A DNA stretch of 64,000 nt from Shigella phage SP21535. The notes under the pieces are model-generated. The model was not told the DNA's origin. It saw only the letters and a list, made by a program, of their open reading frames with translations, and ran no database searches. The position numbers and the translations under genes were made by a program. Location of the stretch: the sequence record PQ615101; one strand, given 5' to 3'. Positions 1 through 64,000 of the stretch are shown piece by piece. Positions within the stretch are counted from its first letter, which is position 1, and every line of letters begins with the position of its first letter.

Positions 1-212
1 TCTAAACGGGGAACCTCTCTAGTAGACAATCCCGTGCTAAATGTTCTTTTGAACTAAATGCCTAACGACTATCCCTTTGGGGAGTAGGGTCAAGTGACTC
101 GAAACGATAGACATCTTGCTTCATCAAGATGGAGATATAGTCTGATCTGTATGGTGACATGCAGCTGGATATAATTCCGGGATAAGATTAACGACCTTAT
201 CTGAACATAATG
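1..212 (+). other. Group I intron, 3' portion (td intron); 5' end lies outside the window; no endonuclease ORF in the visible part
   Basis: Shares core blocks with the nrdB intron in this window (tagggtcaagYgactcgaaa, gatatagtctgRtctg, gaacataaYg at the 3' end). Ends in G at 212, immediately before in-frame thymidylate synthase C-terminal coding sequence. Confidence 0.75.
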
Positions 213-524
213 CTTCCATTCAACATTGCCTCGTACGCTGCCTTGACGCATATTGTGGCTAAGATGTGTAATCTTATCCCAGGAGATTTGATATTTTCTG
301 GTGGTAATACTCATATCTATATGAATCACGTAGAACAATGTAAAGAAATTTTGCGTCGTGAGCCTAAAGAACTGTGTGAACTTAAAATTGATTGGCCTAT
401 AGAGTTTGGAAATTGTGACACCGAAACACAGCTTTACTGGTTAACTGAATACATGAAACCGAAAGATTTTATCCTTGAAAATTATGAATCGCATCCAGCA
501 ATTAAAGGGAAAATGGCAATATGA
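213..524 (+). CDS. td: Thymidylate synthase, exon 2 (C-terminal part); exon 1 is outside the window
   Basis: Translation [54 protein letters not shown]... matches the thymidylate synthase C-terminus. The ATG at 210 in the ORF track is formed by the last intron bases. Confidence 0.85.
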
Positions 525-784
525 TTTTACGATTTAAAGATACTTCTGGTGTCGTTCTTTTTACACTTCCTAATCCAAGCGAGTTAGAAGTTCCAGGACC
601 AAATCAGCCTATTATCATTTATGGCAAAAAATATTATACTCATAAAATGACTCGCGAGTATTTTGATAATAAAATTTCCACAGTTAAAATTTCTTCTGAT
701 TGTTACTATGATATTACTGTTTTAACGGAAAAACAATATGACGAATTATCACCGCGCGGGCCGTCTATGCCAGGTAGTGAATAA
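521..784 (+). CDS. Hypothetical protein (87 aa)
   Basis: ORF whose start overlaps the td stop (ATGA); typical compact phage early-gene packing. Confidence 0.5.
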
Positions 785-798
785 ATACAAATCCGACT

Positions 799-1065
799 TT
801 GATGTTAATATTCACCGTGGTACATTTTGGGGGAAATTACGTCGGTAAAGATGCTGGCAGCCTCCCGGCTGCCATTGAATTATTCAAAAAAGATTTTATA
901 CGTCGAATTAAATCCGGAGAAATAACTAAAGCACATTTAGAGCCTTTACGTGGAATGAGGCTAGGATGCACATGTAAACCAAAGCCGTGTCATGGTGATA
1001 TAATAGCTCATATAGTTAACCGATTGTTTAAAGACGATTTTCAAGTTGAGGACTTATGCAATTAA
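799..1065 (+). CDS. Hypothetical protein (88 aa), Cys/His-containing
   Basis: ORF ending in overlap with the nrdA start. Confidence 0.45.
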   Translation: MMLIFTVVHFGGNYVGKDAGSLPAAIELFKKDFIRRIKSGEITKAHLEPLRGMRLGCTCKPKPCHGDIIAHIVNRLFKDDFQVEDLCN

Positions 1066-3320
1066 TTAATGTTATCAAAAGTAGTGGTGTTTCTCAAAGC
1101 TTTGACCCGCAAAAAATTATTAAAGTTTTATCTTGGGCAGCTGAAGGAACATCTGTAGATCCTTATGAATTATATGAAAATATTAAATCATATCTCCGTG
1201 ATGGAATGACAACTGATGACATTCAGACTATTGTCATTAAGGCTGCTGCGAATTCTATTTCGGTTGAAGAGCCTGATTATCAATACGTAGCTGCACGCTG
1301 TTTAATGTTCGCTCTTCGTAAGCATGTTTATGGGCAGTATGAACCACGTTCATTTATTGACCATATTTCTTACTGCGTAAATGAAGGTAAATATGACCCT
1401 GAATTATTGTCAAAATATTCAGCAGAAGAAATTACATTTTTAGAATCAAAAATTAAGCACGAACGGGATATGGAATTTACTTATTCCGGGGCGATGCAAT
1501 TAAAAGAAAAATATCTAGTTAAAGATAAAACCACTGGTCAAATTTATGAAACTCCACAGTTTGCATTTATGACTATTGGAATGGCATTGCATCAAGATGA
1601 ACCTGTTGATAGATTAAAACACGTTATCCGTTTTTATGAAGCAGTATCTACTCGACAGATTTCATTACCAACTCCTATTATGGCTGGTTGCCGTACTCCA
1701 ACTCGGCAGTTTAGTTCATGCGTTGTTATTGAGGCAGGTGATTCGCTGAAGTCTATCAATAAGGCTTCTGCTTCAATTGTTGAATATATCTCCAAACGCG
1801 CTGGAATTGGTATTAACGTTGGTATGATTCGTGCCGAAGGTTCTAAGATTGGCATGGGTGAAGTACGCCATACTGGTGTTATTCCTTTTTGGAAACATTT
1901 TCAGACTGCAGTTAAATCATGCTCACAGGGTGGAATTCGTGGCGGCGCTGCTACTGCTTATTATCCTATTTGGCATTTGGAAGTTGAAAATCTTCTCGTT
2001 TTGAAAAATAACAAAGGCGTAGAAGAAAACCGCATTCGTCATATGGATTATGGCGTTCAACTGAATGATTTGATGATGGAACGATTCGGAAAGAACGACT
2101 ACATTACCTTGTTCAGTCCACATGAAATGGGTGGCGAGCTTTATTATTCTTATTTTAAAGACCAAGACCGTTTCCGTGAATTATATGAAGCCGCAGAAAA
2201 AGACCCTAATATTCGTAAAAAGCGTATTAAAGCCCGTGAACTGTTTGAATTGCTCATGACTGAACGCTCAGGAACAGCAAGGATTTATGTACAGTTCATT
2301 GATAATACGAATAACTATACTCCGTTTATTCGTGAAAAGGCACCTATTCGTCAGAGTAACTTGTGTTGTGAAATTGCTATTCCAACAAATGATGTGAATA
2401 GTCCTGATGCTGAAATTGGATTGTGTACCCTTAGCGCATTTGTGTTGGATAACTTCGATTGGCAAGACCAAGATAAAATTAATGAATTGGCAGAAGTTCA
2501 AGTTCGTGCTCTTGATAATCTGTTGGATTACCAAGGATATCCAGTTCCTGAAGCAGAAAAAGCTAAAAAGCGTCGAAATCTTGGTGTAGGTGTTACTAAC
2601 TATGCAGCTTGGCTGGCAAGTAACTTTGCTTCTTATGAAGATGCTAACGATTTAACACATGAACTATTTGAGAGATTGCAGTATGGACTCATTAAAGCAT
2701 CCATTAAGCTCGCCAAAGAAAAAGGACCTTGCGAATATTATTCAGACACTCGTTGGTCTCGAGGCGAATTACCTATCGACTGGTACAATAAAAAGATTGA
2801 CCAAATCGCAGCTCCAAAATACGTTTGTGACTGGTCGTCGCTGCGGGAAGACCTTAAGCTCTTTGGCATCCGTAATAGCACATTATCAGCACTTATGCCA
2901 TGTGAGTCATCTTCCCAAGTTTCCAACAGTACAAACGGTATCGAGCCTCCACGTGGACCAGTATCTGTTAAAGAATCAAAAGAGGGTTCCTTTAATCAAG
3001 TCGTGCCCAATATTGAACATAACATAGACCTATATGATTATACATGGAAATTAGCTAAGAAAGGTAATAAACCTTATCTTACGCAGGTAGCTATTATGCT
3101 GAAATGGGTATGTCAATCAGCTTCAGCGAATACATATTATGACCCGCAGATTTTTCCAAAAGGAAAGGTTCCAATGTCTGTAATGATTGATGACATGCTA
3201 TACGGATGGTATTATGGCATTAAAAACTTTTATTATCATAATACCCGCGATGGTTCTGGTACTGATGATTATGAAATAGAAACTCCTAAAGCAGATGATT
3301 GTTCATCCTGTAAATTATGA
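1056..3320 (+). CDS. nrdA: Ribonucleoside-diphosphate reductase alpha subunit
   Basis: 754 aa; N-terminal ATP-cone region, active-site Cys/Glu-containing core and C-terminal CxxC tail (DDCSSCKL) typical of class Ia NrdA. Confidence 0.95.
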   Translation: MQLINVIKSSGVSQSFDPQKIIKVLSWAAEGTSVDPYELYENIKSYLRDGMTTDDIQTIVIKAAANSISVEEPDYQYVAARCLMFALRKHVYGQYEPRSFIDHISYCVNEGKYDPELLSKYSAEEITFLESKIKHERDMEFTYSGAMQLKEKYLVKDKTTGQIYETPQFAFMTIGMALHQDEPVDRLKHVIRFYEAVSTRQISLPTPIMAGCRTPTRQFSSCVVIEAGDSLKSINKASASIVEYISKRAGIGINVGMIRAEGSKIGMGEVRHTGVIPFWKHFQTAVKSCSQGGIRGGAATAYYPIWHLEVENLLVLKNNKGVEENRIRHMDYGVQLNDLMMERFGKNDYITLFSPHEMGGELYYSYFKDQDRFRELYEAAEKDPNIRKKRIKARELFELLMTERSGTARIYVQFIDNTNNYTPFIREKAPIRQSNLCCEIAIPTNDVNSPDAEIGLCTLSAFVLDNFDWQDQDKINELAEVQVRALDNLLDYQGYPVPEAEKAKKRRNLGVGVTNYAAWLASNFASYEDANDLTHELFERLQYGLIKASIKLAKEKGPCEYYSDTRWSRGELPIDWYNKKIDQIAAPKYVCDWSSLREDLKLFGIRNSTLSALMPCESSSQVSNSTNGIEPPRGPVSVKESKEGSFNQVVPNIEHNIDLYDYTWKLAKKGNKPYLTQVAIMLKWVCQSASANTYYDPQIFPKGKVPMSVMIDDMLYGWYYGIKNFYYHNTRDGSGTDDYEIETPKADDCSSCKL

Positions 3321-4929
3321 TATAATTACCACAAGGATGTGGTTAACTAAGAATAACGCTATGTTTGATAATATATACAAAAACGGAAAGTTTCTTCCAT
3401 TTGGAGAAGAAAAACTTAAATCTAGACTAACAGAAGAAGATAAAGCTCTTCTAACTGATGGAATAGATTTTAAGCTCAATGTGTTCCAAATTATGGAAGG
3501 CATTGACATTAACGATCTAAAATGTGCAGTTTGTGGAAATTTCATTTCTCTGAAAACAGCAAAGAAACGTGTATTTCCAGCAACATGTAGTAAATCCTGC
3601 GCAGGGATATTTTTCGCGGATAAGAGAATTCAAAGCCGTGATACAAATTTTGGCGGAAAAGAAAAATATAAAAAATATTTGTCTGAACTTCAACACAAAA
3701 ATTCTTTAGAAAAATATGGAACAACTCATCAAAAAATTTCAAGAAATAAAAATAGAAAAACTTTAATTGAACGATATGGGGTAACGCATAATTCACAATT
3801 AGAAAGTGTGAAAGAAGCGAGAAAAGTTATAGAAAACGGTAAATCAGTTGATATTCTGCATTCTAGAAAATCTCGCGAAAAATCTAAGAAGACTAAATTA
3901 AATTGGACTGAAGAATATAAGGCATCGTTATATTCATCTATAGGAAAATCTATTAAAAATAACGGTCATATTAATCATGATATACTAGATAAAATCAATT
4001 ACAAAATTTCTATAGAAGAACTACAACAATTAGCAAATTGTTCTCGGATGACGGCTTATAGAGCTCTTTCATCCAAAGGACTAATTGACGTTCATTATAC
4101 TCAAAGTTCTATAGAGCAATTCATTTTAGATCTAGGATTTGATTGCGTAGAAACTAGAAAAATTATTCCTCCGTATGAATTAGATATTTACATTCCTGAG
4201 AAAAAATTGGCTATAGAATACGATGGAATTTATTGGCATTCTAGCGGGTCAAAGGAAACAGATAAAATTAAAGAAACTTATCATTTGATGAAGACAGAGA
4301 TGTGTGAAGCACAAGGAATTCAATTACTTCACATCTTCGAAAATGAATGGATTGATGATACAAAAAGAGAGATCTGGAAATCCATTATAAAGCATAAATT
4401 AGGATTATCAGAAAGAATACCAGCCCGAAAATGCAAAGCGCGTTTTGTTAATAAGGATGAGGCAAAAGAATTTATTAATAAGAATCATCTTCAAGGATTT
4501 TGCTCGGGAGCTCATACGTATAAAGGACTTTATTACAATAATGAGTTAGTTCAAATTATTTCTATCGGTAAATCTAGATATAGCACAGGTGATGAACTTT
4601 TAAGGATGTGTTCAAAATTGGGGGTTTGTGTTGTAGGAGGAGCCTCAAAATTATTAAAAGGAATTAATTGTCTATCTTATGGCAATCGAAGATGGTGCAG
4701 TACATTATCAAATGTTTATGACTCTGTCATGGAATTTAGTCATATCTCTGAGCCATGTTATTGGTACGTCGATAAAGGAGAGGTATTTCACCGCTCAAGC
4801 TATATGAAACATAAGCTTAAAAACAAGCTTAAAAATTATGATGATACAATAACTGAAGTAGAAAATTGTTATGCAAATGGTCTTAGAAGAATCTGGGACT
4901 GTGGAAATTTAGTTTACAGGACAAAATAA
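3295..4929 (+). CDS. Large endonuclease-like protein (Hef-like candidate) between nrdA and nrdB; start uncertain (alternative ATG at 3337)
   Basis: 530-544 aa ORF with Cys-rich N-terminal segment (CAVCGNF...ATCSKSC), repeated KYG-T-TH / RYG-V-TH modules, and a C-terminal segment YELDIYIPEKKLAIEYDGIYWHS resembling a PD-(D/E)xK / Vsr-like nuclease motif. It occupies the nrdA-nrdB slot where T-even phages carry mobile endonuclease genes. Confidence 0.6.
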   Translation: MIVHPVNYDIITTRMWLTKNNAMFDNIYKNGKFLPFGEEKLKSRLTEEDKALLTDGIDFKLNVFQIMEGIDINDLKCAVCGNFISLKTAKKRVFPATCSKSCAGIFFADKRIQSRDTNFGGKEKYKKYLSELQHKNSLEKYGTTHQKISRNKNRKTLIERYGVTHNSQLESVKEARKVIENGKSVDILHSRKSREKSKKTKLNWTEEYKASLYSSIGKSIKNNGHINHDILDKINYKISIEELQQLANCSRMTAYRALSSKGLIDVHYTQSSIEQFILDLGFDCVETRKIIPPYELDIYIPEKKLAIEYDGIYWHSSGSKETDKIKETYHLMKTEMCEAQGIQLLHIFENEWIDDTKREIWKSIIKHKLGLSERIPARKCKARFVNKDEAKEFINKNHLQGFCSGAHTYKGLYYNNELVQIISIGKSRYSTGDELLRMCSKLGVCVVGGASKLLKGINCLSYGNRRWCSTLSNVYDSVMEFSHISEPCYWYVDKGEVFHRSSYMKHKLKNKLKNYDDTITEVENCYANGLRRIWDCGNLVYRTK

Positions 4930-5604
4930 TGAGTACAGTTTTTAATACTAAACAGGTTGATGTTTTAAAAGAACCTATGTTTTTTGGTTCAGGTCTTGGA
5001 ATTGCGCGTTATGATATTCAACGACATAGGGTATTTGAAGAACTTATTGAACGTCAGCTCTCGTTTTTCTGGCGTCCTGAAGAAGTAAACTTGATGATGG
5101 ATGCTACTCAATTTAATAAGCTTCCTCAGTATCAACAAAATATTTTTACTAATAATCTGAAGTATCAATCATTACTTGATAGTATTCAAGGTCGTGCGCC
5201 GTCTGCTGTACTTATGCCATTGCTTTCAGACCCAAGCCTTGATACATGGGTTGCTACATGGACTTTTAGTGAAACTATTCACAGTCGTTCATATACTCAT
5301 ATCATGCGAAATCTTTATACTGATCCGTCAAAGGTATTTGATGAGATTGTATTAGATGAAGCTATCATGAAACGTGCTGAATCCATTGGACGTTATTATG
5401 ATGACGTTCTGATTAAAACCCGTGAATGGGAAAATGCTAAAGAATTTGTAGAACTAGCTAAAGAATCTCCTGATGCCGACTTTCGTTTAAACCGGGCTAT
5501 TAAGCAAGAAGCCGAAGCTAAACGTGCTTTAATGAAATCTCTTTACCTCTGTTTGCACGTTATTAATGCCTTAGAAGCTATTCGTTTTTATGTATCTTTT
5601 GCGT
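4929..5604 (+). CDS. nrdB: Ribonucleotide reductase beta subunit, exon 1
   Basis: Translation ends ...ALEAIRFYVSFA, the conserved NrdB helix; the frame is interrupted by the intron after gcgT at 5604. Confidence 0.85.
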
Positions 5605-5904
5605 AAAATGCGCCTTTAAACGGTAACGTTTATCGAAAACTCCTTTAATTGCTGGAAAGTCCTTTATAGGAAAACTAGCAGCCAAGGTTTTGCTTGCACC
5701 TTTAATTAGTATAATATGATTATACTTTTAAGAGGATGCACAATTGCAAAGCAAGGTTCAACGACTAGTCTTCGGACGTAGGGTCAAGCGACTCGAAATG
5801 GGGAGAATCCCTCTGGGATTGTGATATAGTCTGGTCTGCATAGTAATATGTAGCAGTTCATAAGAGAACGGGTTGAGAATTAGCGAGCTCAATCGAACAT
5901 AACG
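5605..5904 (+). other. Group I intron in nrdB, ORF-less (about 300 nt)
   Basis: Joining 5604 to 5905 restores the conserved NrdB sequence (VSFA-C-TFNFHKNMEIMEGNAK). The intron ends in G, shares core motifs with the td intron, and has no ORF of 60 aa or more. Confidence 0.8.
5688..5716 (+). promoter_or_regulatory. Middle-promoter-like element inside the nrdB intron (MotA-box-like ttTGCTTgcA, then TATAAT)
   Basis: Motif match only. It is followed by ATG and a 21-codon mini-ORF, possibly a remnant of a lost intron ORF. Confidence 0.25.
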
Positions 5905-6407
5905 GTACCTTTAACTTCCATAAGAACATGGAAATCATGGAAGGTAATGCCAAAATTATGAAGTTCATTGCACGTGATGAGCAACTTCATCTTAAAGGCA
6001 CTCAATATATTATTCGTCAACTTCAATCCGGTACTGATGGCGATGAATGGGTTAAAATTGCTCAAGAGTGTGAACAAGAAGCAGTTGATATTTTCATGGA
6101 AGTTAATCGCCAAGAAAAAGATTGGGCAGTTCATTTATTTAAAGATGGCGATGTTCCTGGATTAAATACAAATAGCATGTGGAGCTTTATTGATTACTTA
6201 ACTGTATCTCGTATGAAACAGTGTGGTCTTCCATGCCCAATTACCGATGCTCCGATTAAACATCCATATCCTTGGATTCGTGAATATCTTAATTCTGATA
6301 ATGTTCAATCCGCGCCACAAGAAGTAGAACTGTCATCTTACCTTGTTGCACAGATTGATAATGATGTTGATGATAAAGTTATGATGAGTTTTAAAAAATA
6401 CTTTTAA
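5905..6407 (+). CDS. nrdB: Ribonucleotide reductase beta subunit, exon 2
   Basis: In-frame continuation MEGNAKIMKFIARDEQLHLKGTQYIIRQL..., the radical/diiron-site C-terminal half of NrdB. Confidence 0.85.
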
Positions 6408-6412
6408 GGAGT

Positions 6413-6434
6413 GGGCCGCAAGGCCCATTTTATT
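6413..6434 (+). promoter_or_regulatory. GC hairpin (gggccgcaaggccc) plus T-rich tract immediately upstream of the denA ATG; attenuator or translational regulatory structure
   Basis: Perfect 5-bp GC stem directly between the nrdB stop and the denA start. Confidence 0.3.
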
Positions 6435-8022
<1,588 letters not shown>

Positions 8023-8025
8023 GCT

Positions 8026-8083
8026 GTTTACAAGTCCCTCGTGTTGTGTTACAGTAGTCTTACTGACATAACATGAGGACTTT
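8026..8083 (+). promoter_or_regulatory. Early promoter cassette, copy A (GTTTAC -35, TACAGT -10, GAGGA Shine-Dalgarno)
   Basis: About 54-nt block nearly identical (2 mismatches) to 20179-20236; each sits directly upstream of a gene start. Confidence 0.5.
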
Positions 8084-8086
8084 ATG

Positions 8087-8590
8087 ATGGATTTACAGCT
8101 TATTACTACTGAAATGGTCGTTGAAGCATATGGTGATACTACAGATGGGATTTCTGTATTTAAAGGAAATCGTCGAGTTGGATATATCACCGATCTTAAG
8201 AAAGATTTAGCTAAGCAAGTCAAGCGGAAAACGACCATTAAAGAATATCGAAATCGTCGTCTTGAGCAAGCCCGTGATATGCTTCCTGATGCAGTTGAGG
8301 AGATGAAAGTCTTTTTAGAAAATCAGCTTGCGAAATATGATTGTGATGTGTTCATTAATCAGACTCAACCTAATGTTCATATCAATAACTGTAAATGCTA
8401 TATCATCGTTAATCCTTTGACGGGAAAACATCGTCTTGGAATCAGTAATCCAAATCGTAGCGCATCGGATATGGCAGAAGATGTTGAGGCATGCTTTAAA
8501 ATTTCTAAATCTCCGGCTGAACATCACATTTTAATTAACGGTCTTTCTCAAGACGATATTGTAGAGGTTATTAAAACTTTATGCATGTAA
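8087..8590 (+). CDS. alc: Alc, inhibitor of host transcription
   Basis: MDLQLITTEMVVEAYGDTTDGISVFKGNRRVGYITDLKKDLAKQVKRK... about 167 aa, matches T4 Alc as recalled. Confidence 0.85.
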   Translation: MDLQLITTEMVVEAYGDTTDGISVFKGNRRVGYITDLKKDLAKQVKRKTTIKEYRNRRLEQARDMLPDAVEEMKVFLENQLAKYDCDVFINQTQPNVHINNCKCYIIVNPLTGKHRLGISNPNRSASDMAEDVEACFKISKSPAEHHILINGLSQDDIVEVIKTLCM

Positions 8591-8934
8591 GTAATTTTAC
8601 AGCTGGATTGCTATTACTTGTAATAGCATTTGGCGGAACATCTATTATTTTAAAAAATAAGGTAGAAAGATTAGAAACATCGGTTACTGAAATTACAAAA
8701 ACGGCCAATGAAAACGCTTTAGCATTAGATAATTTGCGAATTCAGTATAATTATATTGATGCGATGAATAATAAAAATCGTGAGGCAATTGCTGCTATTG
8801 AGCGTGAAAATGAAAAACTGCGCAAAGATGCAAAGAAGGCGGATGTGGTGGCTCATAAGCCAGGATTGGTTGAAAAACAAATCAACAACTCCTTCAACAA
8901 GTTCGCAGAAGACATCCAGGACCTTTCTAAATGA
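8581..8934 (+). CDS. pseT.3: Inner-membrane spanin component (i-spanin)
   Basis: N-terminal transmembrane segment (FTAGLLLLVIAFGGTSIIL) followed by a charged coiled-coil-like region; overlaps the next gene. Confidence 0.7.
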   Translation: MHVSNFTAGLLLLVIAFGGTSIILKNKVERLETSVTEITKTANENALALDNLRIQYNYIDAMNNKNREAIAAIERENEKLRKDAKKADVVAHKPGLVEKQINNSFNKFAEDIQDLSK

Positions 8935-9230
8935 TTAAACTATCAGCAGTAATATTATCTATTGGTCTTCTAGTTGGTTGTTCGACAAAGCCTCTAGAAG
9001 TAAAGAAAGAAACAGTTCATCCTAATTGGCCTGTACAAATAAAGTCATATGATGAAGCTAAACTATCTTGGCAAGTTAAAGTTATTGATGGTAAAGCTTG
9101 GGTCGGTATGCCATTTGAAGATTCCCAGGAATTTCGTATTTGGCTTAATGATGTAAAACGATATGTACATGATCAGAAAACTATGATATGTTATTATCGT
9201 CAAGAGCTAAAAGAGGATAAATGCAAATGA
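8931..9230 (+). CDS. pseT.2: Outer-membrane lipoprotein spanin component (o-spanin)
   Basis: Signal peptide with lipobox LLVGC-S; gene start overlaps the i-spanin stop. Confidence 0.7.
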   Translation: MIKLSAVILSIGLLVGCSTKPLEVKKETVHPNWPVQIKSYDEAKLSWQVKVIDGKAWVGMPFEDSQEFRIWLNDVKRYVHDQKTMICYYRQELKEDKCK

Positions 9231-9453
9231 TTTCATGGCATCAATTTGAACATCTCAAAGGATTGATTTATGAATCCGAGATGGCTGCAATGATTTATGG
9301 ACGCCAGATTCAGCGGTTAGAATCTTTACCTCCAACTAATGATGTTTTATTAGCTCAATCACGTGCTAATCTCAAAAATGAATATCAAAATAAGTGGGGC
9401 AAAGCATCTAAAGACCTGCATGATTATATTCAATCACTGGTTGAGAAAAATAA

Positions 9454-9457
<4 letters not shown>
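9221..9457 (+). CDS. Hypothetical protein (78 aa)
   Basis: ORF overlapping both neighbours in an operon-like arrangement. Confidence 0.55.
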
Positions 9458-10658
<1,201 letters not shown>

Positions 10659-10722
10659 TGGCTTGGCACCATGAAACTTGGACTATTATTAATTGGCTCG
10701 AAGAAAATTATGTGAGGTAAAT

Positions 10723-10998
10723 ATGTTTCCGACTTACTCTAAAATCGTAGAAGTAGTGTTTAGCCAAATTATCGCTAATAATATGTTTGAAAAACTTGAT
10801 AACGCAGCTGAGCTTCGAATCCACGCTCAAGTGACTCATGTATTGAACACTTTGCTTCCAGATCAGGTGGATTCTGTTGCCATTACGCTGTATCCAGGTT
10901 CCGCGCATATCATTGTTGTATTCGGTCTTGATGCTGAGCTAGTCATCAAAGGCGACATTCGCTTTGAATCTCAAACTGCGGAATTCAAAGCGATTTAA
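10723..10998 (+). CDS. Hypothetical protein (about 91 aa; ORF track starts at 10693)
   Basis: ORF in the pseT-cd interval. Confidence 0.5.
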   Translation: MFPTYSKIVEVVFSQIIANNMFEKLDNAAELRIHAQVTHVLNTLLPDQVDSVAITLYPGSAHIIVVFGLDAELVIKGDIRFESQTAEFKAI

Positions 10999-11000
10999 TA

Positions 11001-11039
11001 GTTTACTTTACGGTAGAGTTGTGATATTATAGCTCTACC
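11001..11039 (+). promoter_or_regulatory. Early promoter (GTTTAC -35, TATTAT -10) embedded in a stem-loop (ggtagag / ctctacc)
   Basis: Sigma70-like hexamers with 18-bp spacing; inverted repeat flanking the -10 element. Confidence 0.4.
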
Positions 11040-11060
11040 AAAACAAACGAGGAAATTGAA

Positions 11061-11588
11061 ATGAGCGAATGGTTTGAAGAAGATAAGGTTTATCGCTTTA
11101 AAACTGGGTATAAAGATATTTTTAATGAAACTTGCGGGGCTAATAAACGAATTGCCCAGTTTATTGGGGAAAATTCATTTAAAGTAAAAATTGACCCTGC
11201 AAAGAATGTTATTAGCATTAAACGCGAAATTGATGACTGCTGGTATAAAGCTGTTGATGTAATGGGCGAATCTTATAAAGTTAGCCCGTTATTTTCAATT
11301 GCTTATATGTCAGAATATTCTTTTTTCGAAGAAGTTCAAAAAGATGATTCTGTCAGTAAATTTGAAATTAAAACTGATAAAGAAATTAAGTGGAAAGTAG
11401 TAGGTATTACTGGTTGTATGTTTTATATCTATGCTCAAACTGATACGAAGGAAGAAGCTAAAAAGAAAGCTCTAGAATATCTTGAAGAGTATGAAGAAGG
11501 CCCGGTAATGATTACTCAAGATGCTGAATTAGTTTCTGTCAAATTAGTTAAAAACGTTGAAAGTAAGGAGCTGGGATCAACATGCTAA
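11061..11588 (+). CDS. Hypothetical protein (175 aa)
   Basis: ORF with RBS (gaggaaattgaaATG). Confidence 0.6.
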   Translation: MSEWFEEDKVYRFKTGYKDIFNETCGANKRIAQFIGENSFKVKIDPAKNVISIKREIDDCWYKAVDVMGESYKVSPLFSIAYMSEYSFFEEVQKDDSVSKFEIKTDKEIKWKVVGITGCMFYIYAQTDTKEEAKKKALEYLEEYEEGPVMITQDAELVSVKLVKNVESKELGSTC

Positions 11589-11818
11589 GTGAAAAACCAA
11601 TTACTGTTAAAGAATTCCAAGAAAAAGTTAAACTATTTGCACAGGAATTAGTAAATAAGGTTTCTGAACGATTTCCTGAAACATCGGTTCGTGTTATTAC
11701 CGAAACTCCTCGTTCAGTATTAGTAATTGTGAATCCAGGTGATGGCGATCAAATAACGCATCTTAAACTGGATTTTGATGGATTAGTTGAAGCACAAAGG
11801 GTGTATGGCGTACTATGA
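11582..11818 (+). CDS. Hypothetical protein (78 aa)
   Basis: Overlapping ORF in an operon. Confidence 0.55.
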   Translation: MLSEKPITVKEFQEKVKLFAQELVNKVSERFPETSVRVITETPRSVLVIVNPGDGDQITHLKLDFDGLVEAQRVYGVL

Positions 11819-12153
11819 TGAATTTAACTGATATAATTGATAATTGTCTTGAAAATGATACTGGTGATCATAGAGCGCTTGACTCTGAAACAGCAAAGTT
11901 CATTAGAATAACTTTAATGAATGATACTCTGGTGAATAGTATTCATCCTTCTGTGTATGATGCTATTATTGTGACGAAGTATCCAGTTGAGCTTCACAAA
12001 AAGATGACTGGCGCAGTTTTTATTGATAAGAAAAACCGCTTTAAAGATGGGCAGAATATAATTAGTTCTGTTATTAAAAGTATAACTAAACTTCGTCACG
12101 AAATTTATCGTGTTGAAACTGCTAAATCTGCTTATCTGGTGATTATGAAATGA
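11815..12153 (+). CDS. Hypothetical protein (112 aa)
   Basis: Overlapping ORF in an operon. Confidence 0.55.
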   Translation: MMNLTDIIDNCLENDTGDHRALDSETAKFIRITLMNDTLVNSIHPSVYDAIIVTKYPVELHKKMTGAVFIDKKNRFKDGQNIISSVIKSITKLRHEIYRVETAKSAYLVIMK

Positions 12154-12731
12154 AAGCGAGTACAGTACTTCAAATTGCATATTTAGTATCACAAGAATCA
12201 AAATGTTGCTCCTGGAAGGTAGGAGCAGTAATTGAAAAGAATGGACGTATTATTTCTACTGGATATAATGGTTCTCCGGCAGGTGGTGTGAACTGTTGTG
12301 ATTATGCTGCTGAGCAAGGTTGGTTGCTGAATAAACCTAAACATACTATCATTCAAGGTCATAAGCCTGAATGTGTATCGTTTGGTTCAACTGATCGTTT
12401 TGTCTTGGCGAAAGAACATCGTAGCGCTCACTCTGAATGGTCGTCTAAAAATGAAATTCATGCTGAACTAAATGCGATTTTGTTTGCTGCACGAAACGGT
12501 TCTTCAATTGAAGGTGCTACTATGTATGTAACACTTTCTCCTTGCCCAGATTGCGCAAAAGCGATAGCTCAATCTGGTATTAAAAAGCTGGTTTATTGCG
12601 AAACATACGATAAGAATAAACCTGGCTGGGATGATATTCTGCGAAATGCAGGTATTGAAGTGTTTAATGTTCCTAAGAAAAACTTGAATAAGTTAAACTG
12701 GGAAAATATCAACGAATTCTGTGGTGAATAA
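12150..12731 (+). CDS. cd: dCMP deaminase
   Basis: 193 aa; cytidine/deoxycytidylate deaminase zinc motifs (HAELNAI...PCPDC). Confidence 0.95.
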   Translation: MKASTVLQIAYLVSQESKCCSWKVGAVIEKNGRIISTGYNGSPAGGVNCCDYAAEQGWLLNKPKHTIIQGHKPECVSFGSTDRFVLAKEHRSAHSEWSSKNEIHAELNAILFAARNGSSIEGATMYVTLSPCPDCAKAIAQSGIKKLVYCETYDKNKPGWDDILRNAGIEVFNVPKKNLNKLNWENINEFCGE

Positions 12732-12967
12732 TGAAATTTCGTTTGGTACAGCCCACAGCAATTAGTTCTTATTCTAACGAGAACATTTCATTTGCTGTAG
12801 AGTATAAGAAGTATTTTTTCTCTAAATGGAAACAGTATTATAAGTCAGAATGGGTTTGTATTGATAGGCCGTATAGTTGGAAATCTGATTTAGAAAAATG
12901 CCAAAAATTGCTTTCCACTCTTAAAGAACGTGGAACAACTCATATTAAAACTGTAATAGGTAAATAA
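12731..12967 (+). CDS. Hypothetical protein (78 aa)
   Basis: ORF; ATGA overlap with the cd stop. Confidence 0.55.
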   Translation: MKFRLVQPTAISSYSNENISFAVEYKKYFFSKWKQYYKSEWVCIDRPYSWKSDLEKCQKLLSTLKERGTTHIKTVIGK

Positions 12968-13276
12968 ATGAAACTGACGACTGAACAAAAAGTAGCAATT
13001 CGTGAAATTTTGAAAACTAAATTGTCCATGGGTATTTCAAATGTAGTTTTTGAAAAGTCTGATGGTACTATTCGTACTATGAAAGGTACTCGTGATGCAG
13101 ACTTTATGCCAACCATGCAAACCGGTAAATTGACTGAATCTGCTCGGAAAGAATCTACTGATATGATTCCAGTATTTGATGTTGAGCTTGGTGCATGGCG
13201 AGGTTTTTCTATTGACAAATTGATTTCCGTTAATGGCATGAAAGTTGAGCATTTGCTTCAATTTATTGGTAAATAA
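12968..13276 (+). CDS. Hypothetical protein (102 aa)
   Basis: ORF directly following the preceding stop. Confidence 0.6.
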   Translation: MKLTTEQKVAIREILKTKLSMGISNVVFEKSDGTIRTMKGTRDADFMPTMQTGKLTESARKESTDMIPVFDVELGAWRGFSIDKLISVNGMKVEHLLQFIGK

Positions 13277-13302
13277 ATGCTTTAAGAATTATTTGTTATT
13301 AT
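13275..13302 (+). promoter_or_regulatory. Middle-promoter-like element (MotA-box-like aaTGCTTtA, then TATTAT) upstream of gene 31
   Basis: Motif match and spacing only. Confidence 0.35.
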
Positions 13303-13332
13303 TAATTCATCTGTTAACAAAAAGGAAAAACG

Positions 13333-13668
13333 ATGTCTGAAGTACAACAGCTACCAATTCGTGCTGTCGGTGAATATGTTATTTTAGTTTCTGAACCTGC
13401 ACAAGCCGGTGATGAAGAAGTTACAGAATCAGGACTTATTATCGGTAAACGTGTTCAAGGTGAAGTTCCTGAATTGTGTGTAGTTCACTCTGTTGGTCCT
13501 GATGTTCCTGAAGGTTTTTGTGAAGTTGGTGATTTGACTTCTCTCCCAGTTGGTCAAATTCGAAATGTTCCTCATCCTTTTGTAGCTCTGGGTCTTAAGC
13601 AGCCAAAAGAAATTAAACAAAAATTTGTTACCTGTCACTATAAAGCTATTCCGTGTCTTTATAAGTGA
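13333..13668 (+). CDS. 31: Co-chaperonin for GroEL (GroES-like) required for major capsid protein folding
   Basis: 111 aa, [61 protein letters not shown]... Confidence 0.95.
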
Positions 13669-13815
13669 TATAAATAATAATATGAATTGGGTGTCGGAAT
13701 AATAAGTTAACCGAACAATTCTATGTGGTAGTCTACAACTGAGAGATCTGTCGAAAGAAGATGAAATTCAGAAGAACGTGACTACCGAGTTTTAATCTCT
13801 AACGAGAATTTTTAA

Positions 13816-14064
13816 ATGATTAAACAATTACAACACGCTCTTGAACTGCAACGAAACGCATGGAATAATGGTCACGAAAACTATGGCGCATCTATTGATG
13901 TTGAAGCCGAAGCTCTTGAAATCCTGCGTTATTTCAAACATCTGAATCCTGCTCAAACTGCACTAGCTGCTGAGCTTCAGGAAAAAGATGAACTTAAATA
14001 TGCTAAGCCTTTGGCTTCTGCTGCGCGAAAAGCAGTTCGTCACTTTGTGGTAACACTGAAGTAA
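13816..14064 (+). CDS. rIII: rIII lysis-inhibition accessory protein
   Basis: 82 aa, MIKQLQHALELQRNAWNNGHENYGASIDVEAEALEILRYF... Confidence 0.9.
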   Translation: MIKQLQHALELQRNAWNNGHENYGASIDVEAEALEILRYFKHLNPAQTALAAELQEKDELKYAKPLASAARKAVRHFVVTLK

Positions 14065-14462
14065 TTTATTGGAGATTCACTGCCTTAGTGTGAGCTAAAA
14101 TCGAGGAGCCGTCGAACTGTCTGATTAATGATTTGCGAATCATTATAGTTTTAAGACCCCGGCAGTTTTACGGTGTACCTCTTGAATGTTATTCTTATAG
14201 CGGCAAGTGCATGCTACCCCGAGGTGATGGCCAATCGGGAGTACGCCTCAAGGCCTATATATCCATCAGCATATATCTTATCCTCGAGAAATCGAACCCG
14301 GAACCTTTAAGCTAACGGTGTGCAACAGATAAGAGCTATAAGGTATGATGACGGGTTTATGGTTATCCTGGTCGTTAAATATTCAAAAACCTATATTCCC
14401 CGTGAGGGCTTGCGCAGGCAATGCCAATAAGTCCTGCATTTTCATTTAAAAGAGAATTTATA

Positions 14463-14639
14463 ATGGCAAAACAAGCTAAAGCAAAGAAAGCAGTTGAAAA
14501 GAAAGTTGGTGATTCTAAACGCGCTGGTTACAAGCGTGTGTCGAACTCTCGTATCAATCAAACTGTTGAGAAGATCATGCGCCGAGCACGTGCGGTTCTT
14601 CGAGATGATGCTTCTCGTTTTGGTAAGCAGAAAGCATAA
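14463..14639 (+). CDS. Small lysine/arginine-rich protein (58 aa)
   Basis: MAKQAKAKKAVEKKVGDSKRAGYKRVSNSRINQTVEKIMRRARAVLRDDASRFGKQKA; preceded by an AT-rich RBS region and followed by a strong terminator. Confidence 0.5.
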   Translation: MAKQAKAKKAVEKKVGDSKRAGYKRVSNSRINQTVEKIMRRARAVLRDDASRFGKQKA

Positions 14640-14644
14640 GTTGA

Positions 14645-14675
14645 GGACTCCTTCGGGAGTCCTTTTTTATTTTCC
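14645..14675 (+). terminator. Rho-independent terminator (ggactccttcgggagtcc plus T-run)
   Basis: Perfect 7-bp stem with tetraloop followed by TTTTTTATTTT. Confidence 0.7.
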
Positions 14676-14692
14676 AAAGATTGCACAAAGTT

Positions 14693-14722
14693 GTTTACAG
14701 TATGGTTCCTTTGTGATAGTAT
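14693..14722 (+). promoter_or_regulatory. Early promoter-like element (GTTTACA -35, TAGTAT -10)
   Basis: Sigma70-like hexamers about 18 bp apart, directly downstream of the terminator. Confidence 0.4.
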
Positions 14723-14900
14723 TATCTTACACAAATGCATATTTTGAAGCAGCGATCCAAAACAAGGGCTTTCGTGATGCATTACAAGCCTCGAAAGGAA
14801 AAGTTTTGAAGCACAGCATGGCTAGTGGTCTAACAAAAGATGATACAATACTAACCGAAGCTGAATTTATTGATGTGTTAAACCTATTAAGAGACGCTCT

Positions 14901-15764
14901 ATGAAGCCTACTATTTTAACTGATATTGATGGAGTATGTTTAAGCTGGCAATCAGGCCTTCCTTATTTTGCTCAGAAATATAATCTTCCGTTGGAACATA
15001 TTTTAAAAATGATCCAAGATGAAAAATTTATTTCTCCTGGTAAACTTTTTAATTGTGATGAAGAACTTGGCGTCAAGTTAATTGAAAAATATAATCGTTC
15101 AGATTTTATTCGTTACTTGTCTCCATATAAAGATGCTCTGTGTGTAATTAACAAATTAAAAGAAGATTATAATTTTGTAGCTGTTACAGCATTGGGTGAT
15201 TCTATTGACGCTCTGTTGAATCGTCAATTTAATTTGAATGCTCTTTTTCCTGGTGCCTTCTCAGAAGTAATGATGTGCGGTCATGATTCTTCAAAAGAAG
15301 AGTTATTCAAAAAGGCAAAAGAGAAATATAACGTAATTTGTTATATTGACGATCTCGCTCACCACTGCGACCACGCGAGTGAAATATTAAATGTTCCTGT
15401 TTATTGGATGGCTCGAGGAGAACGTGACAATATTCCAAAAACTGCTCAGCGAGTTTATACATGGAATGATGTAGAAAATAAGCTTTTTTCACCAAAGGAA
15501 AATAAAGAAAGTTTTGATAGTGAAAAAGATATAAAAGATGTAATTGAGAAGATGGTTAAAAACGATTCTTTTCGTTGGAACACTACCTGGAGAACTCCTG
15601 GATTTAATCCGTATAATCCATATTATACACATCCATATAATCCATATTATACACACCCGTATCATATGAATCCATTCCATACGTGGAGTTATACCAAGCC
15701 TGGCGATGCAGGGTATTTTAATAAATTTACTAGTGGTGATAATATTTTCCAAGGAGCATTCTAA
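14901..15764 (+). CDS. HAD-superfamily phosphatase-like protein with a Pro/Tyr-rich repeat tail (T4 30.2-like)
   Basis: N-terminal ILTDIDGV (DxDG(V/T) HAD motif I) and a C-terminal NPYNPYYTHPYNPYYTHPYHMNPFH tail. Confidence 0.75.
   Translation: MKPTILTDIDGVCLSWQSGLPYFAQKYNLPLEHILKMIQDEKFISPGKLFNCDEELGVKLIEKYNRSDFIRYLSPYKDALCVINKLKEDYNFVAVTALGDSIDALLNRQFNLNALFPGAFSEVMMCGHDSSKEELFKKAKEKYNVICYIDDLAHHCDHASEILNVPVYWMARGERDNIPKTAQRVYTWNDVENKLFSPKENKESFDSEKDIKDVIEKMVKNDSFRWNTTWRTPGFNPYNPYYTHPYNPYYTHPYHMNPFHTWSYTKPGDAGYFNKFTSGDNIFQGAF
15612..15659 (+). repeat. 24-nt tandem duplication (2 copies) inside the HAD-like gene, encoding NPYYTHPY twice
   Basis: ataatccatattatacaca occurs twice with a 24-nt offset. 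Confidence 0.6.
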
Positions 15765-16033
15765 TGTTTGTTGTTCACACTATTTATGAAAATGAAGGTA
15801 ATACTACACGTGATTACGGTCACGTAAATCAATTTTTTAGATGCAATCCAGAATTCCGAGCTCAAAAAGACGAACGAATTTTTAAAAAATGTGTAGAGCA
15901 AGGTTTCATTTACGTCAAGCACTGGATGCAAGGAAATAAAGTTAGAACTACATATCATAGGTCTTTGCCTGAGCTTAATGATGAATTGATTTATAATAGA
16001 GCTGTAAACCAAACCTTGAAGGATGAGCAATGA
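15764..16033 (+). CDS. Hypothetical protein (89 aa), upstream of DNA ligase
   Basis: ORF overlapping both the preceding stop and the ligase start. Confidence 0.6.
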   Translation: MFVVHTIYENEGNTTRDYGHVNQFFRCNPEFRAQKDERIFKKCVEQGFIYVKHWMQGNKVRTTYHRSLPELNDELIYNRAVNQTLKDEQ

Positions 16034-17493
16034 TTCTTAAAATTCTGAATGAAATAGCATCTATTGGTTCAACTAAGCAGAAACAAGCAATTCTTGAAAA
16101 GAATAAAGATAATGAATTGCTTAAACGAGTATATCGTCTGACTTATTCTCGTGGGTTACAGTATTATATCAAGAAATGGCCTAAACCTAGTATTGCTACC
16201 CAGAGTTTTGGAATGCTGACCATTACCGATATGCTTGACTTCATTGAATTCACGTTAGCTACTCGGAAATTGACTGGAAACGCGGCAATTGAGGAATTAG
16301 TAGGTTATATCACCGATGGTAAAAAGGATGATGTTGAAGTTTTGCGTCGAGTGATGATGCGAGACCTTGAATGCGGTGCTTCAGTATCTATTGCAAACAA
16401 AGTTTGGCCAGGTTTAATTCCTGAACAGCCTCAAATGCTGGCAAGTTCTTATGATGAAAAAGGCATTAGTAAGAATATCAAATTTCCAGCCTTTGCACAG
16501 TTAAAAGCAGATGGAGCTCGGTGTTTTGCTGAAGTCCGAGGTGATGAATTAGATGATGTTCGTCTTTTATCACGAGCTGGTAATGAATATCTAGGATTAG
16601 ATCTTCTTAAGGAAGAGTTAATCAAAATGACTGCTGAAGCCCGCCAGATTCATCCAGAAGGTGTGTTAATTGATGGCGAATTGGTATACCATGAGCAAGT
16701 TAAAAAGGAACCAGAAGGCCTAGATTTTCTTTTTGATGCTTATCCTGAAATTAGCAAAGCTAAAGAATTCGCCGAAGTAGCGGAATCTCGTACTGCTTCT
16801 AATGGAATCGCCAATAAATCCTTAAAAGGAACCATTTCCGAAAAAGAAGCCAAATGCATGAAGTTTCAAGTCTGGGATTATGTTCCGTTGGTAGAAATAT
16901 ACGGTCTTCCTGCATTTCGTTTAAAATATGATGTACGTTTTTCTAAACTAGAACAAATGACGTCAGGATATGATAAAGTAATTTTAATTGAAAACCAAGT
17001 AGTAAATAACCTAGATGAAGCTAAGGTAATTTATAAAAAATATATTGACCAAGGTCTTGAAGGTATTATTCTCAAAAATACCGATGGATTGTGGGAAAAT
17101 GCTCGTTCAAAAAATCTCTATAAATTTAAAGAAGTAATTGATGTTGATTTAAAAATTGTAGGAATTTATCCTCACCGTAAAGACCCTACTAAAGCGGGTG
17201 GATTTATTCTTGAATCAGAGTGTGGAAAAATTAAAGTAAATGCTGGTTCAGGCTTAAAAGATAAAGCCGGTGTAAAATCACATGAACTTGACCGTACTCG
17301 CATTATGGAAAACCAAAATTATTATATTGGAAAAATTCTAGAGTGCGAATGCAATGGTTGGTTAAAATCTGATGGTCGCACTGATTACGTTAAATTATTT
17401 CTTCCAATTGCGATTCGTTTACGTGAAGATAAAACTAAAGCTAATACATTCGAGGATGTATTTGGTGATTTTCATGAGGTAACTGGTTTATGA
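16030..17493 (+). CDS. 30: ATP-dependent DNA ligase
   Basis: 487 aa; adenylation motif KADGAR (AQLKADGARCF) and OB-fold C-terminal region. Confidence 0.95.
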   Translation: MILKILNEIASIGSTKQKQAILEKNKDNELLKRVYRLTYSRGLQYYIKKWPKPSIATQSFGMLTITDMLDFIEFTLATRKLTGNAAIEELVGYITDGKKDDVEVLRRVMMRDLECGASVSIANKVWPGLIPEQPQMLASSYDEKGISKNIKFPAFAQLKADGARCFAEVRGDELDDVRLLSRAGNEYLGLDLLKEELIKMTAEARQIHPEGVLIDGELVYHEQVKKEPEGLDFLFDAYPEISKAKEFAEVAESRTASNGIANKSLKGTISEKEAKCMKFQVWDYVPLVEIYGLPAFRLKYDVRFSKLEQMTSGYDKVILIENQVVNNLDEAKVIYKKYIDQGLEGIILKNTDGLWENARSKNLYKFKEVIDVDLKIVGIYPHRKDPTKAGGFILESECGKIKVNAGSGLKDKAGVKSHELDRTRIMENQNYYIGKILECECNGWLKSDGRTDYVKLFLPIAIRLREDKTKANTFEDVFGDFHEVTGL

Positions 17494-17678
17494 AAGCTTA
17501 CTTAGAAACAATTGTCGTTGCTCAAAAAGAAGGTGGAGATGTTTCTACTTCGGTATCACAAGTCATTCTCGAATTTGTAGATGCATATGCTTATAATAAA
17601 TTTACAGAAACATTTGATGCCTACGAAAAAGGTCCAAAGTTTGAAATATATCGTACTCTCTTACCACTAGATTATTAA
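17490..17678 (+). CDS. Hypothetical protein (62 aa)
   Basis: ORF overlapping the ligase stop; followed by a terminator. Confidence 0.5.
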   Translation: MKAYLETIVVAQKEGGDVSTSVSQVILEFVDAYAYNKFTETFDAYEKGPKFEIYRTLLPLDY

Positions 17679-17699
17679 AGGCCTTCGGGCCTTTAATTT
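17677..17699 (+). terminator. Rho-independent terminator (aggccttcgggcct plus T-tract)
   Basis: GC stem with ttcg loop followed by TTTAATTTT. Confidence 0.65.
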
Positions 17700-17707
17700 T
17701 ATAAATA
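17700..17707 (+). promoter_or_regulatory. T4-type late promoter (TATAAATA) upstream of alt
   Basis: Exact TATAAATA about 24 nt upstream of the alt ATG. Confidence 0.55.
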
Positions 17708-17730
17708 GAATAAACACTAGAGAGGATATG

Positions 17731-19818
17731 ATGGAACTCATTACAGAATTATTTGACGAAGATACTACTCTTCCGATTACAAACTTAAATCCAAAGAAGA
17801 AAATACCACAAATTTTTTCAGTTCATGTTGATGATGCAATTGAACAACCAGGCTTTCGTTTATGTACCTATACATCTGGAGGTGATACTAATCGCGATTT
17901 AAAAATGGGCGATAAAATGATGCATATTGTTCCTTTTACATTAACTGCTAAAGGTTCAATTGCTAAATTAAAAGGTCTCGGTCCAAGTCCAATTAATTAC
18001 ATCAATTCAGTTTTTACTGTTGCAATGCAGACGATGCGTCAGTATAAAATTGATGCCTGTATGCTTCGTATTCTTAAGTCTAAAACTGCTGGTCAAGCTC
18101 GACAAATTCAAGTTATTGCTGATAGACTTATCCGTAGTCGTTCAGGTGGCAGATACGTCCTTCTTAAGGAACTCTGGGATTACGATAAAAAGTACGCATA
18201 TATTCTTATACATCGCAAAAATGTATCACTAGAAGACATTCCAGGAGTTCCGGAAATTAGTACCGAGCTTTTTACTAAAGTCGAATCGAAGGTCGGCGAT
18301 GTTTATATCAATAAAGATACTGGAGCTCAAGTAACTAAAAATGAAGCAATTGCAGCATCTATTGCGCAAGAAAATGATAAACGTTCTGACCAAGCTGTAA
18401 TCGTTAAAGTTAAAATTTCCCGTAGAGCAATTGCGCAAAGTCAATCATTAGAATCTTCTAGATTTGAAAGCGAATTATTCCAGAAGTATGAATCTACCGC
18501 AGCCAATTTTAATAAGCCTGCTACTGCTCCTTTAATTCCAGAAGCAGAAGAAATGAAGCTTGGAATTAATTCATTAGCTTCTAAAACTAAGGCAGCAAAA
18601 ATCATTGCCGAAGGAACCGCAGATGAACTTCACTATGACTATAAATTCTTTTCAAAAAGTGAGGTTAATGAAGTTTCTGAAAAAATTAAAGATGTAATTC
18701 TTAATGCGATTAAAAATGAACCAACTACTTCAATAAAATGTTTAGAGAAATACGCAGCAGCTGTTAATCAATTCTTTGAAGAATATAAAGATAATTGGCT
18801 TGATAAACATAATAAAACTCGTAAAGGACAGCCAGATGAAGTCTGGGAAGAAATAACTAAAAATTCCTGGAACGCAGCAAAAACTAAATTCCTCAAACGA
18901 ATGATTTATAACTTTTCTGGAATTGGTGCAGGTCCAATGATTGATATTACCATTGCCCGTGATGGTTCTAAATACACTCCATCGCAAAAGCGCGGCATTA
19001 GAGAGTATTGTGGATCAGGATATACTGACATCAATAATCTTCTTTTAGGCCGCTACAATCCAGAACGATATGATGTAATGAGTGAAAAAGAAATTGAATC
19101 TGCGATAAATAATTTAGATTCAGCTTTTGAAAATGGTGACCGTATACCAGAAGGCATTACAGTTTATCGTGCTCAAAGTATGACTGCTCCTATATATGAA
19201 GCACTAGTTAAAAATAAAGTGTTCTATTTCAGAAATTTTGTATCTACTTCTTTAACTCCTATCATTTTTGGACGTTTTGGAATTACACATGCTGGTATCG
19301 GTCTTTTAGAACCAGAAGCTCGCAATGAATTAACAGTTGATAAAAATGAAGAAGGAATAACTATTAATCCAAACGAAATAAGAGCGTATAAAGAAAATCC
19401 TGAATACGTTAAAGTTCAAATAGGATGGGCTATTGATGGAGCTCATAAAGTTAATGTTGTATATCCAGGAAGTCTCGGAATAGCAACAGAAGCTGAAGTT
19501 ATTCTACCGCGCGGATTGATGGTCAAAGTTAATAAAATAACTGATGCTTCTAATAATGACGGAACAACATCTAATAATACAAAACTCATTCAAGCTGAAG
19601 TTATGACTACAGAAGAACTCACCGAATCGGTAATTTATGACGGTGACCGTTTAATGGAAACTGGTGAATTGGTTACAATGACAGGTGATATAGAAGATAG
19701 AGTTGACTTTGCATCATTTGTTTCATCAAATGTTAAACAGAAAGCAGAATCATCTCTCGGAATTATTGCGTCTTGCATAGATATTGCAAACATGCCTTAC
19801 AAGTTCGTTCAAGGATAA
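17731..19818 (+). CDS. alt: Alt, head-packaged ADP-ribosyltransferase
   Basis: About 695 aa; N-terminus MELITELFDEDTTLPITNLNPKKKIPQIFSV..., C-terminal region with R / S-T-S / E ADP-ribosyltransferase motifs (YRAQ...FVSTSL...EVILPRG). Confidence 0.9.
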   Translation: MELITELFDEDTTLPITNLNPKKKIPQIFSVHVDDAIEQPGFRLCTYTSGGDTNRDLKMGDKMMHIVPFTLTAKGSIAKLKGLGPSPINYINSVFTVAMQTMRQYKIDACMLRILKSKTAGQARQIQVIADRLIRSRSGGRYVLLKELWDYDKKYAYILIHRKNVSLEDIPGVPEISTELFTKVESKVGDVYINKDTGAQVTKNEAIAASIAQENDKRSDQAVIVKVKISRRAIAQSQSLESSRFESELFQKYESTAANFNKPATAPLIPEAEEMKLGINSLASKTKAAKIIAEGTADELHYDYKFFSKSEVNEVSEKIKDVILNAIKNEPTTSIKCLEKYAAAVNQFFEEYKDNWLDKHNKTRKGQPDEVWEEITKNSWNAAKTKFLKRMIYNFSGIGAGPMIDITIARDGSKYTPSQKRGIREYCGSGYTDINNLLLGRYNPERYDVMSEKEIESAINNLDSAFENGDRIPEGITVYRAQSMTAPIYEALVKNKVFYFRNFVSTSLTPIIFGRFGITHAGIGLLEPEARNELTVDKNEEGITINPNEIRAYKENPEYVKVQIGWAIDGAHKVNVVYPGSLGIATEAEVILPRGLMVKVNKITDASNNDGTTSNNTKLIQAEVMTTEELTESVIYDGDRLMETGELVTMTGDIEDRVDFASFVSSNVKQKAESSLGIIASCIDIANMPYKFVQG

Positions 19819-19821
19819 ATC

Positions 19822-20207
19822 ATGGAACTTATTACATAATTATTTGACGGCGCTTCGGCGCCGGTTGTTAACTTAAATCCTAAGCATAAAATACCACAAA
19901 TTTTTGCTATTCAAGCCGGCGAAGAAAGCGTGCTTCTTGGATTTAGATTTTGTACATACACCTCTGGCGGTGATACAGATAAAACGTTAAACCAGGCGAC
20001 AAAATGATGCATATCGTAATGATAGGTGTTAATGAGAAACTATCATTAGTTAAGCTTAAAAACTTGGGTGGAAATCCAATTGGCGTCATTAATGCTGTTT
20101 TTGATACTGCTCTTCAAACAATGAAACAGTATAAAATCGACGCATGCCTATTACGCGTACTAAAAAGTTCAAGATGTAGTTTACAAGTCCCTCGTGTTGT
20201 GTTATAA
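19822..20207 (+). pseudogene. alt-like N-terminal paralog fragment, disrupted (stop at codon 6 and a frameshift)
   Basis: DNA and protein similarity to the first 130 or so codons of alt (MELIT*...VNLNPKHKIPQIFA...FCTYTSGGDT...KMMHIV...LQTMKQYKIDACLLRVLKS) with an in-frame TAA and a 1-nt frame change; truncated at promoter cassette copy B. Confidence 0.7.
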
Positions 20208-20236
20208 TAGTCTTACTGACATAACATGAGGAACAC
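20179..20236 (+). promoter_or_regulatory. Early promoter cassette, copy B (GTTTAC -35, TATAAT -10, GAGGA Shine-Dalgarno)
   Basis: Near-identical to 8026-8083; directly upstream of the ATG at 20240. Confidence 0.5.
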
Positions 20237-20239
20237 AAA

Positions 20240-20530
20240 ATGAAATCTTCTTTACGCTTTTTAGGTCAAGAACTTGTAGTTGAAGGCGTTATTCCTGCTG
20301 ATAATGCTTTTAATGAAGCAGTTTATGATGAATTTATCAAAATTTTTGGAACAGATAAAAAGTTCGGAATTTTTCCTTCTGAAAATTTTTCAAAGCCAGA
20401 GCAGACTGAAAGTATTTTCCAAGGTGTAGTAACAGGTAAATTTGAGTCAGAAGCTCCAGTAAAAATTGAAGTTTATATTGAAGACAGTTTAGTTGCTTCA
20501 GTTGCTGCTTTTATTTCATTCCGTAAATAA
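20240..20530 (+). CDS. Hypothetical protein (96 aa)
   Basis: ORF with strong SD from the promoter cassette; followed by a bidirectional terminator. Confidence 0.6.
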   Translation: MKSSLRFLGQELVVEGVIPADNAFNEAVYDEFIKIFGTDKKFGIFPSENFSKPEQTESIFQGVVTGKFESEAPVKIEVYIEDSLVASVAAFISFRK

Positions 20531-20536
20531 AAATAT

Positions 20537-20557
20537 GGGGACCGAAAGGTCCCCGTT
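20537..20557. terminator. Bidirectional terminator hairpin (ggggaccgaaaggtcccc) between convergent genes
   Basis: Perfect 7-bp GC stem flanked by T/A-rich tracts on both strands. Confidence 0.6.
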
Positions 20558-20558
20558 G

Positions 20559-21524
20559 TTATATTGCTCCTAATATTTTACTCTGCGAATTGACAATCCC
20601 TGTCATAGTATTAATGTTTGAAATGCTTCCTGCAGTTCCACCTAATCTACTGAGTCGTGAAAGCGAATTAGATAGTCCAGTAACACCTCCACTATTTCCG
20701 AGAACGCTTTGAATACCATTTATAGCAGCAGATTCAAGCCATTCAAGCGCAGCTTGCCTATCAACTGCTCCAGCCTGCATCACTCTATACGCAAAAGTAA
20801 CATCAAATGTAGTTATTTGGTTATCTCCATCATATGATAACTCAGGAGCGCTCACTGATATTGGAATGCATCCAGTGAACATCACCGCAGTATGAGGCAA
20901 TCCATTACGAGAATGAAGATTAACCTGAATATCTGCCTCGACATCTTGTGGCAAAGCACGCAATCCAGTTACTGGGTCTTGAACGGAGTTAACCCAGTCT
21001 TGCATTGCACGATAGTTACAAGCTTCTGAATCCATTCTAAATGAAATAACCAAAGGGTCTAATTCTCTCCCAGTTATACGAATATTAGGAGAATTATAGT
21101 TCCAGTCAGTTTCATAGGATAATCTGTTCTCTGGCATTTTTACGGAATATATCATCAATCCAGATGAGTTATATGCCATGTTAAAGAAGTCAATTAAATA
21201 TGTACCAACTGTAAATGAGCCTAATAAACTTTGAACTGTACGTTGACTCATGGCACCAATAAGATATTTACTAACCCCTGATTTTCTTATCAGTTTTTGT
21301 GTGCCAGCAGTAATTAGCGTGGTAATTCCCTGATTAATATCGCCTTGAGTCAATCCTAACCAATCTGAATTTAGACCCAAGTTATTATAAGAAAAGTTGC
21401 TAATTGAACTTATCAACGAAGAGCTTTTAGTTGATGGAGTTGTCGCAAAAACGCAGCTAAACATATTATTACGTTGGAAATCTGCGTTTATTGCTTGATT
21501 ATTAAATTCCTCTAAAGAATACAT
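20559..21524 (-). CDS. 54: Baseplate tail-tube initiator
   Basis: 321 aa; position and length match T4 gp54 adjacent to gp48. Confidence 0.85.
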   Translation of the reverse strand: MYSLEEFNNQAINADFQRNNMFSCVFATTPSTKSSSLISSISNFSYNNLGLNSDWLGLTQGDINQGITTLITAGTQKLIRKSGVSKYLIGAMSQRTVQSLLGSFTVGTYLIDFFNMAYNSSGLMIYSVKMPENRLSYETDWNYNSPNIRITGRELDPLVISFRMDSEACNYRAMQDWVNSVQDPVTGLRALPQDVEADIQVNLHSRNGLPHTAVMFTGCIPISVSAPELSYDGDNQITTFDVTFAYRVMQAGAVDRQAALEWLESAAINGIQSVLGNSGGVTGLSNSLSRLSRLGGTAGSISNINTMTGIVNSQSKILGAI

Positions 21525-22618
21525 TAAAAAGTCCCCGCATATAAAGAAGCACGGTTTAACGTGATAATTTCTCTCATAGTAATCTCAAGAGTAAATGTAC
21601 TAGAGAGGTTTGGAGCAATAGCTAATCCATTAAAGTTACCGTTAGGCGTTTTATCAAATCTAATGCTCTGTATTTGACATGGGCCAAATATTTCCGTTTT
21701 TCCATCAAACTTAGATGTTGCACCAAAGTTTTTCACCATCCAAACTGTCGGGTTTGAAACTACTAGAACGTTCGTTAAACTTGCTGTCATTTTCTCAAAT
21801 AGTGTTTTATTTTTAGCTGCGTCTTCCGGAGATAAAGGTTCAATTAACGTAGAACGATACCAATCATCTAAATACCCCTTTATTTCAGCAGCATATTGAG
21901 ATTTACCTGTTTCACCATAAGAAAAATAGTTAAAATATTGATAGATATTAATAATAGCCATTAAATCTTCTGTTGAACGTGGAGTCAAATCCCATGTAAA
22001 CACTTTAGTTCTATTTTCAGCACCACCATACATACTTCTGGCTGTCGTATAAATCTGTTCATTATTATCAGCCATTATACCTTGTGTTATACTTTCCAGT
22101 GCCCCAAATACTGCGGTTGAAGCAACATTACTTAGCACACCAGTAGCAGTACCTCCGCCTCTACTGATAAGGCTTTCTTGAACATCATTAAATCTATGTG
22201 ATGATGTGTCAACATCAGATTTAGATCTCGGTAAAAGAATGTTTGCGACAGGAGCTTTACTTATTGTTCCTGAATTATTATTTGATATTAATCCATTTGA
22301 TAGTTTTGATACTGTACTACTAATAGTGTTTCTAGCTGTACTTAAAATACTCGAAGATGAAGAAGAGTAGTTAGATCTCATCGATCTAAGACTTCCAGAA
22401 TCCCTAGATGACATATTGTATGCAGTAAATAATAATCCATTCTTATATAGATCTGTTACCTGGAAGTCCCCTGTAGTGTCATTACCACTAGCACGCCCAG
22501 TTGGAAACTGGGCAGTGTATGTTTTAGTTACTACTTCTGATTTAGTGCTCTGTCCGGCTGAAATTTTCTCACCGGACTTTTTAATTAAATCAGTAGTTAT
22601 TTCTTTAACAATTGCCAT
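21524..22618 (-). CDS. 48: Baseplate tail-tube cap / junction protein
   Basis: 364 aa, synteny with 54 and 29. Confidence 0.85.
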   Translation of the reverse strand: MAIVKEITTDLIKKSGEKISAGQSTKSEVVTKTYTAQFPTGRASGNDTTGDFQVTDLYKNGLLFTAYNMSSRDSGSLRSMRSNYSSSSSSILSTARNTISSTVSKLSNGLISNNNSGTISKAPVANILLPRSKSDVDTSSHRFNDVQESLISRGGGTATGVLSNVASTAVFGALESITQGIMADNNEQIYTTARSMYGGAENRTKVFTWDLTPRSTEDLMAIINIYQYFNYFSYGETGKSQYAAEIKGYLDDWYRSTLIEPLSPEDAAKNKTLFEKMTASLTNVLVVSNPTVWMVKNFGATSKFDGKTEIFGPCQIQSIRFDKTPNGNFNGLAIAPNLSSTFTLEITMREIITLNRASLYAGTF

Positions 22619-22626
22619 ATTATTCC

Positions 22627-24399
22627 TTAATTAACTCCAGTCGCATCAAATACACCAGGAGCAGTTGTGCTTGTGACAGGTGTCATATTATGAACGACAG
22701 TATTTTTCTTAATAACATTATTAGTATTATTGATTGAAGGAGATGCTTGTTGAACAGGAGCTTGCTGTGCTTTGTTCTTTTCTATTACCTGGACTTGTTT
22801 TGCTTCTGGCGATTTAGCAGAAGTTTCAGGTTTGGCATTAGGCTGATTTTTCTTGAGCTCTTGATAAGTAGCATCAATTTTAGAAAATCTAGCAGCAAGT
22901 TCTTTTTTAACTGCCGGTGAATTATTTAAATCCGGGTCATCCATCCGTTTTTTAAGGTCTTCATAGGCAGCTTCAACTGATTTAACTGTTGAATCTTTAC
23001 TCATATCAGCTGAATTAGCATATTCATCAAAACGATTCATAGCAGCACGAGCTTCATTAGCTTTCATTAAAGCAATTTTAGCTTCCTCCGGAGAAAGTTG
23101 CTTTAATTTTTCTTCTTCATCTGCTCTCTCTTCATCAGTCGTTAGTGCTTCTTTATTATCAACGCCACGAATCCAGTTAGATGCACGAGTTTTCCAGTTC
23201 GCAATTTTGTCTAGTCCTTTTGCTATTGGACCAAGTTCTCCATTCATTCTTTTATATTGATAGTTTGCAACTTTTTCTTGGTCTTCTTTGTTAAGAGAAG
23301 CATTTGTAGTATTTTGGAAATTTTCTAGTGCTCTTCCTTCTACTTCGTCAGCAGTATCCTTCATACCAGGAATGACTCGAAGAATTGCCGCAGATAATTT
23401 AGCCATTCCAAGCTGAATAAGCTCTCCTAAATTAAAAAGAACCTTTCCAAGCCCTTCTACAATAGCTACTGTCAATCCGCCCCAATCTCCAGCTTCCCAC
23501 AACTTCTTAATTTTATCAATAGAACCAAAGATGCTCTGTAATAAAGGACCCCATGTTCCAGTTTCACTAGAGAATTTAGTAAAATCTGTACTAAACAAAT
23601 CCCAAGCCTGCGAAAATTTATCTGACCAATATTTAAAGTGAACCATCAGCAGATCTATTCCAACAACAACAGCCAATATCATTGCAGTCATTTTAGCAGC
23701 TTCAATAGCAGCACTGACGGTATACTTAAATAACATGCTTGATATTTTATCAGTAATTGAAATGGATTTCTTAAATCCAAAATCAACAGTCTTTGTTAAT
23801 TTATCTAAAGCTTGAGATAATTTTAAGTTAAATGCGTCTTTTTTCTGTTTTTCTTCTGGCGATTCTTGTTTAGGTTCAACTGGCTGAGGGGTAGGGAAAA
23901 AATCAGCATCAGGATCATTATTAACTGCTTCAGGAGCCGGTAATAAAGGACCCACAGATTCAGCTGTATCGTCCTCAACAACTTTAACAGGAATAGCGCT
24001 TTCAACCGTAGCTAAACTAGTTCCTGTTTGTTGAATTCCGGCTGTCTGAATTTTTTGCTCTAGTAAACTTGTTAATTTATCTAATTTGCTCCCGAGTGAT
24101 TCACCGATTTCTTTATTAATATTATTGCCAATTTCGACAGTTTCAGCAATTAACTCAGAACCAGCAGTAGTATCACTCACTGCGCTTTCTACATTGTCAA
24201 TTGCTCCAACTATTTCATTCGATTTTTCTTCAACAGTTTGAGCAATTAATTCAGAAGCAGCTTGAGCATCATCCAATTTCGTAGATATATCGTTAAGTCC
24301 AGATAAAGTGTTAGAAGCGGCTTTAGCCGCTTCCTGTGTTGGTTTATTATCTGAAATAACTTTTCTACGCATCGTTTGCATTTCTTGTGGCTTTTTCAT
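22627..24399 (-). CDS. 29: Tail length tape-measure / baseplate hub protein
   Basis: 590 aa, extended alpha-helical, low-complexity Ala/Lys/Glu-rich N-terminal half. Confidence 0.85.
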   Translation of the reverse strand: MKKPQEMQTMRRKVISDNKPTQEAAKAASNTLSGLNDISTKLDDAQAASELIAQTVEEKSNEIVGAIDNVESAVSDTTAGSELIAETVEIGNNINKEIGESLGSKLDKLTSLLEQKIQTAGIQQTGTSLATVESAIPVKVVEDDTAESVGPLLPAPEAVNNDPDADFFPTPQPVEPKQESPEEKQKKDAFNLKLSQALDKLTKTVDFGFKKSISITDKISSMLFKYTVSAAIEAAKMTAMILAVVVGIDLLMVHFKYWSDKFSQAWDLFSTDFTKFSSETGTWGPLLQSIFGSIDKIKKLWEAGDWGGLTVAIVEGLGKVLFNLGELIQLGMAKLSAAILRVIPGMKDTADEVEGRALENFQNTTNASLNKEDQEKVANYQYKRMNGELGPIAKGLDKIANWKTRASNWIRGVDNKEALTTDEERADEEEKLKQLSPEEAKIALMKANEARAAMNRFDEYANSADMSKDSTVKSVEAAYEDLKKRMDDPDLNNSPAVKKELAARFSKIDATYQELKKNQPNAKPETSAKSPEAKQVQVIEKNKAQQAPVQQASPSINNTNNVIKKNTVVHNMTPVTSTTAPGVFDATGVN

Positions 24400-24929
24400 T
24401 CAAATAATCCAATAATATTGCCAATTCCAGTTATTGGACCATTAGGGCCAGGAATTGCTAAAGTTGTAAAAATATCATTTGCCCATTTTAAAACGAATGC
24501 TGGCATCTCAAGAAAATTAATTTCTTTAACTTCATCATTGACCTTAAGCAAGCACTTGGATAACATATCGCTCACCGTTAAAAATTGTTCAAATTTTCCA
24601 GGAGGTCTAAAATAAAATGTATTTCCTTGGTATTGAAATTCCAATCTTTGGCATACATAAACATCATTAATGTCATAAGTATAACCATCTATTTCTTTAC
24701 GAGATTTAATCTTTCCATTAAATTCCAATAAATGAATAGAAACGAAATCAACTTCTGCCGGTGATAAATTTGGACAAATAGAATCGATCAAAAGTTTTAA
24801 ATTTTCATCGGGTCCTTTAACATCTTTTAAAATGTTATAATGTTTAAGACCCATTTTAGGAATAGAAACTTCTTTATTGCTTATTGGAAGAACTACTTTC
24901 TTCAGTGGTAGTATCAGATTTAAATTCAT
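24396..24929 (-). CDS. 28: Baseplate hub distal subunit
   Basis: 177 aa; overlaps the gene 27 3' end by 56 nt. Confidence 0.8.
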
Positions 24930-26049
24930 TTTTAACCTTAACTGGGTCTATTGTTTCCAGTTTCGTTGCATTAGTGAACATATATAGATGAGTTACTGAA
25001 TTATTATTGGATAATTCGTGGATAACTTCATCAACGTAAAATTCTGTTTTAAATTGGTTTTTACTATCATTAAAAATAATTTTAACGCCAGGTGTCAAGT
25101 TAAAATTACCGACAGTAGAACATTTAGCATAGCCATCGTATTGTGCCATAGTTTGAAGACGAATAGCTTCTTCATATCCATTCCTATAAGTCATTTCAGA
25201 ATAAGCACCTGACCTTGACACTACAATAGAGTTTTCTCCTTTTCCTGTAGTAATCATTGGCAATGAAGAATCCAAAAATGAATGTGCATAGATAGTAGCA
25301 TTTTTCATTGGATCACGTTTGTGAGGATTCGATTTAGTCAACCAAACGAAATCATATGCTAATGGATATTTTAATTCTTGGATGAATTGACCTATTAAAG
25401 ATGGCTCACCGACAATCATTGGATATGGTTCTTGATTTATCATCATATCATAGTCCATCATGTTAACTCCCATGATGTCTTGCCATACAAATACAAATTT
25501 GTCACTTCCTACAGCTAGAGCAACTTCTCTGACATATGACAAATAGTTTTCAAATGTACTAGTCCATGGAATATCAGGAACATAAGCATTTATAGCATTT
25601 ATCGCTGGAGTCAATAGCGTACGGTCTTGATAAATGACGCCAAGCATTTCCTTTATAGATTCACCTGCATCAGGGAAAAACGGTCTGCCAAATTTAAGAT
25701 TTTCTATAGAATGAATAGTTCCCAATTCAATAGCAATGATGTTATCACCCTTTGAATCTACTGACACGGAAAAATGCTTACATCCATAAATTCGTGTTTT
25801 AACATTATTAATATCATTTGCATTAGCTACAGAAATCTGAATTATTTCATTTCCATCCATTTTTGTATGGATGTTTTTAGAATCATAAAACTGCAGCATT
25901 CCTTCATTTCGGCCATAAAGAGAATCCCGCATAGTTAATGTGGTAATAGTAGCAGCTAATTCAACAAATCTATTATTACTCCAAGCGTCGTAGCTATCAA
26001 ATAATTTAACGCTGAGATTTGGATATCCGGGGCGTTGCAACATACTCAT
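24874..26049 (-). CDS. 27: Baseplate hub subunit
   Basis: 391 aa, synteny with 28 and 51. Confidence 0.85.
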
Positions 26050-26798
26050 TATTGTTTATCCTTCTCAATCAGTTTTAATACGAATCCGCGCTCAGCAGGA
26101 ATCATTTTCATTATTGAATTTAAGCTATAATTACTTTTTACGAGTGTGTGATTAATTTGATAAAAAGTAAATATCTCATCTGGGTTAACTAATAGCTTAA
26201 ACACATCTACTATATCAGTGTATTTTTTAATGTACTTATTACAGCATGACATATGTAGAGTTAAATTAATAGGATTCATTGCATCGAGAATTTTTTCTAA
26301 TGTTTCTATCTCGATGGCGTCAACGAGTTCTATTTGACTGGACTCGCTAATTTCCTTCCAATCATACCATGTTTCATCTACTTGAACAGAATGAATATTT
26401 TCAGTAATCATCTTTGCTTTATTTTCATAAAACTCAGAAGGAAACTTTAATTTAATTTTAACATTAGCTACATCAAAAACAGGTTCCTTTAATTCTTTTT
26501 GATATATTTCAAATGGAACTGTCTTTTCTTTTTTACATTTTGGACATACGAATGTGACTGGTACTTTTGTTTTACCTATCGACCCTACAAATACCTGCAA
26601 AAATATAAATGGTTGCCAAGTCTTCGGATAGTCTCCAAAATAATCATCAATTAAATCAGTAATTATTTCTTTTTGTTCTTGTGGTGACCGATGTTCTATA
26701 TCGTTTCGAACTAACAAAAAATCTCGATAATCTTCTACCGTAAATGGTTTAAAACGATGAACACCATCTGGTAATTTACAACGAATAATGTTTGCCAT
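26049..26798 (-). CDS. 51: Baseplate hub assembly catalyst
   Basis: 249 aa, Cys-pair motifs (CPKCKKEK), synteny. Confidence 0.85.
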
Positions 26799-26815
26799 AG
26801 ATGCTCCTTTTATTC

Positions 26816-26827
26816 TATTTATAAATA
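26816..26827. promoter_or_regulatory. Overlapping divergent late promoters (TATTTATAAATA) for gene 51 (minus) and gene 26 (plus)
   Basis: TATAAATA present on both strands, overlapping, in the 51/26 divergent intergenic region. Confidence 0.55.
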
Positions 26828-26848
26828 TGATAAATAAAGGAGCTAAAT

Positions 26849-27475
26849 ATGTATGAATACAAATTTGATGTGAGAGTTGGTTCTAAAATAATCAATTGTC
26901 GCGCATTTACTCTTAAAGAATATCTAGAACTTATTACTGCTAAAAAGAACGGTTCAGTAGAAGAGATCGTTAAAAAGCTAATCAAAGACTGTACAAATGC
27001 AAAAGATTTAAACCGCCAAGAATCAGAACTACTGCTGATTCATTTATGGGCGCATTCTCTTGGAGAAGTTAATCACGAAAACTCCTGGAAGTGCACCTGT
27101 GGAACTGAAATACCAACCCATATAAATCTATTACATACACAAATAGATGCACCAGAAGACCTCTGGTATACACTGGGTGACATTAAAATTAAGTTCCATT
27201 ACCCTAAAATTTTTGATGATAAAAATATAGCCCACATGATAGTATCATGCATAGAAACGATTCATGCTAACGGGGAAAGCATTCCAGTTGAAGACTTAAA
27301 TGAAAAGGAACTAGAAGATTTATATTCTATCATCACAGAGTCAGATATTGTAGCTATAAAAGATATGCTTTTAAAACCTACCGTTTATTTGGCTGTTCCA
27401 ATTAAGTGTCCAGAGTGTGGAAAAACCCATGCTCACGTAATAAGAGGCCTCAAAGAGTTCTTTGAGTTACTATAA
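26849..27475 (+). CDS. 26: Baseplate hub subunit
   Basis: 208 aa, CxxC pairs, synteny. Confidence 0.85.
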
Positions 27476-27873
27476 TGGCAAATATTAATAAGCTTTATTC
27501 TGATATTGACCCGGAAATGAAAATGGATTGGAACAAAGATGTTTCCAGATCACTTGGATTAAGGTCAATTAAAAACAGTCTTTTGGGAATTATTACAACA
27601 AGAAAAGGTTCAAGACCGTTTGACCCAGAATTTGGATGCGATTTATCTGATCAGCTTTTTGAGAATATGACTCCTCTTACTGCTGATACAGTTGAGCGTA
27701 ACATCGAAAGCGCAGTAAGAAACTACGAGCCACGTATTGATAAATTAGCAGTTAATGTAATACCAGTTTATGATGATTATACTCTGATAGTAGAAATACG
27801 CTTTTCGGTCATCGATAACCCTGATGATATTGAGCAGATAAAACTGCAACTGGCTTCCAGTAATAGAGTATAA
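27475..27873 (+). CDS. 25: Baseplate wedge subunit (gpW / lysozyme-like fold family)
   Basis: 132 aa, [40 protein letters not shown]... Confidence 0.9.
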   Translation: MANINKLYSDIDPEMKMDWNKDVSRSLGLRSIKNSLLGIITTRKGSRPFDPEFGCDLSDQLFENMTPLTADTVERNIESAVRNYEPRIDKLAVNVIPVYDDYTLIVEIRFSVIDNPDDIEQIKLQLASSNRV

Positions 27874-27899
27874 TGCTTCACGTATAAACGTGGTATAAT
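27872..27899 (+). promoter_or_regulatory. Middle promoter (MotA-box aaTGCTTcA, then TATAAT) upstream of uvsY
   Basis: MotA-box-like sequence 13 bp upstream of a -10 hexamer. Confidence 0.5.
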
Positions 27900-27939
27900 G
27901 AATCTAAGTCCATCCAATAACAATTGAATAGAGAACAAT

Positions 27940-28353
27940 ATGAGATTAGAAGATCTTCAAGAAGAATTGAAGAAAGATGTGTTTATAGATTCGACTAAAT
28001 TACAGTATGAAGCAGCTAATAATGTGATGTTATATAGTAAATGGCTTAATAAGCATTCAAGTATTAAAAAGGAAATGCTTAGAATTGACGCACAGAAAAA
28101 AGTTGCTCTTAAAGCTAAATTAGACTACTACTCGGGACGAGGAGATGGTGATGAATTTAGTATGGATCGTTACGAGAAATCAGAAATGAAGACAGTTCTA
28201 TCAGCTGATAAGGATGTTTTAAAGGTTGATACCTCGTTACAGTATTGGGGAATTTTATTAGATTTCTGTAGCGGAGCTCTTGATGCTATCAAATCACGTG
28301 GATTTGCTATTAAGCATATTCAAGACATGCGGGCATTTGAGGCTGGAAAATAA
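27940..28353 (+). CDS. uvsY: Recombination mediator protein UvsY
   Basis: 137 aa, MRLEDLQEELKKDVFIDSTKLQYEAANNVMLYSKWLNKH... Confidence 0.95.
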   Translation: MRLEDLQEELKKDVFIDSTKLQYEAANNVMLYSKWLNKHSSIKKEMLRIDAQKKVALKAKLDYYSGRGDGDEFSMDRYEKSEMKTVLSADKDVLKVDTSLQYWGILLDFCSGALDAIKSRGFAIKHIQDMRAFEAGK

Positions 28354-28577
28354 TGAGATATAGCATTGATGATGCTTTTAATTATGAAGAAGAATTCGAA
28401 ACGGAAATTCAATTCTTAATGAAAAAGTATAATCTCAAGCGTCAGGATATTCGTATCCTGGCCGACCACCCATGCGGTGAAGATGTACTTTATATTAAAG
28501 GAAAATTTGCCGGATATCTTGATGAATATTTTTATTCTAAAGATATGGGCATTGATATGCATATGAGAGTTGTATAA
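28353..28577 (+). CDS. Hypothetical protein (74 aa), T4 uvsY.-1-like
   Basis: ORF with ATGA overlap with the uvsY stop. Confidence 0.65.
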   Translation: MRYSIDDAFNYEEEFETEIQFLMKKYNLKRQDIRILADHPCGEDVLYIKGKFAGYLDEYFYSKDMGIDMHMRVV

Positions 28578-28580
28578 ATA
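28573..28580 (+). promoter_or_regulatory. Late promoter (TATAAATA)
   Basis: Exact TATAAATA about 26 nt upstream of the ATG at 28606. Confidence 0.5.
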
Positions 28581-28605
28581 GATATATAATTCAGAGGAGA
28601 CAATC

Positions 28606-28773
28606 ATGTCAGATAAGATTTGTGTTGTCTGTAAAACTCCAATCGATTCTGCATTGGTTGTTGAAACAGACAAAGGTCCTGTACATCCTGGGCCTTGCTA
28701 TAATTACATTAAAGAACTACCAGTTTCAGAAAGTTCGGAAGAACAATTAAATGAAACACAACTTTTGCTATAG
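28606..28773 (+). CDS. Small Cys-containing protein (55 aa), T4 uvsY.-2-like; below the ORF-track length cutoff
   Basis: SD GAGGAGA 6 nt upstream of ATG; MSDKICVVCKTPIDSALVVETDKGPVHPGPCYNY... (CxxC...C). Confidence 0.55.
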   Translation: MSDKICVVCKTPIDSALVVETDKGPVHPGPCYNYIKELPVSESSEEQLNETQLLL

Positions 28774-28796
28774 TGTGACCTTTAGTCTATAGTTTT

Positions 28797-28830
28797 GGCC
28801 CTTCCTTTTTGGTTGGGCCTTTTTTAATTT
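28797..28830 (+). terminator. Terminator hairpin (ggccc...gggcc) plus T-run after the uvsY operon
   Basis: 5-bp GC stem followed by TTTTTTAATTT. Confidence 0.5.
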
Positions 28831-29071
28831 AAAAGCTTTCTTCTACTTCATCGTCTGAATCTTCTAATTCAGCTCTTTTTCCTGCCAAAGCATCTCTTAC
28901 AGAGATGTCATCAGTATCTTTTAATTCAGTTTCTTTGACTCTTTTCTTGTAATAAGCTTCAAGTTCTTCTAAACCTTCTAATGTTTGACAAGAGGCAATT
29001 TTACCCATAAATTCATCAATAGAAGCTTCATAAAGAAATTGTTTAAATCCTAGTAACATCTTTTTCTCCAA
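28829..29071 (-). CDS. uvsW.1: UvsW.1 small acidic protein
   Basis: 80 aa, immediately downstream of uvsW. Confidence 0.8.
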   Translation of the reverse strand: MEKKMLLGFKQFLYEASIDEFMGKIASCQTLEGLEELEAYYKKRVKETELKDTDDISVRDALAGKRAELEDSDDEVEESF

Positions 29072-29084
29072 AGGGCCGAAGCCC

Positions 29085-30596
29085 TTATAAATTAACTGTT
29101 TTCATTACGTAATTAAATTTTTCATCTGCGTAGCGCTGAATACGATCAATGCCGTGTTTTAAAAGATAGTTCAAATGAACATATTTCTTTTTCGTATTAG
29201 CAGATTTTGGTCTAACGCCCGCGTCATCTATGAGGTCCCAGACTGTTGCGATTGTTTTAGAACCATGCTTACGTAATACGCGACCTATTGTTTGCAATAC
29301 AATAATTTTAGATTTAACACCGTGTGCTAAAACAACGTGATGCAGATTTTTAACTGAAATACCAGTAGAAAATACACCATAACTAGCTACTATAATTATT
29401 CCTTTACCGTTTTCAGCTAAGGTTTTCATTACGTTGCGTGTTTCGGTATCAACTTCCCCTGATACGTAATAAACTTTATCGTATTCATTTTTAATTAAAT
29501 CGAAAATAGCTTTACCGTGTGATACGTGTTTAAACATGACAAAAGCGTTTTCATCTTTTTGCGCAAGCTTAATAGCTAATTTAGCGATCCATTTATTTCT
29601 TTTACTGAGCCCAGTAATAATTTTTATTTCTTCTTGGTAAGTTTTTCCCTTTAATTTAGTAGTGAACTCATCGGGATAGCGAAGAAAAATACTATTAATT
29701 TTTAGCTCAGTTACTTGTCCATCTTCCATTAATTTAGAAGTCGTTACTGGCTTAAATATTTCACCAAACATTCCAACATACTGCATGATATTGGCTTTGC
29801 CATCACGTAATGAACCAGATAGACCAAATTTGAACATGCAGTTATTTAAACCTGATATGATAGATGAAATACTTTTTCCTGTAGCAAGATGGCACTCATC
29901 ATTCATCATCATTCCAAACTGTGAGAACCATTCTTTTGGTTGTTTTACTACAGTTTGCCATGTACCAACAACGACTGGCGCATCATTTTTATATTTATCA
30001 TCTTTTGATGCTCCGCCACCGATTTTCTTTATCATTGCATGACTGAATAAACGATAGTCAACGAAGTCATCAGCCATCTGAGTTGTCAGAGCAGTTGTTG
30101 GAACAATGATAAGAATTTTACCTTCATAATTTTCCAAATAATATCGCGCAAGCAAAGCTTGAATTAAAGATTTACCAGCAGATGTTGGAAGATTAAGAAT
30201 TCTACGACGATTAACTAATCCTTCGAACACTGCATCTTTTTGATACCAGTGTGGTTCAATTCTTTTATTTCCTGAATAGATTTCTAATTTAGAAAGCCAT
30301 TCATCAAAATCTTTTCTTGATAATTCTTCTTTTTCATTAATTTGTGGGTCAATCCAGGCTTTATAGCCAAAGTTATCACAGAACTTTTTAATTTGCCCGA
30401 CTAAGCCGAATGGAAGAAGACGATTATAATCTAAAAGACGGATTCGTCCATCCCAGTTGCCATATCTGAAGCGAGGATTAAAACGATACCCATCAGCTTC
30501 AAAGCTAAAGAAATCACGGAGTTCATGAAATGTACTTTCTTCACAATCAATTCTCACGTGACTAAAATCATAAAAATGTACTTTAATGTCAGTCAT
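29085..30596 (-). CDS. uvsW: UvsW SF2 DNA/RNA helicase
   Basis: 503 aa; Walker A (NLPTSAGKS), DECH box, helicase C-terminal motifs. Confidence 0.95.
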   Translation of the reverse strand: MTDIKVHFYDFSHVRIDCEESTFHELRDFFSFEADGYRFNPRFRYGNWDGRIRLLDYNRLLPFGLVGQIKKFCDNFGYKAWIDPQINEKEELSRKDFDEWLSKLEIYSGNKRIEPHWYQKDAVFEGLVNRRRILNLPTSAGKSLIQALLARYYLENYEGKILIIVPTTALTTQMADDFVDYRLFSHAMIKKIGGGASKDDKYKNDAPVVVGTWQTVVKQPKEWFSQFGMMMNDECHLATGKSISSIISGLNNCMFKFGLSGSLRDGKANIMQYVGMFGEIFKPVTTSKLMEDGQVTELKINSIFLRYPDEFTTKLKGKTYQEEIKIITGLSKRNKWIAKLAIKLAQKDENAFVMFKHVSHGKAIFDLIKNEYDKVYYVSGEVDTETRNVMKTLAENGKGIIIVASYGVFSTGISVKNLHHVVLAHGVKSKIIVLQTIGRVLRKHGSKTIATVWDLIDDAGVRPKSANTKKKYVHLNYLLKHGIDRIQRYADEKFNYVMKTVNL

Positions 30597-30625
30597 GTCT
30601 AAATACCATGTAATAAATATATCTA

Positions 30626-30633
30626 TATTTATA
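30626..30633 (-). promoter_or_regulatory. Late promoter (TATAAATA on minus strand) upstream of uvsW
   Basis: Plus-strand TATTTATA about 30 nt upstream of the uvsW start. Confidence 0.45.
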
Positions 30634-30646
30634 CTGAGGAAATATT

Positions 30647-31327
30647 ATGATAGATAAAGATTATATTGCAGAGCTGAAGACTCTTGATGATAATAAAGAA
30701 GCTAAAGCTAAATTAGCTGAATATGCTGAACAGTTTGGTATAAAGGTCAAAAAGAATAAATCTTTTGATAATATCGTTATTGATATTGAAGAAGCCCTCC
30801 AGAAGCTCGCTAGTGAACCTATGCCAGAGACTGATGGGTTATCTATTAAAGACTTAATTGATGCTGCTGATGCTGCAGAGGGATTAAAATATGACGATGA
30901 AGAGGTCAATCCAGAAGCAGCACTTCTGATTGATTCTCCGGTTAAATCTGACATTAAAATTGAAGTGGTAGAAACGGATAAAATTCCTGAAAATACTGAC
31001 GTTTTGATTGAAGATACTCCTTTTGTTGAAGAAAAATTCGAACAGGCTGTAGCTGAGATTATTGAATCTGAAAAACCGTCTGTATTTACTCTTCCGGAAA
31101 ACTTTAGTCCGAATCTTCAGCTGATTGGGAAAAATCCAGGATTTTGTACTGTTCCTTGGTGGATTTACCAGTGGATTGCTGAAACTCCGGATTGGAAATC
31201 TCACCCAACTAGTTTTGAACACGCGTCGGCACACCAAACTTTATTTAGCTTAATTTACTACATTAATCGTGACGGATCAGTTCTAATTCGTGAAACACGC
31301 AACTCTTCTTTCGTAACATTAAAATAA
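30647..31327 (+). CDS. inh: Inh, inhibitor of prohead protease (head-associated)
   Basis: 226 aa, MIDKDYIAELKTLDDNKEAKAKLAEYAEQFGIKVKK... Confidence 0.9.
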   Translation: MIDKDYIAELKTLDDNKEAKAKLAEYAEQFGIKVKKNKSFDNIVIDIEEALQKLASEPMPETDGLSIKDLIDAADAAEGLKYDDEEVNPEAALLIDSPVKSDIKIEVVETDKIPENTDVLIEDTPFVEEKFEQAVAEIIESEKPSVFTLPENFSPNLQLIGKNPGFCTVPWWIYQWIAETPDWKSHPTSFEHASAHQTLFSLIYYINRDGSVLIRETRNSSFVTLK

Positions 31328-31336
31328 GGATAACTT

Positions 31337-32467
31337 ATGGCTTTTACAGTTGATATAACTCCTAAAACACCTACTGGAGTTATAGATCAGACTCAGCAGT
31401 TTACTGCTACACCCAGTGGTGAAACTGGAGGTGGAACTATTACCTATGCTTGGAGCGTAGATAATGCTCCCCAAGAAGGATCAGCAGCAACTTTTGATTA
31501 TGTATTAAAAGGACCTGCTGGTCAAAAGACTATTAAGGTAGTTGCAACAAATACTATTCCTGATTCTGAAGCTGAAACAGCTGAAATTAGTACAACTATC
31601 ACAGTTCAAAATAAAACACAGACAACTACATTAGCCGTAACTCCTGCTAGTCCTACTGCTGGAGTAATCGGAACAGCCGTTGAATTTACTGCTGCCTTAG
31701 CTTCTCAACCTGATGGAGCATCTGCTACGTATCAGTGGTATGTAGATGATTCACAAGTTGGTGGAGAAACTAACTCTACATTTAGCTATACTCCAACTAC
31801 AAGTGGAGTTAAAAAAATCAAGTGTGTAGCTCAAGTAACTGCGACAGATTATGATGCACTGAGCGTTACTTCTAATGAAGTATCATTAACGGTTAATAAG
31901 AAGACAATGAATCCACAGGTTACATTGACTCCTCCTTCTATTAACGTTCAGAAAGATGCTTCGGCTACATTTACCGCTAATGTTACTGATGCTCCAGAAG
32001 AAGCGCAAATTGCGTATTCATGGAAGAAAGATTCTTCTCCTGTAGAAGAGTCAACTAATGTATATACAGTTGATACTTCATCTGTTGGAAGTCAAACTAT
32101 TGAAGTTACTGCAACTGTTACTGCTGCTGATTATGATAGCAAAACTATTACAGCAACAGGTCAAGTTCAGGTAACTGATAAAGTTGCTCCAGAACCAGAA
32201 GGTGAATTACCTTATGTTCATCCTCTTCCACATCGTACTTCAGCTTATATCTGGTGCGGTTGGTGGGTTATGGATGAAATCCAAAAAATGACTGAAGAAG
32301 GTAAAGATTGGAAAACTGAAGATCCAGACAGTAAATACTATCTGCATCGTTACACTCTCCAGAAGATGATGAAAGACTATCCAGAAGTTGATGTTCAAGA
32401 ATCGCGCAATGGATACATCATTCATAAAACTGCTTTAGAAACTGGTATCATCTATACCTATCCATAA
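31337..32467 (+). CDS. hoc: Hoc, highly immunogenic outer capsid protein (Ig-like domains)
   Basis: 376 aa; repeated Ig-like modules and conserved capsid-binding C-terminus (...YIWCGWWVMDEIQKMTEEGKDWK...). Confidence 0.95.
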   Translation: MAFTVDITPKTPTGVIDQTQQFTATPSGETGGGTITYAWSVDNAPQEGSAATFDYVLKGPAGQKTIKVVATNTIPDSEAETAEISTTITVQNKTQTTTLAVTPASPTAGVIGTAVEFTAALASQPDGASATYQWYVDDSQVGGETNSTFSYTPTTSGVKKIKCVAQVTATDYDALSVTSNEVSLTVNKKTMNPQVTLTPPSINVQKDASATFTANVTDAPEEAQIAYSWKKDSSPVEESTNVYTVDTSSVGSQTIEVTATVTAADYDSKTITATGQVQVTDKVAPEPEGELPYVHPLPHRTSAYIWCGWWVMDEIQKMTEEGKDWKTEDPDSKYYLHRYTLQKMMKDYPEVDVQESRNGYIIHKTALETGIIYTYP

Positions 32468-32472
32468 TCTTA

Positions 32473-32499
32473 GGGGCTTCGGCCCCTTTCTTCATTTTG
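32473..32499 (+). terminator. Rho-independent terminator (ggggcttcggcccc plus T-run)
   Basis: Perfect GC stem with ttcg loop followed by TTTCTTCATTTT. Confidence 0.7.
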
Positions 32500-32555
32500 A
32501 AAGCACACAAAACACAATCAGAAAATGATGTATATAATGGCACCAACTCGATAAC

Positions 32556-32771
32556 ATGAGATTGATTATGAGAACTGAGGTTGTGGTGTTTACTCTTCAT
32601 GAGTCTGGAAAGTCATTCATTGAAATTGCTCGTGAATTGAACTTACAGGCGAAAGAAGTGGCTGTATTGTGGGCTCGAGCTATGACTGCTAAGAATAAAT
32701 TTGAAACTCGAGAAAAAGTTGTCTATAGAAAAAGGCATATTAATAAAAAGGTGAAAAATGGAACAGTATGA
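32556..32771 (+). CDS. Hypothetical protein (71 aa; alternative start at 32568)
   Basis: ORF upstream of rnlB, in an operon arrangement. Confidence 0.5.
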   Translation: MRLIMRTEVVVFTLHESGKSFIEIARELNLQAKEVAVLWARAMTAKNKFETREKVVYRKRHINKKVKNGTV

Positions 32772-33036
32772 TCTTTATGAAAATGAATCTTTTGCTAATC
32801 AATTACGCGAAAAAGCACTTAAAAGTAAACAGTTTAAACTAGAGTGTTTTATTAAAGATTTTTCGGAACTTGCTAATAAAGCAGCTGAACAAGGTAAAAC
32901 ATATTTTAGTTATTATTGTACCGCTCGCGATAAATTGATTACTGAAGAAATTGGTGATTGGCTGAGAAAAGAAGGATTTAGCTTTAAAGTCAATAGTGAT
33001 CAGCGTGATGGTAATTGGTTAGAAATTACATTTTGA
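32758..33036 (+). CDS. Hypothetical protein (92 aa)
   Basis: ORF with SD (aaaggtgaaaaATG). Confidence 0.6.
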   Translation: MEQYDLYENESFANQLREKALKSKQFKLECFIKDFSELANKAAEQGKTYFSYYCTARDKLITEEIGDWLRKEGFSFKVNSDQRDGNWLEITF

Positions 33037-33045
33037 GGATTAATT

Positions 33046-34050
33046 ATGTTTAAAAAGTATAGCAGTCTTGAAAATCATTACAATTCTAAATTCATTGAAA
33101 AACTTTACAGTTTAGGATTGACTGACGGCGAATGGGTAGCTCGTGAAAAGATTCATGGCACAAATTTCTCACTGATTATTGAACGCGATAAAGCAACTTG
33201 TGCTAAACGTACTAGACCGATTCTTCCTGCTGAAGATTTCTTTGGGTATGAAATTATTTTAAAGAATTACGCTGATTCCATTAAAGCAGTGCAAGATATT
33301 ATGGAAACTTCAGCAGTTGTATCTTATCAAGTTTTTGGCGAATTCGCTGGACCTGGCATTCAGAAGAATGTCGATTATGGCGATAAAGATTTTTATGTAT
33401 TTGACATTATTGTTACTACGGAAAGTGGTGATGTGACTTATGTCGATGATTATATGATGGAATCATTCTGTAATACATTTAAATTTAAAATGGCTCCACT
33501 TTTAGGTCGCGGTAAATTTGAAGAACTTATTAAATTGCCAAATGATTTAGATTCTGTCGTCCAGGATTATAATTTTACAGTAGACCATGCTGGATTAGTT
33601 GATGCAAATAAATGTGTTTGGAATGCCGAAGCAAAAGGCGAAGTATTTACCGCTGAAGGATATGTATTGAAACCTTGTTATCCTTCTTGGCTGCCTAATG
33701 GCAATCGTGTCGCTATTAAATGCAAGAACTCTAAATTTAGCGAAAAGAAAAAGTCTGATAAGCCTATTAAAGCTAAAGTTGAGTTGTCAGAAGCTGATAA
33801 TAAATTGCTGGGAATTTTAGCTTGTTACGTTACACTGAACCGAGTAAATAACGTTATTTCTAAAATTGGCGAAATTAGTCCGAAGGATTTTGGAAAGGTG
33901 ATGGGACTAACTGTTCAAGATATTTTGGAAGAAACTTCTCGTGAAGGTATTACTATAACTCAAGCGGATAATCCTTCTTTGATTAAAAAGGAATTAGTTA
34001 AAATGGTACAAGATGTACTTCGTCCGGCTTGGATTGAATTGGTAAGTTAA
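33046..34050 (+). CDS. rnlB: RNA ligase 2
   Basis: 334 aa; nucleotidyltransferase motif I EKIHGTNF. Confidence 0.95.
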
Positions 34051-34057
34051 ATAAAAA

Positions 34058-34081
34058 GGGACCTTTTGGTCCCTTTGTTTT
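34058..34081. terminator. Bidirectional terminator (gggaccttttggtccc) between rnlB and gene 24
   Basis: Perfect stem-loop with T-tracts on both strands. Confidence 0.65.
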
Positions 34082-35363
34082 ATTCATCAACGATAATTTT
34101 TGGTAATTTAACACCTAATAAAACAGACAAATCTGAACGACCCGCCATTTTATCCATGTCTCCACCATCAATTATTCTTGCTTCTTTTTCATCTTTTGCT
34201 ACAGTGTAAGGATTTGCAGATAAAGCATATCTAACCAATAAACCGATAGATGGTTGTAAGCTTTCTGGATCAACTACAACTTTAAATGCACCTACATGTT
34301 CAGGGTCATCTAAGTCAAGACCTTCTGTATACGGAGCATAGAAAATTGATCCAACAATTTCTTTTTCGCCAATATTTTCTACTACACCAACGATTACATA
34401 ATCTAATGGGCTGTTAGTATCGCAATAAAGCGGTAAACCATTAGCTAAGAACCCGTAGGCATTTTGTGAAAGATATTTATCATCTTCTGGTTTATGTTTT
34501 AACCAACCTGATGCAGCAAGAATCGCAGCAGCACGAGCTGAAGCAACACAGAACGTTGCAGTATAAGTTGATTCTTTTTGGATATGCGAAACCATTTCAC
34601 ATACCATTCGGTATAATGAACGACCAGCTTCAGGTGCAGATGCATAACTCAAATCAATGAATCCAGTATCAGTAATTCCTGTAACTTTATAGCGTTTTGA
34701 CACTGTAATCAAAGACTGTAGAATATCTTTATTGATTTCATCCGCCATTTCAGTTGCAAGCAAATCTTCCAAGAAATTAGGAGCATCGAATCCATTTGCT
34801 TCTAAATCTTGTGCTAATTCAACTGTAATGCCAGTTTTAAGTTTACGAGATTTAACTGCGGTTTGCCATTTATTAATCTGGAATCTAGCATCAGCAATTT
34901 CGCTATCAGAGCTTTCAAATTTGCTCGTTGACGCTGCGTCAGAAAATAGACGAACCTTTAAAAGAACAATTGCAATCTGAAGAGCTAGTTCTAAATCGCT
35001 TTCTTCAATGGTAGCAAATGGTGTATCTTCTAATACTTTATAAACGATATTATTATATTTGAATAAATCGCCTTTATTGAGAGTTAATTTAGACTCTTCT
35101 GTTAATTCTGTGATTTGTTCTCGGTCTACATACCCAGCTTCGCCAGCGTAAGTAGCACCAGTTTTAAACGTAAATTCGTTGTCTGGGTTAAGGTATTTGA
35201 TACCATAAAAAGCAGCAACAGGTTGATTAGTTCTTTGCGTTGCTACAATGTCAGAATATATTAATTTAGTGGTAGCGCGAGTCAAAGCAACGAGATTTGG
35301 GCGACCGATTGAGTTGCTATTCGTTGTGGTTGATTCGCGCAGAAGTTCGTTGATTTTAGCCAT
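34080..35363 (-). CDS. 24: Head vertex protein
   Basis: 427 aa, paralog-like similarity to the major capsid protein fold; synteny with 23. Confidence 0.9.
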   Translation of the reverse strand: MAKINELLRESTTTNSNSIGRPNLVALTRATTKLIYSDIVATQRTNQPVAAFYGIKYLNPDNEFTFKTGATYAGEAGYVDREQITELTEESKLTLNKGDLFKYNNIVYKVLEDTPFATIEESDLELALQIAIVLLKVRLFSDAASTSKFESSDSEIADARFQINKWQTAVKSRKLKTGITVELAQDLEANGFDAPNFLEDLLATEMADEINKDILQSLITVSKRYKVTGITDTGFIDLSYASAPEAGRSLYRMVCEMVSHIQKESTYTATFCVASARAAAILAASGWLKHKPEDDKYLSQNAYGFLANGLPLYCDTNSPLDYVIVGVVENIGEKEIVGSIFYAPYTEGLDLDDPEHVGAFKVVVDPESLQPSIGLLVRYALSANPYTVAKDEKEARIIDGGDMDKMAGRSDLSVLLGVKLPKIIVDE

Positions 35364-35391
35364 TGCGCTTTCCTTTCAGTTTATATGATTT

Positions 35392-35399
35392 ATTTATAC
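35392..35399 (-). promoter_or_regulatory. Late promoter (TATAAATA, minus strand) upstream of gene 24
   Basis: Plus-strand TATTTATA about 30 nt upstream of the gene 24 start. Confidence 0.5.
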
Positions 35400-35400
35400 C

Positions 35401-35431
35401 ATAAAAACAACTAAAGGGACCCGAAGGTCCC
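35401..35431 (-). terminator. Terminator after gene 23 (gggacccgaaggtccc plus T-rich tract on minus strand)
   Basis: Perfect hairpin; minus strand downstream reads TTTAGTTGTTTTTAT. Confidence 0.6.
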
Positions 35432-35446
35432 TTAAATCGTCAAAGA

Positions 35447-37012
35447 TTAGATACCTTTAACATATACACGTCTAAAGTAAGCGTTTTTACCAAGGCTATT
35501 CAGAATAGAAGGCATACCGCTCTGGATGCGAGAAGCCGGAGCCTGAGCAGCGGATTCTGCAAATGGGTTGATACCGATACCGTAACGAGTTTTGAATCCC
35601 ATTACCGGTTGGAAGTTCTTCGGATCGGAACCACGCAGCGGAGTCAGAGCTACATATGGAGCATAGTAAATACCAGCATCCATTTCGTTCGGACCTTTAT
35701 AACCTACAGTGAAATAATCCTGTTTAGCATACTGGTCGATATATACACGGTATTTACCACCCAGAACACCAGCAAATACTGACTTGGTAGTATCAGTGTT
35801 AAAGCCGGTAGCCAGACCCTGTGCAGCATAAGAAATGCCGGTATCAACTGAAGCCAGAACGTTAACTACGTTACGGGAAGCGATAATGAAGTTACCTTCG
35901 CCGCGACCAGTCTGACGAGCAATTTCAACTGCTTCTTTGTCAATCTGGAACAACAGAGCTTTAAAGGATTCACCCGCCCAGCGAGCACCACGAATATCAA
36001 TCGGATCCTGGAAGTCAAATACACCAGCTTTAGAACCTGGAGTCAGGGTCATACCAGATTTACCAACCTGAGCTGAGTAGTTAATCCAATCAACAACTTC
36101 ACGGTTGATTTCCAGCATGATTTCTGTAGCCAGAATACCAGACAGTTCAGCATCAGCATCCATACCGTGAACAGCGCGGAGGTCTTGTGCTAATTCGATA
36201 GAGTAAGCAGCTTTCAGCTGGCGAGATTTAGCTTCGATAACTTGTTTATCGATACGGAAGCCCATTTCATTCCATGGGTTATCGGTAGAACCGTTGAAAC
36301 TTTCCTGAAGTTCAGCGATAGAAGTAGCCATACCTTCAGCGATTTCTACCAGTGCACCAGCTTCCATTTGTTTCTTAATTTCAGCATCTAATTTAGCTGC
36401 ATCAGTTGCGCTTGAACTAATTGTTACTACAGCGGAAGCTTGCAGATACACAGTACCAGTGTCCTGGAAGAAGTGAGTATAGATATCACCTACAACGGTT
36501 TGTGTGCTAGCAGCCAGAGCTGTGAATTTCTTAGCAGCACCCTGACCAGAGAACATTGCATCTGGACCATACATTGGGTGGAATGCTTCTTTAGCACCGG
36601 AAGCGATTGGGTCTTTACCGTATACTGCGCGCATTGCGAATACCTGGCCAGTCGGGCTGTTCATCGGCTGAACACCGCAAATATCGAAAGCAATCAGGTT
36701 AGGAATAGCACGACGTACCATACCCATAACAGCTGGGCCAATCTGAGTTACTGCGCCAGAAGTCTGACCTGCAGCGATGTTGGTAGCATTGTAACCGTGG
36801 TCACCACCGATTTCAGCTTCTGTTAAGAAAGAACCGAATGCCTGAGCAATTTTTTCGTCTTTATATTCCGGAGCTGTCTGGAAATCTTTTTCCTGGTTTT
36901 CAAAGATTTTAGCGATAATCGCTTGTTTGCTATTAGCAATTTCCGGTAAACCTTCACCTTCCAGTAATGGCTTCCATTTGTTCAAAAGTTCAGCTTTAGT
37001 TTTGATAGTCAT
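35447..37012 (-). CDS. 23: Major capsid protein
   Basis: 521 aa, MTIKTKAELLNKWKPLLEGEGLPEIANSKQAIIAKIFENQEKDFQ... Confidence 0.95.
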   Translation of the reverse strand: MTIKTKAELLNKWKPLLEGEGLPEIANSKQAIIAKIFENQEKDFQTAPEYKDEKIAQAFGSFLTEAEIGGDHGYNATNIAAGQTSGAVTQIGPAVMGMVRRAIPNLIAFDICGVQPMNSPTGQVFAMRAVYGKDPIASGAKEAFHPMYGPDAMFSGQGAAKKFTALAASTQTVVGDIYTHFFQDTGTVYLQASAVVTISSSATDAAKLDAEIKKQMEAGALVEIAEGMATSIAELQESFNGSTDNPWNEMGFRIDKQVIEAKSRQLKAAYSIELAQDLRAVHGMDADAELSGILATEIMLEINREVVDWINYSAQVGKSGMTLTPGSKAGVFDFQDPIDIRGARWAGESFKALLFQIDKEAVEIARQTGRGEGNFIIASRNVVNVLASVDTGISYAAQGLATGFNTDTTKSVFAGVLGGKYRVYIDQYAKQDYFTVGYKGPNEMDAGIYYAPYVALTPLRGSDPKNFQPVMGFKTRYGIGINPFAESAAQAPASRIQSGMPSILNSLGKNAYFRRVYVKGI

Positions 37013-37030
37013 TTGTGTTAACCTTTAAAA

Positions 37031-37840
37031 TTAGAAACGAGATGCGACTTTCGCATATACACTTACAATATCTTCTGCACCCTGTGCAGCTTTATCTTCT
37101 ACAGCTTCAGTGACGAAATTCAGTCCGGCTGCTTCAGTATCAGGAGTATTTATACTCTCAGTAATAGTGCTTTCATCTTTATTAGATTTCTTCACCATTT
37201 CTACGATTGCACTCAATTTACTTGAGAATTCATCTGAATAATCCATACCTTCGACCAGAGCAGAGACTTTTTCTTTTTGAGACTCAGTCAGATCTTTAGT
37301 ACTTTCGCTCAATGCCACTTCACGCTGCACATAATTGATATATGCGTCACGCTTATTGAGTTCTTCGAACAGACGAGCTGATTCTTCTTTATGTTCTTGC
37401 AGCTCTTCTTCCATTTCAGCTACAATATCAACTGATTCTTCTGGAACAACAACGTTGTGTTCAACAAAGAGCTCTTTTAATCCACCAAGCATGGATTCAA
37501 ACAGTTCGGCTTTGATGCCTTTATCAACTGCTAATTTATTTTCAGCGAGCCATTCTTTTGCAAGATGGTCAATGAATTTAGAAGCTTGCTCAGCGATTTT
37601 CTTCTCAGCTTTTTCTTCGGCTTCTTCTTTATTTTTTTCTACTTCTTCTTCTGCTTTTTCAGCAATTTTAGCGATATGAGATTCAGCTAATTTAACGGCG
37701 TGCTGCTTGACGGTAGCTTCGAATACAGTGCCGAAAGTTTCTTTTGCTTCCGGAGAAATATTAACTGATTCGAAAATACTATCAAGAGCAACGGAAGCAT
37801 CAATTTTTTGCGCTTCAGCAATCAGTTGTTCTTTAAGCAT
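37031..37840 (-). CDS. 22: Prohead core scaffold protein
   Basis: 269 aa, highly charged helical scaffold. Confidence 0.9.
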   Translation of the reverse strand: MLKEQLIAEAQKIDASVALDSIFESVNISPEAKETFGTVFEATVKQHAVKLAESHIAKIAEKAEEEVEKNKEEAEEKAEKKIAEQASKFIDHLAKEWLAENKLAVDKGIKAELFESMLGGLKELFVEHNVVVPEESVDIVAEMEEELQEHKEESARLFEELNKRDAYINYVQREVALSESTKDLTESQKEKVSALVEGMDYSDEFSSKLSAIVEMVKKSNKDESTITESINTPDTEAAGLNFVTEAVEDKAAQGAEDIVSVYAKVASRF

Positions 37841-37867
37841 TTTGTAGTCCTGTTGTTTAGATAATAA

Positions 37868-37875
37868 TATTTATA
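37868..37875 (-). promoter_or_regulatory. Late promoter (TATAAATA, minus strand) upstream of gene 22
   Basis: Plus-strand TATTTATA about 30 nt upstream of the gene 22 start. Confidence 0.5.
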
Positions 37876-38509
37876 ACGCTTTTTTCATGGCCTCTGCGAG
37901 AGCCATATAGGCGTCATCGGCACTTGTATCGGCTTCCGCCGTCTGTGATTCGGTAATTTCCTTAGGAGTTACCCATGCATCTGGAGCACTTGGACCCCAT
38001 ACCGCATCAACACCTACAGTTAATTTGAATCCTTCGTTTACGATACGATAACCTTTATTTGTGTCAGTCAATGAACCTAATCCACGAGAAGAAACTCCTG
38101 GAATCCATCCGGCACGAATATTAGCTGCTAATTTATCTCCAGGACCATGGTCACCTTCAATAACACGAGCTCGTCCGTATACGTCATTTCCTTTCCACCA
38201 CATATCTTCTATAATGATAGCGGCTTGCATCGGGTCAACATTAGCGCGTGGAGGATGATTTAATTCTCCGAGAGCTTGTTTAGTTAAAACTTGCTCATTA
38301 ATATAGTCTTTTACCGCTTTTTCTAATATACGTTTTGGATAAAGACGTTTATTTCTATTGACAACTTCCGCTTGCATGAATATTCCTTCGATGTATAAAC
38401 CCGGTTTTAAACCTAAGTCTTTTCCATCGTGGGATTCAAGCATTGGCACACCATCAATAATTTCGCCAGGTTGACCCCAAGTTTCAATTAGTAATTGGGG
38501 TTCATTCAT
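37871..38509 (-). CDS. 21: Prohead core protease
   Basis: 212 aa, [42 protein letters not shown]... Confidence 0.9.
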   Translation of the reverse strand: MNEPQLLIETWGQPGEIIDGVPMLESHDGKDLGLKPGLYIEGIFMQAEVVNRNKRLYPKRILEKAVKDYINEQVLTKQALGELNHPPRANVDPMQAAIIIEDMWWKGNDVYGRARVIEGDHGPGDKLAANIRAGWIPGVSSRGLGSLTDTNKGYRIVNEGFKLTVGVDAVWGPSAPDAWVTPKEITESQTAEADTSADDAYMALAEAMKKAL

Positions 38510-38934
38510 TAGCTTAATCCTAATGCTTTACGGCGTTTAAGAGCTTTTTTACGCTTACGCTGAGCACGAGATTGACCTGCTGGATTGGCAATCTTCGTTT
38601 TGGTAGCTTTGCGAGCAATTTGTCTACGTTTTGCTTTAGACAGCCCAGTGGTTTGAAATGCATTACGTTCGCGTGTTTTGCGGTCTTTAGTACGTGTAAT
38701 TTCACCACGAGCTGAAACATGCTTAACAATGAATTCATTTAACGGCATATTTTCATTAATAGAAGCTAATGCAACTGCTAAATCAGTTTCATCATCAAGC
38801 ATATTCTCGACAATTGTATTTATATCGTCTTTATTTAAAGCAGAAGACAATTCGTCAAAGCGACCCTGTGCTTCAGGAATAAGTGCTTCGACATTCTCGA
38901 GAACTAATTCATGAGTTTCAGGGATCAGAAGCAT
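38509..38934 (-). CDS. 68: Prohead core protein
   Basis: 141 aa, basic C-terminus; synteny between 67 and 21. Confidence 0.8.
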
Positions 38935-39181
38935 TATTCATCATCCTCGTCTTCGTCATCTTCGTCAGAGTCTTTGTCTTTTTTGTCGTCTTTATCATCA
39001 CTATCTTCGTCTTCGTCATCATCCTCGTCTTCAGGTTCTTCACCTTCGATTAAGAAATTACGAGCGATAGCGATTTTTTCTTCTTTAATTAAATCAATCG
39101 TTCTTGCAGCCATGGCTTCAGCAAATAATTTACGAGCGGCTACGAGGTCGTTTGATTTAATAGCTTCAATTAAACCTTCCA

Positions 39182-39182
<1 letters not shown>
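38934..39182 (-). CDS. 67: Prohead core protein, extremely acidic C-terminus
   Basis: 82 aa ending in a D/E-rich tract ([35 protein letters not shown]). Confidence 0.8.
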
Positions 39183-40777
<1,595 letters not shown>

Positions 40778-40786
40778 TTATAGTTA

Positions 40787-40794
40787 TATTTATA
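40787..40794 (-). promoter_or_regulatory. Late promoter (TATAAATA, minus strand) upstream of gene 20
   Basis: Plus-strand TATTTATA about 30 nt upstream of the gene 20 start. Confidence 0.5.
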
Positions 40795-40841
40795 ATGGAC
40801 TTCTCTGCTTTAAGCAGGATGGGGATTTCTCCCCATTCATT

Positions 40842-41333
40842 TTATTCCCAATAATCGAGAGCAAGAGTTACTTCAAATGTTTGGATTTCATTGTTTGAAT
40901 CCCAATCTAATTGAAGTTCACCCACGTTAGTAGGCCACAAGCCTTTAATTTCGATTTCTTTTGTTACTGTTTTAGCGTCACGAGCATATTGACGAACGAT
41001 AGCGCTCTTTTTATACTCTGCAGGTTTTCCACCAGTAATTTCGTTTCCTTGCCCCGCAGCAATGCTTTGCCAATCAACGAACTTCTGACGAGCATCATGA
41101 GCTTCATCGTTCATTACTGTAACAGTCCAGTCATCGAATGTACGATCGCCTGCTACATTAATTTTACGGTTCATAAATCCGACTGGAATTTTTTCTACAA
41201 TACCAGCTGGTAAAGCAGTGGCTTTACACTGAAACGTAAAATTTTGTCCAAGATAAGAAATTTCTACTTGGAATAAGTTAGGTCGAGCAAAATCACCAGA
41301 TTCAAACGCTCGTGTTACATCATCTACAAACAT
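40842..41333 (-). CDS. 19: Tail tube protein
   Basis: 163 aa; synteny downstream of the tail sheath gene. Confidence 0.9.
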   Translation of the reverse strand: MFVDDVTRAFESGDFARPNLFQVEISYLGQNFTFQCKATALPAGIVEKIPVGFMNRKINVAGDRTFDDWTVTVMNDEAHDARQKFVDWQSIAAGQGNEITGGKPAEYKKSAIVRQYARDAKTVTKEIEIKGLWPTNVGELQLDWDSNNEIQTFEVTLALDYWE

Positions 41334-41347
41334 ATTAGCCTCTGTAG

Positions 41348-41355
41348 TATTTATA
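41348..41355 (-). promoter_or_regulatory. Late promoter (TATAAATA, minus strand) upstream of gene 19
   Basis: Plus-strand TATTTATA; a second copy lies at 41407-41414. Confidence 0.5.
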
Positions 41356-41415
41356 TCCCTATGTTTAACCTAGGGCATATAGAATTAAAGAATTAAGGAT
41401 ATAGTGTATTTATAT

Positions 41416-41433
41416 GGCCTGCCGAAACAGGCC
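41416..41433 (-). terminator. Hairpin (ggcctg ccgaaa caggcc) after gene 18; partial terminator or RNA-processing site
   Basis: 6-bp GC stem immediately after the gene 18 stop and before the gene 19 late promoters. Confidence 0.4.
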
Positions 41434-41449
41434 TTTAGAATGCACCGTA

Positions 41450-43429
41450 TTAACCTGCAAGACCAGTTAACTCGTCGAAATCTGCACCAGTAGCAGTTGC
41501 GACGAAATTAAGTTGGATATAATTTATACTTCTAGCCGGTTGGATGTAGAATGTTGCAACAAACTCATTTCTATCAATTACTGACGGAGTGTTATTTGTT
41601 GTATCGCAAACTACACGATATTCATAAATTCCACCGAGAGCTTTAATTCCCTGTAAGTATTGGGCAGTTTCTGTGCGGAACGATGAACGGGTAAACGCGT
41701 TGTTTAATTCGAACAAACGATATTTTGAACTACGTCCGATATTCGTTTTCAACATATTAAACAGACGACGAACGTTAATACGATCAAATGGAGAAGGAAC
41801 AGAAGTAGCTGTTTTATCACCATACAATACGTAACCATCACCACCTGTACCGGTTACCGGGTTGATAGCTTCTTGGTATAAACGGTCGCGCTGAGCCTGG
41901 CGAGTTTCAATAGCAAGTTTAATAACATTAAGAATCTGGCCACGATTATAACCAGCCGGAGACATCCAAGTCTGAGAAACGTTATCTGTTCTCGCGCATA
42001 AACCAGCAATATCAGCTGCTAATGGAACCCAACGATTCACATCATTATATTTGTCATACTGATACTTGTAGTTACCATCAATTGCTGCGTAGGTTGAACT
42101 GATATTAAAGTTATTATCAGTATATGAACCTGTCGCAGTTCTCCAATTGACTAAGTTATCGACAGCACGAGTTACAGGAATTCCAACTACAGTTTCGCGC
42201 GGCGGTGAGCACAATACTAAGCAATCTTGGCGAGCATCACCAATTGAAACGACGTGTTTTTGGACAGTAGATGCTGTTTCTAAAGATTCGCCGGCGCAAG
42301 AACCCGCAATAAACAACTGAACATCAACAGATTCGCGGTCAGCAAAGAAGTCCCAAGCTTCCATCAAATCTCCTGCTGTTACTTCAGCATTTGATGATAA
42401 TCCGCCAGACAAAGTTAAAATTCCAGAGAAACCTTCTGGCCAGTTTTGTGCAGTTGCGAAAATATATTCTGAACCACCTTTTGCGAAAAAGTCATCGATA
42501 TAGATGTTACTATCGTAAATATCTTTTTCACCACGCTTAGTTGAAAGAACAACGCTTTGAACAATAGCATCATTGCGACGAACTATAATAGCGTACTGTG
42601 AATCAGTTTGTGGTCCATATCCAAACACAGCTTTAGCAGTAGATGCACGAGTACCACCGCCTGGATAAATTGGCAGTAATGCAGAAGCCCCTTTTGCGTA
42701 GTCAGCTTTAGATACGATTTCAATTTCAATTTTATCGCCTAATTCGCCTGGATAAAGAGCTACTACTCCTGGAATTCCATATTTTTCGAGATTTGCTTGA
42801 AAGCCAACCTCTGTCATAGCAGCTTCAGCATTTTCAATTTCAGCTAATAAAATACCAGAATCAGTAATAATTTTTCCAAGAGTTATTACTGCAGCTAAAC
42901 CAGAGGAAGATGAAGAAATTTCCACGGTCCAGTTAGAACCTAATTCTGGATATTCACCGACTTCTTTAGCTTTAGCGATAATTTTTGCAGTAGGAATATT
43001 AATTTTCTTAATTTTTCCATCTGTGTCTACTTCAGTAATTTTACCTTCAGTTTCAATAGCATCTGAAACATATTTGACCGTGATTTTATCTCCAACCGCG
43101 TAGTTACTACCTGGGGTAGAAATAGTGTATTCAATATTACCGGCAATTGGAGATGAGTTTTTAGCGGTATCTCTATCGACAGCACGCACAACTCGCAAAT
43201 CATTTCCGTATTGCAAGAAATTCATTGCAGACATAAAATAGTCAGCAGTTTCAGCTGTAGGTTGACCAAAAGTATTAACTAAATCTACTTCATTTGTAAC
43301 CTGTTTAATCTGAAAAGCAGGACCCCACTGGAATTTACCGGCCAAAGCTGCTGTACCAGTAGAGTTATTAACCACGGTGCTTTGAACCGTGGTTTCTTTG
43401 AGCTCAATGCCCGGAGATAATAAAGTCAT
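41450..43429 (-). CDS. 18: Tail sheath protein
   Basis: 659 aa, MTLLSPGIELKETTVQSTVVNNSTGTAALAGKFQWGP... Confidence 0.95.
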   Translation of the reverse strand: MTLLSPGIELKETTVQSTVVNNSTGTAALAGKFQWGPAFQIKQVTNEVDLVNTFGQPTAETADYFMSAMNFLQYGNDLRVVRAVDRDTAKNSSPIAGNIEYTISTPGSNYAVGDKITVKYVSDAIETEGKITEVDTDGKIKKINIPTAKIIAKAKEVGEYPELGSNWTVEISSSSSGLAAVITLGKIITDSGILLAEIENAEAAMTEVGFQANLEKYGIPGVVALYPGELGDKIEIEIVSKADYAKGASALLPIYPGGGTRASTAKAVFGYGPQTDSQYAIIVRRNDAIVQSVVLSTKRGEKDIYDSNIYIDDFFAKGGSEYIFATAQNWPEGFSGILTLSGGLSSNAEVTAGDLMEAWDFFADRESVDVQLFIAGSCAGESLETASTVQKHVVSIGDARQDCLVLCSPPRETVVGIPVTRAVDNLVNWRTATGSYTDNNFNISSTYAAIDGNYKYQYDKYNDVNRWVPLAADIAGLCARTDNVSQTWMSPAGYNRGQILNVIKLAIETRQAQRDRLYQEAINPVTGTGGDGYVLYGDKTATSVPSPFDRINVRRLFNMLKTNIGRSSKYRLFELNNAFTRSSFRTETAQYLQGIKALGGIYEYRVVCDTTNNTPSVIDRNEFVATFYIQPARSINYIQLNFVATATGADFDELTGLAG

Positions 43430-43457
43430 TTTTAATCCTCTTTAATATGCTTTAATA

Positions 43458-47618
<4,161 letters not shown>

Positions 47619-47659
47619 GATTTCTCCTAATCTGGGCTTTAATTAGTTTATAATATTTA

Positions 47660-49361
<1,702 letters not shown>

Positions 49362-49374
49362 TTAAAAATCCTTT

Positions 49375-49390
49375 GGGGCCTTGCGGCCCC
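49375..49390 (-). terminator. Hairpin (ggggccttgcggcccc) between wac and gene 13
   Basis: Perfect 6-bp GC stem immediately after the wac stop. Confidence 0.4.
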
Positions 49391-49393
49391 ATG

Positions 49394-50857
49394 TTATGCT
49401 GGTGATAAAAAGGTAGAAAGTAATACCCATTCGCCGTCTTTACGAACGTAAGCTTGGCCATCTTTTGGAGCTTCAGGAATATAACCTGCTTCTTGGAGAG
49501 CTTGAACATCACCTTGCAGAGAAGATATACTACCTTTAGCGGTATTCACTTCTTGTGTAACTGATGCAATGTTGGTTTCGTTAGCTTTTATTGAATTGGT
49601 TAATCCGCGTTCTTCGACAGTTGAACCATTTGGGTTAGTTCCATTTACTAAAGTATTTAACGCTACAACTTGCCCTTTAATTCCTGTGCTGTTATTACCA
49701 ATCTCTACTTGTAGGTTTTGAACATCATTATTCAAGCCTGAAACAGAAGTTTCAATTGTAGAAACTTGGTTTAAAAGAGACCCAGGAGGAGAAGGTTGTC
49801 CACCGCTAGAATCAGTTCCAACAATTTGGTTTAACCATGAAACATTCGCTCTTAAACCAGATGAAGTGTTTTCACCGACGATTCCATTCAGAGATTCGAT
49901 TGAAGTTGTATTATCTTTAATTTGACCTTTAATACTCGAAGGAATATCATCTGAACCAATGGAAGTTTCAATAACTGTTAAACGCTGTTTAATACCTCCA
50001 CTTTGATTTAGCTCTAAATTAATAGATGCAATATTATCAGTGTTTGTATTAACACTCGTGATAATCGAATTATTTCCTGGATATCCTATTGAGGTCTTAA
50101 TAGCACTAATGTCAGATTCAAATGTTGTCTGTTTAGTGTCAATTTCATTTAAACGACTATAAACGTTTTGTGAAAATGATGGTGGTTTCGGTCCAAGCTC
50201 TTCACGAAGATTACCAACTTCAATAGTCAAAGAACCTACATCAGATTCAATAAATTTTGTTTCTAATTCGCTTAAACGTATTCCCTGTGAAGTAATGGCA
50301 TCAGTATTATTAATAATGCGATGCTTCATTCCACTACTAGGATTTCCTACAACAGGAAGACCATTAATATCTTGACCTGCGTATTGTCCAAGTTCACGCT
50401 TTATCCACAGTAAATCATTTCTGATCGTTCTGTATACAGAGTTGGCCTCGGAGTTAAATGGACCAATATCAGCAAGAATACTGTCAACCGTACTATTAGT
50501 TCCATTTAATATTTCTGTGTGTTCACTGGTTAGCGTTTTGAGGTCAGAAATATCCTTTTTATTGATACCTATTTGGGCCAAAGCTTCAATATCACCAGAT
50601 ACATCTAAGATGCCCTGAATTGTTTTAATATCACTATTTGTGGTTTCTAAAGATGTTTTAAGTATTCCAATGTTTTTATCAAGAACTTCAACATTTCTTA
50701 GTACAGAAACTGTAGGTCTATTCATTGAACCTTCGCTTCCATACTGCGTGTCAGCTCCTAATATTTCTTCGCCGTTTTTAATCCAGGAAATGCGGCTCTG
50801 GCCCTCTGCAGGAGGGCCGTCAACGAATGGTAAGTCATTCAGTACAATATCTGTCAT
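49394..50857 (-). CDS. wac: Fibritin (whiskers) with C-terminal foldon
   Basis: 487 aa, coiled-coil repeats; C-terminal [27 protein letters not shown] foldon. Confidence 0.95.
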
Positions 50858-52437
50858 TCTTTTACCTTAATTATGTAGTTTAAAGAAATGTTCCATGGAC
50901 GTGTTTCATTTCCAATTAATTCAGGACGATTTAATGTATATTTGGAATTACGCTGCGATTCTGGGTCAATTTCATATCCGTCATTGGTGAAGTATGAACG
51001 GTTATCCCAGTCAAGTCCTTTACGTGTACCAACAAAATTTGATCTACGGGTATTACCGAATGCCCCAGAATCATCATGCTCACCAAATCCACCAGCATGT
51101 TTATGATAAGACATCTGCTGTTTTTGTACTTCACCAACATATCCACCGGTACAACCTACACCTAATCTAGGCTTACCAAATTGGTCATTACCATTAACGT
51201 TTGGATTTGTTAAGTGAGAGCCACGACCAGAGCCACGAACAAAAAGACCACGCATATCAGGTAATCCAGGATTTGATGAGCTTCCGCCGTATCTTGTTCC
51301 AATTCTAGAAGCATATAATGGACAATCTGACGCTGAAACAGTTCCACCATGGCAAAAACGCCAAGCATCACTAGGAAGACTATCAGCGGCCCACATCATA
51401 ATAGCTCCGACAGGAATAGTTCTATCAATTTCATTTTGTGTTACGACACGCTTACCTTGAATATAACCACCGGTCATGTTAACTGTTCCGGTAATATTTG
51501 CTCCGCCTGAAGCTATTGTAAGTGTGTTATTAATGCGGAGTGTTCCATTAATAGTTTGACCGCCTCTTTGGTGGATAACGTCAGCATTCCAAGCTAGTGC
51601 TGATGAAGCATCTCCTCCACTCTGTGAACCGGCCGTTGTTGTTAATCTAACTACGCCTCTCATTGACGTTGTAGAACCACGACCATTAAGAGTTGCGCCA
51701 GTAACTGCGACTGAAGCATTATTCGAGTTAACTTCTGACTGTGTTCCTAATTTAATTACACCTTTATACTCTTCAGTAGCAGTAGAATTCATAAACGTAT
51801 AAGGAGAAATTGCATAGCCTTCTCTTAAAGTTCCTTGACGAACTTGCGCTACTGTTGCTAATTGAACAACGCCTTGGGCCGATTCGGTAGCTGTAGTTTC
51901 AGAAGGAGCAATTTGCGCAATTAATTTAATAGCTAACTGTTGAGTTTTTAATGGAGTCATTGCAGTAGTATCATCTGCACCAGCTAATGCTTGTGGTAGA
52001 GATGAAATTTTAATAACACCATTCGAGGATTCAGTTGAAACACGAGTTTCAAACGCATTATTAAGGGCGACAGTAAATTTAGCTGGAGTTATAGAAGATT
52101 CATTATTAACTCCGGCAATGGCTTCATCATTGGTTGAATATCTTGTTAATCCGTAAACAGTTTCAGTTGCGTTTGGATAAGATAATCTTGTTGCCAACGT
52201 TGCTGGTGTAACTGCTTTGGTATTATTAGTTCCATCTATAACTTCCTGTTCAGTGGCAAGAAATAAAATTCCCTTTGTTGTTGACGATGCATCAGGAACT
52301 CCATTTACGCCAGCAGGAGAAATGGCTGCTATAGCAGCCTGAACATCAGTAATCTCTGGTGGAAAATTCGTATCGGTAGGATCAAATTTTACATAACGAG
52401 ATTCATTAGAAACGTGTTGATATGTATTATTACTCAT
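50854..52437 (-). CDS. 12: Short tail fiber protein
   Basis: 527 aa, beta-helical repeats, synteny. Confidence 0.9.
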
Positions 52438-53093
52438 GCTGTTCTCTCAAAATGATAAAATACTGTAGGAGTCTGCTGATTATCTAAAGTTACCGTTTGT
52501 GCGCCCAATAAATTCCATGTACCATAGCCAGGTTTAGACTCAGAAATAATTTCCTGCGAAATAGTTATTCCATATGTAGAATATGTGCTTAATACATGTT
52601 TTTGATTATCTAAATAAGTAACTTCTAATTTACTACCATCTGTTGGATGGTCTTTATATGAGTTGATAGCAGTAAATGACGCAATAGCTTCTTGAAGGGC
52701 AACACGAACTTTTGCAACAAACTCAATAGCCGTCATTCCAGTTGTTGCTGAAACTGGAAGACCAAATACTAATACCGTAACAGGAGAACCCGGAGGAAGA
52801 GAATCGTCTGTTACAGTTCCAGAAAATGCCCAATAATCAGTTTGAGAAACACCCTCAGGAGAAACACCAGTTTTATTAGTAATAATTGTACCAACGTCTT
52901 TTATAGAAAAATTATGAACGTCATTAATAGCTGATTCTACGTTTGGTTCATAAAATCCTTTCGCTAATTGAGAAATTGTCACTGACCCAACTGATTGACG
53001 ATTCATTACATCTATATTACCAGCTTTAGGTCTAAAACCAAGAAAATCGGCTAAGCGGGAAATAACTCCCGCTTTATTATTAAGTAAACTCAT
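52434..53093 (-). CDS. 11: Baseplate wedge / short-tail-fiber connector
   Basis: About 219 aa from [20 protein letters not shown]...; the ORF track extends to 53111. Confidence 0.85.
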
Positions 53094-54901
53094 TATGCAA
53101 TCCTTATCCAACGATAAACTGTAATATATGGTTGAATGTTAGTTATTGATGTTGGCGGAGTGTGAGTAGAGTTAGTAGATGCTTTAGCTTCACGGTATTT
53201 AGTGTAAATTGGACCGGATTCATCTGGATCGTATTGACACCCACCAACAATGACTGATCCATTTTCATCAACTATTAGAACTTCTTCATCTGTTTCAGTT
53301 GCAGGAAGATTAGCATTTTCCAATGTAACCGAAGTAGAACCACCTGTTCCACCTGCAGTATGCGAAGGACTTCCACCAGAATCTAAATCGTTGTTATTTA
53401 GAGCGAAATTCGGATCCGAAATATCTTCATTCCATCCAACTAAAACTTTTCCTTGCCCAAATAATTTCCATGAGCCGAATCCCATATATGTAACAGGGTT
53501 GTTTGGATTAACAGCGTTTTCATATATAGTTCCAATAGGATAAATCGTATCAAAGATATTTGAAACAGCATTAAATTCGCGTTGATAAGATTGAACTGCT
53601 TCTACATTTGGCCAACCAATTTTATCGAAGTCTGTTAAATTTACATCACCAGAAATATCTACTCCCGGCCCTTGCGATACATAGAGATTATCAGTTTCAT
53701 CAATAATCTCATCTTTTGTCAATAATGTACCCAAATCATTATTAAACCAGGTGATATTGATAATGTCACCATGCTCAAATACTCTATCGAAATGTAAAAT
53801 TTCCGGTATGCCGTTTTCATCAGTTTCAATTGAATAATCGGTATGAGATTGTTCCCAAGTTCCACCTAAAACAGAGCATTCTACTTCATCGTCTGAATCG
53901 GCACCAACACAATGAAATAATGGCATTCCAACTGTGCCAGCCAATTCCTGCAAAATCCCGTTAAAACGAACCTCAAGAGAGTTAGGATTAATAGGTTCTC
54001 CTGGAATTAATCCAAAAGCAGAAAATGGAATTGATTTCATTGTTGATAAATCAGTAACGTAAATGCTTCCTTCTAAAGAAGTTTTTGACGTTAATTTTGA
54101 ATCTAACAATCTGATTTGACGTCTTGTATATGAACTTCTCCACTGCGATACACCATCCATAAATGTTTCAATTTGAACAGTGTCACCAATATTACAAGGC
54201 TGTCTTAATCGAATATTAAATCCATCAAGAGGAACTAGTTCTCCTTCATTTTCGCCCGGAGAGCCAAAATCACTGTTTTCGCTAAACACATCGCCGTAAT
54301 ACAATTCGTTACCACGATGTTTTACTCTGATGTTATTTACATTATAACTGGTTCCACGAAAAACATCTAAAAAGTCTGTTTGTCCTTGGACTTCGACTAA
54401 AAATTCTTTACGAGCTACATTACTAATGTCTGAACTGGTAATTTTGTCAATTTGTTTATTTTTGACATATTCCCAACGTCCTGGGGCACAATACACTAGT
54501 TCTAAATCGCTGAATTGAACATTAATTTCAACTGGTACTGCAGACCCTTTAATCGTATCACCGGAAGCAGCTACTAAAGTAACTGGGTTGACGTTCCATG
54601 TAGCAAATACGTCTCTAGCTCTAATTACCTTGTTGTAATCATTAACTGTTCCTTTTGGAAGATTTATAGTCACTCTTCCAGAAGAGGTATTAATAGCGTA
54701 TGATTTTCCCCATTCAGCTTTTAGTGTTTGCCCAGATGAAGCATCATAAGTTTTCCAGGCACCAGCTGAATATGGAACGTCTCCATCACCGAGCTCGTAA
54801 TAAAGCTCATCAAAGTTTTCATTTATTTTTATACCACCTTTACGCAGGTAGTCACCGGTACCATCATCTACAACATTACCGATATTAATATTTTGTTTCA
54901 T
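53093..54901 (-). CDS. 10: Baseplate wedge subunit and tail pin
   Basis: 602 aa, synteny. Confidence 0.9.
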
Positions 54902-55767
54902 TATTGAGCCACCCCGATTTTCTGCGTAGCGATAACTTTAACTGCTGCTCTCATACCGACAGTTGAAGAACTTATAGTCGCCGTTACATAATTTTCTTTA
55001 ATACTAAATGCAATATTAGCGATTTCGTCTTCTTCGGTTTCATTCCCAACTCGCATGACAGCATATTCAGAAGAAATGACCTCTGAATTAACAGTATCCA
55101 CAAGAATATTTATTTCTGCTGTTTTAATTTTTCTTCCATCTACCGATTGGCACGTAACTAGCAATTTAGCCATATTGTATTCAGTGCGATGAAATAATGG
55201 AATGTCAACTGATCCAGATGTAGAAATATTCCATGTACCTTCAGCTGGTGATTCCTTTTGACCAAACATACTTTCAATAGAATAATTCCACACCGATGTG
55301 GAATTATCAGATGAAATACAGCGTAAAGTTACTTTACTATATGGGCTAGTTACTACTAAATTACCAGAAACACCTTTAATTGAATCAATCGCTTGAATCG
55401 TTAAAGGATTAGTAACTGATATAGATCCATTTGAGTTAATAAATTCAACGCAGTCACCAAGTTCGCCTCTTTCAATGATAACTTTAACACCTACAGTAGA
55501 GGTATCAATATCATGCCTAGTGCCAACTTTTACTGGAGTTGCGTACTCTGCAATAGAGTGTTTTTGATAATATCCAGTAGCATGGATAATTTGGCCATCT
55601 GCTCCAGTTCCATTTGCTACTGCCATTTTACGTTGATCGCCAAACGCATTATAAATTGCATTAAAATCACTATTAATTTTATTACCACCGTCGAATAAGA
55701 TATCACCAGTAGAAGCGTTACCAATTTCGCCGGTATCAATCAATTTCTTTGGTTCTTGAATGAACAT
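54901..55767 (-). CDS. 9: Baseplate wedge, long-tail-fiber socket
   Basis: 288 aa, synteny. Confidence 0.9.
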   Translation of the reverse strand: MFIQEPKKLIDTGEIGNASTGDILFDGGNKINSDFNAIYNAFGDQRKMAVANGTGADGQIIHATGYYQKHSIAEYATPVKVGTRHDIDTSTVGVKVIIERGELGDCVEFINSNGSISVTNPLTIQAIDSIKGVSGNLVVTSPYSKVTLRCISSDNSTSVWNYSIESMFGQKESPAEGTWNISTSGSVDIPLFHRTEYNMAKLLVTCQSVDGRKIKTAEINILVDTVNSEVISSEYAVMRVGNETEEDEIANIAFSIKENYVTATISSSTVGMRAAVKVIATQKIGVAQ

Positions 55768-55794
55768 AGCGGTTTCCTTATGAGTTTATAGTAT

Positions 55795-55802
55795 TTATAA
55801 AG
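55795..55802 (-). promoter_or_regulatory. Late promoter (TATAAATA, minus strand) upstream of gene 9
   Basis: Plus-strand TATTTATA about 28 nt upstream of the gene 9 start. Confidence 0.5.
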
Positions 55803-55810
55803 AAAAAGGG

Positions 55811-55828
55811 AGCCCATGGGCTCCCTTA
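55811..55828 (-). terminator. Terminator after gene 8 (gggagcccatgggctccc plus T-run on minus strand)
   Basis: Perfect palindromic hairpin; minus-strand downstream tract TTTTTCTTT. Confidence 0.6.
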
Positions 55829-55830
55829 AG

Positions 55831-56835
55831 TTAAAATGTAAACAGAATATTGATTTCTTCTGTTTGATCCATTGCCATAATAATAGGTGGCCTATTTTCC
55901 ATATAAATCATTTCGCCCGAATGCCTCATTAAATCTTCCGGATCATAATAATCCTTTTCAGCTTTAACGTTTGGGTCATTTGGATGAGCTTTAGCTTCAA
56001 GAGGATTCGTGATTATTGATATTTGTCTAAATCCTTTATTTCCCGGCAATGCAGCTTCCGGAAAATAAACTGAATCTAAATATGCTTTAAAACGGATAGT
56101 ATTTGCCTTAACACGGTAAATTAATCCAAAATCATCTTGTTGCCAAGTGAGGTTATCTTCATACCCCCATCTAGTCGGGTCTTCTTTTAATTCTTCCGGC
56201 CAAGGAACCACGATATATTCATTCGTGCATCTATTTATAGATACATCAGGTGGAATCTCAAAAAGATATTCCCAAACATATCCGTCGCCGGGTTCGATTG
56301 TTCCTTCCGCGTCTCCTCGACCTTCAGGAGGAGTCATTGACCTAACAGAAGGAGTCCATTTTCCACCTAACTTAAGGCATTCATCCTTATTAGTTAAAGA
56401 CTCAATTGAACACATTCCTGTGTCAGGAACATCTAAACAACGATATACTAACCAGCCTGCGCCTGATTCAGTAGCATTGTAAGGAGCTGAGTTACACACT
56501 ACAATATCGTTAATTCTAAATGTGTATGGATCTGGATATCTAGTATCTCCCCAATCTCGACGAGGAATAACTGCATCAAGCATAGATGGAAGAACCTTTA
56601 CAGTTCCCATCATATGCGTCCACATGTCAGTTACGCCTAATACAGAATCAGTAGGATAAGGTGGAGCAAAGCCCACCTCATTTTCATTTGATGACCACGG
56701 TTCTGATCTTCCAAATGTGATAAAGATAGTGTTTTTATCCGGACCACTTCCAATTGAATTATAAAAATTCAACATTTTTTCTGTTCTAAATTTTGAAGTA
56801 ACTATCGCACGATAGATAACACTTGAATCATTCAT
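55831..56835 (-). CDS. 8: Baseplate wedge subunit
   Basis: 334 aa, synteny. Confidence 0.9.
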   Translation of the reverse strand: MNDSSVIYRAIVTSKFRTEKMLNFYNSIGSGPDKNTIFITFGRSEPWSSNENEVGFAPPYPTDSVLGVTDMWTHMMGTVKVLPSMLDAVIPRRDWGDTRYPDPYTFRINDIVVCNSAPYNATESGAGWLVYRCLDVPDTGMCSIESLTNKDECLKLGGKWTPSVRSMTPPEGRGDAEGTIEPGDGYVWEYLFEIPPDVSINRCTNEYIVVPWPEELKEDPTRWGYEDNLTWQQDDFGLIYRVKANTIRFKAYLDSVYFPEAALPGNKGFRQISIITNPLEAKAHPNDPNVKAEKDYYDPEDLMRHSGEMIYMENRPPIIMAMDQTEEINILFTF

Positions 56836-59800
56836 CTATTTTAACCTGTGTTGGATTTTCAGGGTCTCTTGGATTTCCTATATTATCTTTTAGACGTTTA
56901 TTAACTAAATCCCTAAATTGTGCAAATGTTGTTCCAGATGCATCGAATAAAGGACTCATTAATTTACGTCGTTCAGACGGCAATTGACCTTGAAATATTG
57001 AATTATTATTTTCAGCATTATAGTCATCAGGAAGAGGATATTTTACACCAGCCATTGGGCCAGGTTCATAAATTGCTTCGCCTGTTACTGAATCATGCTC
57101 AATTTCGCCAGTTGGAGTCAATTTAGCTACTCTATCAGCATATTCAGTAGGCAATCCAGAATCCCATTTATAGTTTTTGTATTTATTAATTATAGTCTCT
57201 GTATGTTTAAGAGTTAAACCAACATTAATAAACATCGTTAAAAGAGTAATTGCTATAAATCCAAATCCTACTGGATGAACAAAACGAATAACGTCAGATT
57301 TCCAGCGGGAAGAAGGTAAATTGGATTTAATTTTCATTACATAATATGATCTACTTCTATTAATATAGTCTATGTTATTTTGAAGCAAATCCTTTCCTTT
57401 AACCCCGCGAATAATTTCGCCTTCGAAACTAGGGAGTCTTTCTGCTTTAACTTCTTGACCGGCAATTAATCTTCCCAAAAGATTATGAATAGTTACGGTC
57501 CATTGCAATTTACCATTAGAATAGCTTCTTTCTATATAAGTAACATTACATCTTCCTGTAGCTGTATAAATCGTTTGTCCTACTAAGTCTTCGGTCAAAG
57601 AATCAGATTGAACGATTATATCATATTCAGTACCAGCCCCAGATTCAATTTCAATTTCAACTTCTTCATTATAAAGAACTTTAAAAAGAAATTTGTATGA
57701 TGCTTCAATTCCTTTAGTGGAATAAAAATCATAGCTACGTGATTCAAAAAATCTTGCAACAGCATCGCGTTTGTCAGCATTTAAATAAATGTTTCTTTTA
57801 TATATCTCTGACCACAAATATTCCCACGCATGCTCTTCTCGCGGATATTGGTTACGAATTAAATTTCGTAAATTATTATACTGAGTTCCATATCCATCAG
57901 AAAGATACTGAATATATGCTTCGCAGAATGCCTCAAAATTAGAATCCTGTAGCAAATAAGAATCAGGCATCATTGTGCCAATCAATGGTCTTAAATCAGG
58001 ATCAGCTAATCCATGCTCTTCTTCCGGGGACCAAGGAGTTTCACGCTCTTGGTTTTGTAAAAATGCTTTTAAAAATATTCCAGTTGGCTTCCAAATTATT
58101 TCAACCGTGTCTCTCACTCGATAGTTAAAATCATAGTAAGAAATTATTTCACCAGAAGACTTATAAAAAAGCATCCCAGACGCATATTTTTTAAATCCCG
58201 TGAATTTAACATTTGGCATTACTATCGTGCAATCACCATCATCCCAATATTCATGAACTAATCTATCTGGCGATGTTTCCGGAATATTTTCTATAACTTT
58301 AGTGTATTTTAAATCAGCATAAACTACTACAGCTCTATCAGAGTTGTTTATCCAACAGCGTGTGTTAGATTTTTTAGACCAGTTAAAGAATGGTTCTGCA
58401 TAGTATTTCATCGGCTGAGGCGTAAAAGTTTCCCAATCAGATTTTTCGTCTGCTATAAATGCCATCATATGATAATGCTTATCAGCTAGCCATTCACGAG
58501 GAAATTCATATTTAACAGCACCGATTAACTGATATTTCGTTGCAGTTTCAGGGTCATTAACAATGTTATCACTTAAAAATTTAAAATTACTCGAAGACAG
58601 AGAAACTAATTTACCATCAGTTGACATATTCGCATACCCTGGTTGAATGCGTCTTCTTTCTTCTTCAGTGTTGCCAAAAACTCTTTTCCACGTTTTTGTG
58701 TCGTGATTTAAAACATATATTCCTTTATCAGCAGAATCAATTATTTTTGATGTTCTAGGATTAGCATTTAATGTTTCAACTTCACCAATAATAAGAGCAA
58801 AAACTTTATCACCGATAGAATCCATTTTATAGCATACTGCTTTAGGATTTCCGGTTATAGTCATTGTATCAGGCTCAAAAAGCCTTTCCGAATATGTTGG
58901 AGATAATGGATCAGAATCTATAGGTGCATTACTCGTTTTTATGTATCTAACTTTATCTCTGGCGACAACGTAAATGTAATCATCGGTGCAAGTAATAGCT
59001 TCTGCAATGCGATATACATTCGCTGGCAAAGTTGCGTAAGTGGCAAAAATTTCTACATCAAATCCTAAATGTAATTGGTCGCCAAGTTTAGCGAATGTTA
59101 TATCTTGAGAACTAAATCTGACATCATCAGCTGACCATCTAACATCAGTAGATTTGCGGCCATAGAAAATCTTGTCGTATCCTAGAACGTATGTTGTGTT
59201 CGCAGATTGGTAATATACTGTCTTAGATAAAGGATATCCTACGCGGTCATTGAAGAGCTTTACAGCTTTCCAGGTTTGTCCTTTATCATTGGATACTTTA
59301 ACTACAGGTTGATAACGCTCAAAAAGATATAGAATCCCTTCTGATTCCATCAAATAAACTCGGTTAATATCCTTACATACTTGCTGAATAGAACCCTGTA
59401 TTTCATGGTACTCATTTTCACCAATAATAAAATTACTTATTGATGAAACATCAACATATGATGGGCTGAACTGAAATGATTCATTCATCAATGCAGCCAT
59501 TATAGTGTCATTATTAAAATTGACATAATCAGAATTATTAAGAGTAAATTTTTCCTGAATGAATTTATTAGCTAATTGCATTTCAATCATGTTTTGAAAT
59601 GTATAAGCGTTTGTAGCAAAAGTTTCAAACTCTTCGGTATAAATCCAATCAGACTGCTCAAAATCCTGCGCAGCTGTAGCTACTCTAATAATGTACGATG
59701 TCAATGGATTAGCATTATCAAAAAAGAAGCTGTTATTTGCAGTATATCCTAAGTTAATCCATCTGTATTGATTACTCGGGAGATTTTCCCCCGAGTTTGT

Positions 59801-59926
59801 TTTTGTCTCAGCGATTTCTACAAAATAGTAGAAATTAGCACCAACGTCATCCCAGCGTACTTGCACCTGATTTGCGGATAACTTGGAAATTCTGAGACTA
59901 GTGACTGAAGGTGCTTTTACTGTCAT
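56828..59926 (-). CDS. 7: Baseplate wedge initiator
   Basis: 1032 aa, synteny. Confidence 0.9.
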   Translation of the reverse strand: MTVKAPSVTSLRISKLSANQVQVRWDDVGANFYYFVEIAETKTNSGENLPSNQYRWINLGYTANNSFFFDNANPLTSYIIRVATAAQDFEQSDWIYTEEFETFATNAYTFQNMIEMQLANKFIQEKFTLNNSDYVNFNNDTIMAALMNESFQFSPSYVDVSSISNFIIGENEYHEIQGSIQQVCKDINRVYLMESEGILYLFERYQPVVKVSNDKGQTWKAVKLFNDRVGYPLSKTVYYQSANTTYVLGYDKIFYGRKSTDVRWSADDVRFSSQDITFAKLGDQLHLGFDVEIFATYATLPANVYRIAEAITCTDDYIYVVARDKVRYIKTSNAPIDSDPLSPTYSERLFEPDTMTITGNPKAVCYKMDSIGDKVFALIIGEVETLNANPRTSKIIDSADKGIYVLNHDTKTWKRVFGNTEEERRRIQPGYANMSTDGKLVSLSSSNFKFLSDNIVNDPETATKYQLIGAVKYEFPREWLADKHYHMMAFIADEKSDWETFTPQPMKYYAEPFFNWSKKSNTRCWINNSDRAVVVYADLKYTKVIENIPETSPDRLVHEYWDDGDCTIVMPNVKFTGFKKYASGMLFYKSSGEIISYYDFNYRVRDTVEIIWKPTGIFLKAFLQNQERETPWSPEEEHGLADPDLRPLIGTMMPDSYLLQDSNFEAFCEAYIQYLSDGYGTQYNNLRNLIRNQYPREEHAWEYLWSEIYKRNIYLNADKRDAVARFFESRSYDFYSTKGIEASYKFLFKVLYNEEVEIEIESGAGTEYDIIVQSDSLTEDLVGQTIYTATGRCNVTYIERSYSNGKLQWTVTIHNLLGRLIAGQEVKAERLPSFEGEIIRGVKGKDLLQNNIDYINRSRSYYVMKIKSNLPSSRWKSDVIRFVHPVGFGFIAITLLTMFINVGLTLKHTETIINKYKNYKWDSGLPTEYADRVAKLTPTGEIEHDSVTGEAIYEPGPMAGVKYPLPDDYNAENNNSIFQGQLPSERRKLMSPLFDASGTTFAQFRDLVNKRLKDNIGNPRDPENPTQVKIDE

Positions 59927-61905
59927 TGTGATATAGGCTCCAAATCGATAGTTAAGTATTGTGGACGTAAGTCATTTTCAAATACAATCAGTGAACCATC
60001 GCGAGTAAAGATAACATCATCGGTTGGGTCAGAATATAATTCAATAGTCTGAACCTCAAATTTATCGGATGTTAAATTAATTTTAGCGATATTCCAATAA
60101 ATCATGTCAGCTGGATAATTTATTTCACCGATAACATAATATTTGTCACGTCCATCAGAATTTGCTAATTTGTTAAAATCGTTGCCTGTATACGGCTGAA
60201 TGTTTTCATTTTCTGTAACATCACCCGAAGCAAATGGACCAATAATAACTTTACCGATTCCTTTAGAATCTCGGTCTGTTGATACTATGCGAACGTCATA
60301 TAATACATCTTCTTCTAAACCAGTATCAGGATTTACAACCTTTCGTCCGGAATTAAATGAAAACGTATTAGATTCCATAGAACGATCTTTTATTTGATTA
60401 TTGTATTTAATACCTGCTTCAGGCGTTTTATAGAAGTTTTGTACTTCACGAACAATTTGAATTGTCGCTGATGAACCAATGATAGAATGATCTGCATCAT
60501 CTACATATGTCAACATCTTAGATTTAGCGAAAGATGAGTTAAAAATTTCTACGTCTTCGGTATAATAACGATCAATTTTATCAATTATTTGACCTTCAAG
60601 CCACTGTTCGGATTCTTGCAGCTTATTTAAAGCATATGTGACTTTTAAATTAGTCTTAATAAAAAGATAATTAGGAGAAATAATTGATGGCGTAATAGGA
60701 GCTAAATTATAGTCTTTGAGATAATTTTTAATATCTTCGCGCTGTACAGTAGTTAAATATAGTCCCGATTTAGGTTTAGCAGCAATAAATGCATAACCAG
60801 GTTTAGTAGAATCAGTGAAAGTCTGAACTGCCTGAATAATAGAACCAAATCTCTCTGAAACGAATGTATCATAGTCAGTCGCAGTTACGCAGCGTTGCTG
60901 GGTTTCACGTTTAATAGTACCCAATTCGCGAATACGTTCAATATCTTCTGGATCACCGCCGCCATCTGCTCCAACAAAATCTGGGTCATCGTTTGGGTTT
61001 TCATTAATATTGATGACAGTTATATTTGTTAATGTATCCGCGTATGAAAATCCGACTGCACCATTCGCATCTGCACCGTTAGTGCTGATGTACTCAATGA
61101 CAATCGTAGAGTTCTGAGTAGGTTTAAGACCTCCAATATAATTAGCGGTCAATGCTCCTTCTGCCGCGTTAACAGAAATCTCACCTTCACCAAAATAAAA
61201 TTCAGTATTTCCATCAATAGTTTCACGCATATAGTAAATCGTTGATGTTGAACCAGCATGAACCATTGACTTTCTCGTCCAGTTAATCCATTCCGCTCCA
61301 TCAACATATAATTTAACCTGGTTTCTATCAATATTTTTATCATAAATGATAATAGGTGTTAATTTATCATAAATGATTTCAGTTCTTACTATACGTCCCT
61401 GAGCTAATTTTAAACGCGGAAAATATTGGTTATTTTTATCGCGAATAGCAATAACATCTTCGGTAGATACAAAGTTATAAGGATTAACTGAAGTATCTTT
61501 TGCATATGCTAAAAAGCGAGTACCACGAGGAATAGTAATGTAATTTCTATTCAATGCGTCGGTACATGTTAACATAATTTCGGTCTGCGCAGCGGATTTT
61601 GAAGTAGGTAAATATCCGTTATCTTGTGCAGCTTGAACAACTGAACTTCGTAAGTTAGCAGTACGCATAAAGCTTTCATACACGGCAGCATTACCAAATT
61701 GTTGAATGTACAATGTATTATAAGCCAAAAGGTCACACAGAACGTTTAATCTTGAGCCTTCAAAATCATAATCCAAAAATTCATTTTGGCCATTAAGCCA
61801 TTCAATGAGGTTTTGTTTTATTTCAGCAAACGTACCCCCGACGAATATCTCGGGAATAGCATTTGCTGTTCTTGTTAATTGATAATTTACAGGGGTATTT
61901 GCCAT
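59923..61905 (-). CDS. 6: Baseplate wedge subunit
   Basis: 660 aa, synteny. Confidence 0.9.
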   Translation of the reverse strand: MANTPVNYQLTRTANAIPEIFVGGTFAEIKQNLIEWLNGQNEFLDYDFEGSRLNVLCDLLAYNTLYIQQFGNAAVYESFMRTANLRSSVVQAAQDNGYLPTSKSAAQTEIMLTCTDALNRNYITIPRGTRFLAYAKDTSVNPYNFVSTEDVIAIRDKNNQYFPRLKLAQGRIVRTEIIYDKLTPIIIYDKNIDRNQVKLYVDGAEWINWTRKSMVHAGSTSTIYYMRETIDGNTEFYFGEGEISVNAAEGALTANYIGGLKPTQNSTIVIEYISTNGADANGAVGFSYADTLTNITVININENPNDDPDFVGADGGGDPEDIERIRELGTIKRETQQRCVTATDYDTFVSERFGSIIQAVQTFTDSTKPGYAFIAAKPKSGLYLTTVQREDIKNYLKDYNLAPITPSIISPNYLFIKTNLKVTYALNKLQESEQWLEGQIIDKIDRYYTEDVEIFNSSFAKSKMLTYVDDADHSIIGSSATIQIVREVQNFYKTPEAGIKYNNQIKDRSMESNTFSFNSGRKVVNPDTGLEEDVLYDVRIVSTDRDSKGIGKVIIGPFASGDVTENENIQPYTGNDFNKLANSDGRDKYYVIGEINYPADMIYWNIAKINLTSDKFEVQTIELYSDPTDDVIFTRDGSLIVFENDLRPQYLTIDLEPISQ

Positions 61906-61913
61906 TTTAAATC

Positions 61914-62207
61914 CTATTTAATGAATACTTTAGATGATGCCTGAGCCACAGTATCACCGCATGATATTGGATCAGCCATTTGAACAGCTTTCTTTCCAGT
62001 GACATATACCTTAGAAGTTCTGGGTTGTGTCACTCCGCCATGTGTTTCATATGGCTTTTTAATTTCTGTATGTTCTGTAATTGGATCACCTGCTACGAGA
62101 ACAGCAATTCCTCCAGTGAATACTTTACTTTGTGTAGCATTCACAACTGTTGGAGGCCACGCTTCATGGCCAGCAGTAACACACTTATCATAACTTAATC
62201 CTGACAT
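61914..62207 (-). CDS. 5.4: PAAR-repeat spike-tip protein
   Basis: 97 aa, [46 protein letters not shown]... PAAR-like fold. Confidence 0.85.
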
Positions 62208-62785
62208 TTATAATACCCCGCTTTAACTCGCCCCTTTAAGGTACTATAATTTATATTAAGAGCTTTAGCTGCGATTTTAATACTTTTATATAAAACGCCG
62301 TTGATAATAATAGATTTAGCATTAGGGGCTATTTTGCCATACATTGGGTTATTGGCGCCGCACATCTTCGGAGTTTTACCTCTAGGCCCTCTAGGCCCTC
62401 TTTTTCTAGACGATTTAATGCTAATTTTCAATCTAGTTTCACGCGAATGAGATTTACCGTAAAATCCATTTTTAACACCCGCTGTGCTATGTTTTGGGAA
62501 GCCACCGATACCACCTAGTTTCATATTATAAGTTTTCTCAGATTTAACAAATTCCTCTGTGACTATTTCTGCCTCTGCGTCATACATAGCTTTTTCAGAT
62601 TCAAAGAATTTTATAATATGCTTATAAAAATTATCTATGCCATATTTTTTAATGGCATTTTTAATGGCAACGCCAGAACCCATATACCCATCATCCAAAT
62701 TTGAAGTTTTATGGACACCTACATAAATTTTTCCCGTTGTTTTATTAGTTATTGAATACAAATAAAAATATTTATGGCCTCTCAT
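62195..62785 (-). CDS. GIY-YIG homing endonuclease (Seg-like)
   Basis: 196 aa; GIY-YIG core ([20 protein letters not shown] ... YNMKLGG), NUMOD3-like segment ([16 protein letters not shown]) and C-terminal HTH-like region ([16 protein letters not shown]). Confidence 0.8.
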
Positions 62786-63308
62786 ACACGTAGCTTCTCA
62801 ATTTATTAGCCCAACGACTCCAATTTCCAACTATAGTTTTAGTATAATTTTTAACGAGAGTTTTTCTTACTGGAGCAGGAGGATCTGTTGGTTCAGTAGT
62901 ATCAGAAGATGACCTAGAATTACTGCCAGAACCCCCAGATTCACTTTGTTCTTGGTAGTCATATATTAATGTTACTTCATAAGTGAATGTTTTCTGGAGG
63001 TTTTGAGGAGCTTTCCATAAATATAACTGAGTATTAGAATCAGTTGGAAGGTCTTCCCATGAAGCAGCAGTTTTAAATTCATTATCTAAACGATATTTCA
63101 ATGCGTCATTTCCAAATCCAAATACAGATTCATACGTTCCATATAAACGATTTTCTTCTACTAAAACCCCAGGAGTTTCTTCGTAACTAGTTATATTTAT
63201 AGATACTAACGTTTCACCTGTTTCTAATTGAGCGGTAAAGGTGACGTCGATAGAAGAACCTTCCATGGATTCTCCTAAATCAGCGCTCATTGGAAGTATA
63301 TTAGCCAA
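62772..63308 (-). CDS. Hypothetical protein (178 aa) with a Ser/Gly-rich linker
   Basis: ORF overlapping both neighbours. Confidence 0.6.
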   Translation of the reverse strand: MANILPMSADLGESMEGSSIDVTFTAQLETGETLVSINITSYEETPGVLVEENRLYGTYESVFGFGNDALKYRLDNEFKTAASWEDLPTDSNTQLYLWKAPQNLQKTFTYEVTLIYDYQEQSESGGSGSNSRSSSDTTEPTDPPAPVRKTLVKNYTKTIVGNWSRWANKLRSYVYERP

Positions 63309-64000
63309 TTGTTGAATTCTCTAATGATGTAAATTTATAATCACATTTTTTCAAAGCTTTTAAAATTGCGTTATAACTTACATCCGGGAGGTCATGTTCA
63401 ATTGCTTTTTCTCTAAACCATTTGTATTTCTGTGGATGTGGTTTTCCCAAAACCTCCCAAAGTTTTTTGACTTTTTCTATACTAATCCAAGGTTCAACTG
63501 ATCTTAGTTTTTTATTTCTAGCATCTAATCTCGATTTTCTTATCAAAGGATCATTCCATGATTGTTTCGTTCCTTCTATTTTTCCTGGATGATTGATTAA
63601 TTTATTTCTGTATTCATCGGATTTCCATAAAGATTTAACGGTATTAGAAATACGAATTTTTAATGTTGGGTCATTTTCAAAAGCAGTTTTCATCGCATTA
63701 CTCATTTTCTTTCGATATTCTGGTGATGCGCATCTTTCTTTGTTTATTTTAGATATTTTCTCTGAAAATTCTTTAGTTGACGTTGATTTAGCTAATGCCT
63801 TCAATTGAGCTTTCCTATATTCAGGATTAGACCACATTCTCTTCAAATCTTCGGATGAAAAACCATCACCGCCGGATTTTATATTGGTACATAGAATGTC
63901 AGATGATTTATATTTCGAAATCCAATACCTTTCTCTTAAATTAAGAATTTCATAAGTAGAAACAAATTCAATTATTTCAAAATCTATTTTATAACCAGGT
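63301..64000 (-). CDS. Endonuclease-associated repeat protein, C-terminal part (5' end outside window)
   Basis: Frame stays open to the window edge. It carries four spaced repeats of W-x-x-P-E-Y-R-x-K-(M/L) (WSNPEYRKAQL, CASPEYRKKMS, WKSDEYRNKLI, WNDPLIRKSRL), as seen in DNA-binding modules of phage homing endonucleases. Confidence 0.5.
   Translation of the reverse strand, partial: PGYKIDFEIIEFVSTYEILNLRERYWISKYKSSDILCTNIKSGGDGFSSEDLKRMWSNPEYRKAQLKALAKSTSTKEFSEKISKINKERCASPEYRKKMSNAMKTAFENDPTLKIRISNTVKSLWKSDEYRNKLINHPGKIEGTKQSWNDPLIRKSRLDARNKKLRSVEPWISIEKVKKLWEVLGKPHPQKYKWFREKAIEHDLPDVSYNAILKALKKCDYKFTSLENSTIG

Follow-up and report, generated by a model that had tools for sequence, protein, structure and literature searches.

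The window analysed here, a stretch of 64,000 nucleotides of Shigella phage SP21535 (sequence record PQ615101), opens within the 3' four-fifths of a 254-nt, endonuclease-free td intron of the T4 type, next to which lies an intact td exon 2. Positions 1-212 (+) comprise the 3' 212 nt of this group I intron (IA2-type, RF00028) and correspond to intron positions 43-254 of the 254-nt form. The Rfam covariance model RF00028 matches window 1-164 with 50.7 bits (E 2.8e-11) over model positions 54-253; the match is flagged as cut at the 5' end, and this 5'-cut copy lies above the group I gathering threshold of 50 bits. The terminal guanosine (omega-G) is G212, which aligns with the 3' splice site of T4 td and places the splice between 212 and 213. 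The junction, ...gaacataatG(212)|CTTCCATTC, agrees with that of T4 (...gaacataatg|ctaccgttt), and exon 2 opens with CTT CCA TTC AAC ATT GCC, i.e. LPFNIA as in T4, with the T4 insertion position in td retained. A preliminary description had placed the 3' portion of a td intron and its 3' splice site at these positions, and RF00028 as well as the T4 alignment bear it out. It had also remarked on trivially short open reading frames only; the ORF list indeed contains none of at least 30 aa on the + strand inside 1-209. On the - strand the intron part holds ORFs of 31-32 aa, and furthermore an 82-aa ORF with a TTG start (90-338) that spans the intron/exon-2 junction and is probably spurious.

By themselves, 212 AT-rich and ORF-free bases mean little, because the last 147 nt of the T4 intron are non-coding as well; only about 65 nt of its last 212 nt code for I-TevI (reference M12742, intron 764-1779, I-TevI CDS 895-1632). 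The ground on which the preliminary description had put the absence of an I-TevI-type ORF was thus insufficient, but its conclusion holds by way of the slot flanks. In T4 the I-TevI gene sits in a loop closed by P6a (tgtagga...ttctaca), between gtgctaaat and taaatgcc; other td introns with I-TevI likewise house it in the P6a loop. Both flanks, invariant across all td introns compared, fall within the window (34-42 and 55-62) and enclose 12 nt (43-54), as against 774 nt in T4. These 12 nt, gttcttttgaac on the + strand, form a minimal P6a hairpin, GUUC-UUUU-GAAC, with a 4-bp stem and a UUUU tetraloop, which fills the slot of T4 P6a and I-TevI. Window 1-42 equals the T4 intron segment upstream of the ORF without mismatch, and window 55-212, which aligns to the part following the ORF, shows 7 mismatches in 158 positions. 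No I-TevI homologue is found by tblastn anywhere in the 64-kb window (best E 0.22), and a relocation of the gene elsewhere in the window is ruled out by the same search. Because the entire T4 ORF slot falls inside the window and is only 12 nt long, the verdict is firm, and the td intron is almost certainly ORF-less. Absent are both the I-TevI gene in the P6a loop, a trait of T4-type td introns, and the coding of a homing endonuclease, a trait of mobile introns.

The 212 nt are 100% identical in three Tequatrovirus genomes of the phage collection (N2, HMD-9 and 236Ecol005PP) and 97% identical in CJY920. Five Tequatrovirus genomes possess a 254-nt td intron, in which 42 nt, comprising P1, P2 and the 5' strand of P3, extend from the 5' splice site (...ttgggt|taattgagg...) to the base that matches window position 1; the figure of 42 nt rests on these relatives, since the window starts after that segment. 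Judging by their sequence, the 42 nt expected upstream of window position 1, after ...TTGGGT, are taattgaggcctgagtataaggtgacttatacttgtaatcta. The comparison with the T4 td intron (about 1 kb) proposed by the preliminary description accordingly gives 254 nt, in relatives with the same 212 nt, against 1016 nt in T4, and a total of 254 nt therefore leaves no room for an endonuclease gene. The full-length intron of N2 matches the complete RF00028 model (1-253) with 72.6 bits and no insertion. That description had left two options, an ORF-less intron or a very different organisation upstream. The former stands; the latter does not agree with the relatives, whose upstream part consists of 42 nt with no ORF. 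As the first ~42 nt of the intron lie outside the window, an endonuclease gene in P1/P2 or another organisation there is conceivable, but it is most improbable: all five Tequatrovirus relatives with the 254-nt intron lack an ORF in their 42 upstream nucleotides, no ORF lies outside P6a in any of the 13 td introns examined, and window position 1 corresponds to position 54 of the 253 in the Rfam model. The clean, ORF-less form is rare and present in 6 of 268 intron-bearing records of the phage collection.

When the secondary structure of the T4 td intron, which comprises P1-P9.2 with 73 pairs and the P3/P7 pseudoknot, is projected onto the sequence, 73 of 73 pairs are standard. Twelve td introns from Tequatrovirus, Gelderlandvirus and a Klebsiella phage were aligned for a count of the structure, in which 99.9% of the cells pair and 7 pairs are changed on both sides, as against 29-44% and 0-1, respectively, in structures slid by 1-3 columns. 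On the + strand of the window, P4 (6-11/30-35) encloses P5 (16-18/24-26) at 6-35, both of them helices of the minimum free energy (MFE) fold and with standard pairs in 12 of 12 td introns. P6 (36-37/60-61), with a symmetric UAAAU/UAAAU internal loop (38-42 and 55-59), occupies 36-61 and provides the conserved flanks of the ORF slot. According to the structure count, P7 (67-71/138-142) spans 67-142, is pseudoknotted with P3, and contains P7.1 (72-75/80-83), P7.2 (87-91/96-100), the 3' strand of P3 (106-111) and P8 (112-118/125-131). P9 (147-153/158-164), P9.1 (165-169/176-180) and P9.2 (181-186/196-201) follow at 147-201, in the MFE fold as well as in the structure count. The unconstrained MFE fold of the td intron (-69.1 kcal/mol, z -2.7) recovers P2, P3, P4, P5, P6 and P6a, and also P7.1, P7.2, P8, P9, P9.1 and P9.2. 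Thus the P3-P8 core helices, the P3/P7 pseudoknot and the P7 guanosine site of group I introns are present, and G212 directly precedes the 3' splice site and exon 2. The U-G pair in P1 at the 5' splice site lies outside the window; it occurs in 12 of 12 relatives, including those with identical 212 nt.

All differences of the window from T4 are compensatory, structure-preserving or unpaired. The pair 114/129 in P8 is changed from A-U to U-A, i.e. on both sides; pairing is kept at 150 in P9 (C-G to U-G) and at 182 in P9.2 (G-U to A-U); positions 122 and 124 in L8 and 145 between P7 and P9 are unpaired. The P6-L6a region reportedly tolerates replacement (Salvo, Coetzee and Belfort 1990, J Mol Biol 211:537). 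Likewise, engineered td introns with an altered P6 region, containing a theophylline-sensing insert, still splice in bacteria (PMC8565351). Self-splicing is expected, because 73 of 73 core pairs are kept and compensatory changes are present, and the intact, covarying core together with group I chemistry predicts that the 254-nt td intron is very probably splicing-competent. Its RNA would fold into P1-P9.2 and bind guanosine in P7, and two transesterifications would excise the intron and join the td exons, from which thymidylate synthase would be made.

The intron query has compact coverage in 37 of the 268 matching phage records, and representatives of such compact intron records form a series of I-TevI loss. 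Phages of the e11/2 class possess a slot of 203 nt, with an in-frame deletion between two cattttaaa repeats that leaves a 55-aa ORF. The HP3 / 235Ecol030PP class (77 nt) and Klebsiella phage EI (72 nt) each keep an I-TevI fragment. In PD112 and BYEP01 the slot is reduced to 20-21 nt, the T4 P6a stem on a short loop, and the 3' strand still reads as the I-TevI codons tgg ttc tac. Slots of 12 nt with a clean hairpin are found in three types: gttcttttgaac in the window, N2, HMD-9, 236Ecol005PP and CJY920, without any trace of I-TevI or T4 P6a; gttcgaaagaac in SEA1 (Gelderlandvirus), a GUUC/GAAC stem with a GAAA loop; and cagcagtagctg in GRNsp7. The window and GRNsp7 (CAGC/GCUG) hairpins differ by changes on both sides in 3 of 4 stem pairs. 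I-TevI function is lost in the deletion derivatives (e11/2, HP3/235Ecol030PP, PD112, Klebsiella EI) as it is in the window form, but the derivatives keep recognisable I-TevI fragments and the T4 P6a stem, of which the window form has neither.

The P6a slot is hypervariable in this intron family. The 71 introns with the same flanks in IMG/VR contain 49 distinct inserts, 12-32 nt long, of which 47 can be folded into a terminal stem of at least 4 bp, as against 3% in shuffles. Neither the gttcttttgaac nor the cagcagtagctg hairpin is among these 49 distinct inserts. Several copies of the intron core (CCCGTGCTAAAT...TAAATGCC), 2-4 within a few kb, are present on single IMG/VR contigs (L053, L028, L024 and L074), and the P6a hairpin differs in each copy; some phages thus possess several closely spaced introns of this family.

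The hairpin and its surroundings recur in an intron of another gene. Window 1-71 (+), which covers the 3' end of P3, P4, P5, P6, P6a, J6/7 and the 5' strand of P7, equals the nrdD (sunY) intron of N2-like Tequatroviruses base for base. The exact run comprises 71 nt in the comparison with N2 and is bordered by sequences of 35% and 60% identity, whereas within T4 the td and nrdD introns have no exact run in common longer than 21 nt. When metagenome contigs were scanned for the hairpin together with its flanks, a single contig, UMED01026524, was found, with the motif in another intron, whose P1-P3 and P7.1-P9 differ from td and which has an ORF downstream that presumably resembles I-TevII. BLAST identifies it as the nrdD intron that many Tequatroviruses possess. 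The N2-type nrdD intron is present in 45 phage records at a coverage of at least 80%, with 100% identity in 40 of the 40 matches listed, and its carriers include N2, 236Ecol005PP, GRNsp7 and BYEP01. It shares P4-P5-P6-P6a and the start of P7 with the window intron, gttcttttgaac included, but it interrupts a different gene, possesses a different P1-P3 and P7.1-P9, and carries its I-TevII-like ORF after P9 and not in P6a. An identity of the window intron as an nrdD intron is therefore rejected, as only the 71-nt P4-P6a module matches and the interrupted gene is td.

A second case is found in GRNsp7, the ORF-less td intron of which carries the P6a of the T4 nrdD intron, cagcagtagctg, within an exact run of 28 nt. 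The GRNsp7 hairpin (L009 1251-1262) equals that of the T4 nrdD intron (L080, - strand, ~5565-5554). The nrdD intron of GRNsp7 itself is of the N2 type, so that the hairpin must have come from another phage or from an ancestor. Two different hairpins, each common to a td intron and an nrdD allele, cannot reasonably be attributed to coincidence or vertical descent, and for this reason the td and nrdD introns have very probably exchanged the P4-P6a module by recombination across their conserved core. The 'tc' at window 1-2, by inspection part of P3 in both introns, is no footprint of the event, and the nrdB intron of the window is no hairpin donor, its P4-P6 region being unrelated. In unrelated phage groups, the nrdD introns of Felixounavirus REP8 and Si3 (L083, L084) and of L085 and L086 appear, by inspection, to lie at a similar nrdD position. 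The P6a slot of these nrdD introns contains an HNH endonuclease gene (Si3), its remnant (REP8) or a short hairpin (TH18, cggtatcaaccg), i.e. the same series of gain and loss with a different endonuclease family.

N2-like phages possess stretches of 42 nt and 17 nt that are identical in both introns, and a short-read assembler might have switched between td and nrdD introns through this common core and thereby skipped I-TevI. Such an artefact is highly unlikely: it needs two switches within 71 nt, the second inside the 17-nt repeat, and the form is present in six independent assemblies, including those of HMD-9 and SEA1, which lack any nrdD intron. Seventeen nucleotides are shorter than the k-mer sizes usual in short-read assemblers. 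The clean hairpin could also have arisen by a plain deletion of I-TevI and subsequent compensatory evolution to a new stem, its match to nrdD being coincidental. Deletions do occur at this locus, where PD112, BYEP01, 235Ecol030PP/HP3, e11/2 and Klebsiella EI keep I-TevI fragments, and the nrdB intron of the window lost its ORF between ACAATTG repeats. The window hairpin, however, contains no remnant of I-TevI or of T4 P6a, and its agreement with the nrdD hairpin in 12 of 12 positions, encountered twice with two hairpins, is not credible by chance, identical pairs making up at most 1.5% in the slot census (hand count of the insert tally). We consider this course very unlikely as well.

An exchange between td and nrdD may furthermore have been the cause of the I-TevI loss, although we put this forward tentatively, as a possibility rather than as the probable course. 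With equal reserve, a gene conversion for which the nrdD intron of the same phage or of a co-infecting one served as template may have removed I-TevI in one step: the identical core sequences of 42 nt and 17 nt would act as homology arms, and the nrdD template would replace P6a and I-TevI at once. A transfer from nrdD to td is favoured by the N2-type nrdD intron, which is common and co-resident with I-TevI-bearing or remnant td introns, and GRNsp7 is read most simply in this direction. Against the exchange as cause, HMD-9 and SEA1 possess the clean hairpin in td and an uninterrupted nrdD gene, and SEA1, which belongs to a different genus, shares the GUUC/GAAC stem, closed there by a GAAA loop. 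Moreover, the N2-type nrdD intron alone has the P4-P5 of td, which points to a transfer from td to nrdD, with the hairpin possibly carried along. The flanking SNPs do not indicate a donor, as the flanks are identical and the td/nrdD comparison offers no diagnostic sites. The GUUC-loop-GAAC hairpin might accordingly be the original P6a of td, never invaded by I-TevI, from which the N2-type nrdD intron later copied P4-P6a; the identity of td and nrdD would therefore say nothing on how I-TevI was lost. This ancestral state, plausible but somewhat short of probable, agrees with the exact P4-P5 of td in the N2-type nrdD intron only, as the nrdD introns of T4, Felixounavirus, Vequintavirinae and Justusliebigvirus all differ there, and parsimony favours a single tract of 71 nt over two events. 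SEA1 (Gelderlandvirus) combines GUUC-GAAA-GAAC with an intron-less nrdD, as does HMD-9 its own hairpin, CGG4-1 of the same genus as SEA1 has a T4-like P6a with an I-TevI homologue, and group I introns are ancestrally ORF-less according to reviews (PMC3073962). However, in its remainder the intron agrees at 96-97% identity with td introns that bear I-TevI, with SNPs shared in mosaic distribution and no deep separate lineage visible, the form is rare, with the six records mentioned, and GRNsp7 is again explained most simply by transfer from nrdD to td. A conversion from nrdD to td and an old, empty td intron as donor are about equally likely, each with a little less than an even chance. The best explanation overall, and a likely one, is an ORF-less, splicing td intron with a module shared with nrdD.

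Exon 2 of td (213-524, +) is intact, with 103 codons and a stop, encodes the C-terminal 103 aa of thymidylate synthase, and matches Pfam PF00303 (Thymidylat_synt) at model positions 176-266 of 266 with 91 bits. Of 104 translated positions (103 aa and the stop), 103 are identical to phage e11/2 and 73 to T4. Over its length exon 2 is 96.5% identical to e11/2 but only 70-72% identical to N2 and HMD-9, despite the identical intron. In its C-terminal ~45 codons (380-524), exon 2 departs from T4 and N2 by 16-19 mismatches per 24 nt and represents a separate allele, which is identical to that of the e11/2 and 235Ecol030PP type. Tequatroviruses carry td C-termini of two kinds that diverge strongly from each other. 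The crossover falls into the interval 222-229 (+), the sequence being of HMD-9 type through nt 17 of exon 2 and of e11/2 type from nt 10 onwards. The same exon-2 protein is encoded on 21 other contigs, and the eight contigs listed have exon-2 starts of the e11/2 type; in all seven of those listed in which the preceding intron is measurable it is 445 or 1016 nt long, and in none 254 nt. The phage collection contains no record that combines this intron with this exon 2, and the exact 42-nt pattern across the intron/exon-2 junction has no match in IMG/VR or GTDB genomes. As exon 2 switches type within 17 nt, the ORF-less intron has been recombined into a different td background, i.e. transferred between phages with a very short co-converted exon tract. 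Such a short tract could result either from general recombination during mixed infection or from homing driven by I-TevI provided in trans.

For want of an I-TevI gene, the intron is unable to cut intron-less td alleles or to home by itself. The td allele would in turn be uncuttable by I-TevI, because the intron splits the recognition site. Persistence of the intron could be accounted for as follows: only a base-precise deletion would restore td, the split recognition site would protect the allele from I-TevI, and spread would proceed via ordinary recombination or via I-TevI that a co-infecting phage provides in trans.

A second group I intron is located in nrdB (5601-5904, +; Rfam 69.1 bits over the full model). 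It comprises 304 nt, compared to 598 nt in T4, and the defective I-TevIII ORF is gone, lost via a deletion of ~294 nt between two ACAATTG direct repeats; it also lacks 6 nt in the tataaata late-promoter box. Among 25 matches sampled across the ranking, none covers the nrdB intron of the window at full length in a single piece. Both introns of the window are thus without endonuclease genes, apparently by different routes. An ORF of 544 aa (3295-4929, +) overlaps the end of nrdA, at the position of mobE in T4, and is annotated as 'Hef-like homing endonuclease' in phages SG1 and N2. Its only Pfam match, restriction-endonuclease-like (PF18741, 22 bits), lies below threshold. By analogy with MobE of T4, this ORF, ~670 nt upstream of the nrdB intron, may mobilise that intron in trans.

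N2 possesses a free-standing GIY-YIG endonuclease of 243 aa (L001 3782-4513, - strand), 46% identical to I-TevI, the gene of which is situated between nrdA.2 and nrdA, ~570 bp downstream of td. The same paralogue is present in three metagenome contigs (L088, L090 and L095) together with the 55-aa I-TevI remnant. It is absent from the window according to tblastn, and the sole weak match to it (E 0.007) is a 196-aa ORF at 62195-62785 (-) with Seg-like GIY-YIG motifs (YVGVHKT...GYMGSG).

Textbooks present the I-TevI-bearing td intron as the model of a mobile group I intron, and the homing-cycle model predicts decay and loss of the endonuclease after fixation of the intron. The intron of the window shares gene, insertion site and core with that of T4 (1016 nt, group IA2, I-TevI in the P6a loop), but lacks I-TevI along with its late promoter, operator and regulatory hairpin, and has a different 4-bp P6a stem. 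In all respects tested but the presence of I-TevI it belongs to the T4 td lineage, and it is not mobile in the strict sense. We know of no neighbouring endonuclease that targets td. The T4 nrdB intron, with its defunct I-TevIII, is mobilised in trans by MobE (PMC2790892) and is likewise non-autonomous, persisting without a working endonuclease of its own; it keeps a truncated ORF, whereas the td intron described here keeps nothing. In 'collaborative homing', ORF-less phage group I introns are paired with free-standing endonucleases (PMC3984707). Like these introns, that of the window lacks an endonuclease and interrupts a conserved phage gene, but unlike in these systems the window did not yield any free-standing endonuclease with td as its target. 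In its working, it may be likened to td ribozymes engineered to lack the ORF.

Bryk and Belfort (1990, Nature 346:394, 'Spontaneous shuffling of domains between introns of phage T4') are said to have obtained splicing-proficient chimeras in the laboratory. Those chimeras likewise go back to different T4 introns that recombined at conserved elements of their cores; they arose under selection, whereas here natural isolates are chimeric and at the same time devoid of the endonuclease gene. Sandegren and Sjoberg (2004, J Biol Chem) reportedly also dealt with ORF-less introns or endonuclease decay. ORF-less phage group I introns and the decay of their endonucleases are established ideas (PMC3073962, PMC3984707), and the literature searched contains no description of natural ORF-less td introns or of td/nrdD chimeras. 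Within that literature, a natural, clean td intron with a P4-P6a module shared with nrdD seems to be undescribed, although the identical intron sequence is already present, unremarked, in GenBank genomes.

With this form, the whole natural series becomes visible, from the full gene through the in-frame remnant and small scars to a clean ribozyme of 254 nt. Split td genes annotated without an endonuclease are therefore genuine, and a natural minimal td ribozyme is available for comparison with engineered ones. The P4-P6a module common to td and nrdD constitutes natural evidence for the exchange of structural modules among phage introns. If the exchange removed I-TevI, it would represent a one-step exit from the homing cycle that spares the ribozyme from damage. 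If a conversion templated on nrdD took place, sister introns would serve as repair templates for each other, and P4-P6 modules would be shuffled in nature.

Follow-up and report, generated by a model that had tools for sequence, protein, structure and literature searches.

Results

The nrdA–nrdB locus

The window analysed here is a stretch of 64,000 nucleotides of Shigella phage SP21535 (PQ615101). The junction between its nrdA and nrdB genes is filled by a large open reading frame on the + strand (Table 1), as the first-pass annotation, made from the letters alone, had noticed. The maximal frame has 544 codons, shares 26 nt with the 3′ end of nrdA (its ATG at 3295 lies within these 26 nt), and has a stop codon that overlaps the ATG of nrdB (TAATG). 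The encoded protein matches phrog_3339, ‘homing endonuclease’, from end to end (E 3e-151) and PADLOC ‘HEase’ less strongly (E 4e-5). At E ≤ 1e-10 it has over 1900 homologues, and a search of NCBIfam gave no match. At the DNA level the gene is 99.9% identical over 1608 nt to that of phage U5 (GenBank AY262133, annotated as ‘Hef, homing endonuclease’), which has the same position between nrdA and nrdB, and the two proteins differ at 2 amino acids over 522 residues. We thus identify the gene with confidence as hef, which encodes a free-standing homing endonuclease in T4-like phages; ‘probably a hef-type element’, as it had been described, was correct but understated. The gene call is in itself an ordinary finding, since hef has already been characterised in coliphage U5, where the gene, its locus and its endonuclease activity were reportedly published by Sandegren, Nord and Sjöberg in 2005.

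Table 1. Features of the nrdA–nrdB locus in the SP21535 window
Feature	Position	Strand	Basis
nrdA, ribonucleotide reductase large subunit	1056..3320	+	ORF list; nrdA in the collinear U5, N2 and T4 loci
hef maximal ORF, 544 codons from ATG to stop	3295..4929	+	ORF list; same extent in the U5 record
hef cassette (replaces the 44-nt nrdA–nrdB spacer)	3328..4928	+	junction comparison with PD112
hef, most likely CDS, 522 aa + stop, starting MFDNIY	3361..4929	+	starts of homologues
Cys4 zinc-ribbon-like motif, C77, C80, C98, C102 (544-aa numbering)	3523..3600	+	conservation
Two YG-x-TH helical modules, aa 139–166, DUF7487-like	3709..3792	+	DUF7487 match, structure model
Vsr-like / EDxHD-type PD-(D/E)xK nuclease domain, aa 272–365	4108..4389	+	sequence and fold
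Mom-like GNAT-fold domain, aa ~370–544	4402..4926	+	fold and profile comparison
nrdB exon 1	4929..5604	+	alignment to N2; reported target gene of Hef (PMC2988022)
nrdB group I intron, ORF-less, 300 nt	5605..5904	+	Rfam RF00028; alignment to N2
nrdB exon 2	5905..6407	+	alignment to N2

The 530–544 residues given in the first-pass annotation are too many. Hef is most likely translated from the ATG at 3361 as a protein of 522 residues, because its homologues, both close and distant, begin at this methionine (MFDNIY); the gene is intact from this codon in all 14 copies compared. The upstream ATG at 3295 is nrdA sequence and lies outside the cassette, 8 of 14 hef-carrying phages have AAG in its place, and residues 1–21 that would follow from it (544-aa numbering, which is used throughout) are disordered in the structure model. 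The U5 record begins the CDS at this non-conserved codon. As the codon is outside the mobile cassette and missing in most carriers, the start codon in the reference record is probably wrong.

The search for signals of expression was negative. Neither the T4 late-promoter consensus nor the MotA-box consensus was found in 2500–6500, sigma-70 promoter-like sites do not exceed the frequency seen in shuffled sequence, and a terminator was likewise not found. A small hairpin over AAGGA/ATG (3328–3343) is no more stable than shuffled sequence (z −0.27), and we therefore make no claim of translational control.

The boundaries of the nrdB intron were set by aligning the locus with nrdB of phage N2, which has no intron, and the SP21535 intron scores 69.1 bits against Rfam RF00028 (threshold 50). 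It contains no ORF of at least 40 aa on the + strand, in keeping with the earlier description of a group I intron that lacks its own endonuclease. In this it differs from the U5 intron, which is 1083 nt long and carries a full-length I-TevIII ORF. Across hef-carrying phages the intron ranges from 300 to 1083 nt (ORF-bearing versions 587–1083 nt), a range which implies that hef and the intron evolve largely independently. Beginning at nt 28 of the gene, exon 1 of nrdB is highly polymorphic in these phages. The nick site of MobE, codon 42 of nrdB, was tried as a marker of hef carriers and rejected, both Lys and Arg alleles being found among them. The GIY-YIG-like ORF at 6411–6845, considered as a second homing endonuclease, was also rejected; it is denA, endonuclease II.

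Domain organisation of Hef

Hef contains a Vsr-like nuclease domain, an assignment supported by sequence and by fold (the structure model has a pLDDT of 93.6) and in agreement with the placing of Hef-type enzymes in the Vsr-like EDxHD family (PMC3239194). The segment LAIEYDGIYWHS at aa 305–316 aligns to the catalytic region of I-Bth0305I. The predicted catalytic residues of Hef (D297, E308 and H315) are the same in all 120 homologues, and two of them correspond to catalytic residues of I-Bth0305I (D196: D297 and H213: H315). The last Asp of the I-Bth0305I motif, D222, aligns to I325 of Hef, with D323 and E327 close by; instead, the family has H330 and K333 as invariant residues (120 homologues). 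The first-pass annotation had recognised the PD-(D/E)xK / Vsr-like motif but located it at the C terminus; the Vsr-like assignment is supported, and the domain is central. Like Hef, I-Bth0305I (PMC3239194; PDB 3r3p) is a homing enzyme found in phages, with a Vsr-like catalytic domain that has matching Asp and His positions. It is, however, encoded by an intron, has 266 residues, binds DNA with NUMOD/HTH repeats and has the nuclease domain at its C terminus, whereas Hef is free-standing, has a zinc ribbon and DUF7487-like repeats, and continues beyond the nuclease into an extra Mom-like domain.

This last third of Hef (175 residues), which had been missed, has a GNAT fold resembling that of Mom. 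The top Foldseek match of the domain in the PDB is Mom of phage Mu (PDB 8bv8), and profile–profile alignment to the Mom family gives a probability of 92% (E 7e-7). The family alignment is needed for this result, the comparison by hhalign with the single Mu Mom sequence being weak (E 0.018). The Pfam Mom family (PF25680) is matched neither by whole Hef nor by the C-terminal domain alone, and two homologues (P0116 and P0057) pass its gathering score. Mu Mom, a stand-alone enzyme, modifies adenine in DNA with the help of glycyl-tRNA (PMC13219725, PMC7261163); its residues R111, R151 and S124 are reported to be essential (PMC13219725). Both arginines are kept among the 120 homologues (R111: R437, at least 90% conserved; R151: R466, invariant), and the equivalents of Y159 (Y475) and H58 (H398) are conserved. 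Hef differs from Mu Mom in being fused to a nuclease, in having Asn (N464) for D149, likewise an essential residue of Mom, and Leu for Y59, and in having no clear equivalent of S124, which falls in a two-residue alignment gap before the loop G448-G449-x-S451, where the alignment is uncertain. In the papers searched for a link of Hef to Mom or GNAT, we found none besides a general remark on REase–Mom fusions in jumbo phages.

The N-terminal region is the variable part of the family; among the 120 aligned homologues it matches DUF7487, DUF723, DUF4379 or CapR, while the Vsr-like and Mom-like pair is constant in all of them and forms the most conserved part of the protein. The Cys-rich motifs and repeated YG-x-TH modules described earlier are both present in SP21535 Hef. 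Each of the four cysteines is conserved in at least 90% of the 120 homologues, and their region gives a weak Zn_ribbon match. There are two YG-x-TH modules (EKYGTTHQ, 139–146, and ERYGVTHN, 159–166), which are helices in the structure model; their region matches DUF7487 below threshold (E 0.007), and the homologues P0116, P0011 and P0119 match it above threshold. No NUMOD-type repeat was matched in the N-terminal region with Pfam. The Cys4 motif and the YG-x-TH modules are presumed to be DNA-binding elements.

Distribution of hef

Among the phage records, hef is present in 16, the nrdA–nrdB site is empty in 374, and 143 have mobE sequence; T4 itself carries mobE at this junction, as the first-pass annotation had stated. 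The hef copies are far more alike than the essential genes on either side, with a nucleotide diversity (π) of 0.0054 against 0.028 for the 3′ end of nrdA and 0.043 for nrdB exon 1 (5–8 times lower). Polymorphism resumes about 30 nt or less beyond both ends of the cassette, from which it follows that any obligatory co-conversion tract is very short or has been eroded. In the Mosigvirus FL18, hef is 99.8% identical and lies inside a Tequatrovirus-like tract that also includes the nrdB intron. The rarity of hef, its low diversity and the Mosigvirus copy fit recent horizontal spread. A single Campylobacter phage genome can hold Hef-like genes at as many as 12 places. The variable codons in 14 hef copies are divided between 15 synonymous and 14 non-synonymous, a split that suggests no more than weak purifying selection on the gene.

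Discussion

In SP21535, hef forms a promoter-less cassette of about 1.6 kb where empty-site phages have the short nrdA–nrdB spacer. In our model, the variable N-terminal region (the Cys4 zinc ribbon, the two YG-x-TH modules and an HTH-like segment) would choose the target, the central Vsr-like domain would cut the DNA, and the tightly conserved Mom-like domain would form the third part of the protein. A passage in PMC2988022, citing Sandegren 2005, gives nrdB as the target gene cleaved by Hef. In a mixed infection, Hef would cut the nrdB DNA of a phage that has no hef, and recombinational repair from the hef-carrying genome would copy hef into the recipient, together with a variable length of the DNA beside it. 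The nrdB intron, which has no ORF, may sometimes be carried along, because it lies 676 nt downstream of hef and so within the range of up to 2 kb over which T4 endonucleases cause co-conversion (PMC2790892). This would be ‘trans homing’ of the kind known for MobE, and hef would not be dedicated to the intron.

The precedent at nrdA–nrdB is MobE of T4, a free-standing endonuclease that was shown in 2009 to mobilise the neighbouring nrdB intron in trans (PMC2790892). The two systems have in common a free-standing endonuclease gene at the junction, nrdB as the target and a non-autonomous nrdB intron downstream within co-conversion range. Unlike Hef, MobE is a small HNH enzyme, with no sequence relation to it, that nicks nrdB at nt 122–126, and experiments have demonstrated that it affects the inheritance of the intron. 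Collaborative homing in the cyanophage psbA gene (cited in PMC2790892 and PMC2988022) also sets an ORF-less group I intron beside a free-standing endonuclease gene; in the strict sense, however, the enzyme cuts at the intron insertion site, which MobE does not (PMC2790892). Collaborative homing of the nrdB intron by Hef, a suggestion of the first-pass annotation, would call for a cut at that site.

Whether the model extends to the intron is finely balanced. Of the 16 hef records, 15 have the intron, a strong co-occurrence compared with 113 of the other 519 (a statistic that ignores shared ancestry, the records not being independent), the tract imported into FL18 includes hef together with the intron and stops within exon 2, and the distance between them is within the published range. 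These observations speak against the reading in which linkage and common descent alone account for the ORF-less intron lying next to hef, Hef having no part in the spread or persistence of the intron. That reading is nonetheless a serious one, and we lean only slightly away from it: phage N2 has hef and no intron, PD112, CE1 and BYEP01 have an ORF-less nrdB intron and are absent among the hef matches (PD112, by direct inspection, has neither hef nor mobE), the intron takes heterogeneous forms in hef-carrying phages, and nrdB exon 1, which separates the two elements, is a mosaic of haplotypes. The comparative data on the link are no more than suggestive, and on our analysis we would put the chances that Hef mobilises the intron at about even. 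SP21535, in which hef is paired with a fully ORF-less nrdB intron that keeps no remnant of I-TevIII, offers a combination of some value for the study of trans homing.

The role of the Mom-like domain can be read in several ways. It may have no catalytic role and assist the nuclease structurally, either as a platform on which two Vsr-like domains dimerise to make a double-strand break or as a clamp that binds DNA or flips bases, and to this we attach considerable weight while stopping short of an even chance. Mom forms dimers (PMC13219725), cleavage by I-Bth0305I requires dimerisation (PMC3239194), the Vsr-like/Mom-like pair stays constant in the 120 homologues while the N-terminal region varies, and some of the Mom catalytic residues are substituted in Hef. 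On the other hand, the Mom-specific arginines and the G-G-x-S loop at the cofactor position are conserved, which is more than a scaffold would require.

These same arginines, together with the conserved equivalents of Y159 and H58, the Mom-like character of the domain by fold and by profile comparison, and its degree of conservation, among the highest in the family, could instead point to an active adenine-modifying enzyme that marks the DNA of its own phage or the target site, leaving the nuclease to attack the unmodified DNA of a co-infecting phage or of the host, in the manner of a single-chain restriction-modification system. Hef is also said, in the abstract of the 2005 paper, to cut the DNA of its own phage in vitro and, if so, that DNA would need protection in vivo. 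Exactly such a restriction-modification logic has been predicted for the REase–Mom fusions of jumbo phages (PMC7824862). We nevertheless consider it unlikely for Hef, where D149 and Y59 are replaced by Asn and Leu and the essential S124 lines up with a gap, where the protein is below the Pfam threshold for Mom, and where the scattered, multi-copy Hef-like genes look like the product of homing and not of genome-wide restriction-modification.

A bolder reading takes Hef to be a fusion of two enzymes and not a plain homing endonuclease. The Mom-like domain would then be an active nucleic-acid modifier, possibly dependent, like Mom, on aminoacyl-tRNA or acyl-CoA, and would either mark adenines of the carrier genome in or close to the Hef target or license the nuclease. 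We regard this as a long shot. All the same, a well-conserved Mom-like domain in an experimentally validated homing endonuclease is the sole lead here that is worth following, and the dependence of Mom on glycyl-tRNA, a finding of 2026, makes the role of the domain in Hef directly testable. If Hef were such a fusion, it would have a mechanism of self-immunity new to homing endonucleases, and the Hef-like family, with its more than 1900 relatives, would be a reservoir of site-directed DNA-modifying enzymes.

Identity of the gene between nrdA and nrdB

The first-pass annotation had read the large ORF between nrdA and nrdB as probably a hef-type element; that reading is right in its essentials, and the finding is known already. 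Compared with endonuclease families, as that annotation had proposed, the ORF is matched end to end by PHROG 3339 'homing endonuclease' (E 3e-151), and its protein has more than 1900 relatives in a large protein collection at E ≤ 1e-10. Nucleotides 3321-4928 are 99.9% identical to hef of coliphage U5, annotated 'Hef, homing endonuclease' and placed between nrdA and nrdB (AY262133.2), and a review states that nrdB is cut by both MobE and Hef of U5 (PMC2988022). Based on this identity, the shared locus, the annotation and the review, we conclude that the gene is the published hef itself, more than a mere relative of it. In the phage collection just 16 records carry hef, each with at least 99.4% identity; a contiguous empty nrdA-nrdB junction is found in 374 records, and T4 mobE-region sequence in 143. 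In T4 itself the junction is occupied by mobE, as the first-pass annotation had stated, and by nrdB.1.

Features of the hef locus and nrdB introns of hef-carrying phages
Feature	Coordinates	Strand	Length	Remark
nrdA	1056-3320	+		upstream neighbour of the hef ORF
Maximal hef ORF	3295-4929	+	544 codons	between nrdA and nrdB
nrdB	starts 4929	+		ATG overlaps the hef ORF stop
nrdB intron, window	5605-5904		300 nt	limits from alignment to nrdB of hef+ phage N2, which has no intron
nrdB intron, U5			1083 nt	full I-TevIII
nrdB intron, most other hef+ phages			587-599 nt	T4-like defective I-TevIII
nrdB intron, SG1			420 nt	shorter ORF remnant
nrdB intron, CJY920			309 nt	no ORF
nrdB intron, N2			absent	no ORF

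Start codon, cassette limits and expression

The annotated ORF is present at its full length; its start codon is not the one we favour. The cassette limits were drawn against phage PD112, where direct inspection of the locus found mobE absent as well as hef. By this comparison, hef+ phages carry 1601 nt (3328-4928) in place of a 44-nt spacer, TGACTCATGGACGAGTCACC...AAAATTT. The ATG at 3295, which is also the start used by the U5 GenBank record, lies to the left of the cassette boundary within the last codons of nrdA, and in 8 of 14 hef carriers this triplet reads AAG. All homologues, whether close or distant, start at MFDNIY, which corresponds to Met23 of the maximal ORF and is encoded at 3361, and residues 1-21 are disordered in the model of the 544-aa protein. 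For these reasons, the coding sequence is likely to be 3361-4929 (522 aa). All 14 hef copies are intact from 3361, and the Hef proteins of the window and U5 differ at two residues (A103S and R191K). Neither a T4 late or middle promoter consensus nor a terminator was found around hef, which fits a promoter-less cassette transcribed by read-through from nrdA. An AGGA lies 8 nt upstream of the nrdB ATG, inside the 3' end of hef.

Spread of hef

Among 13 hef+ genomes, the window included, the nucleotide diversity of the hef cassette is 0.0054, against 0.028 over the adjacent 878 nt of nrdA and 0.043 over the first 512 nt of nrdB; polymorphism ends at 3296 and restarts at 4956, positions no more than about 30 nt from the two ends of the cassette. 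As its diversity is five to eight times below that of its essential neighbours, hef, a dispensable gene, appears to have spread recently into diverged backgrounds. The variable codons of hef divide into 15 synonymous and 14 non-synonymous, a split that indicates probably weak constraint. The Escherichia phage FL18, classified as a Mosigvirus (locus L004, 1-9608), has a 99.8%-identical hef within a stretch of over 6 kb that resembles Tequatrovirus DNA, is 94-100% identical to the window and takes in td, nrdA, hef, exon 1 of nrdB and the intron; the breakpoint falls in nrdB exon 2, at about 6100-6230, past which identity is about 70%. Further afield, Campylobacter phages have up to 12 Hef-like (Vsr-plus-Mom-like) genes per genome, and Dickeya phage LIMEstone1 has several Hef-like copies (PMC3296691). 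Campylobacter phages of about 130 kb (e.g. OQ864999 and MT863728) give 11-12 such matches, an unusually heavy burden of one endonuclease family.

The nrdB intron and its coupling to hef

The neighbouring nrdB intron is a group I intron (Rfam match, 69 bits) and, as had been noted, carries no endonuclease of its own, since it has no ORF. Both flanks of the Lv5cm/FL12-type intron are 100% identical to it. In the longer introns (e.g. locus L006, Lv5cm), the I-TevIII ORF segment lies between 7-nt direct repeats, ACAATTG, and the ORF-less introns of the window (5735-5750), PD112 and CJY920 have a single ACAATTG at that exact junction. The single copy may stem from a deletion between the repeats, or it may represent an ancestral ORF-free state. 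ORF-less introns of 304 nt are present in PD112, CE1 and BYEP01, all of which lack hef.

The first-pass annotation had suggested collaborative homing, which in the strict sense requires the free-standing enzyme to cut at the intron insertion site. MobE, encoded at the same locus, drives inheritance of a non-autonomous nrdB intron by a nick at nrdB nt 122-126, away from the insertion site, and the authors named this trans homing, setting it apart from collaborative homing (PMC2790892). The intron site lies 676 nt past the end of hef, inside the 2-kb co-conversion range of T4 endonucleases (PMC2790892). The intron is found in 15 of 16 hef records versus 113 of 519 without hef (Fisher p 3e-9, the records being non-independent). 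On the other side, the varied intron forms, the counter-examples N2 and PD112, and the mosaic nrdB exon 1 that separates hef from the intron all show that the coupling is no more than loose. That the intron sometimes hitch-hikes on Hef-initiated repair is plausible, and we would put it at roughly an even chance.

The published MobE nick site (window 5050-5063, nrdB nt 122-135) includes codon 42 and is polymorphic among hef carriers: the codon reads CGT (Arg) in most carriers, the window among them, and AAA (Lys) in U5. Around this codon, the 5' end of nrdB is a patchwork of haplotypes.

Neighbouring introns and endonuclease genes

In four hef+ phages, Manna, FL12, F26 and FL23 (loci L005, L009, L012 and L013), nrdA is split into two ORFs at about 2266-3021 by an HNH-type homing endonuclease gene (2311-3021, locus coordinates), an arrangement similar to the split nrdA reported from Aeromonas phage Aeh1; nrdA of the window is unbroken. 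Nucleotides 1-164 are a group I intron with its 5' end cut off (Rfam RF00028, 50.7 bits), which we assign to td because td exon 2 (210-524) comes next. The GIY-YIG-like ORF just past nrdB (6411-6845) is denA (endonuclease II) and not a homing endonuclease; records dispute its start (144 or 136 aa).

Hef architecture and the Mom-like domain

The AlphaFold2 model of Hef, built on 120 homologues, is confident, with a mean pLDDT of 93.6. Its N-terminal region (to about residue 270, numbered from the maximal ORF) is predicted to be helical and to contain a Cys4 motif, YG-x-TH modules and an HTH-like segment. The Cys-rich and repeated motifs had both been recognised: C77, C80, C98 and C102 are kept in at least 90% of the 120 homologues, and two YG-x-TH modules occur at residues 139-166. 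Matches of this region to DUF7487 (E 0.007) and HTH_11 are sub-threshold, and homologues have DUF7487, DUF723, DUF4379 or CapR here. Such variation is usual where phage homing endonucleases determine their specificity. Conservation is highest in the nuclease and Mom-like domains. The Vsr-like motif, LAIEYDGIYWHS, is present at residues 305-316, but not at the C-terminus as first described, where a Mom-like domain (about 370-544) had been overlooked.

In a profile alignment, Mom H58, R111, R151 and Y159 correspond to conserved H398, R437, R466 and Y475 of Hef, and all four are reported to be important for Mom activity (PMC13219725, PMC7261163). D149 and Y59 are mismatched (Asn464 and Leu399), S124 aligns to a gap beside a G-G-x-S loop, and the window protein stays below the Pfam threshold for Mom. 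Given the mismatches and the sub-threshold score, we describe the domain as Mom-like and keep it outside the Mom family proper. Mom domains of jumbo phages are often joined to restriction-endonuclease-fold domains, for which a restriction-modification logic was predicted (Iyer et al., PMC7824862), and some Acinetobacter phage records name the Hef homologue 'nuclease/acetyltransferase'; among the papers searched, none was found to link Hef itself to Mom. We regard it as unlikely that the domain is catalytically active, in which case Hef would combine a homing endonuclease and a DNA modifier in one protein; that the domain serves structure or dimerisation is likelier, if still tentative.

The Mom-like domain is the only lead in the hef finding with real upside. 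The abstract of the 2005 Hef paper reportedly states that Hef cleaves the DNA of its own phage in vitro; if the domain is active, the modifier would explain how carriers tolerate this cutting of their own DNA.

Follow-up and report, generated by a model that had tools for sequence, protein, structure and literature searches.

A 300-nt ORF-less group I intron in the nrdB gene of Shigella phage SP21535, very probably derived from the T4/RB3/U5-lineage intron by deletion of I-TevIII

Positions 5605-5904 of the 64,000-nt stretch of Shigella phage SP21535 DNA analyzed here (sequence record PQ615101; "the window" in what follows) constitute a group I intron that interrupts nrdB, an identification supported by a covariance-model match, by a recoverable group I fold and by the exact restoration of the nrdB reading frame when the interval is removed. 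The intron is only 300 nt long and encodes no endonuclease. It is very probably the nrdB intron of the T4/RB3/U5 lineage, from which a single clean deletion, running from one copy of the 7-nt direct repeat ACAATTG to another, has removed the whole of the I-TevIII homing-endonuclease gene.

The window is Tequatrovirus (T4-like phage) DNA, and a 12-kb query taken from it is 96-97% identical to many Tequatrovirus genomes and identical to none. The genes that surround the intron and the structural elements within it are listed in Table 1. The ORF that supplies exon 1 ends in ...RFYVSFA with a TAA stop codon at 5604-5606, and T5604 is therefore the last base of the exon and A5605 the first base of the intron; in T4, too, an in-frame UAA overlaps the 5' splice site. 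The 3' end of the intron is G5904, a terminal guanosine (omega-G), and the 598-nt intron of T4 ends at the same position. Joining T5604 to G5905 and T5906 closes a codon that is split 1/2 into TGT, for cysteine, and the joined exons make an in-frame CDS of 1179 nt that encodes a 392-aa NrdB. Across the junction this protein reads ...RFYVSFA-C-TFNFHKNMEIMEGN, with no differences from T4 NrdB, and Pfam PF00268 (Ribonuc_red_sm) gives one uninterrupted match, covering residues 33-335, that spans the junction at residue 226. A natural control is provided by the intronless nrdB of phage N2, which reads TTTGCA/TGTACC where the joined exons of the window read TTTGCG/TGTACC, with one synonymous difference. 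The T4-like junction, the single Pfam match and the N2 allele agree that removal of 5605-5904 restores an intact nrdB. A first-pass annotation of this DNA had stopped the nrdB frame after RFYVSFA, resumed it at 5905, joined T5604 to GT (5905-5906) in a Cys codon and left a 300-nt intervening sequence ending in G, and these coordinates prove to be exact to the base.

Table 1. Genes, intron helices and leftover elements in and around the nrdB intron of the window
Feature	Position	Strand	Evidence or remarks
td intron, 3' end	1-164		group I intron, cut off; Rfam 50.7 bits
nrdA	1056-3320		gene order of the window
hef, 544-aa ORF	3295-4929	+	between nrdA and nrdB; Hef match to phage U5
nrdB exon 1	4929-5604	+	676 nt, last base U5604; ORF 4929-5606, spliced translation against T4 NrdB
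nrdB intron, group I, ORF-less, IA2-like	5605-5904	+	300 nt; Rfam RF00028
P1	5601-5613	+	exon GCGU with GCGC (internal guide sequence); MFE fold; 4 invariant pairs in 8 alleles
P2 hairpin, GUAA loop	5618-5631	+	compensatory double changes in 3 of 5 pairs
P3, 5' strand	5640-5645	+	pairs with 5800-5805; Rfam, MFE fold; 6 pairs, 100% paired
P4 (5650-5655 with 5675-5680) enclosing P5 (5660-5663 with 5668-5671)	5650-5680	+	Rfam, MFE fold; one compensatory pair in P5
P6/P6a, extended hairpin	5681-5757	+	MFE fold; 28 pairs, 95-100% paired in 8 alleles
Leftover middle-promoter-like element	5688-5715	+	TTTTGCTTGC, 12-nt spacer, TATAAT; motif positions
Leftover hairpin over I-TevIII Shine-Dalgarno	5699-5735	+	pairs C5699-G5735 to U5715-A5719; one compensatory change in SG1
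Deletion junction, single remaining ACAATTG	5740-5746	+	contains TTG 5744-5746, the annotated I-TevIII start
P7, 5' strand GACUA	5763-5767	+	pseudoknot with UAGUC 5827-5831; 5 invariant pairs; blocks common to td intron
P7.1 (5768-5777, UUCG loop) and P7.2 (5781-5794)	5768-5794	+	MFE fold; one compensatory pair in P7.2
P3, 3' strand (5800-5805), P8 (5806-5820), P7, 3' strand (5827-5831)	5800-5831	+	Rfam, MFE fold, pair list
P9 (5836-5853, GUAA loop), P9.1 (5856-5869), P9.2 (5871-5894)	5836-5894	+	compensatory pairs: one in P9, two in P9.2
nrdB exon 2	5905-6407	+	503 nt including stop codon; ORF list, spliced translation
denA (GIY-YIG domain)	6435-6845		downstream of nrdB exon 2
rnlA	from 6862		downstream of denA

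The group I assignment, also made in the first-pass annotation, is borne out by a covariance-model scan, in which Rfam RF00028 matches 5588-5853 over the full length of the model (1-253) with 69.1 bits (E 1.9e-15), above the curated gathering score of 50. The core blocks that the nrdB intron was said to have in common with the td intron are evident from alignment of the 3' part of the td intron (1-164) to 5759-5854, where the two introns share AACGACTA, GTAGGGTCAAG.GACTCGAAA and GATATAGTCTG. The unconstrained MFE fold yields P1, P3, P4, P5, P6/P6a, P7.1, P7.2, P8, P9, P9.1 and P9.2; its z-score of -2.4 is modest, as is expected of an RNA that is AT-rich and pseudoknotted. After P2 and the P7 pseudoknot had been joined to the MFE helices, 90 pairs were scored in an alignment of 8 alleles from which the ORFs had been excised where present. 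Standard pairs form in 99.6% of the 716 cells, and compensatory double changes are seen at nine pairs, of which P2 contributes three, P9.2 two, and P5, the leader hairpin, P7.2 and P9 one apiece. This number was reached by 0 of 500 shuffles; slid controls gave none. Several of these changes come from DCP80, the most divergent allele. Since the 8 alleles are closely related, most pairs of the core do not vary and hence are uninformative for covariation, so that P3, P4 and P7 draw their support from the Rfam model and not from covariation. All of the core helices expected of a group I intron are thereby recovered, with the compensatory changes in support. The P7 pseudoknot forms the guanosine-binding helix. 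Between P7 and the 3' strand of P3 lie P7.1 and P7.2, extra helices that we take to be typical of subgroup IA2, the type of the T4 td, nrdB and nrdD introns. P1 has only 4 pairs, among them a U5604-G5610 wobble at the 5' splice site, and for a P10 helix at most about 2 possible pairs can be found by eye.

If the intron acts as its T4 homologue does, the nrdB pre-mRNA would fold so that exogenous guanosine bound in P7 could attack after U5604, a base that its wobble pair with G5610 would hold in P1; exon 1, once freed, would then attack after G5904, and the exons would be joined to give the Cys codon and full-length NrdB. We infer this catalytic activity, guanosine-dependent self-splicing, from the 95.8% identity (BLAST) that the window intron shows outside the ORF to the T4 nrdB intron, whose self-splicing is established according to the passage of PMC2790892 that cites Gott, Shub and Belfort 1986. 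The alternative is that the intron is splicing-dead and nrdB a pseudogene, a condition that would be tolerated since the host ribonucleotide reductase can substitute. T4 has no strict requirement for its nrd genes, which would allow for such a relic, but both exons are open and in frame, the residues around the junction are 100% identical to those of T4, no core helix is disrupted, the substitutions that fall in paired regions are compensatory, and the core is identical to that of introns in many other isolates. A dead intron is therefore highly improbable.

The relationship of this intron to its longer relatives can be read directly from their sequences. It is 100% identical, in two pieces, to the introns of Lv5cm, FL12, FL23 and FL44 (BLAST), and an alignment with RB3, U5, T4, Lv5cm and SG1 indicates that the DNA missing from it is exactly the I-TevIII region, which in related introns is held in the P6/P6a arm, in the loop of P6a. 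Measured with the same exon anchors in each phage, the nrdB intron is 1091 nt long in RB3, 1083 nt in U5, 598 nt in T4 (the published value), 595 nt in Lv5cm, 420 nt in SG1, 309 nt in CJY920, 304 nt in each of PD112, CE1 and BYEP01, and 300 nt in the window. Two copies of ACAATTG are found in every ORF-bearing allele, at intron positions 142 and 927 in RB3, 136 and 919 in U5, 141 and 435 in T4, 136 and 431 in Lv5cm, and 136 and 257 in SG1; the window has one. In RB3 the I-TevIII CDS begins at the TTG inside the 5' copy. The 3' copy supplies codons for Asp-Asn-Cys, 13 codons ahead of the I-TevIII stop, and abuts the 3' strand of P6a, where G5746 pairs with C5693. With one copy at the start of I-TevIII and the other set against P6a, the deletion leaves the ribozyme core untouched and removes the maximum that could be removed without touching it. 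When the inter-repeat DNA is excised in silico, the U5 intron becomes identical to the window intron at 300 of 300 positions and the Lv5cm intron at 317 of 317, exon flanks included, and this base-for-base reproduction identifies the ORF-less intron as a repeat-bounded deletion derivative.

The same junction, ...GAGGATGCACAATTGCAAA..., recurs in five other phages of a collection of 50,697 records (six records in all), namely PD112, CE1, BYEP01, CJY920 and DCP80, and in each it is identical to that of the window. In none of the five is the intron annotated, and in those records that were examined nrdB is given as two CDSs. One record labels nrdB exon 2 as 'major capsid protein'. Exact-pattern scans with the 30-nt deletion junction returned 0 matches among IMG/VR viral contigs and 0 among JGI metagenome contigs, so that any estimate of prevalence is confined to isolate genomes. 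The recurrence of the junction also bears on the suspicion that the 300-nt form is an artefact of sequencing or assembly, produced by collapse between the ACAATTG repeats. Such a collapse would look like a repeat-bounded deletion, yet repeats of 7 nt are much too short to cause one and five phages sequenced independently of one another have the junction, which makes an artefact barely credible.

Much of what remains in the P6/P6a arm was once the expression region of I-TevIII. In the alignment with RB3, U5, T4, Lv5cm and SG1, positions 5688-5746 correspond to the 5' untranslated leader of the gene. Within it TGCTT (5691-5695) and TATAAT (5710-5715) are separated by a gap of 14 nt, and the first-pass annotation had called this pair promoter-like. 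The description stands insofar as the pair belongs to the leftover I-TevIII expression region; it fails for a sigma-70 promoter, a reading that was rejected on account of a consensus scan of 5500-6000 in which 0 sites were found. Preferred is the geometry of a T4 middle promoter, which TTTTGCTTGC followed by 12 nt and TATAAT presumably fits (MotA-box consensus). Both middle and late promoters have been described upstream of the T4 intron ORFs (PMC2988022). The leader further retains the I-TevIII Shine-Dalgarno sequence AAGAGG (5730-5735), with GAGG paired to CCUU in a hairpin, and a hairpin that sequesters the ribosome-binding site is the mechanism described for I-TevIII (PMC2988022). Absent from the hairpin loop of the window is the late-promoter motif TATAAATA, and the shorter loop without this motif is common to the window, U5, Lv5cm and SG1.

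These leftovers argue against a reading in which the ORF-less form is ancestral, predating the invasion of the intron by I-TevIII, with ACAATTG as the site at which the endonuclease gene was inserted. A short direct repeat does bracket the ORF, and the junction is found as well in the more divergent intron of a phage of another genus, DCP80 (Gaprivervirus), which is the most divergent of the ORF-less introns. The ORF-less alleles nevertheless keep signals that serve the endonuclease only (the promoter-like element, the hairpin, the Shine-Dalgarno sequence and the TTG), and DCP80 keeps the late promoter TATAAATA too. Outside the ORF there is zero divergence from the introns of U5 and Lv5cm; graded partial deletions of the ORF and a frameshift occur on the same backgrounds; and 7-mer repeats are common by chance in AT-rich DNA, the RB3 intron having 43 long-range pairs of them. 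Because the expression signals of the endonuclease remain and nothing has diverged outside the ORF, we consider an ancestral ORF-less form very unlikely, and loss of I-TevIII from an intron that once carried it is the reading that we retain.

Within the window intron no endonuclease ORF is found, the longest plus-strand ORFs being of 21 aa (5716-5781) and 26 aa (5744-5824), and of the gene for I-TevIII, an HNH endonuclease, only the leader and the last 13 codons are left, these codons doubling as P6a/J6-7/P7. The contrast drawn in the first-pass annotation with T4, as a phage whose intron carries the I-TevIII ORF, is correct for the window, in which no ORF exceeds 26 aa, but the T4 gene is itself truncated and defective and the intact gene is that of RB3, where I-TevIII is active. 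The same annotation suggested that a 21-codon mini-ORF might be what is left of an endonuclease gene since lost. A vestige there is, in the form of the I-TevIII leader at 5688-5746, with the ORF deleted between the repeats; the mini-ORF, however, is not a coding remnant of I-TevIII, and its position had been misstated as 5686-5780. As a gene it was rejected: its AUG lies within the loop of the hairpin, it has no Shine-Dalgarno sequence, it extends over just 12 codons in RB3 and its frame is not conserved. The 26-codon ORF was likewise rejected, since it runs from the I-TevIII TTG start into the ribozyme core in a frame other than that of I-TevIII, and this frame is not conserved either. Both mini-ORFs are regarded as accidental by-products.

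The route by which the ORF-less allele came to be in this genome we infer from comparisons among the alleles. Deletion on a U5/Lv5cm background is favoured, because the intron is an exact match, hef is common to the window and Lv5cm, and the nrdB exons of the window are closer to those of Lv5cm (98.2%) than to those of PD112 (95.8%), which is without hef. It is possible, if doubtful, that recombination or gene conversion instead brought the allele in from a donor already ORF-less and similar to PD112 or CJY920, a single ancient deletion having since spread onto different backgrounds. Six ORF-less alleles (the window, PD112, CE1, BYEP01, CJY920 and DCP80) have one exact junction, and the sole difference between the introns of the window and PD112 is a 4-nt indel in the hairpin loop. 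More generally, the loops of the other ORF-less alleles are longer than that of the window by 4 or 9 nt, and CJY920 and DCP80 differ from it in P2/P5 as well. CJY920 is itself a mosaic, with an SG1-type P2/P5, a DCP80-type hairpin loop and an RB3-type 3' half, and from such mosaics it follows that recombination inside the intron happens. Against a donor stands the fact that the window intron is the U5/Lv5cm allele minus the ORF, base for base and with the distinctive short hairpin loop included, together with the linkage of hef and the exons to Lv5cm. Moreover, few repeats would allow a viable deletion of the ORF (only 2 of the 43 pairs of 7-mers bracket it, and ACAATTG abuts P6a), so that independent deletions would converge on one junction. 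On these grounds a local deletion in a U5/Lv5cm-like ancestor appears to be the better account of the window allele.

With I-TevIII absent the intron cannot home by itself, and a candidate for its mobilization in trans is encoded next to it. The hef ORF of the window is intact, and its product is identical at 542 of 544 aa to the Hef of phage U5 (AY262133.2), which is annotated 'homing endonuclease'; in Pfam the protein has only a weak match, to PF18741 (restriction-endonuclease-like). Hef is reported to cleave nrdB in a passage of the review PMC2988022. T4 MobE is known to mobilize the defunct T4 nrdB intron in trans, with co-conversion over up to about 2 kb (PMC2790892), and T4 mobE has the genomic position that hef has in the window. 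Since 676 nt separate the end of hef from the site of intron insertion downstream of it, a distance within the co-conversion range of about 2 kb for which MobE is the precedent, hitch-hiking is plausible, and the intron may, with somewhat less than even likelihood in our estimation, be co-converted into intronless genomes when Hef cuts its target. Three phages with ORF-less introns (PD112, CE1 and BYEP01) have neither hef nor mobE next to nrdB, and N2 has hef together with an intronless nrdB; linkage to hef is thus neither required nor sufficient.

It is a more speculative thought, and one to which we give limited credence, that Hef took over the mobilization of the nrdB intron on hef-linked haplotypes, where I-TevIII would have become redundant and been lost repeatedly, the ACAATTG junctions being recurrent deletions under selection. 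Among about 14 hef-bearing phages none has an I-TevIII that is evidently intact. The frame is shifted in U5; about ten carry ORFs in introns of 587-599 nt, and SG1 has the intron of 420 nt; the ORF is missing from CJY920 and the window, and the whole intron from N2. If Hef did take over in this way, an ORF-less intron and a free-standing Hef would together be a working two-part mobile element, and the presence of the same junction in several lineages, another genus included, would reflect selection for the one microhomology that removes the ORF and spares P6a.

Viewed together, the alleles found at this one nrdB site present the fate of I-TevIII in successive states. The gene is intact in RB3, has its frame broken after about 52 codons in U5, bears three different internal deletions in T4, Lv5cm and SG1, and has been lost cleanly in the window and five other phages, while N2 has no intron at all. 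They document the natural decay of a single homing-endonuclease gene from beginning to end, in a series much of which lies on a hef-linked background and which could be used to ask whether a neighboring free-standing endonuclease relaxes selection on the intron's own endonuclease. The window allele is also a naturally minimized T4 nrdB ribozyme, and a 300-nt intron with exact splice sites permits the correct annotation of NrdB in genomes such as the short-intron genomes examined here, in which nrdB has been split into two 'genes'. Our literature searches turned up no paper on a T-even nrdB intron without an ORF, and a 2010 review (PMC2993671) describes all three T-even introns as encoding their own endonuclease genes. 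The intron nonetheless belongs to a known family, lies at a known site and is in a state known for group I introns, and its junction was already present, unannotated, in GenBank genomes. It is an example of the decay of a selfish gene and no new kind of element; it will not surprise the specialist and leaves our knowledge of group I introns unchanged, so that its value is mainly for annotation and teaching.

Among known introns the closest points of reference are those of T4, RB3 and U5. In T4 and RB3 the insertion site (after the U of ...UUUGCGU), the leader hairpin and the promoter region are as in the window, and the RB3 ribozyme is 100% identical to that of the window over the 3' 165 nt. 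These two introns differ from the window in having DNA that it lacks, 785 nt in RB3 and 294 nt between the repeats in T4, and in a hairpin loop that contains the late promoter TATAAATA, completed by 6 nt, ATAAAT, that are absent from the window. The hef-nrdB locus of U5 was reportedly treated by Sandegren, Nord and Sjoberg in 2005, a study cited in PMC2988022 and PMC2790892. U5 (AY262133.2) has the gene order of the window, nrdA-hef-nrdB(intron), and an intron identical to that of the window outside the ORF, including the short hairpin, which is the 'alternative' short I-TevIII hairpin of U5 in PMC2988022; it differs in that the I-TevIII frame, broken though it is in the deposited sequence, has been kept in U5 and the ORF is fully lost in the window.

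With respect to mobility, the nearest parallels are the MobE/T4 system and the collaborative homing of a free-standing endonuclease and an ORF-less intron (PMC3984707). In both, as here, the intron is non-autonomous, and the gene for a free-standing endonuclease that targets the same gene region is found no more than about 2 kb away; the partner in T4 is MobE, and in the window the candidate trans-mobilizer is Hef. A broader comparison is with the homing-endonuclease life cycle of invasion, fixation, degeneration and loss that has been discussed for phage (PMC2988022), which is a descriptive framework and not a family, and the stages of which are displayed by related genomes at the nrdB site.

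The gene for the homing endonuclease I-TevIII, which is intact in the nrdB intron of phage RB3, has decayed in several of the related introns. In the deposited sequence of U5 (AY262133.2, intron positions 136-919) its reading frame is open for ~52 codons from the TTG start and then stops, and the U5 intron lacks 2 nt relative to that of RB3 once a 6-nt hairpin-loop difference is discounted; on both counts the U5 endonuclease gene looks frameshifted. The introns of T4, Lv5cm and SG1 carry internal deletions of the gene, and the differences between their three junctions (see the table) show that I-TevIII inactivation is the outcome of several independent events. The ORF-less intron of DCP80, a Gaprivervirus, differs from the window intron by many substitutions, several of them compensatory, and still contains the late-promoter motif TATAAATA. 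Its nrdB exon 1 is incomplete in the record because a run of Ns lies just upstream.

Features of the nrdB region and of related introns
Feature	Source	Position	Detail
td group I intron, 3' part	window	1-164	Rfam RF00028, 50.7 bits
hef, free-standing homing endonuclease gene	window	3295-4929	542/544 aa identity with U5 Hef
nrdB, intronless	N2 (ON645936.1)	1933-3111	
nrdB intron, ORF-less	DCP80 (PQ671644.1)	about 2380-2700	same ACAATTG junction as window
I-TevIII internal deletion	T4		junction GGAAG / AACATAAG
I-TevIII internal deletion	Lv5cm		junction GGAAGACC / ACCATAAG
I-TevIII internal deletion	SG1		junction TTTGGATAGAT / TTAAATT

The deposited records of PD112, BYEP01, CE1, Lv5cm and SG1 divide nrdB between two CDSs and annotate no intron, and that of CE1 names exon 2 'major capsid protein'. 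The td intron is truncated by the start of the window.

Upstream of nrdB, the position of T4 mobE is occupied in the window by hef, the start of which overlaps the 3' end of nrdA (1056-3320). Hef has a single weak Pfam match (PF18741, 22 bits, under the cut-off) and relatives at 28-57% identity in Acinetobacter, Campylobacter, Vibrio, Dickeya and jumbo phages. Phage N2 carries hef together with an nrdB that has no intron, and two positions before the insertion site it has A (GCA) where the intron-bearing alleles have G (GCG). As this G pairs with C5611 in P1, the helix at the 5' splice site, the difference is compatible with the exon having adapted to the intron, or with a mark left by co-conversion.

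Exon 1 holds a divergent patch, 75-165 nt before the point of intron insertion, that may mark the edge of a mosaic segment or of a co-conversion tract. Here, at residues about 171-200 (window about 5439-5530), NrdB diverges strongly from that of T4, with indels included (EFVELAKESPDADFRLNRAIKQEAEAKRAL versus DMVEYYKDQGLILADKDVEQRAKRDL in the comparison with T4), and the remainder of the protein is near-identical to its T4 counterpart.

Follow-up and report, generated by a model that had tools for sequence, protein, structure and literature searches.

The 54-nt early-promoter cassette that is present twice in Shigella phage SP21535 is read here, with moderate confidence, as a gate that would restrict translation of the downstream gene to the early phase of infection, its second copy having arisen by copying of the cassette that precedes alc in an ancestor of Tequatrovirus. 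The evidence for this reading consists of the anatomy of the element, the conservation of its pairing across genera, a predicted difference in the accessibility of the Shine-Dalgarno (SD) sequence between two kinds of transcript, and the early expression of both downstream genes in T4; the gate itself rests on structure prediction and covariation, and we infer the exact start sites, the lack of translation of read-through RNA, and the conversion event behind copy B. The DNA analyzed, referred to as the window, is a stretch of 64,000 nucleotides (record PQ615101) that belongs to a Tequatrovirus. The same element sits in T4, which is among the best-studied viruses, where it drives the key host-shutoff gene alc; the cassettes are thus present in T4, yet the likely role of their hairpin has apparently gone undescribed. 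If the proposed gate is real, it would explain how certain T4 proteins are limited to the first minutes of infection despite later read-through by the polymerase, and it would give the stem-loops of the promoter-early stem-loop (PeSL) elements of these phages a concrete, testable molecular role.

Anatomy and distribution of the cassettes

A block of about 54 nt, reported in an earlier note on this DNA to occur twice with two mismatches, was recovered as described, with copies A and B (Table 1) being identical at 52 of 54 bases. The longest exact run that they have in common is 26 nt, while in 100 sequences simulated from a first-order Markov model of the window the longest repeat averaged 16.5 nt and reached a maximum of 20 nt. 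Both mismatches lie inside the -10 hexamer. All of the parts that the note had listed, namely the -35, the -10, an inverted repeat, an SD, and the positions ahead of alc and of a 96-aa ORF, could be located. Self-comparison of the window found the repeat, and BLASTN against related genomes showed that T4 and ~499 relatives likewise carry both copies, one before alc and one before alt.-3.

Table 1. Features in and around the two cassettes (window positions; + is the strand presented)
Feature	Position	Strand	Remarks
Copy A, 54-nt cassette	8026..8079	+	Lies after the stop codon of rnlA (gene 63; 8020-8022) and before the start of alc (8084); same junction in T4
Copy A promoter	8027..8055	+	-35 TTTACA 8027-8032, 17-nt spacer, TGn 8047-8049, -10 TACAGT 8050-8055
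Copy A 5' stem arm, CCTCGTGTTGTGT	8037..8049	+	Within the promoter spacer, 5' of the predicted start
Copy A 3' stem arm, ACATAACATGAGG	8066..8078	+	Includes the alc SD (GAGGA, 8075-8079)
alc, host transcription inhibitor	8084..8590	+	Gene driven by copy A
Second early promoter of the same architectural class	11001..11055	+	Stem GGTAGAGC/GCTCTACC encloses the -10; SD 8 nt after the stem
Late-promoter consensus, TATAAATA	17700..17707	+	20 nt before the alt start (17728)
Second alt gene remnant (T4 alt.-1 + alt.-2)	19819..20207	+	Junction CTAAAAAGT at 20160-20168
Copy B of the cassette	20179..20232	+	3' end of the alt.-2 remnant ORF falls within it; precedes alt.-3
Copy B promoter	20180..20208	+	-35 TTTACA 20180-20185, 17-nt spacer, TGn 20200-20202, -10 TATAAT 20203-20208
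Copy B 5' stem arm	20190..20202	+	
Copy B 3' stem arm	20219..20231	+	Includes the alt.-3 SD (GAGGA, 20228-20232)
alt.-3, 96 aa, DUF5498	20240..20530	+	Gene driven by copy B; in T4, early as RNA and as protein
Bidirectional intrinsic terminator	20535..20556	.	Between alt.-3 and gene 54; ends the copy B transcription unit

Each copy is a T4-type early promoter, made up of GTTTACA, a 17-nt spacer, TGn, and a -10, and the same consensus (UP region, GTTTAC, TGn, -10) is seen in catalogued T4 early promoters, e.g. in the Pe133295 note of NC_000866. With 11 of 12 consensus matches and the TG, the copy B promoter is the top site within 6000-21000, and its -10 box contains the stop codon of the alt.-2 remnant (TAA, 20205-20207). 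The copy A site is labeled "predicted early promoter" in the record of Yersinia phage fPS-65. Promoter geometry puts the predicted transcription start of copy A at about A8062, and that of copy B is predicted at about A20215; a genome-wide start-site map of T4 was not found in the literature search. According to T4 omics data (PMC9697503 supplement), alc, like alt.-3, is early both as RNA and as protein, alt, alt.-1, and alt.-2, which lie immediately 5' of copy B, are classed as middle RNA, and the rnlA protein is late.

Outside Tequatrovirus the cassette was not found by blastn, the 499 records all being T4-type, and among the 62 loci returned by an exact 15-mer scan of IMG/VR it occurs only on T4-like contigs, with the others representing chance 15-mers. 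Rfam contains no family that matches the hairpin, and only sub-threshold miRNA-precursor models were returned.

Pairing of the promoter spacer with the Shine-Dalgarno region

The two arms of the inverted repeat pair over 13 bp, two of which are G·T, and the copy A helix reaches outward via AAGTCC/GGACTT to 8032-8082, giving 18 bp. The -10 box and the predicted start sit in the hairpin loop, and the GAGGA within the 3' arm is positioned 4 nt before the ATG of alc (8084) and 7 nt before that of alt.-3 (20240). Because the 5' arm lies upstream of the predicted start, it would be missing from the promoter's own transcript. The earlier note had missed both the identity of the 3' arm with the ribosome-binding site and the conservation of the stem by covariation.

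Folding predictions differ accordingly between the two kinds of transcript. Read-through RNA folds at -25.7 kcal/mol (z -6.1) for copy A and -21.4 kcal/mol (z -4.5) for copy B, and the leaders that begin at the predicted start fold at -3.3 kcal/mol (z +0.8) and -4.5 kcal/mol (z +0.4), respectively. The predicted probability of the copy A SD being unpaired is 0.00-0.02 in the read-through RNA vs ~0.6 in RNA started at 8062. For copy B it is likewise 0.00-0.02 (0.00 for GAGG) in the read-through RNA vs 0.12-0.17 in RNA from its own start, and since the own-start leader of copy B also weakly pairs the SD, the predicted contrast is smaller than for copy A. When 11 sequences were scored, Tequatrovirus included, the unpaired probability of the alc SD was 0.00 in read-through RNA vs 0.32-0.80 from the own start in nine of them.

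The alc stem is conserved by compensatory changes across many genera of the Tevenvirinae. The rnlA-alc junctions of Gelderland-, Karam-, Jiaoda-, and Dhakavirus carry a spacer/SD stem of 9-15 bp whose sequence differs, and so do those of several IMG/VR viral contigs. Among 12 non-Tequatrovirus sequences, 96.2% of the cells of the stem are paired and 8 of its 13 pairs have changed on both sides, which was matched by none of 500 shuffles, although the sequences are related, so that independence is overstated in these figures as well as in the G·T statistics given below. Sliding the partner lowers the pairing to 34-54%, and the arm duplexes have a mean of -18.7 kcal/mol when cognate vs -9.35 kcal/mol when non-cognate. 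A covariance model made without Tequatrovirus sequences gives its two highest scores, 32.9 and 27.5 bits, to the two copies of the window. Among the copies read, five of the seven positions that vary within the genus lie in the loop, and the two stem-side variants (G16 to A and C11 to T) are still able to pair. It has to be noted that the stem shifts by 1-3 nt among lineages and that the MAFFT alignment (A2) is out of structural register, so that an in-register subset (A3), per-sequence duplexes, and the covariance model were used in its place; with this shift, a single consensus structure for all of the genera was rejected.

These substitution patterns bear on a DNA-level explanation, in which a cruciform or single-strand hairpin tunes initiation, for example through supercoiling, or is the target of a DNA-binding or structure-specific protein. 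The inverted repeat does bracket the -10 in all versions, single-stranded DNA is predicted to fold at -13.1 (A) and -8.6 (B) kcal/mol, and a stem-binding protein has been a matter of speculation by Arbiol et al. (PMC2839356). On the sense strand, however, G·T combinations inside the stems number 19 vs 4 for A·C (p 0.003), which identifies the sense strand as the one that folds and, as the G·T pairs would be A·C mismatches on the complementary strand, argues against a symmetric cruciform. Moreover, the arms vary freely while pairing is kept and the loop ranges from 10 to 21 nt among versions, unlike what is seen in a protein operator, and a DNA stem of 13 bp is weak when two of its pairs are G·T and its loop is 16 nt long, all of which makes this explanation highly improbable.

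The masking of the SD at alc is not universal, which speaks against the gate. The alc stem of Tegunavirus and Kanagawavirus has its 3' arm directly against the -10, with the SD 2-5 nt outside, and the alc promoter of Mosigvirus has only a small hairpin, situated within the spacer. Genome-wide, 12 of the 32 early-promoter sites of the Tequatrovirus CJY920 have a spacer/leader stem, and 6 of these 12 stems overlap the SD. The trait common to the class may be a hairpin around the -10 with another role. In addition, the promoter nearly fills the intergenic space, so any intercistronic hairpin must overlap it, and the nesting of the two could be a by-product of compaction.

One such role would be in RNA stability or processing, where the hairpin of read-through RNA, once an endonuclease has cut in the leader, would protect the upstream cistron at its 3' end, or would shield the SD from RegB, the T4 nuclease that cleaves GGAG/U in early SD regions (PMC3014915), and translation of the downstream gene would not be the target of selection. 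This would accommodate the SD-free stems, i.e. half of the promoter-nested stems of CJY920 and the alc stems of Teguna- and Kanagawavirus, and GGAG is present in several outgroup 3' arms. The Tequatrovirus arm, however, contains GAGGA and not GGAG, and the alc SD is inside the helix in nine of the 11 scored sequences despite the availability of other leader positions for the 3' arm, so that we regard this role as very unlikely to account for the stem.

The proposed gate and its relation to known systems

In the gate as proposed here, a strong sigma-70-type early promoter is fused to the leader of its gene such that the spacer, as the 5' arm, is complementary to the SD region, as the 3' arm. 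Immediately after infection, RNA made from this promoter would begin 3' of the 5' arm, which would leave the leader unstructured and the SD free, allowing alc and alt.-3 to be translated. RNA coming from upstream, which would be middle/late denA-rnlA transcripts at copy A and alt transcripts at copy B, would carry both arms and form a 13-18-bp hairpin that buries the SD, leaving the downstream gene untranslated. With the SD hidden in read-through RNA, the synthesis of Alc and Alt.-3 would be confined to the period of early-promoter activity, and the RNA polymerase would still be free to read through into the genes downstream. Such read-through across both cassettes is plausible; no terminator is predicted between rnlA and alc, nor between alt and alt.-3, and the late-promoter consensus ahead of alt is likely to supply read-through RNA across copy B.

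A different function has been published for the stem of PeSLs, which is that of a terminator or attenuator. Applied to the present element, the hairpin would stop or damp transcription coming from rnlA or alt, and alc and alt.-3 would be transcribed only from their own promoters. Consistent with that, one PeSL stem-loop of RB49/phi1 is reported to have cut the expression of a downstream lacZ to the same degree as a strong terminator (Arbiol et al., PMC2839356), the hairpin is stable, and T4 RNA on the two sides of copy B belongs to different classes, middle for alt.-2 and early for alt.-3. The stems of A and B nevertheless lack the sequence signature of an intrinsic terminator, and their 3' arm is the SD. 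Neither is followed by a U-tract (CUUUAUG in A and AACACAAAAUG in B), the tails in other genera are A-rich, the tails of A and B differ even though the hairpins are the same, the loops are 16-21 nt long, and the stems are AT-rich as opposed to the GGGG/CCCC stems of RB49. A terminator scan flags neither copy, yet finds terminators at 14643 and 20535. Masking of the SD could equally explain the reported drop in lacZ, and termination as the function of the hairpin is thus considered distinctly unlikely.

The earlier note had also equated the cassettes with PeSLs, and this match stands for the anatomy of promoter, stem-loop, and SD but not for ongoing mobility or terminator function. As described by Arbiol et al. 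(2010, PMC2839356) and Comeau et al. (2014, PMC4122927), PeSLs combine, like copies A and B, an early sigma-70-type promoter with an overlapping stem-loop and an SD/start codon at the 3' end, and similar cassettes are repeated within one genome. The PST/T4 PeSL consensus TTTACW-N17-TAYWAT is matched exactly by copy B and at 11 of 12 positions by copy A, and in one PeSL subclass the stem overlaps the -10, as it does in A and B. PeSLs are described as concentrated in hyperplastic regions, beside ORFans and indels, whereas copy A lies at a junction with conserved synteny among genera. The words "translation" and "ribosome" are absent from the 2010 PeSL paper (PMC2839356).

The logic of the gate is that described for the T4 genes e, soc, 49, and I-TevI (reviewed by Uzan and Miller 2010, PMC3014915), in which the SD is paired in longer RNAs and a promoter nested within the hairpin produces a short, translated RNA that lacks the 5' arm. 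The timing of translation is controlled in those genes without halting transcription, as it would be here. The nested promoter of e/soc/49/I-TevI, however, is a late one (TATAAATA), so that early translation is blocked, whereas that of A and B is an early sigma-70 promoter and would block middle/late translation; on the + strand no TATAAATA is nearer than the one at 17700, and the promoter nested in the cassettes is not of the late type. Modeled in this way, the A/B element would work as a variant of the e/soc/49/I-TevI family and not as a member of it as usually listed. The review (PMC3014915) illustrates inhibitory structures with e, soc, 49, and I-TevI and names neither alc nor alt.-3 among them, and the T4 early-promoter catalogues consulted take up neither the near-identity of the alc and alt.-3 promoters nor the spacer/SD pairing; an earlier description elsewhere is possible.

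A broader proposal is put forward tentatively, in which about a third of T4-type early promoters would lie in hairpins that form only in read-through RNA. Those with the SD as the 3' arm (alc, alt.-3, and at least four other sites in a Tequatrovirus genome) would constitute a general early-only gate, a mirror image of the late-only gate of e/soc/49/I-TevI, the PeSL stem-loop would be mainly a translational insulator and not a terminator, and the cassettes would occasionally be copied whole, temporal program included, as at alt.-3 in Tequatrovirus. For the annotation and engineering of T4-like therapeutic phages, the element is a warning that 54-nt blocks of this type hold regulatory information in spacer and leader, beyond the -35 and the -10.

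Origin of copy B and the question of mobility

Among the genera compared, the alc-type cassette is found at alt.-3 only in Tequatrovirus; the alt.-3 promoter of Dhaka-, Gelderland-, Karam-, Mosig-, and Marfavirus is of another type, with the SD unmasked (0.13-0.56). Judged from these sequences, the alc cassette was probably copied, in Tequatrovirus only, onto the alt.-3 site, where it overlaid an ancestral promoter of another type and became copy B. The event would date to the ancestor of the genus and would have taken in the stretch from the -35 to the SD, probably by patch conversion anchored on the common GTTTACA and AACATGAGGA ends. If so, it would be a dated example of a promoter-leader cassette transplanted between genes, which bears on the spread of regulatory modules in phage genomes.

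The proposal of the earlier note that these are mobile promoter modules holds to the extent that one past copying from alc to alt.-3 is suggested, and there is no sign of current mobility. Its suggestion that copy B mediated a recombination event at the alt pseudogene did not survive alignment with PhiZZ30, which has a full-length second alt gene. Relative to PhiZZ30, the window and T4 have a 1690-bp internal deletion that is joined at the 9-bp microhomology CTAAAAAGT (20160-20168), and the location of copy B at the truncation point is therefore only approximately right, as the junction lies 11 nt 5' of the cassette and wholly outside the repeat. Truncation of the alt paralog by the cassette is thereby ruled out.

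A related explanation, in line with the earlier note, is that the cassette matters mainly as a recombination linker, i.e. a portable patch of homology for the insertion, deletion, or swapping of genes, or for excision of mini-circles, with the stem-loop serving recombination. At 54 nt, the cassette is long enough for T4 recombination, for which a usable homology of <50 bp is cited (PMC2839356), and the type of cassette at a given locus does vary among genera, as exemplified by the alc type at alt.-3 in Tequatrovirus. Gaprivervirus VR7 has an extra partial copy of alc at the rnlA-alc junction, and the sequence-unrelated cassette at 11001-11055 has a 520-bp ORF indel directly after its SD. The Mosigvirus alc spacer and the Dhakavirus alt.-3 spacer agree at 12 of 14 positions, and there is an 82.5% blastn match at an alt/alt.-3 junction; this spacer match and single blastn match are suggestive of a "reciprocal swap" in Mosigvirus, to be read against a background identity of 60-80% among early-promoter cassettes.

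Against the linker explanation, the cassette matches at 997 places in the ~499 Tequatrovirus records (blastn), and each of the ~17 copies read adjoins alc or alt.-3 on the 5' side. Flanking synteny, which the note had suggested checking for breaks at the cassettes, shows neither copy to be a rearrangement breakpoint. The rnlA-alc order at copy A is retained in seven of eight annotated outgroup loci. Copy B adjoins a deletion polymorphism of the alt paralog, and alt.-3 is a conserved DUF5498 gene and not an ORFan; the sole rearrangement beside this copy is the one joined at the microhomology. Recombination of A with B would remove ~12 kb, including the DNA ligase gene and gene 31, and neither the base-pair covariation nor the G·T bias is explained by recombination. 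A role as a recombination linker is considered unlikely to be the main significance of the cassette. Concerted evolution of the two copies was also considered and found no support, as the variants are private to one copy among the ~17 read, and ongoing A/B exchange is thus not visible.

Two further sites in the window had been linked to the cassettes in the earlier note. A partial copy at about 32540-32560 was rejected as a chance occurrence, given that its 11-mer (32550-32560) has three matches with up to one mismatch vs 1.35 expected, a count reached in 18 of 100 shuffles, and that no hairpin is found there (z -1.4). The element at 11001-11039 was indeed found to be a promoter with its -10 in a hairpin, with the RNA folding at -16.4 kcal/mol (z -4.3), but it is related to the cassettes in architecture and not in sequence (covariance model score 14.4 bits, E 1.1).

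Setting and anatomy of the duplicated cassette

Two near-identical 54-nt early-promoter blocks, copy A before alc and copy B before alt.-3, lie in the window exactly where the earlier note had placed its repeat, and they agree at 52 of 54 positions, both mismatches falling in the -10 hexamer, which is TACAGT in copy A and TATAAT in copy B. They share exact runs of up to 26 nt, against a longest repeat of 16.5 nt on average, and 20 nt at most, in 100 simulated sequences with the dinucleotide make-up of the window. The homology extends from the G of GTTTAC to the last A of GAGGA, and the flanking DNA is unrelated. By its sequence the window belongs to Tequatrovirus, being 97-98% identical to many T4-like phages of E. 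coli, Shigella and Yersinia; its + strand carries the early genes, and gene names were assigned by comparison with the T4 annotation. T4 carries both copies (53/54 identical to one another), and blastn matched the cassette at 997 places in 499 phage records, all of them T4-type, which corresponds to two places per complete genome, so that the cassette is fixed in Tequatrovirus and present in the reference phage.

Features of the window surrounding the two cassette copies, and further elements
Feature	Position	Strand	Remarks
Group I intron	1-164	+	at Rfam gathering score; cut by window start
Group I intron	5588-5853	+	at Rfam gathering score (69.1 bits); probably the nrdB intron, by position
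Copy A	8026-8079	+	between rnlA (gene 63) stop codon (8020-8022) and alc start (8084)
Early-promoter match	14693-14742		strong; GTTTACA-N17-TAGTAT with TGn, no spacer/leader stem; just 3' of intrinsic terminator 14643-14664
Late promoter TATAAATA	17700		20 nt upstream of alt
Remnant of second alt gene (T4 alt.-1 and alt.-2)	19819-20207		junction 20160-20168 between two CTAAAAAGT copies
Copy B	20179-20232	+	end of alt.-2, upstream of alt.-3; alt.-2 stop codon within -10 box
alt.-3	20240-20530	+	DUF5498
Bidirectional terminator	20535-20556		downstream of alt.-3; then gene 54, opposite strand

Each copy is ordered as GTTTACA, a 17-nt spacer, TGn and the -10 hexamer, copy B being the top sigma-70 match within 6000-21000. 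Counted within the cassette, spacer positions 12-24 (CCTCGTGTTGTGT) are complementary to positions 41-53 (ACATAACATGAGG) over 13 bp including two G·T, with a 16-nt loop that holds the -10 and the predicted start (~A8062 in A, ~A20215 in B) and a 3' arm that includes the Shine-Dalgarno (SD) sequence GAGG in both copies; the helix of copy A is lengthened by flanking AAGTCC/GGACTT. Folding of the full elements as RNA gave -25.7 kcal/mol for A (z -6.1) and -21.4 kcal/mol for B (z -4.5), and leaders from the predicted start lack structure (A, -3.3 kcal/mol, z +0.8; B, -4.5 kcal/mol, z +0.4). Since the 5' arm precedes the -10, the hairpin can form only in RNA from an upstream promoter.

This anatomy fits that of the promoter-early stem-loop (PeSL) of T4-type phages, an early promoter and stem-loop with an SD and start codon after them; in the published interpretation the stem terminates or attenuates transcription and the cassette is a recombination linker (PMC2839356, PMC4122927). 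Against an attenuator, neither copy has a U-tract 3' of its stem, and the terminator scan flagged neither stem.

Conservation of the stem and predicted masking of the SD

For comparison of the stem, rnlA-alc junctions were gathered from other Tevenvirinae. The succession of GTTTACA, a 5' arm in the spacer, TGnTAnnAT and an SD-containing 3' arm recurs in Gelderland-, Karam-, Jiaoda- and Dhakavirus and in several IMG/VR viral contigs, with arm sequences that differ wholly among those lineages (e.g. TCTCCGTTTAGTT/AACTAAACGGAGA, TCCTCATTTTGTT/AACAAAATGAGGA, AACCTCTCATTTT/AAAATGAGAGGTT). In 12 sequences from outside Tequatrovirus, aligned in a single register, 96.2% of the 13-bp helix is paired, with two-sided change in 8 of the 13 pairs, a result matched by none of 500 shuffles, and shifting the partner by 1-3 columns reduces pairing to 34-54%. 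Cognate arms have a mean duplex energy of -18.7 kcal/mol versus -9.35 ± 3.4 for non-cognate ones. A covariance model trained only on these 12 sequences returned the window copies as ranks 1 and 2 in 64 kb (32.9 and 27.5 bits). Among the Tequatrovirus copies read, seven positions vary, five in the loop and two stem-side, and both stem-side variants are compatible with pairing (G16 to A replaces a G·U pair by A-U, and C11 to T a C-G pair by U·G). Selection acts on the stem.

When G·T and A·C are given equal scores, the sense-strand stems of 27 elements contain 19 internal G·T versus 4 A·C (p 0.003), a bias that points to a folded sense strand, most simply RNA, rather than to a symmetric DNA cruciform.

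In partition-function folding, the unpaired probability of the copy A SD is 0.00-0.02 in read-through RNA versus ~0.6 in RNA from its own start, that of the copy B GAGG is 0.00 versus 0.12-0.17, and the same contrast (0.00 versus 0.32-0.80) appears in nine of the 11 alc sequences scored, Tequatrovirus among them. Read-through into alc and alt.-3 is plausible, because the terminator scan found nothing from rnlA to alc or from alt to alt.-3, and a late promoter precedes alt. The most likely mechanism, to which we give slightly better than even chances, would be an early-only translational gate, in which the nesting of the early promoter within an SD-masking hairpin would limit translation of alc and alt.-3 to the early period; rival explanations are an RNA-stability element, a recombination linker, an attenuator and a DNA-level structure. 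In T4, alc and alt.-3 are early as RNA and as protein, rnlA is early as RNA and late as protein, and alt, alt.-1 and alt.-2 have middle RNA with protein late or undetected, the alt.-1 and alt.-2 proteins being undetected (PMC9697503 supplement). These data agree with early promoter activity at both copies and with protein synthesis confined to the early period, and are no proof of the gate.

The logic resembles that of T4 e, soc, 49 and I-TevI, where a hairpin on long early transcripts conceals the ribosome-binding site and a late promoter within the hairpin yields a short translatable RNA (PMC3014915); the nested promoter is late there but early here, and alc and alt.-3 are missing from the examples listed in that paper. 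The 2010 PeSL paper (PMC2839356) makes no mention of translation or ribosomes, and the alc and alt.-3 cassettes lack a terminator signature, and the association of both copies with plasticity is weak. Novelty is modest, since the element is found in T4 itself and is of known kinds; the new and useful point is the covariation-backed tie between a PeSL stem and the ribosome-binding site, which is directly testable.

Generality of nested hairpins

A scan of the complete Tequatrovirus genome CJY920 for GTTTACN-N17-TAnnnT, with an SD and ATG within 85 nt, returned 32 sites. Spacer and leader form a duplex of -10 kcal/mol or stronger at 12 of the 32 (3.0 expected from non-cognate pairs), and of -14 kcal/mol or stronger at nine (0.39 expected). 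Six of the 12 stems overlap the SD, alc and alt.-3 included, and six stop 3-8 nt short of it, including the homologue of the window 11001 element. Given these counts, nesting of the -10 in a hairpin characterizes the class, and about half of these hairpins mask the SD. The six non-masking stems enclose the -10. Beyond alc and alt.-3, four early-promoter sites in CJY920 have a spacer that can pair with the SD of the same site (-12 to -21 kcal/mol; e.g. 37968, 48141, 60274, 167185). The alc promoters of Teguna- and Kanagawavirus are of the non-masking type, and that of Mosigvirus has only a small within-spacer hairpin. Confidence in the gate is moderate mainly because masking affects about half of the nested hairpins and is absent at some alc promoters. 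The relative proposed at 32.5 kb proved wrong.

Origin of copy B and the deletion in the second alt gene

In Dhaka-, Gelderland-, Karam-, Mosig- and Marfavirus the alt.-3 promoter is of a different type, with a small within-spacer hairpin (e.g. ACACA-TGGA-TGTGT) and an unmasked SD (unpaired probability 0.13-0.56), and identity between the alc and alt.-3 cassettes within each genus is 61-81%, which is early-promoter background; in Tequatrovirus it is 96%, with 14/14 spacer positions in common. On the parsimonious reading, alt.-3 received a copy of the alc cassette in the ancestor of Tequatrovirus, the ends of the copied tract being motifs already common to both promoters (GTTTACA and AACATGAGGA). 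Such copying would mean that promoter-leader cassettes move between genes over evolutionary time, and to that extent the proposal of mobile cassettes stands, with one historical copying; within the genus there is no sign of mobility. The Mosigvirus alc spacer is like the Dhakavirus alt.-3 spacer at 12/14 positions (blastn match 82.5%), thin evidence that hints at a reverse-direction swap in Mosigvirus. The Mosigvirus alc cassette (spacer AACACCAAGGAAGGTG) is also 85% identical over 47 nt to an intergenic site in many Tequatrovirus genomes (66157-66202 in T2 record MH751506.1), and one record labels this site a promoter; similar early-promoter cassettes thus form a second family that spans genera and loci.

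The PeSL reading of the earlier note is supported in part, the element being an early-promoter cassette with this anatomy and one past copying, and fails for the role in recombination assigned to it at the alt pseudogene. In Serratia phage PhiZZ30 and many other relatives the second alt gene is full-length, and the same cassette and then alt.-3 come after it. Aligned with this full-length paralog, the window and T4 show a 1690-bp deletion inside the gene, joined at a 9-bp direct repeat 11 nt 5' of the cassette, which is whole in both forms. The crossover thus lies outside the intact cassette, contrary to a recombination linker at this site, and the deletion looks like an ordinary microhomology event. 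The T4 record describes alt.-1 and alt.-2 as an old partial duplicate of alt.

Elsewhere, a 520-bp segment with a 175-aa ORF (11061-11588; region 11056-11588) directly follows the SD of the promoter-hairpin cassette at 11001-11055, just before the cd.2 start. It is found in ~300 Tequatrovirus records, T6 included, and in neither T4 nor CJY920, which places an indel polymorphism precisely at the 3' end of an early-promoter cassette; no Pfam family matched the ORF, which hits phrog_3710 (unknown function). At the rnlA-alc junction of Gaprivervirus VR7 (L068 88-404), a GGGG/CCCC hairpin with a T-rich tail, a 77-aa ORF and full alc follow one another; the ORF is 48% identical to the Alc N-terminus, and the arrangement is a partial alc duplication. 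The covariance model also matched weakly (17.8 bits, E 0.25) at 26799-26848, where an inverted repeat (GCTCCTTTATT...AATAAAAGGAGC) surrounds overlapping TATAAATA late-promoter motifs on both strands (26816-26827); this may be a divergent late-promoter region, its arms carrying SD-like AAGGAG.

Follow-up and report, generated by a model that had tools for sequence, protein, structure and literature searches.

Orphan structured RNAs associated with phages have precedents as a category. GOLLD and ROOL are phage-associated RNAs of 400–800 nt with complex folds, which were found by comparative analysis and are held in Rfam. By annotation, the T4-type RNAs rnaC and rnaD (species 1/2 RNAs) are likewise phage-encoded and non-coding, with lengths of about 120–140 nt. 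The aptamers of purine and lysine riboswitches have a P1-closed junction, two adjacent arms held parallel by loop–loop Watson–Crick pairing, and invariant unpaired nucleotides. The hairpin ribozyme is built on a perfect four-way junction, and the VS ribozyme, at about 150 nt, uses a kissing loop to position an internal loop. T4-like genomes also contain PeSLs, short conserved non-coding modules that mark points of modular shuffling (PMC2839356, PMC4122927) and whose promoter consensus is TTTACW-N17-TAYWAT (PMC4122927). Here we describe a 146-nt RNA, hereafter the core, in the 64-kb stretch of Shigella phage SP21535 DNA that was analysed (the window). It shares traits with several of these systems and is a new RNA family.

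The source phage is a Tequatrovirus (T4-like), and the + strand of the window follows the direction of early/middle transcription. On this strand the genes run in the order cd (12150–12731), 31.2, 31.1, 31 (13333–13668), rIII, spacer and 30.9, and 3′ of 30.9 come a remnant of 30.3, 30.2, 30.1 and then the DNA ligase gene 30 (16030–17493). The features next to the interval flagged by the original prediction are as follows.

13669–13676, 5′ of rIII: T4 late-promoter sequence TATAAATA, matching a promoter annotation in phage Lutter.
13816–14064, + strand: rIII, lysis-inhibition accessory protein, the upstream cistron, with its stop codon at 14062–14064.
14065–14462: rIII–30.9 non-coding spacer, between the rIII stop and the 30.9 start (14463).
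14463–14639, + strand: gene 30.9, a 58-aa basic protein, the downstream cistron, annotated in RB32 and LZ9.
14643–14673, + strand: intrinsic terminator ending the rIII–30.9 transcription unit, from a terminator scan.

The identity of rIII was established by aligning the ORF with the annotated rIII of RB32, T4, LZ9 and Lutter. The product of 30.9 matches phrog_1427, and a Pfam match was not found for it. The terminator 3′ of 30.9 is annotated as such in Lutter and ATK47, and a PeSL-type terminator with a TTTACA-N17-TAGTAT promoter is located 3′ of 30.9. Given the gene order and the terminator after 30.9, the flagged interval is the intercistronic spacer of a two-gene rIII–30.9 transcription unit.

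The original prediction had offered a structured RNA as one explanation for this interval, pointing to short hairpins towards its 3′ end. A structured RNA is almost certainly present and is backed by strong covariation, but it is located at 14195–14340, upstream of the flagged hairpins. Compensatory changes in the core were already visible in a five-sequence alignment. The covariance model R1 scores the core at 171.7 bits (E = 1e-34) and, searched with filters off, finds no second copy in the 64-kb window. It recovers the core in 34 of 39 sources, at 73–180 bits, and has no match in T4, RB32 or three chance pattern hits. The fold is made up of the following parts.

14195–14340, + strand: the core structured RNA, 146 nt, covariance model R1.
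14197–14201 with 14335–14339, + strand: P1, which closes a perfect four-way junction with zero unpaired junction nucleotides.
14202–14204 with 14253–14255, + strand: P2 (arm 1).
14205–14212 opposite 14247–14252, + strand: 8×6 internal loop of arm 1, AAGUGCAU opposite CUCAAG.
Beyond the internal loop, + strand: distal part of arm 1, comprising P3, P4 and the apical loop L4.
14225–14230, + strand: L4 loop UGAUGG, kissing partner 1, pairing with 14263–14268.
14256–14275, + strand: P5 hairpin (arm 2), with loop L5.
14263–14268, + strand: L5 loop CCAUCA, kissing partner 2, pairing with 14225–14230.
14276–14282 with 14328–14334, + strand: P6 (arm 3), which carries P7, P8 and the linker.
14284–14295, + strand: P7 (arm 3), with a GAAA loop at 14288–14291.
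14296–14321, + strand: P8 (arm 3), with the 15-nt loop L8, GAACCUUUAAGCUAA, at 14301–14315.
14322–14327, + strand: linker GCAACA (arm 3).

Covariation statistics were taken from an R1-based alignment of 28 distinct core sequences. The core has 45 base pairs in eight helices, with 97.6% of cells paired, and none of 500 column shuffles reached any of the observed covariation measures. When the pairing partners were slid by 1–3 columns as a control, pairing fell to 25–42%. The structural covariation in related phages that the original prediction had suggested looking for is present both in the helices, where 31 of the 45 pairs show compensatory changes on both sides, and in a kissing loop. The core helices contain 54 G·U cells and one A·C cell, an excess that identifies the + strand, the transcribed sense, as the folding strand.

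A mutual-information scan showed that a P4 position covaries with a P5 position (column 31 with column 87), and loops L4 and L5 make six of six Watson–Crick pairs in all 28 distinct sequences. Behind this 6-bp kissing loop lie six co-varying L4/L5 combinations: CGAUGG/CCAUCG, UGAUGG/CCAUCA, CUAUGG/CCAUAG, CAAUGA/UCAUUG, UGCAUU/AAUGCA and UGUAUU/AAUACA. Non-cognate combinations give a mean of 3.0 of six pairs. The kissing interaction makes the core a compact pseudoknotted fold rather than a string of hairpins. It partly supersedes two elements of our first model, a 3-bp P4 helix and the last pair of P5, and it accounts for 12 C·A cells at columns 82/87 that had looked 'unpaired'.

The near-invariant sites of the core are unpaired and fall in the 8×6 internal loop, the 15-nt P8 loop and the GCAACA linker. 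Most members have GAAA, GUAA or GGAA as the P7 loop, and some have UAAA, UAAUA or UUUA. An alternative P2 given by RNAalifold on a MAFFT alignment (GGCA/UGCU) was dropped for GGC/GCC plus the P3 base helix, which covaries (GCUAC/GUA.GC, GACAC/GUG.UC and GUUUA/UAAAC). A UGCA/UGCA tertiary pairing of AAGUGCAU with GUGCAAC is unsupported; both sides are almost invariant, and a U-to-G change in AAGGGCAU has no compensating change on the GUGCAAC side.

The interval had also been described as a G+C-rich island with no credible ORF, and both statements held. The enrichment is real yet modest, at 42.2% G+C for the spacer compared to 36.0% for the window, which ranks the spacer within the top 4.6% among windows of 398 bp. 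For the 146-nt core the value is 47.3% (top 1.2% of windows), and the adjoining genes are similar to the spacer (41.4% for rIII and 43.5% for 30.9). The ORFs inside the spacer are just short ones of 25–60 aa with TTG, GTG or ATG starts. The core contains no open frame: stops occur in all six frames in nearly all of the 28 distinct homologues, and indel lengths among these homologues are not multiples of three. On these features, and with the substitutions in the helices being compensatory, a coding gene or a decayed ORF was rejected. The core is under strong purifying selection and is not decaying.

The core was then set against the known families. None of the 4227 covariance models of Rfam 15 matches the spacer (14065–14462) at gathering thresholds or at E ≤ 10, and loci homologous to the core have no match at E ≤ 1. 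In other parts of the window the same scan does pick up two group I introns, showing that the method works here. ARAGORN, run on the window and on five related loci, detected neither a tRNA nor a tmRNA. The T-loop-like motif that had been noted on the minus strand, GGGTTCGATT (14291–14300), does exist, but the tRNA-like reading of it was wrong; in the + strand RNA its complement forms the 3′ half of P7 and the beginning of P8. Literature searches by topic and by core sequence found no description of the core; subscription journals lay outside their coverage, and an earlier mention is possible.

Although rnaC and rnaD are similar in kind, they lie in the tRNA cluster, a locus outside the window, and have tRNA-like ends, and T4 has both but lacks the core. 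A search of the T4 tRNA/rnaC/rnaD region with R1, filters off, gave a best score of 8.3 bits (E = 0.44) off rnaC and rnaD. The core resembles GOLLD and ROOL in its elaborate conserved fold and its phage link, but it is far smaller and neither model matches. A PeSL combines a promoter with a simple stem–loop and occurs in many copies per genome, whereas the core is single-copy, has a complex pseudoknotted fold and, unlike the PeSL promoter hexamers, is conserved as RNA structure. A promoter scan found no match to the promoter consensus inside the core, which is thus not a PeSL; shuffled modules flank it, and the one at 14126–14195 is PeSL-like. A type III antitoxin RNA (ToxI-like) was rejected, as 13900–14700 holds no tandem array of about 34–45-nt repeats.

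By BLASTN the spacer is matched in 993 of 50,697 phage records and is complete in 179. The core is present in about 425 phage records overall: 406 have the core type of the source phage, and about 20, including Slopekvirus, Cronobacter GAP161 and Yersinia JC221, have a divergent subtype that scores 73–81 bits with R1. All carriers found are phages of Enterobacterales. No chromosomal match to the core was found by blastn in 5,426 complete E. coli genomes, and pattern scans of IMG/VR and metagenomes gave no additional carriers except T4-like contigs. The IMG/VR pattern hits L052–L060 were G+C-rich coding DNA and were rejected by R1, and one hit of the metagenome scan (L038) and two of the genome scan (L048 and L049) were chance pattern matches.

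Only part of Tequatrovirus has the core, which is absent from T4, T2 and RB32. T4 has the same rIII–30.9 spacer, of 288 bp and with the same flanking modules. It keeps the left part (14066 to ~14190) and the right part (~14343 to 14462), and ~40 unrelated bases replace the core; in RB32 the left part is missing along with the core. The T4 segment at the core position is conserved in Mosigvirus ATK47, so that it resembles an alternative allele more than debris. The original prediction had taken the interval for a replacement of the small 30.x ORFs of T4. This does not stand, as T4 has the same non-coding spacer and the loss of 30.3–30.8 is a separate deletion 3′ of 30.9. The core occurs at 79–95% identity in Jiaodavirus, Karamvirus, Roskildevirus, Mosigvirus, Gaprivervirus, Kagamiyamavirus and Serratia phages; in all of these its flanks are unalignable with those in the window, and the position is always between rIII and 30.9. 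Across genera, identity to the window copy is 72–91% for the core, compared to 65–77% for cd, 31 and rIII in the same genomes. This high identity could partly reflect recent exchange among phages and not selection on every base.

In each context a co-directional ORF ends 8–130 nt 5′ of the core. The first context is the rIII–30.9 spacer, in at least eight genera, with the core starting 6–130 nt after the rIII stop. The second is the end of the uvsY-side operon, facing convergent uvsW, and is seen with the divergent subtype, as in K41P2 and JC221; there, non-coding sequence and a bidirectional terminator follow the core. The third is the 76-kb Grimontviridae phage PKM.Lu.22.1, in which the core lies 5′ of a terminator and a sigma-factor gene, in the order stop codon, core, hairpin H, strong terminator, ECF sigma-factor gene. 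As judged from alignments, short conserved RNA modules follow one another along the spacer, and those around the core are the following.

14070–14096, + strand: module H, with the hairpin CACUG-CCU-UAGUG at 14078–14090 and conserved flanks.
14071–14074 and 14105–14108, + strand: GGAG motifs in or near module H.
14126–14145, + strand: AT-rich hairpin TAATGATT-TGCG-AATCATTA, then TAGTTTT.
14167–14195, + strand: promoter-like TTTACG-N17-TATTCT, scoring under the promoter-scan threshold.
14350–14373, + strand: module C1 hairpin GACGGG...CCUGGUC, with the conserved loop UUUAUGGUUAU.
14398–14408, + strand: module C2 hairpin CCCC-GUGA-GGG, then CUUGCG.
14414–14437, + strand: stem GCAGG...CCUGC with inner GGC-AAU-GCC, specific to Tequatrovirus/Mosigvirus.
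14439–14456, + strand: hairpin UUUUC...GAGAA, read by eye, which sequesters the 30.9 Shine–Dalgarno.

Covariation in C1, C2, H and the 30.9 ribosome-binding-site hairpin was read by eye from alignments. Module H occurs once per locus, and its stem covaries (CACUG/UAGUG compared to CGCUA/UAGUG); it sits 3′ of the core in JC221 and PKM.Lu.22.1, and Grimontviridae phages without the core have it natively. The arrangement at 14126–14195 is limited to Tequatrovirus and Mosigvirus, with T4 and ATK47 among its holders; it resembles a PeSL terminator–promoter cassette and, by that likeness, may act as one. Module C1 is shared with T4 and has stem variants, read by eye, of GACGUGG/CCAGUC, GUCGUAG/CUAGAC and GUGG/CCAC. 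It lies 3′ of the core in the source phage and 5′ of it in Jiaodavirus, where the order of core and C1 is inverted relative to other genera. Module C2 is found in T4, RB32, PG7, Merci, K41P2 and JC221 with the loops UUGA, UUAG, GAAA and UUUG, and has a counterpart in Cronus, GCC-UUCGA-GGC. The hairpin that had been called GNRA-type is indeed present at 14398–14408, but its GTGA loop is not conserved as GNRA and T4 shares the hairpin. The nested stems were also confirmed, with GCAGG at 14414–14418, CCTGC at 14433–14437 and GGCAATGCC within at 14417–14425; in genera other than Tequatrovirus and Mosigvirus, motif 2 occupies this position. As key evidence, however, the flagged hairpins proved minor, being outside the conserved core and found in T4 as well. 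Equivalents of the 30.9 Shine–Dalgarno hairpin are UCUCC/GGAAGA in PG7, Merci and SP1, CCUC/GAGG in Cronus and UCCA/UGGA in EcS1.

These positions bear on whether the core is a cis leader, i.e. a riboswitch-like aptamer or protein-binding operator that would control translation of, or read-through into, 30.9 or another downstream gene. The core lies 5′ of 30.9 in at least eight genera, with the 30.9 Shine–Dalgarno in a hairpin that covaries by eye, and the PKM.Lu.22.1 order of core, strong intrinsic terminator and sigma-factor gene is attenuator-like. The P1-closed, multi-helix fold is aptamer-like, and with the purine and lysine riboswitches the core shares the P1-closed junction, the loop–loop-paired adjacent arms and the invariant unpaired nucleotides; a conserved structured aptamer with such nucleotides is a hallmark of riboswitches. 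Unlike them, however, it has no Rfam riboswitch match, no constant downstream gene and no expression platform. It occupies no constant 5′-leader position, no conserved expression platform competing with P1 was found, and a four-way junction without unpaired nucleotides leaves no binding pocket possible at the junction. The distance from P1 to the 30.9 start varies from about 5 to 120 nt, with the intervening modules re-ordered, and in T4 the same spacer, though it has no core, precedes an expressed 30.9. Nothing relates the genes downstream, which are 30.9 in one case, a sigma factor in another and absent in a third; in K41P2, JC221 and a further locus, L032, a conserved co-directional ORF 3′ of the core is absent and the next gene is convergent. 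A cis leader is thus unlikely. The same core fold stands in three unrelated gene neighbourhoods, and a regulator that serves a single adjacent gene is not how we read it.

The Grimontviridae site also shows how the core is gained. PKM.Lu.22.1 and its sibling PKM.Hi.22.6 have flanks that are 98% identical and differ by the exact P1-to-P1 segment, and phage 7-11, which is more distant, has the same layout without this segment. The insertion brought zero protein genes and left the site otherwise unchanged relative to PKM.Hi.22.6. This indel between close relatives and the patchy presence within Tequatrovirus bear out the horizontal acquisition that had been listed among the possible origins. The comparison indicates that the core is horizontally exchangeable DNA, which reached an unrelated phage as a cassette and nothing more. 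A decayed mobile element, listed beside it, was not borne out: no repeats flank the core, its insertion junctions in PKM.Lu.22.1 lack a target duplication, Tandem Repeats Finder detected no tandem repeats in 13900–14700, and purifying selection is strong. A mobile DNA element of the MITE or IS type was rejected likewise, as there are no terminal inverted repeats and no target-site duplication. Conservation could in principle act on the DNA, as an origin, a recombination hotspot, a protein site or mobile DNA, or the segment could be acquired DNA without function. Cassette-like presence and absence, the shuffling of flanking modules (H, C1 and PeSL-like) between genomes, and an 'ori type 2 repeat' annotated near 30.9 in one record would agree with this. 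Yet the 31 compensatory pairs and the loop–loop covariation are those of a folded single strand, and the G·U cells, in 54:1 excess over A·C, point to one particular strand, which is the transcribed one. Given also the lack of terminal inverted repeats, target-site duplications and tandem repeats, and the single copy per genome, such a reading is scarcely credible.

As its placement indicates, the core is co-transcribed with rIII as part of the rIII–30.9 message. In Karamvirus and Roskildevirus it follows the rIII stop by 6–17 nt, which leaves no room for a promoter and argues for co-transcription with rIII. A promoter of its own was rejected, since a start from TTTACG-N17-TATTCT would fall in or after the 5′ strand of P1, in conflict with the covariation of P1. 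Within the message, the core might be a passive stability or processing element, acting as a block to 3′-to-5′ exonucleases or as an RNase entry site and so setting the half-life of the upstream message. Its constant location shortly after a co-directional ORF, and near the operon 3′ end in K41P2 and JC221, would fit this role. However, a simple G+C hairpin would suffice for it, and the near-invariant loops, the kissing loop and a conservation above that of the neighbouring genes would be left unexplained, as would selection for exact-cassette transfer into another phage family. We regard a passive element as highly improbable.

Another possible activity on the same transcript is self-cleavage. 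A ribozyme of a new class would cut the rIII–30.9 transcript and thereby uncouple the two messages or define RNA ends. The core is a self-contained, P1-closed intergenic cassette that is gained and lost between close relatives, and small ribozymes come and go likewise between phage genomes. Its perfect four-way junction is reminiscent of the hairpin ribozyme, a resemblance of architecture that serves as a lead only, and its size and kissing loop are reminiscent of the VS ribozyme, in that the kissing loop may position the internal loop for docking on a second unpaired region. In contrast to both, the core has no Rfam match and lacks their catalytic loop sequences. Rfam ribozyme models gave no match at E ≤ 10, known catalytic core sequences are absent on inspection, and 146 nt is large for a self-cleaver. 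By analogy with these systems, self-cleavage may be entertained, but it is distinctly unlikely.

We lean, tentatively, towards the core as a binding RNA (a decoy, sponge or aptamer) that would act in trans or on the fate of its own transcript. The compact fold, in which the 6-bp kissing loop locks two neighbouring arms side by side and near-invariant unpaired nucleotides sit in three places, would be an autonomous functional unit. The binding partner may be a host protein, an RNA-processing or defence component, or a small molecule, shared by Enterobacterales hosts. The case for binding to a host partner is made by exclusion and from the pattern of conservation. T4-like and 7-11-like phages have only their Enterobacterales hosts in common, so the partner would be host-supplied or a small molecule, and unpaired nucleotides that hardly vary from genus to genus point to a partner not co-evolving with the phage; these two points together favour a binding RNA. 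The core is dispensable in laboratory hosts, as T4, T2 and RB32 lack it. A more specific proposal, that the core is the founding member of a new functional RNA class which travels between phage families as a minimal P1-to-P1 cassette and is either a new ribozyme or a sponge or decoy for a host factor, is doubtful. In the sponge or decoy form, the neutralised host factor might be the sensor of a defence system, a nuclease or a signalling nucleotide.

Few viruses have been studied as closely as T4-like coliphages, and yet hundreds of deposited genomes either leave the core unannotated or label it wrongly as a 'hypothetical protein'; it was never noticed probably because T4, T2 and phages of the RB32 type lack it. 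The core merits an Rfam family and the correction of the spurious CDS annotations. Its pseudoknotted fold, near-invariant loops and solo transfer are signatures of RNAs that were later shown to be riboswitches, ribozymes or protein decoys. Natural pairs with and without the core exist, i.e. the source phage with T4, and PKM.Lu.22.1 with PKM.Hi.22.6, which makes the question of function directly testable. Should a host factor be its target, the core would extend the phage means of counter-defence or host takeover by an RNA-only tool, and a sponge or decoy, if true, would be a weapon against the host for which no phage protein is required.

At one pair of helix P5 in the core (the 146-nt structured RNA at 14195-14340, + strand), this phage has A14261 opposite C14270, an A·C mismatch; the closest relatives form A-U there, with T at the position equivalent to 14270. 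This single base accounts for the 99.3% identity of many matches. Among the public records that match 14065-14639, gene 30.9 is mislabelled '1,4-alpha-glucan branching enzyme, GH-13-type' in many, and short 'hypothetical protein' CDSs have been called over the non-coding core in deposited genomes, e.g. Merci gp117 (49 aa); both the enzyme name and the CDSs are annotation errors.

A second structured element lies upstream of rIII.

13729-13787, + strand: motif 2, conserved structured motif

Motif 2 is present once per locus and has no match in Rfam. Its closing stem covaries, being GGUAGUC/GACUACC in the window versus GGGAGC/GCUCCC or GGCGA/UCGCC elsewhere, and compensatory changes are seen in 8 of its 16 predicted pairs. 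Inside the stem are an internal loop, UACAAC / GAAGAACGU, which is asymmetric and invariant, and an apical hairpin that varies and has a GAAA loop. In Tequatrovirus, including T4 and RB32, the motif stands immediately 5′ of the rIII start, while in Jiaodavirus, Karamvirus, and Roskildevirus it is found immediately 5′ of the 30.9 start instead. The only other exact GAAGAACGT within the window is at 9888-9896; with up to one mismatch allowed, this 9-mer is over-represented in the window (27 matches versus 13 expected).

The region 3′ of 30.9 (14640-14904) holds three features in succession.

14643-14664: 30.9 terminator
14694-14722: PeSL-type early promoter, TTTACA-N17-TAGTAT
from ~14728: remnant of gene 30.3, its last 58 codons

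The remnant is 97% identical to residues 95-152 of RB32 30.3. As the terminator and promoter run directly into these last 58 codons, this phage has, compared with T4 and RB32, lost the first two-thirds of 30.3 along with genes 30.8 to 30.4. At this site phiC600P9, the closest relative, is longer by about 1.8 kb. Elsewhere in the window, two matches to Rfam RF00028 were obtained, probably the introns of td and nrdB, to judge by the gene order.

1-164, + strand: group I intron, 50.7 bits, cut by the window edge
5588-5853, + strand: group I intron, 69.1 bits

The K41P2 and JC221 phages, which carry the divergent core subtype, share a further conserved non-coding segment of ~145 nt downstream of the core.

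L024 (K41P2) 2596-2739 and L028 (JC221) 2620-2761: ~145-nt non-coding segment

It is 79% identical between the two phages, a bidirectional terminator marks its end, and the non-coding stretch at this locus reaches about 700 nt in JC221. No conserved ORF and no Rfam match were found for the segment, and it is absent from the window. In T4 (L006, ~1630-1670) and the Mosigvirus ATK47 (L062, ~790-830), a common segment of ~40 nt, GCGTCAGAAAAGTGTTATCTGTGTAAGTCTTGG type, occupies the place of the core; its conservation in two genera suggests that it would be an alternative allele and not a decayed remnant.

Module H, a 26-nt hairpin of the AGGUGAUUCGCUACCUUAGUGCGGCU type, was located at four loci.

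window 14070-14096, + strand: module H
L027 2644-2683: module H
L063 393-432: module H
L028 (JC221) 2551-2589: module H

The module is nearly identical in T4-like phages and the 7-11/phiEco32-like Grimontviridae, and it adjoins the core in both PKM.Lu.22.1, a 76-kb member of the latter family, and JC221. Module H may be the homology patch by which the core was transferred.

Follow-up and report, generated by a model that had tools for sequence, protein, structure and literature searches.

A covariation-supported four-way-junction RNA domain in the rIII-30.9 leader of T4-like phages, found upstream of a strain-specific deletion of 30.8-30.3

RESULTS

The rIII-30.2 region of Shigella phage SP21535

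The window analysed here is a 64,000-nt stretch of Shigella phage SP21535 (record PQ615101). It belongs to a Tequatrovirus (T4-like phage), and its plus strand corresponds to the T4 minus strand. The genes of interest are arranged in the order cd-31.2-31.1-31-rIII-30.9-30.2-30.1-30 (DNA ligase)-alt, and the features of the rIII-30.2 portion are listed in Table 1. The rIII ORF matched phrog_1457 (E = 4.7e-44) and constitutes the upstream cistron of the transcription unit that includes 30.9; the leader between the two genes showed no intrinsic terminator. The gene described as HAD-like in a first-pass annotation of this DNA is 30.2, for which we observed a weak polynucleotide-kinase/phosphatase match beside the match to phrog_420. 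The same annotation had drawn attention to a highly basic ORF of 58 aa at position 14463, a strong terminator (14645-14675) and a sigma70-like promoter (14693-14722), in an interval much shorter than that of T4. All of these were recovered, with coordinates right to within 2 nt, and the 30.9 stop and the 30.2 start are indeed only 261 nt apart here vs 2,053 nt in T4. Taken as a whole, the region very probably consists of the T4 30.9 cassette, a deletion of 1,792 bp and a structured leader supported by covariation.

Table 1. Features of the rIII-30.2 region, in window coordinates
Feature	Position	Strand	Description or basis
rIII (lysis-inhibition accessory protein)	13816..14064	+	82-aa ORF, aligns with T4 rIII
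Untranslated rIII-30.9 leader	14065..14462	+	no conserved ORF; alignment with T4 and fPS-2
Long predicted hairpin, 5′ leader	14103..14181	+	14103-14121/14161-14181; inner hairpin 14127-14144
Four-way-junction RNA domain, 151 nt	14193..14343	+	RNAalifold, covariance model R1, covariation
Domain P0	14193-14201/14335-14343	+	closing stem
Domain P1	14202-04/14253-55	+	
Domain P2	14213-25/14230-46	+	long hairpin
Domain P3	14256-62/14269-75	+	
Domain P4	14276-82/14328-34	+	
Domain P5	14284-87/14292-95	+	GAAA loop
Domain P6	14296-300/14316-21	+	
Conserved hairpin module	14344..14392	+	stem 14350-52/14371-73 and 14354-55/14367-68
Two small hairpins before the 30.9 ribosome-binding site	14398..14437	+	read from sequence
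Gene 30.9, 58-aa Lys/Arg-rich protein	14463..14639	+	ATG 14463, stop 14637-14639
Intrinsic terminator of the rIII-30.9 unit	14643..14675	+	9-bp stem, UUCG loop, U6AU4
T4-type early promoter	14694..14722	+	TTTACA (14694-14699), N17, TG-extended TAGTAT (14717-14722)
Deletion junction, single surviving TACACAAA copy	14728..14735	+	comparison with T4
30.3 3′ remnant (T4 residues 95-152)	14728..14904	+	translation matches T4 gp30.3 C-terminus
Gene 30.2	14901..15764	+	phrog_420, E = 9.2e-89; syntenic with T4 30.2

Gene 30.9 encodes a conserved basic protein of T4-like phages

The product of the 58-aa ORF, which starts with MAKQAKAKKAVEKKVGDSKRAGYKRV, contains 11 Lys, 8 Arg and 5 acidic residues. It is identical to T4 gp30.9 (NP_049823) at 57 of 58 positions, with equal length and G26V as the sole substitution; it matched PHROG 1427 (phrog_1427) with E = 2.3e-30 over residues 1-58, and its best phmmer matches reached 1e-24. 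The ORF is thus orthologous to T4 gp30.9 and closes the (31)-rIII-30.9 unit as its last cistron. It had been proposed that the protein stands in place of the T4 30.x string, and clear homology to a known 30.x product was named as an observation that would refute this; such homology was obtained, and the protein is the first member of that string. T4 30.9, labelled ‘uncharacterized protein in Gp30-rIII intergenic region’, occupies the same place after rIII and is followed by the same terminator and the same early promoter. The window differs from T4 in a leader longer by 154 nt and in the deletion of 30.8-30.3 downstream.

Around 1,006 phage records carry 30.9. Its position directly after rIII (or gene 31), on the same strand, is common to the window, T4 and at least 10 other genera. 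Homologues of the protein form 67 clusters at 90% identity, and all those with a source name come from T4-like phages; at 50% identity, 15 representatives were retrieved among 1.84 billion proteins. An exhaustive profile search returned further phage homologues only. In the alignment of 29 sequences, 15 columns are invariant. The motif SKRAGYKRxSNxR is invariant and is kept even in the remotest members, with an Arg/Lys-rich helix after it. Pairwise dN/dS against 11 orthologues ranged from 0.04 to 0.68. These comparisons point to a genuine gene under purifying selection, confined to T4-like phages.

The AF2 model obtained with the 29-sequence alignment shows a basic, disordered N-terminus, its tail rich in Lys and Ala, and a helix at residues 29-53 (pLDDT 86-90 around the helix, mean 67.6). 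Pfam gave nothing above threshold for gp30.9, with Post_transc_reg below the cut-off at 13.8 bits vs 25, and a profile search of the PDB found no relative, the sole match being SlmA at E = 0.4. The T4 30.9 transcript has been classed as ‘early’ and its protein class listed as ‘none’ (PMC9697503, supplementary file 4). As judged from its composition, gp30.9 would tentatively be a nucleic-acid binder, probably of RNA, acting through the basic motif and the helix; we regard this as the most likely activity of the protein, although with somewhat less than even confidence. The nucleic-acid or ribosome binding suggested in the first-pass annotation would thus be plausible. Separately, in many GenBank records and in one UniRef entry this protein of 58-68 aa is named ‘1,4-alpha-glucan branching enzyme, GH-13’, which is a propagated annotation error.

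Terminator and early promoter correspond to those of T4

The terminator stem-loop (14643-14664), containing five G-C pairs, is followed by the U-run UUUUUUAUUUU. Its predicted folding energy is -15.4 kcal/mol, with z = -3.15 relative to shuffled sequences. The early promoter, about 30 nt further downstream, agrees with the T4/PST PeSL consensus TTTACW-N17-TAYWAT (PMC4122927) at 11 of 12 positions. A consensus scan of this AT-rich DNA returned 15 promoter-like sites, not above the chance expectation of 12.0 +/- 3.3, and 2 terminator-like sites vs 1.9 expected. Support for both calls comes not from the scan but from conservation in T4 and in Yersinia phage fPS-2. In the alignment with these phages, the ORF and the two signals differ at isolated single bases only, one or two in the signals, and the terminator is identical; terminator and promoter are both annotated in the fPS-2 record, the latter as ‘predicted early promoter’. 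By this comparison, the terminator and promoter are T4’s own. In T4, the early promoter drives 30.8 through 30.2.

The arrangement resembles the promoter-early stem-loop (PeSL) cassettes of T4-type phages (Arbiol et al. 2010, PMC2839356; Comeau et al. 2014, PMC4122927). Common to both are a stem-loop followed by an early promoter, a variable region and a bordering indel. A stem-loop and a T4-type early promoter within tens of nt of each other, as in PeSLs, are found at 14643-14664 and 14694-14722, and the stem with AGGA...TCCT fits the AGNA-loop-TCNT form of the T4/PST pair.

A 1,792-bp deletion accounts for the short 30.9-30.2 interval

Homology to T4 and fPS-2 is unbroken from rIII through the promoter to position 14735, breaks at 14736 and resumes inside 30.3. 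T4 carries two copies of the octamer TACACAAA, 1,792 bp apart, of which copy 1 lies 6 nt past the promoter -10 and copy 2 covers codons 95-97 of 30.3. Compared with T4, the window lacks 30.8, 30.7, 30.6, 30.5, 30.4 and codons 1-94 of 30.3. Loss of 1,792 bp exactly explains the difference between 261 and 2,053 nt, and the deletion arose by illegitimate recombination between the 8-bp repeats. Recombination between two PeSLs was considered as its cause and rejected, because the right end falls at a microhomology of 8 bp within the coding part of 30.3.

The remaining 58 codons of 30.3, which match positions 110-138 of 138 in Pfam Phage_30_3, now form a transcribed leader of 30.2, and the promoter reads into both. 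A leader of about 180 nt had been noted before 30.2; the sequence 14723-14900 does precede the gene, but it is the 30.3 remnant rather than a designed leader. None of 50,697 phage records spanned the deletion junction in one aligned piece. Phage RPN226 carries a different, independent deletion that generated an in-frame 30.8::30.3 fusion; the 30.8-30.3 stretch is thus dispensable and deletion-prone.

The absence of 30.8-30.3 and the shortness of the interval are what one would expect if a novel small basic protein, with a terminator and promoter of its own, had replaced the T4 30.x string. We consider such a replacement scarcely credible, since the protein is T4 gp30.9, the signals are those of T4 and the gap is a plain deletion between 8-bp repeats with nothing inserted.

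The rIII-30.9 leader is modular

The leader is 398 nt long here and in fPS-2 vs 244 nt in T4, and its GC content is 0.47 vs about 0.35 in the flanks. It is longer than that of T4 by 154 nt because T4 lacks window positions 14190-14344. This segment showed 80-95% identity to sequences of other genera, far above that of the adjoining genes; matching genera and phages include Marfavirus, Karamvirus, Roskildevirus and Klebsiella phages.

Upstream of the segment, a long hairpin is predicted at 14103-14181 from single-sequence minimum free energy only, which is weak evidence, and STML-198 and ECO07P2 lack the inner portion of this hairpin. The segment itself contains a domain of 151 nt, overlooked in the first-pass annotation and located 109-184 nt from the 30.9 start, whose fold is examined below. 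It is followed by a conserved hairpin module with flanks UAUGAUG and CGUUAAAU and loop UUUAUGGUUAUC. The module is kept in every lineage having the leader, including T4, T2 and HX01, and two of its stem positions covary (AU 6/UA 5/GC 1 and CG 9/GC 3). Marfa, PS2 and L010 have the two elements in the opposite order, with the module preceding the 151-nt domain, which shows the leader to be modular.

Two small hairpins, CCCC-GUGA-GGG (14398-14408) and GCAGG...CCUGC (14414-14437), precede the 30.9 ribosome-binding site. The tetraloop varies between GUGA, UUGA and UUCG among relatives. A rival pairing, GGGCUUG/UAAGUCC, is also predicted for this part, in which informative substitutions are few. The hairpin over the ribosome-binding site itself is weak (-2.4 to -3.1 kcal/mol), no better than in shuffled sequences.

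Compensatory changes support a four-way junction

A consensus structure of six helices was obtained with RNAalifold from 19 distinct sequences. An additional closing stem, P0, joins both ends, so that the domain 14193-14343 forms a four-way junction. No linker nucleotides separate P0, P1, P3 and P4. An invariant internal loop connects P1 with P2, and P4 opens into a three-way junction with P5, which carries a GNRA loop, and P6.

The covariance model R1 built on this fold gave 40 matches of 112-175 bits, one per genome and all on the gene strand. It matched every phage locus carrying the element, plus the window, and gave no match in T4, STML-198, CBH8, PspYZU05, Virsaitis27 or VP8. A search for diverged copies in phages without the domain, with model filters off, yielded nothing above 9 bits.

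Among 22 distinct sequences, 99.4% of the cells at paired positions can pair. Compensatory changes were observed in 17 of 39 pairs; the mean for shuffled alignments was 3.8, and none of 500 shuffles reached 17. When the partners were slid by 1-3 columns as a control, at most 3 compensatory pairs remained. P0 also covaries: of 33 distinct sequences, 29-33 retain each of the first five pairs, as AU, UA, GC, CG or GU. The frequent G-U pairs in the stems identify the plus strand as the one that folds. None of the unpaired nucleotides at the junctions varies among the 22 distinct sequences.

Stop codons occur in all six frames of the core in 21 of the 22 distinct sequences, including the window. 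The single-sequence folding energy of the leader and of the core was not significant (z = -1.5 and -1.1), so the case for structure rests on covariation. The core differs by about 7% from that of Marfa, whereas the proportion of synonymous differences in 30.9 (pS) is 0.32, which indicates that the RNA itself is under selection. Together, the compensatory changes argue that both the 151-nt four-way-junction domain and the conserved-loop hairpin are structured.

The domain is widespread and repeatedly lost

We found the core in 406 phage records of at least 10 genera, at one place each in nearly all of them. Without exception it is located on the gene strand with rIII before it and 30.9 after it, and in several genera the domain starts just 10-26 nt past the rIII stop. 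Identity is 90-99% across most of the genera carrying it. The carriers, several hundred sequenced therapeutic or environmental T4-like phages, have hosts in Escherichia, Klebsiella, Enterobacter, Citrobacter, Serratia, Erwinia and Edwardsiella.

The domain is missing from T4, T2 and many of their laboratory relatives. In T4 it has been excised exactly, ECO07P2 and STML-198 show different deletions, and T2 and HX01 retain a decayed remnant of 46 nt at the domain site. In two distant T4-like phages, PspYZU05 and a 235-kb contig, 30.9 comes right after gene 31, without rIII or leader. The domain is, we infer, an accessory element, strongly conserved where present and repeatedly lost. T4 gp30.9 is near-identical to that of the window although T4 has no RNA domain; gp30.9 thus does not need it.

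Comparison with described RNAs and host genomes

Rfam 15 (4,227 families) was searched at gathering and at permissive thresholds. With E up to 10, no family matched in 14193-14343, nor in the Marfa and Cronus loci, and none of the known ribozyme classes included in the search was detected. ARAGORN found no tRNA or tmRNA. The core had no blastn match in 5,426 complete E. coli genomes. Scanning 185,579 bacterial and archaeal species genomes with a 17-base motif gave 35 matches, which is about chance by a rough estimate, and the covariance model rejected all 35 (at most 14 bits). Host origin or mimicry of the domain was accordingly discarded, the domain being absent from the bacterial genomes searched.

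Literature searches with gene names, topic and sequence strings found no description of the leader RNA. T4-like phages go unmentioned in the main text of a catalogue of candidate structured RNAs from viruses published in 2023 (PMC10690425), and the motif may be an uncharacterised entry in a large computational catalogue such as this one. The leader RNA domain is thus apparently undescribed, whereas the 30.9 ORF, the terminator and the promoter are already known features of T4.

Other structured RNAs occur in T4-type phages, namely T4 RNA C and RNA D and the cyanophage motifs manA and wcaG (PMC3014915; PMC2864571). RNA C and RNA D are situated in the tRNA cluster (PMC3014915), unlike the domain with its site between rIII and 30.9. 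manA and wcaG are Rfam families, neither of which the domain matched. The range of the domain is limited to enterobacterial Tevenvirinae and phages closely related to them, and T4 lacks it.

With riboswitches and ribosomal-protein leaders, the domain shares a multi-helix architecture, invariant junctions, covarying stems and a location on the sense strand, upstream of a gene for a small basic protein. A covariation-supported, aptamer-like fold in the 5′ leader, which generically characterises riboswitches, is present. Unlike those leaders, however, the domain has no Rfam match and no evident expression platform, and phages without it have an unaltered downstream gene.

DISCUSSION

A possible role in cis and the alternatives

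In the model we consider, rIII, leader and 30.9 would be carried on one transcript ending at the UUCG-capped T4 terminator, after which the early promoter would restart transcription, straight into the 30.3 remnant and then 30.2. On the rIII-30.9 transcript, the domain would act in cis as a docking site for a protein or a small ligand, and docking would set the translation or the stability of this transcript. Such a candidate docking role appears to us the most likely reading, albeit a tentative one that we would put below an even chance. The leader offers no terminator and only a weak hairpin at the ribosome-binding site, so a simple riboswitch-type expression platform is not evident. The distance of 109-184 nt to the 30.9 start and the unchanged state of gp30.9 in the absence of the domain likewise count against a simple riboswitch. 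The domain could equally be processed out of the transcript or, starting so shortly after the rIII stop in several genera, serve rIII.

The possibility of excision leads to a different reading, in which the domain would be cut from the rIII-30.9 transcript and persist as a stable, trans-acting ncRNA unrelated to 30.9, for example as a decoy or sponge of a host protein or defence factor. Its closure by its own stem P0 makes it a self-contained module, its order relative to the other leader modules varies between genera, and gp30.9 does not change where it is absent. Furthermore, it combines 90-99% identity across genera with repeated loss (in T4, ECO07P2 and STML-198, and as a remnant in T2 and HX01), and strong conservation where present together with repeated loss is typical of accessory host-interaction functions. 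On the other hand, the domain always occupies one syntenic site on the mRNA strand, and no dedicated promoter or terminator was found beside it: AT-rich -10-like strings just upstream of the core, examined as a promoter candidate, are inconsistent across genera and would start transcription inside P1. We rate this trans-acting role as rather improbable. Somewhat less probable still is an element of mRNA processing or stability, be it a ribozyme that cleaves itself, a point of entry for nucleases or a block to exonucleases, whose effect would be to uncouple the rIII half of the transcript from the 30.9 half or to protect the two. The location between two cistrons, often 10-26 nt past the rIII stop, would suit such an element; the invariance of the junction nucleotides in 22 of 22 sequences recalls catalytic or tertiary-folded RNAs, and heavy processing of T4 early mRNAs is known (PMC3014915). 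Nevertheless, the Rfam search at E up to 10 matched no known ribozyme class, and a simple stabiliser needs neither some 150 nt nor invariant junctions.

It is also conceivable that gp30.9 binds its own leader and represses its own translation, as in ribosomal-protein leaders. This would be compatible with the readings of the domain given above, the likeliest site being the hairpin with the conserved loop at 14350-14373. In favour of it, gp30.9 is a small, strongly basic protein with a predicted Arg-rich helix, and the module with the invariant loop accompanies 30.9 in every leader-bearing lineage, T4 included. However, the distant T4-like phages L091 and PspYZU05 carry a 30.9 homologue right after gene 31 and have no leader, and such autoregulation seems unlikely, to a degree similar to that of a processing element. 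Finally, the 151-bp segment might act at the level of DNA, as a miniature transposable element with terminal inverted repeats or as a protein-binding site. In the window it is bounded by a perfect inverted repeat of 8-9 bp (14193-14201/14335-14343), and close relatives either carry or lack exactly this segment. We judge this very improbable: the terminal repeat varies between lineages but stays complementary, five internal helices covary, and the G-U pairs would be A-C mismatches on the other strand; in nearly all genomes there is one copy, at the same site, and no target-site duplication was seen. A miniature inverted-repeat transposable element in particular was rejected, as no dispersed copies were found and the terminal repeat covaries rather than being conserved.

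Significance for T4-like phages

The cassette flagged in the first-pass annotation turns out to be ordinary, a known T4 gene with T4 signals beside a strain-specific deletion, and this deletion shows once more that 30.8-30.3 is dispensable. T4 is the most intensively studied lytic phage. According to a 2010 review, no riboswitch or trans-acting regulatory RNA from T4 had been functionally characterised (PMC3014915). It is the leader fold that matters most here. The domain is a concrete candidate for RNA-based regulation or host interaction in T4-like phages, for which natural ‘knock-out’ alleles exist for comparison in the phages that lack it. It might, although this is doubtful, represent a new class of functional phage RNA, either an element sensing a ligand or protein or a trans-acting decoy. 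In that case no RNA of this kind would have been characterised before in the T-even group, and this one would have been overlooked because T4 deleted it; it would possibly work together with the basic protein gp30.9.

Conserved and variable parts of the 30.9 leader

The leader between rIII and gene 30.9 carries a hairpin module which we found in all leaders, that of T4 included, with covariation at two pairs of its stem (see table below). The order of this module and of the 151-nt domain, a predicted four-way-junction RNA, is swapped in the phages Marfa, PS2 and L010. T2 and HX01 do not have the 151-nt domain; at their equivalent of window 14190-14344 there are some 46 nt (TACTATCATGCGTCAGAAAAGTGTTATCTGTGTAAGTCTTGGTGG) instead. 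These align weakly to the domain at both ends and have the appearance of a decayed remnant. In the window phage, helix P3 of the domain contains an A-C mismatch at 14261/14270 because position 14270 is a C. In close relatives, fPS-2 among them, the equivalent base is a U and the P3 pair is kept.

Features located in the window and in related loci
Feature	Sequence	Position	Score	Remarks
Conserved hairpin module	window	14344-14392 (stem 14350-14373)		loop UUGUAGGUUAUC-like, invariant-looking; conserved flanks UAUGAUG ... CGUUAAAU
Group I intron match	window	1-164	50.7 bits, above Rfam gathering score	clipped by window start
Group I intron match	window	5588-5853	69.1 bits, above Rfam gathering score	
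Longer 30.9 homologue	L091 (235-kb viral contig)	1447-1689		directly 3′ of gene 31
Longer 30.9 homologue	L025 (PspYZU05)	1456-1734		directly 3′ of gene 31

Elsewhere in the window, two matches to group I introns were obtained. T4 nucleotide-metabolism genes contain introns, and the two matches are presumably introns of this kind.

Reading frames at the deletion junction (window 14735-14809)

Through the deletion of genes 30.8-30.4 and the 5′ part of 30.3, an AUG (14735) now lies about 6 nt away from where the early promoter is inferred to start transcription. The ORF opened by this AUG has 24 codons and is in the frame of the embedded gene 30.3′ of T4, in a near-leaderless arrangement. Further downstream, a putative TTG start with AGGA in front of it lies at 14806; from it, a 32-aa remnant of 30.3 overlapping the start of 30.2 (ATGA) could be made. 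An independent deletion in the same region occurred in Escherichia phage RPN226 (L047, 2252-2512), where the N-terminus of gp30.8 is joined in frame to the C-terminus of gp30.3; this fusion is annotated as a hypothetical protein of 86 aa.

Annotation and age of gene 30.9

In some records, for example g204c of fPS-2, gene 30.9 is given an upstream ATG, resulting in a protein of 72 aa (window 14421-14639). The extension is not conserved and sits within a leader hairpin, and the MAKQ/MAK start is common to all 29 aligned homologues. The name '1,4-alpha-glucan (glycogen) branching enzyme, GH-13-type', given to the 58-68-aa protein in many phage records of GenBank and in one UniRef entry, is evidently a propagated misannotation. 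No such domain was found with Pfam.

In the distant T4-like phages L091 and PspYZU05, the 30.9 homologues reach 80-92 aa. Both rIII and the structured leader are absent at their gene 31-30.9 loci, from which it follows that the 30.9 protein predates the leader RNA.
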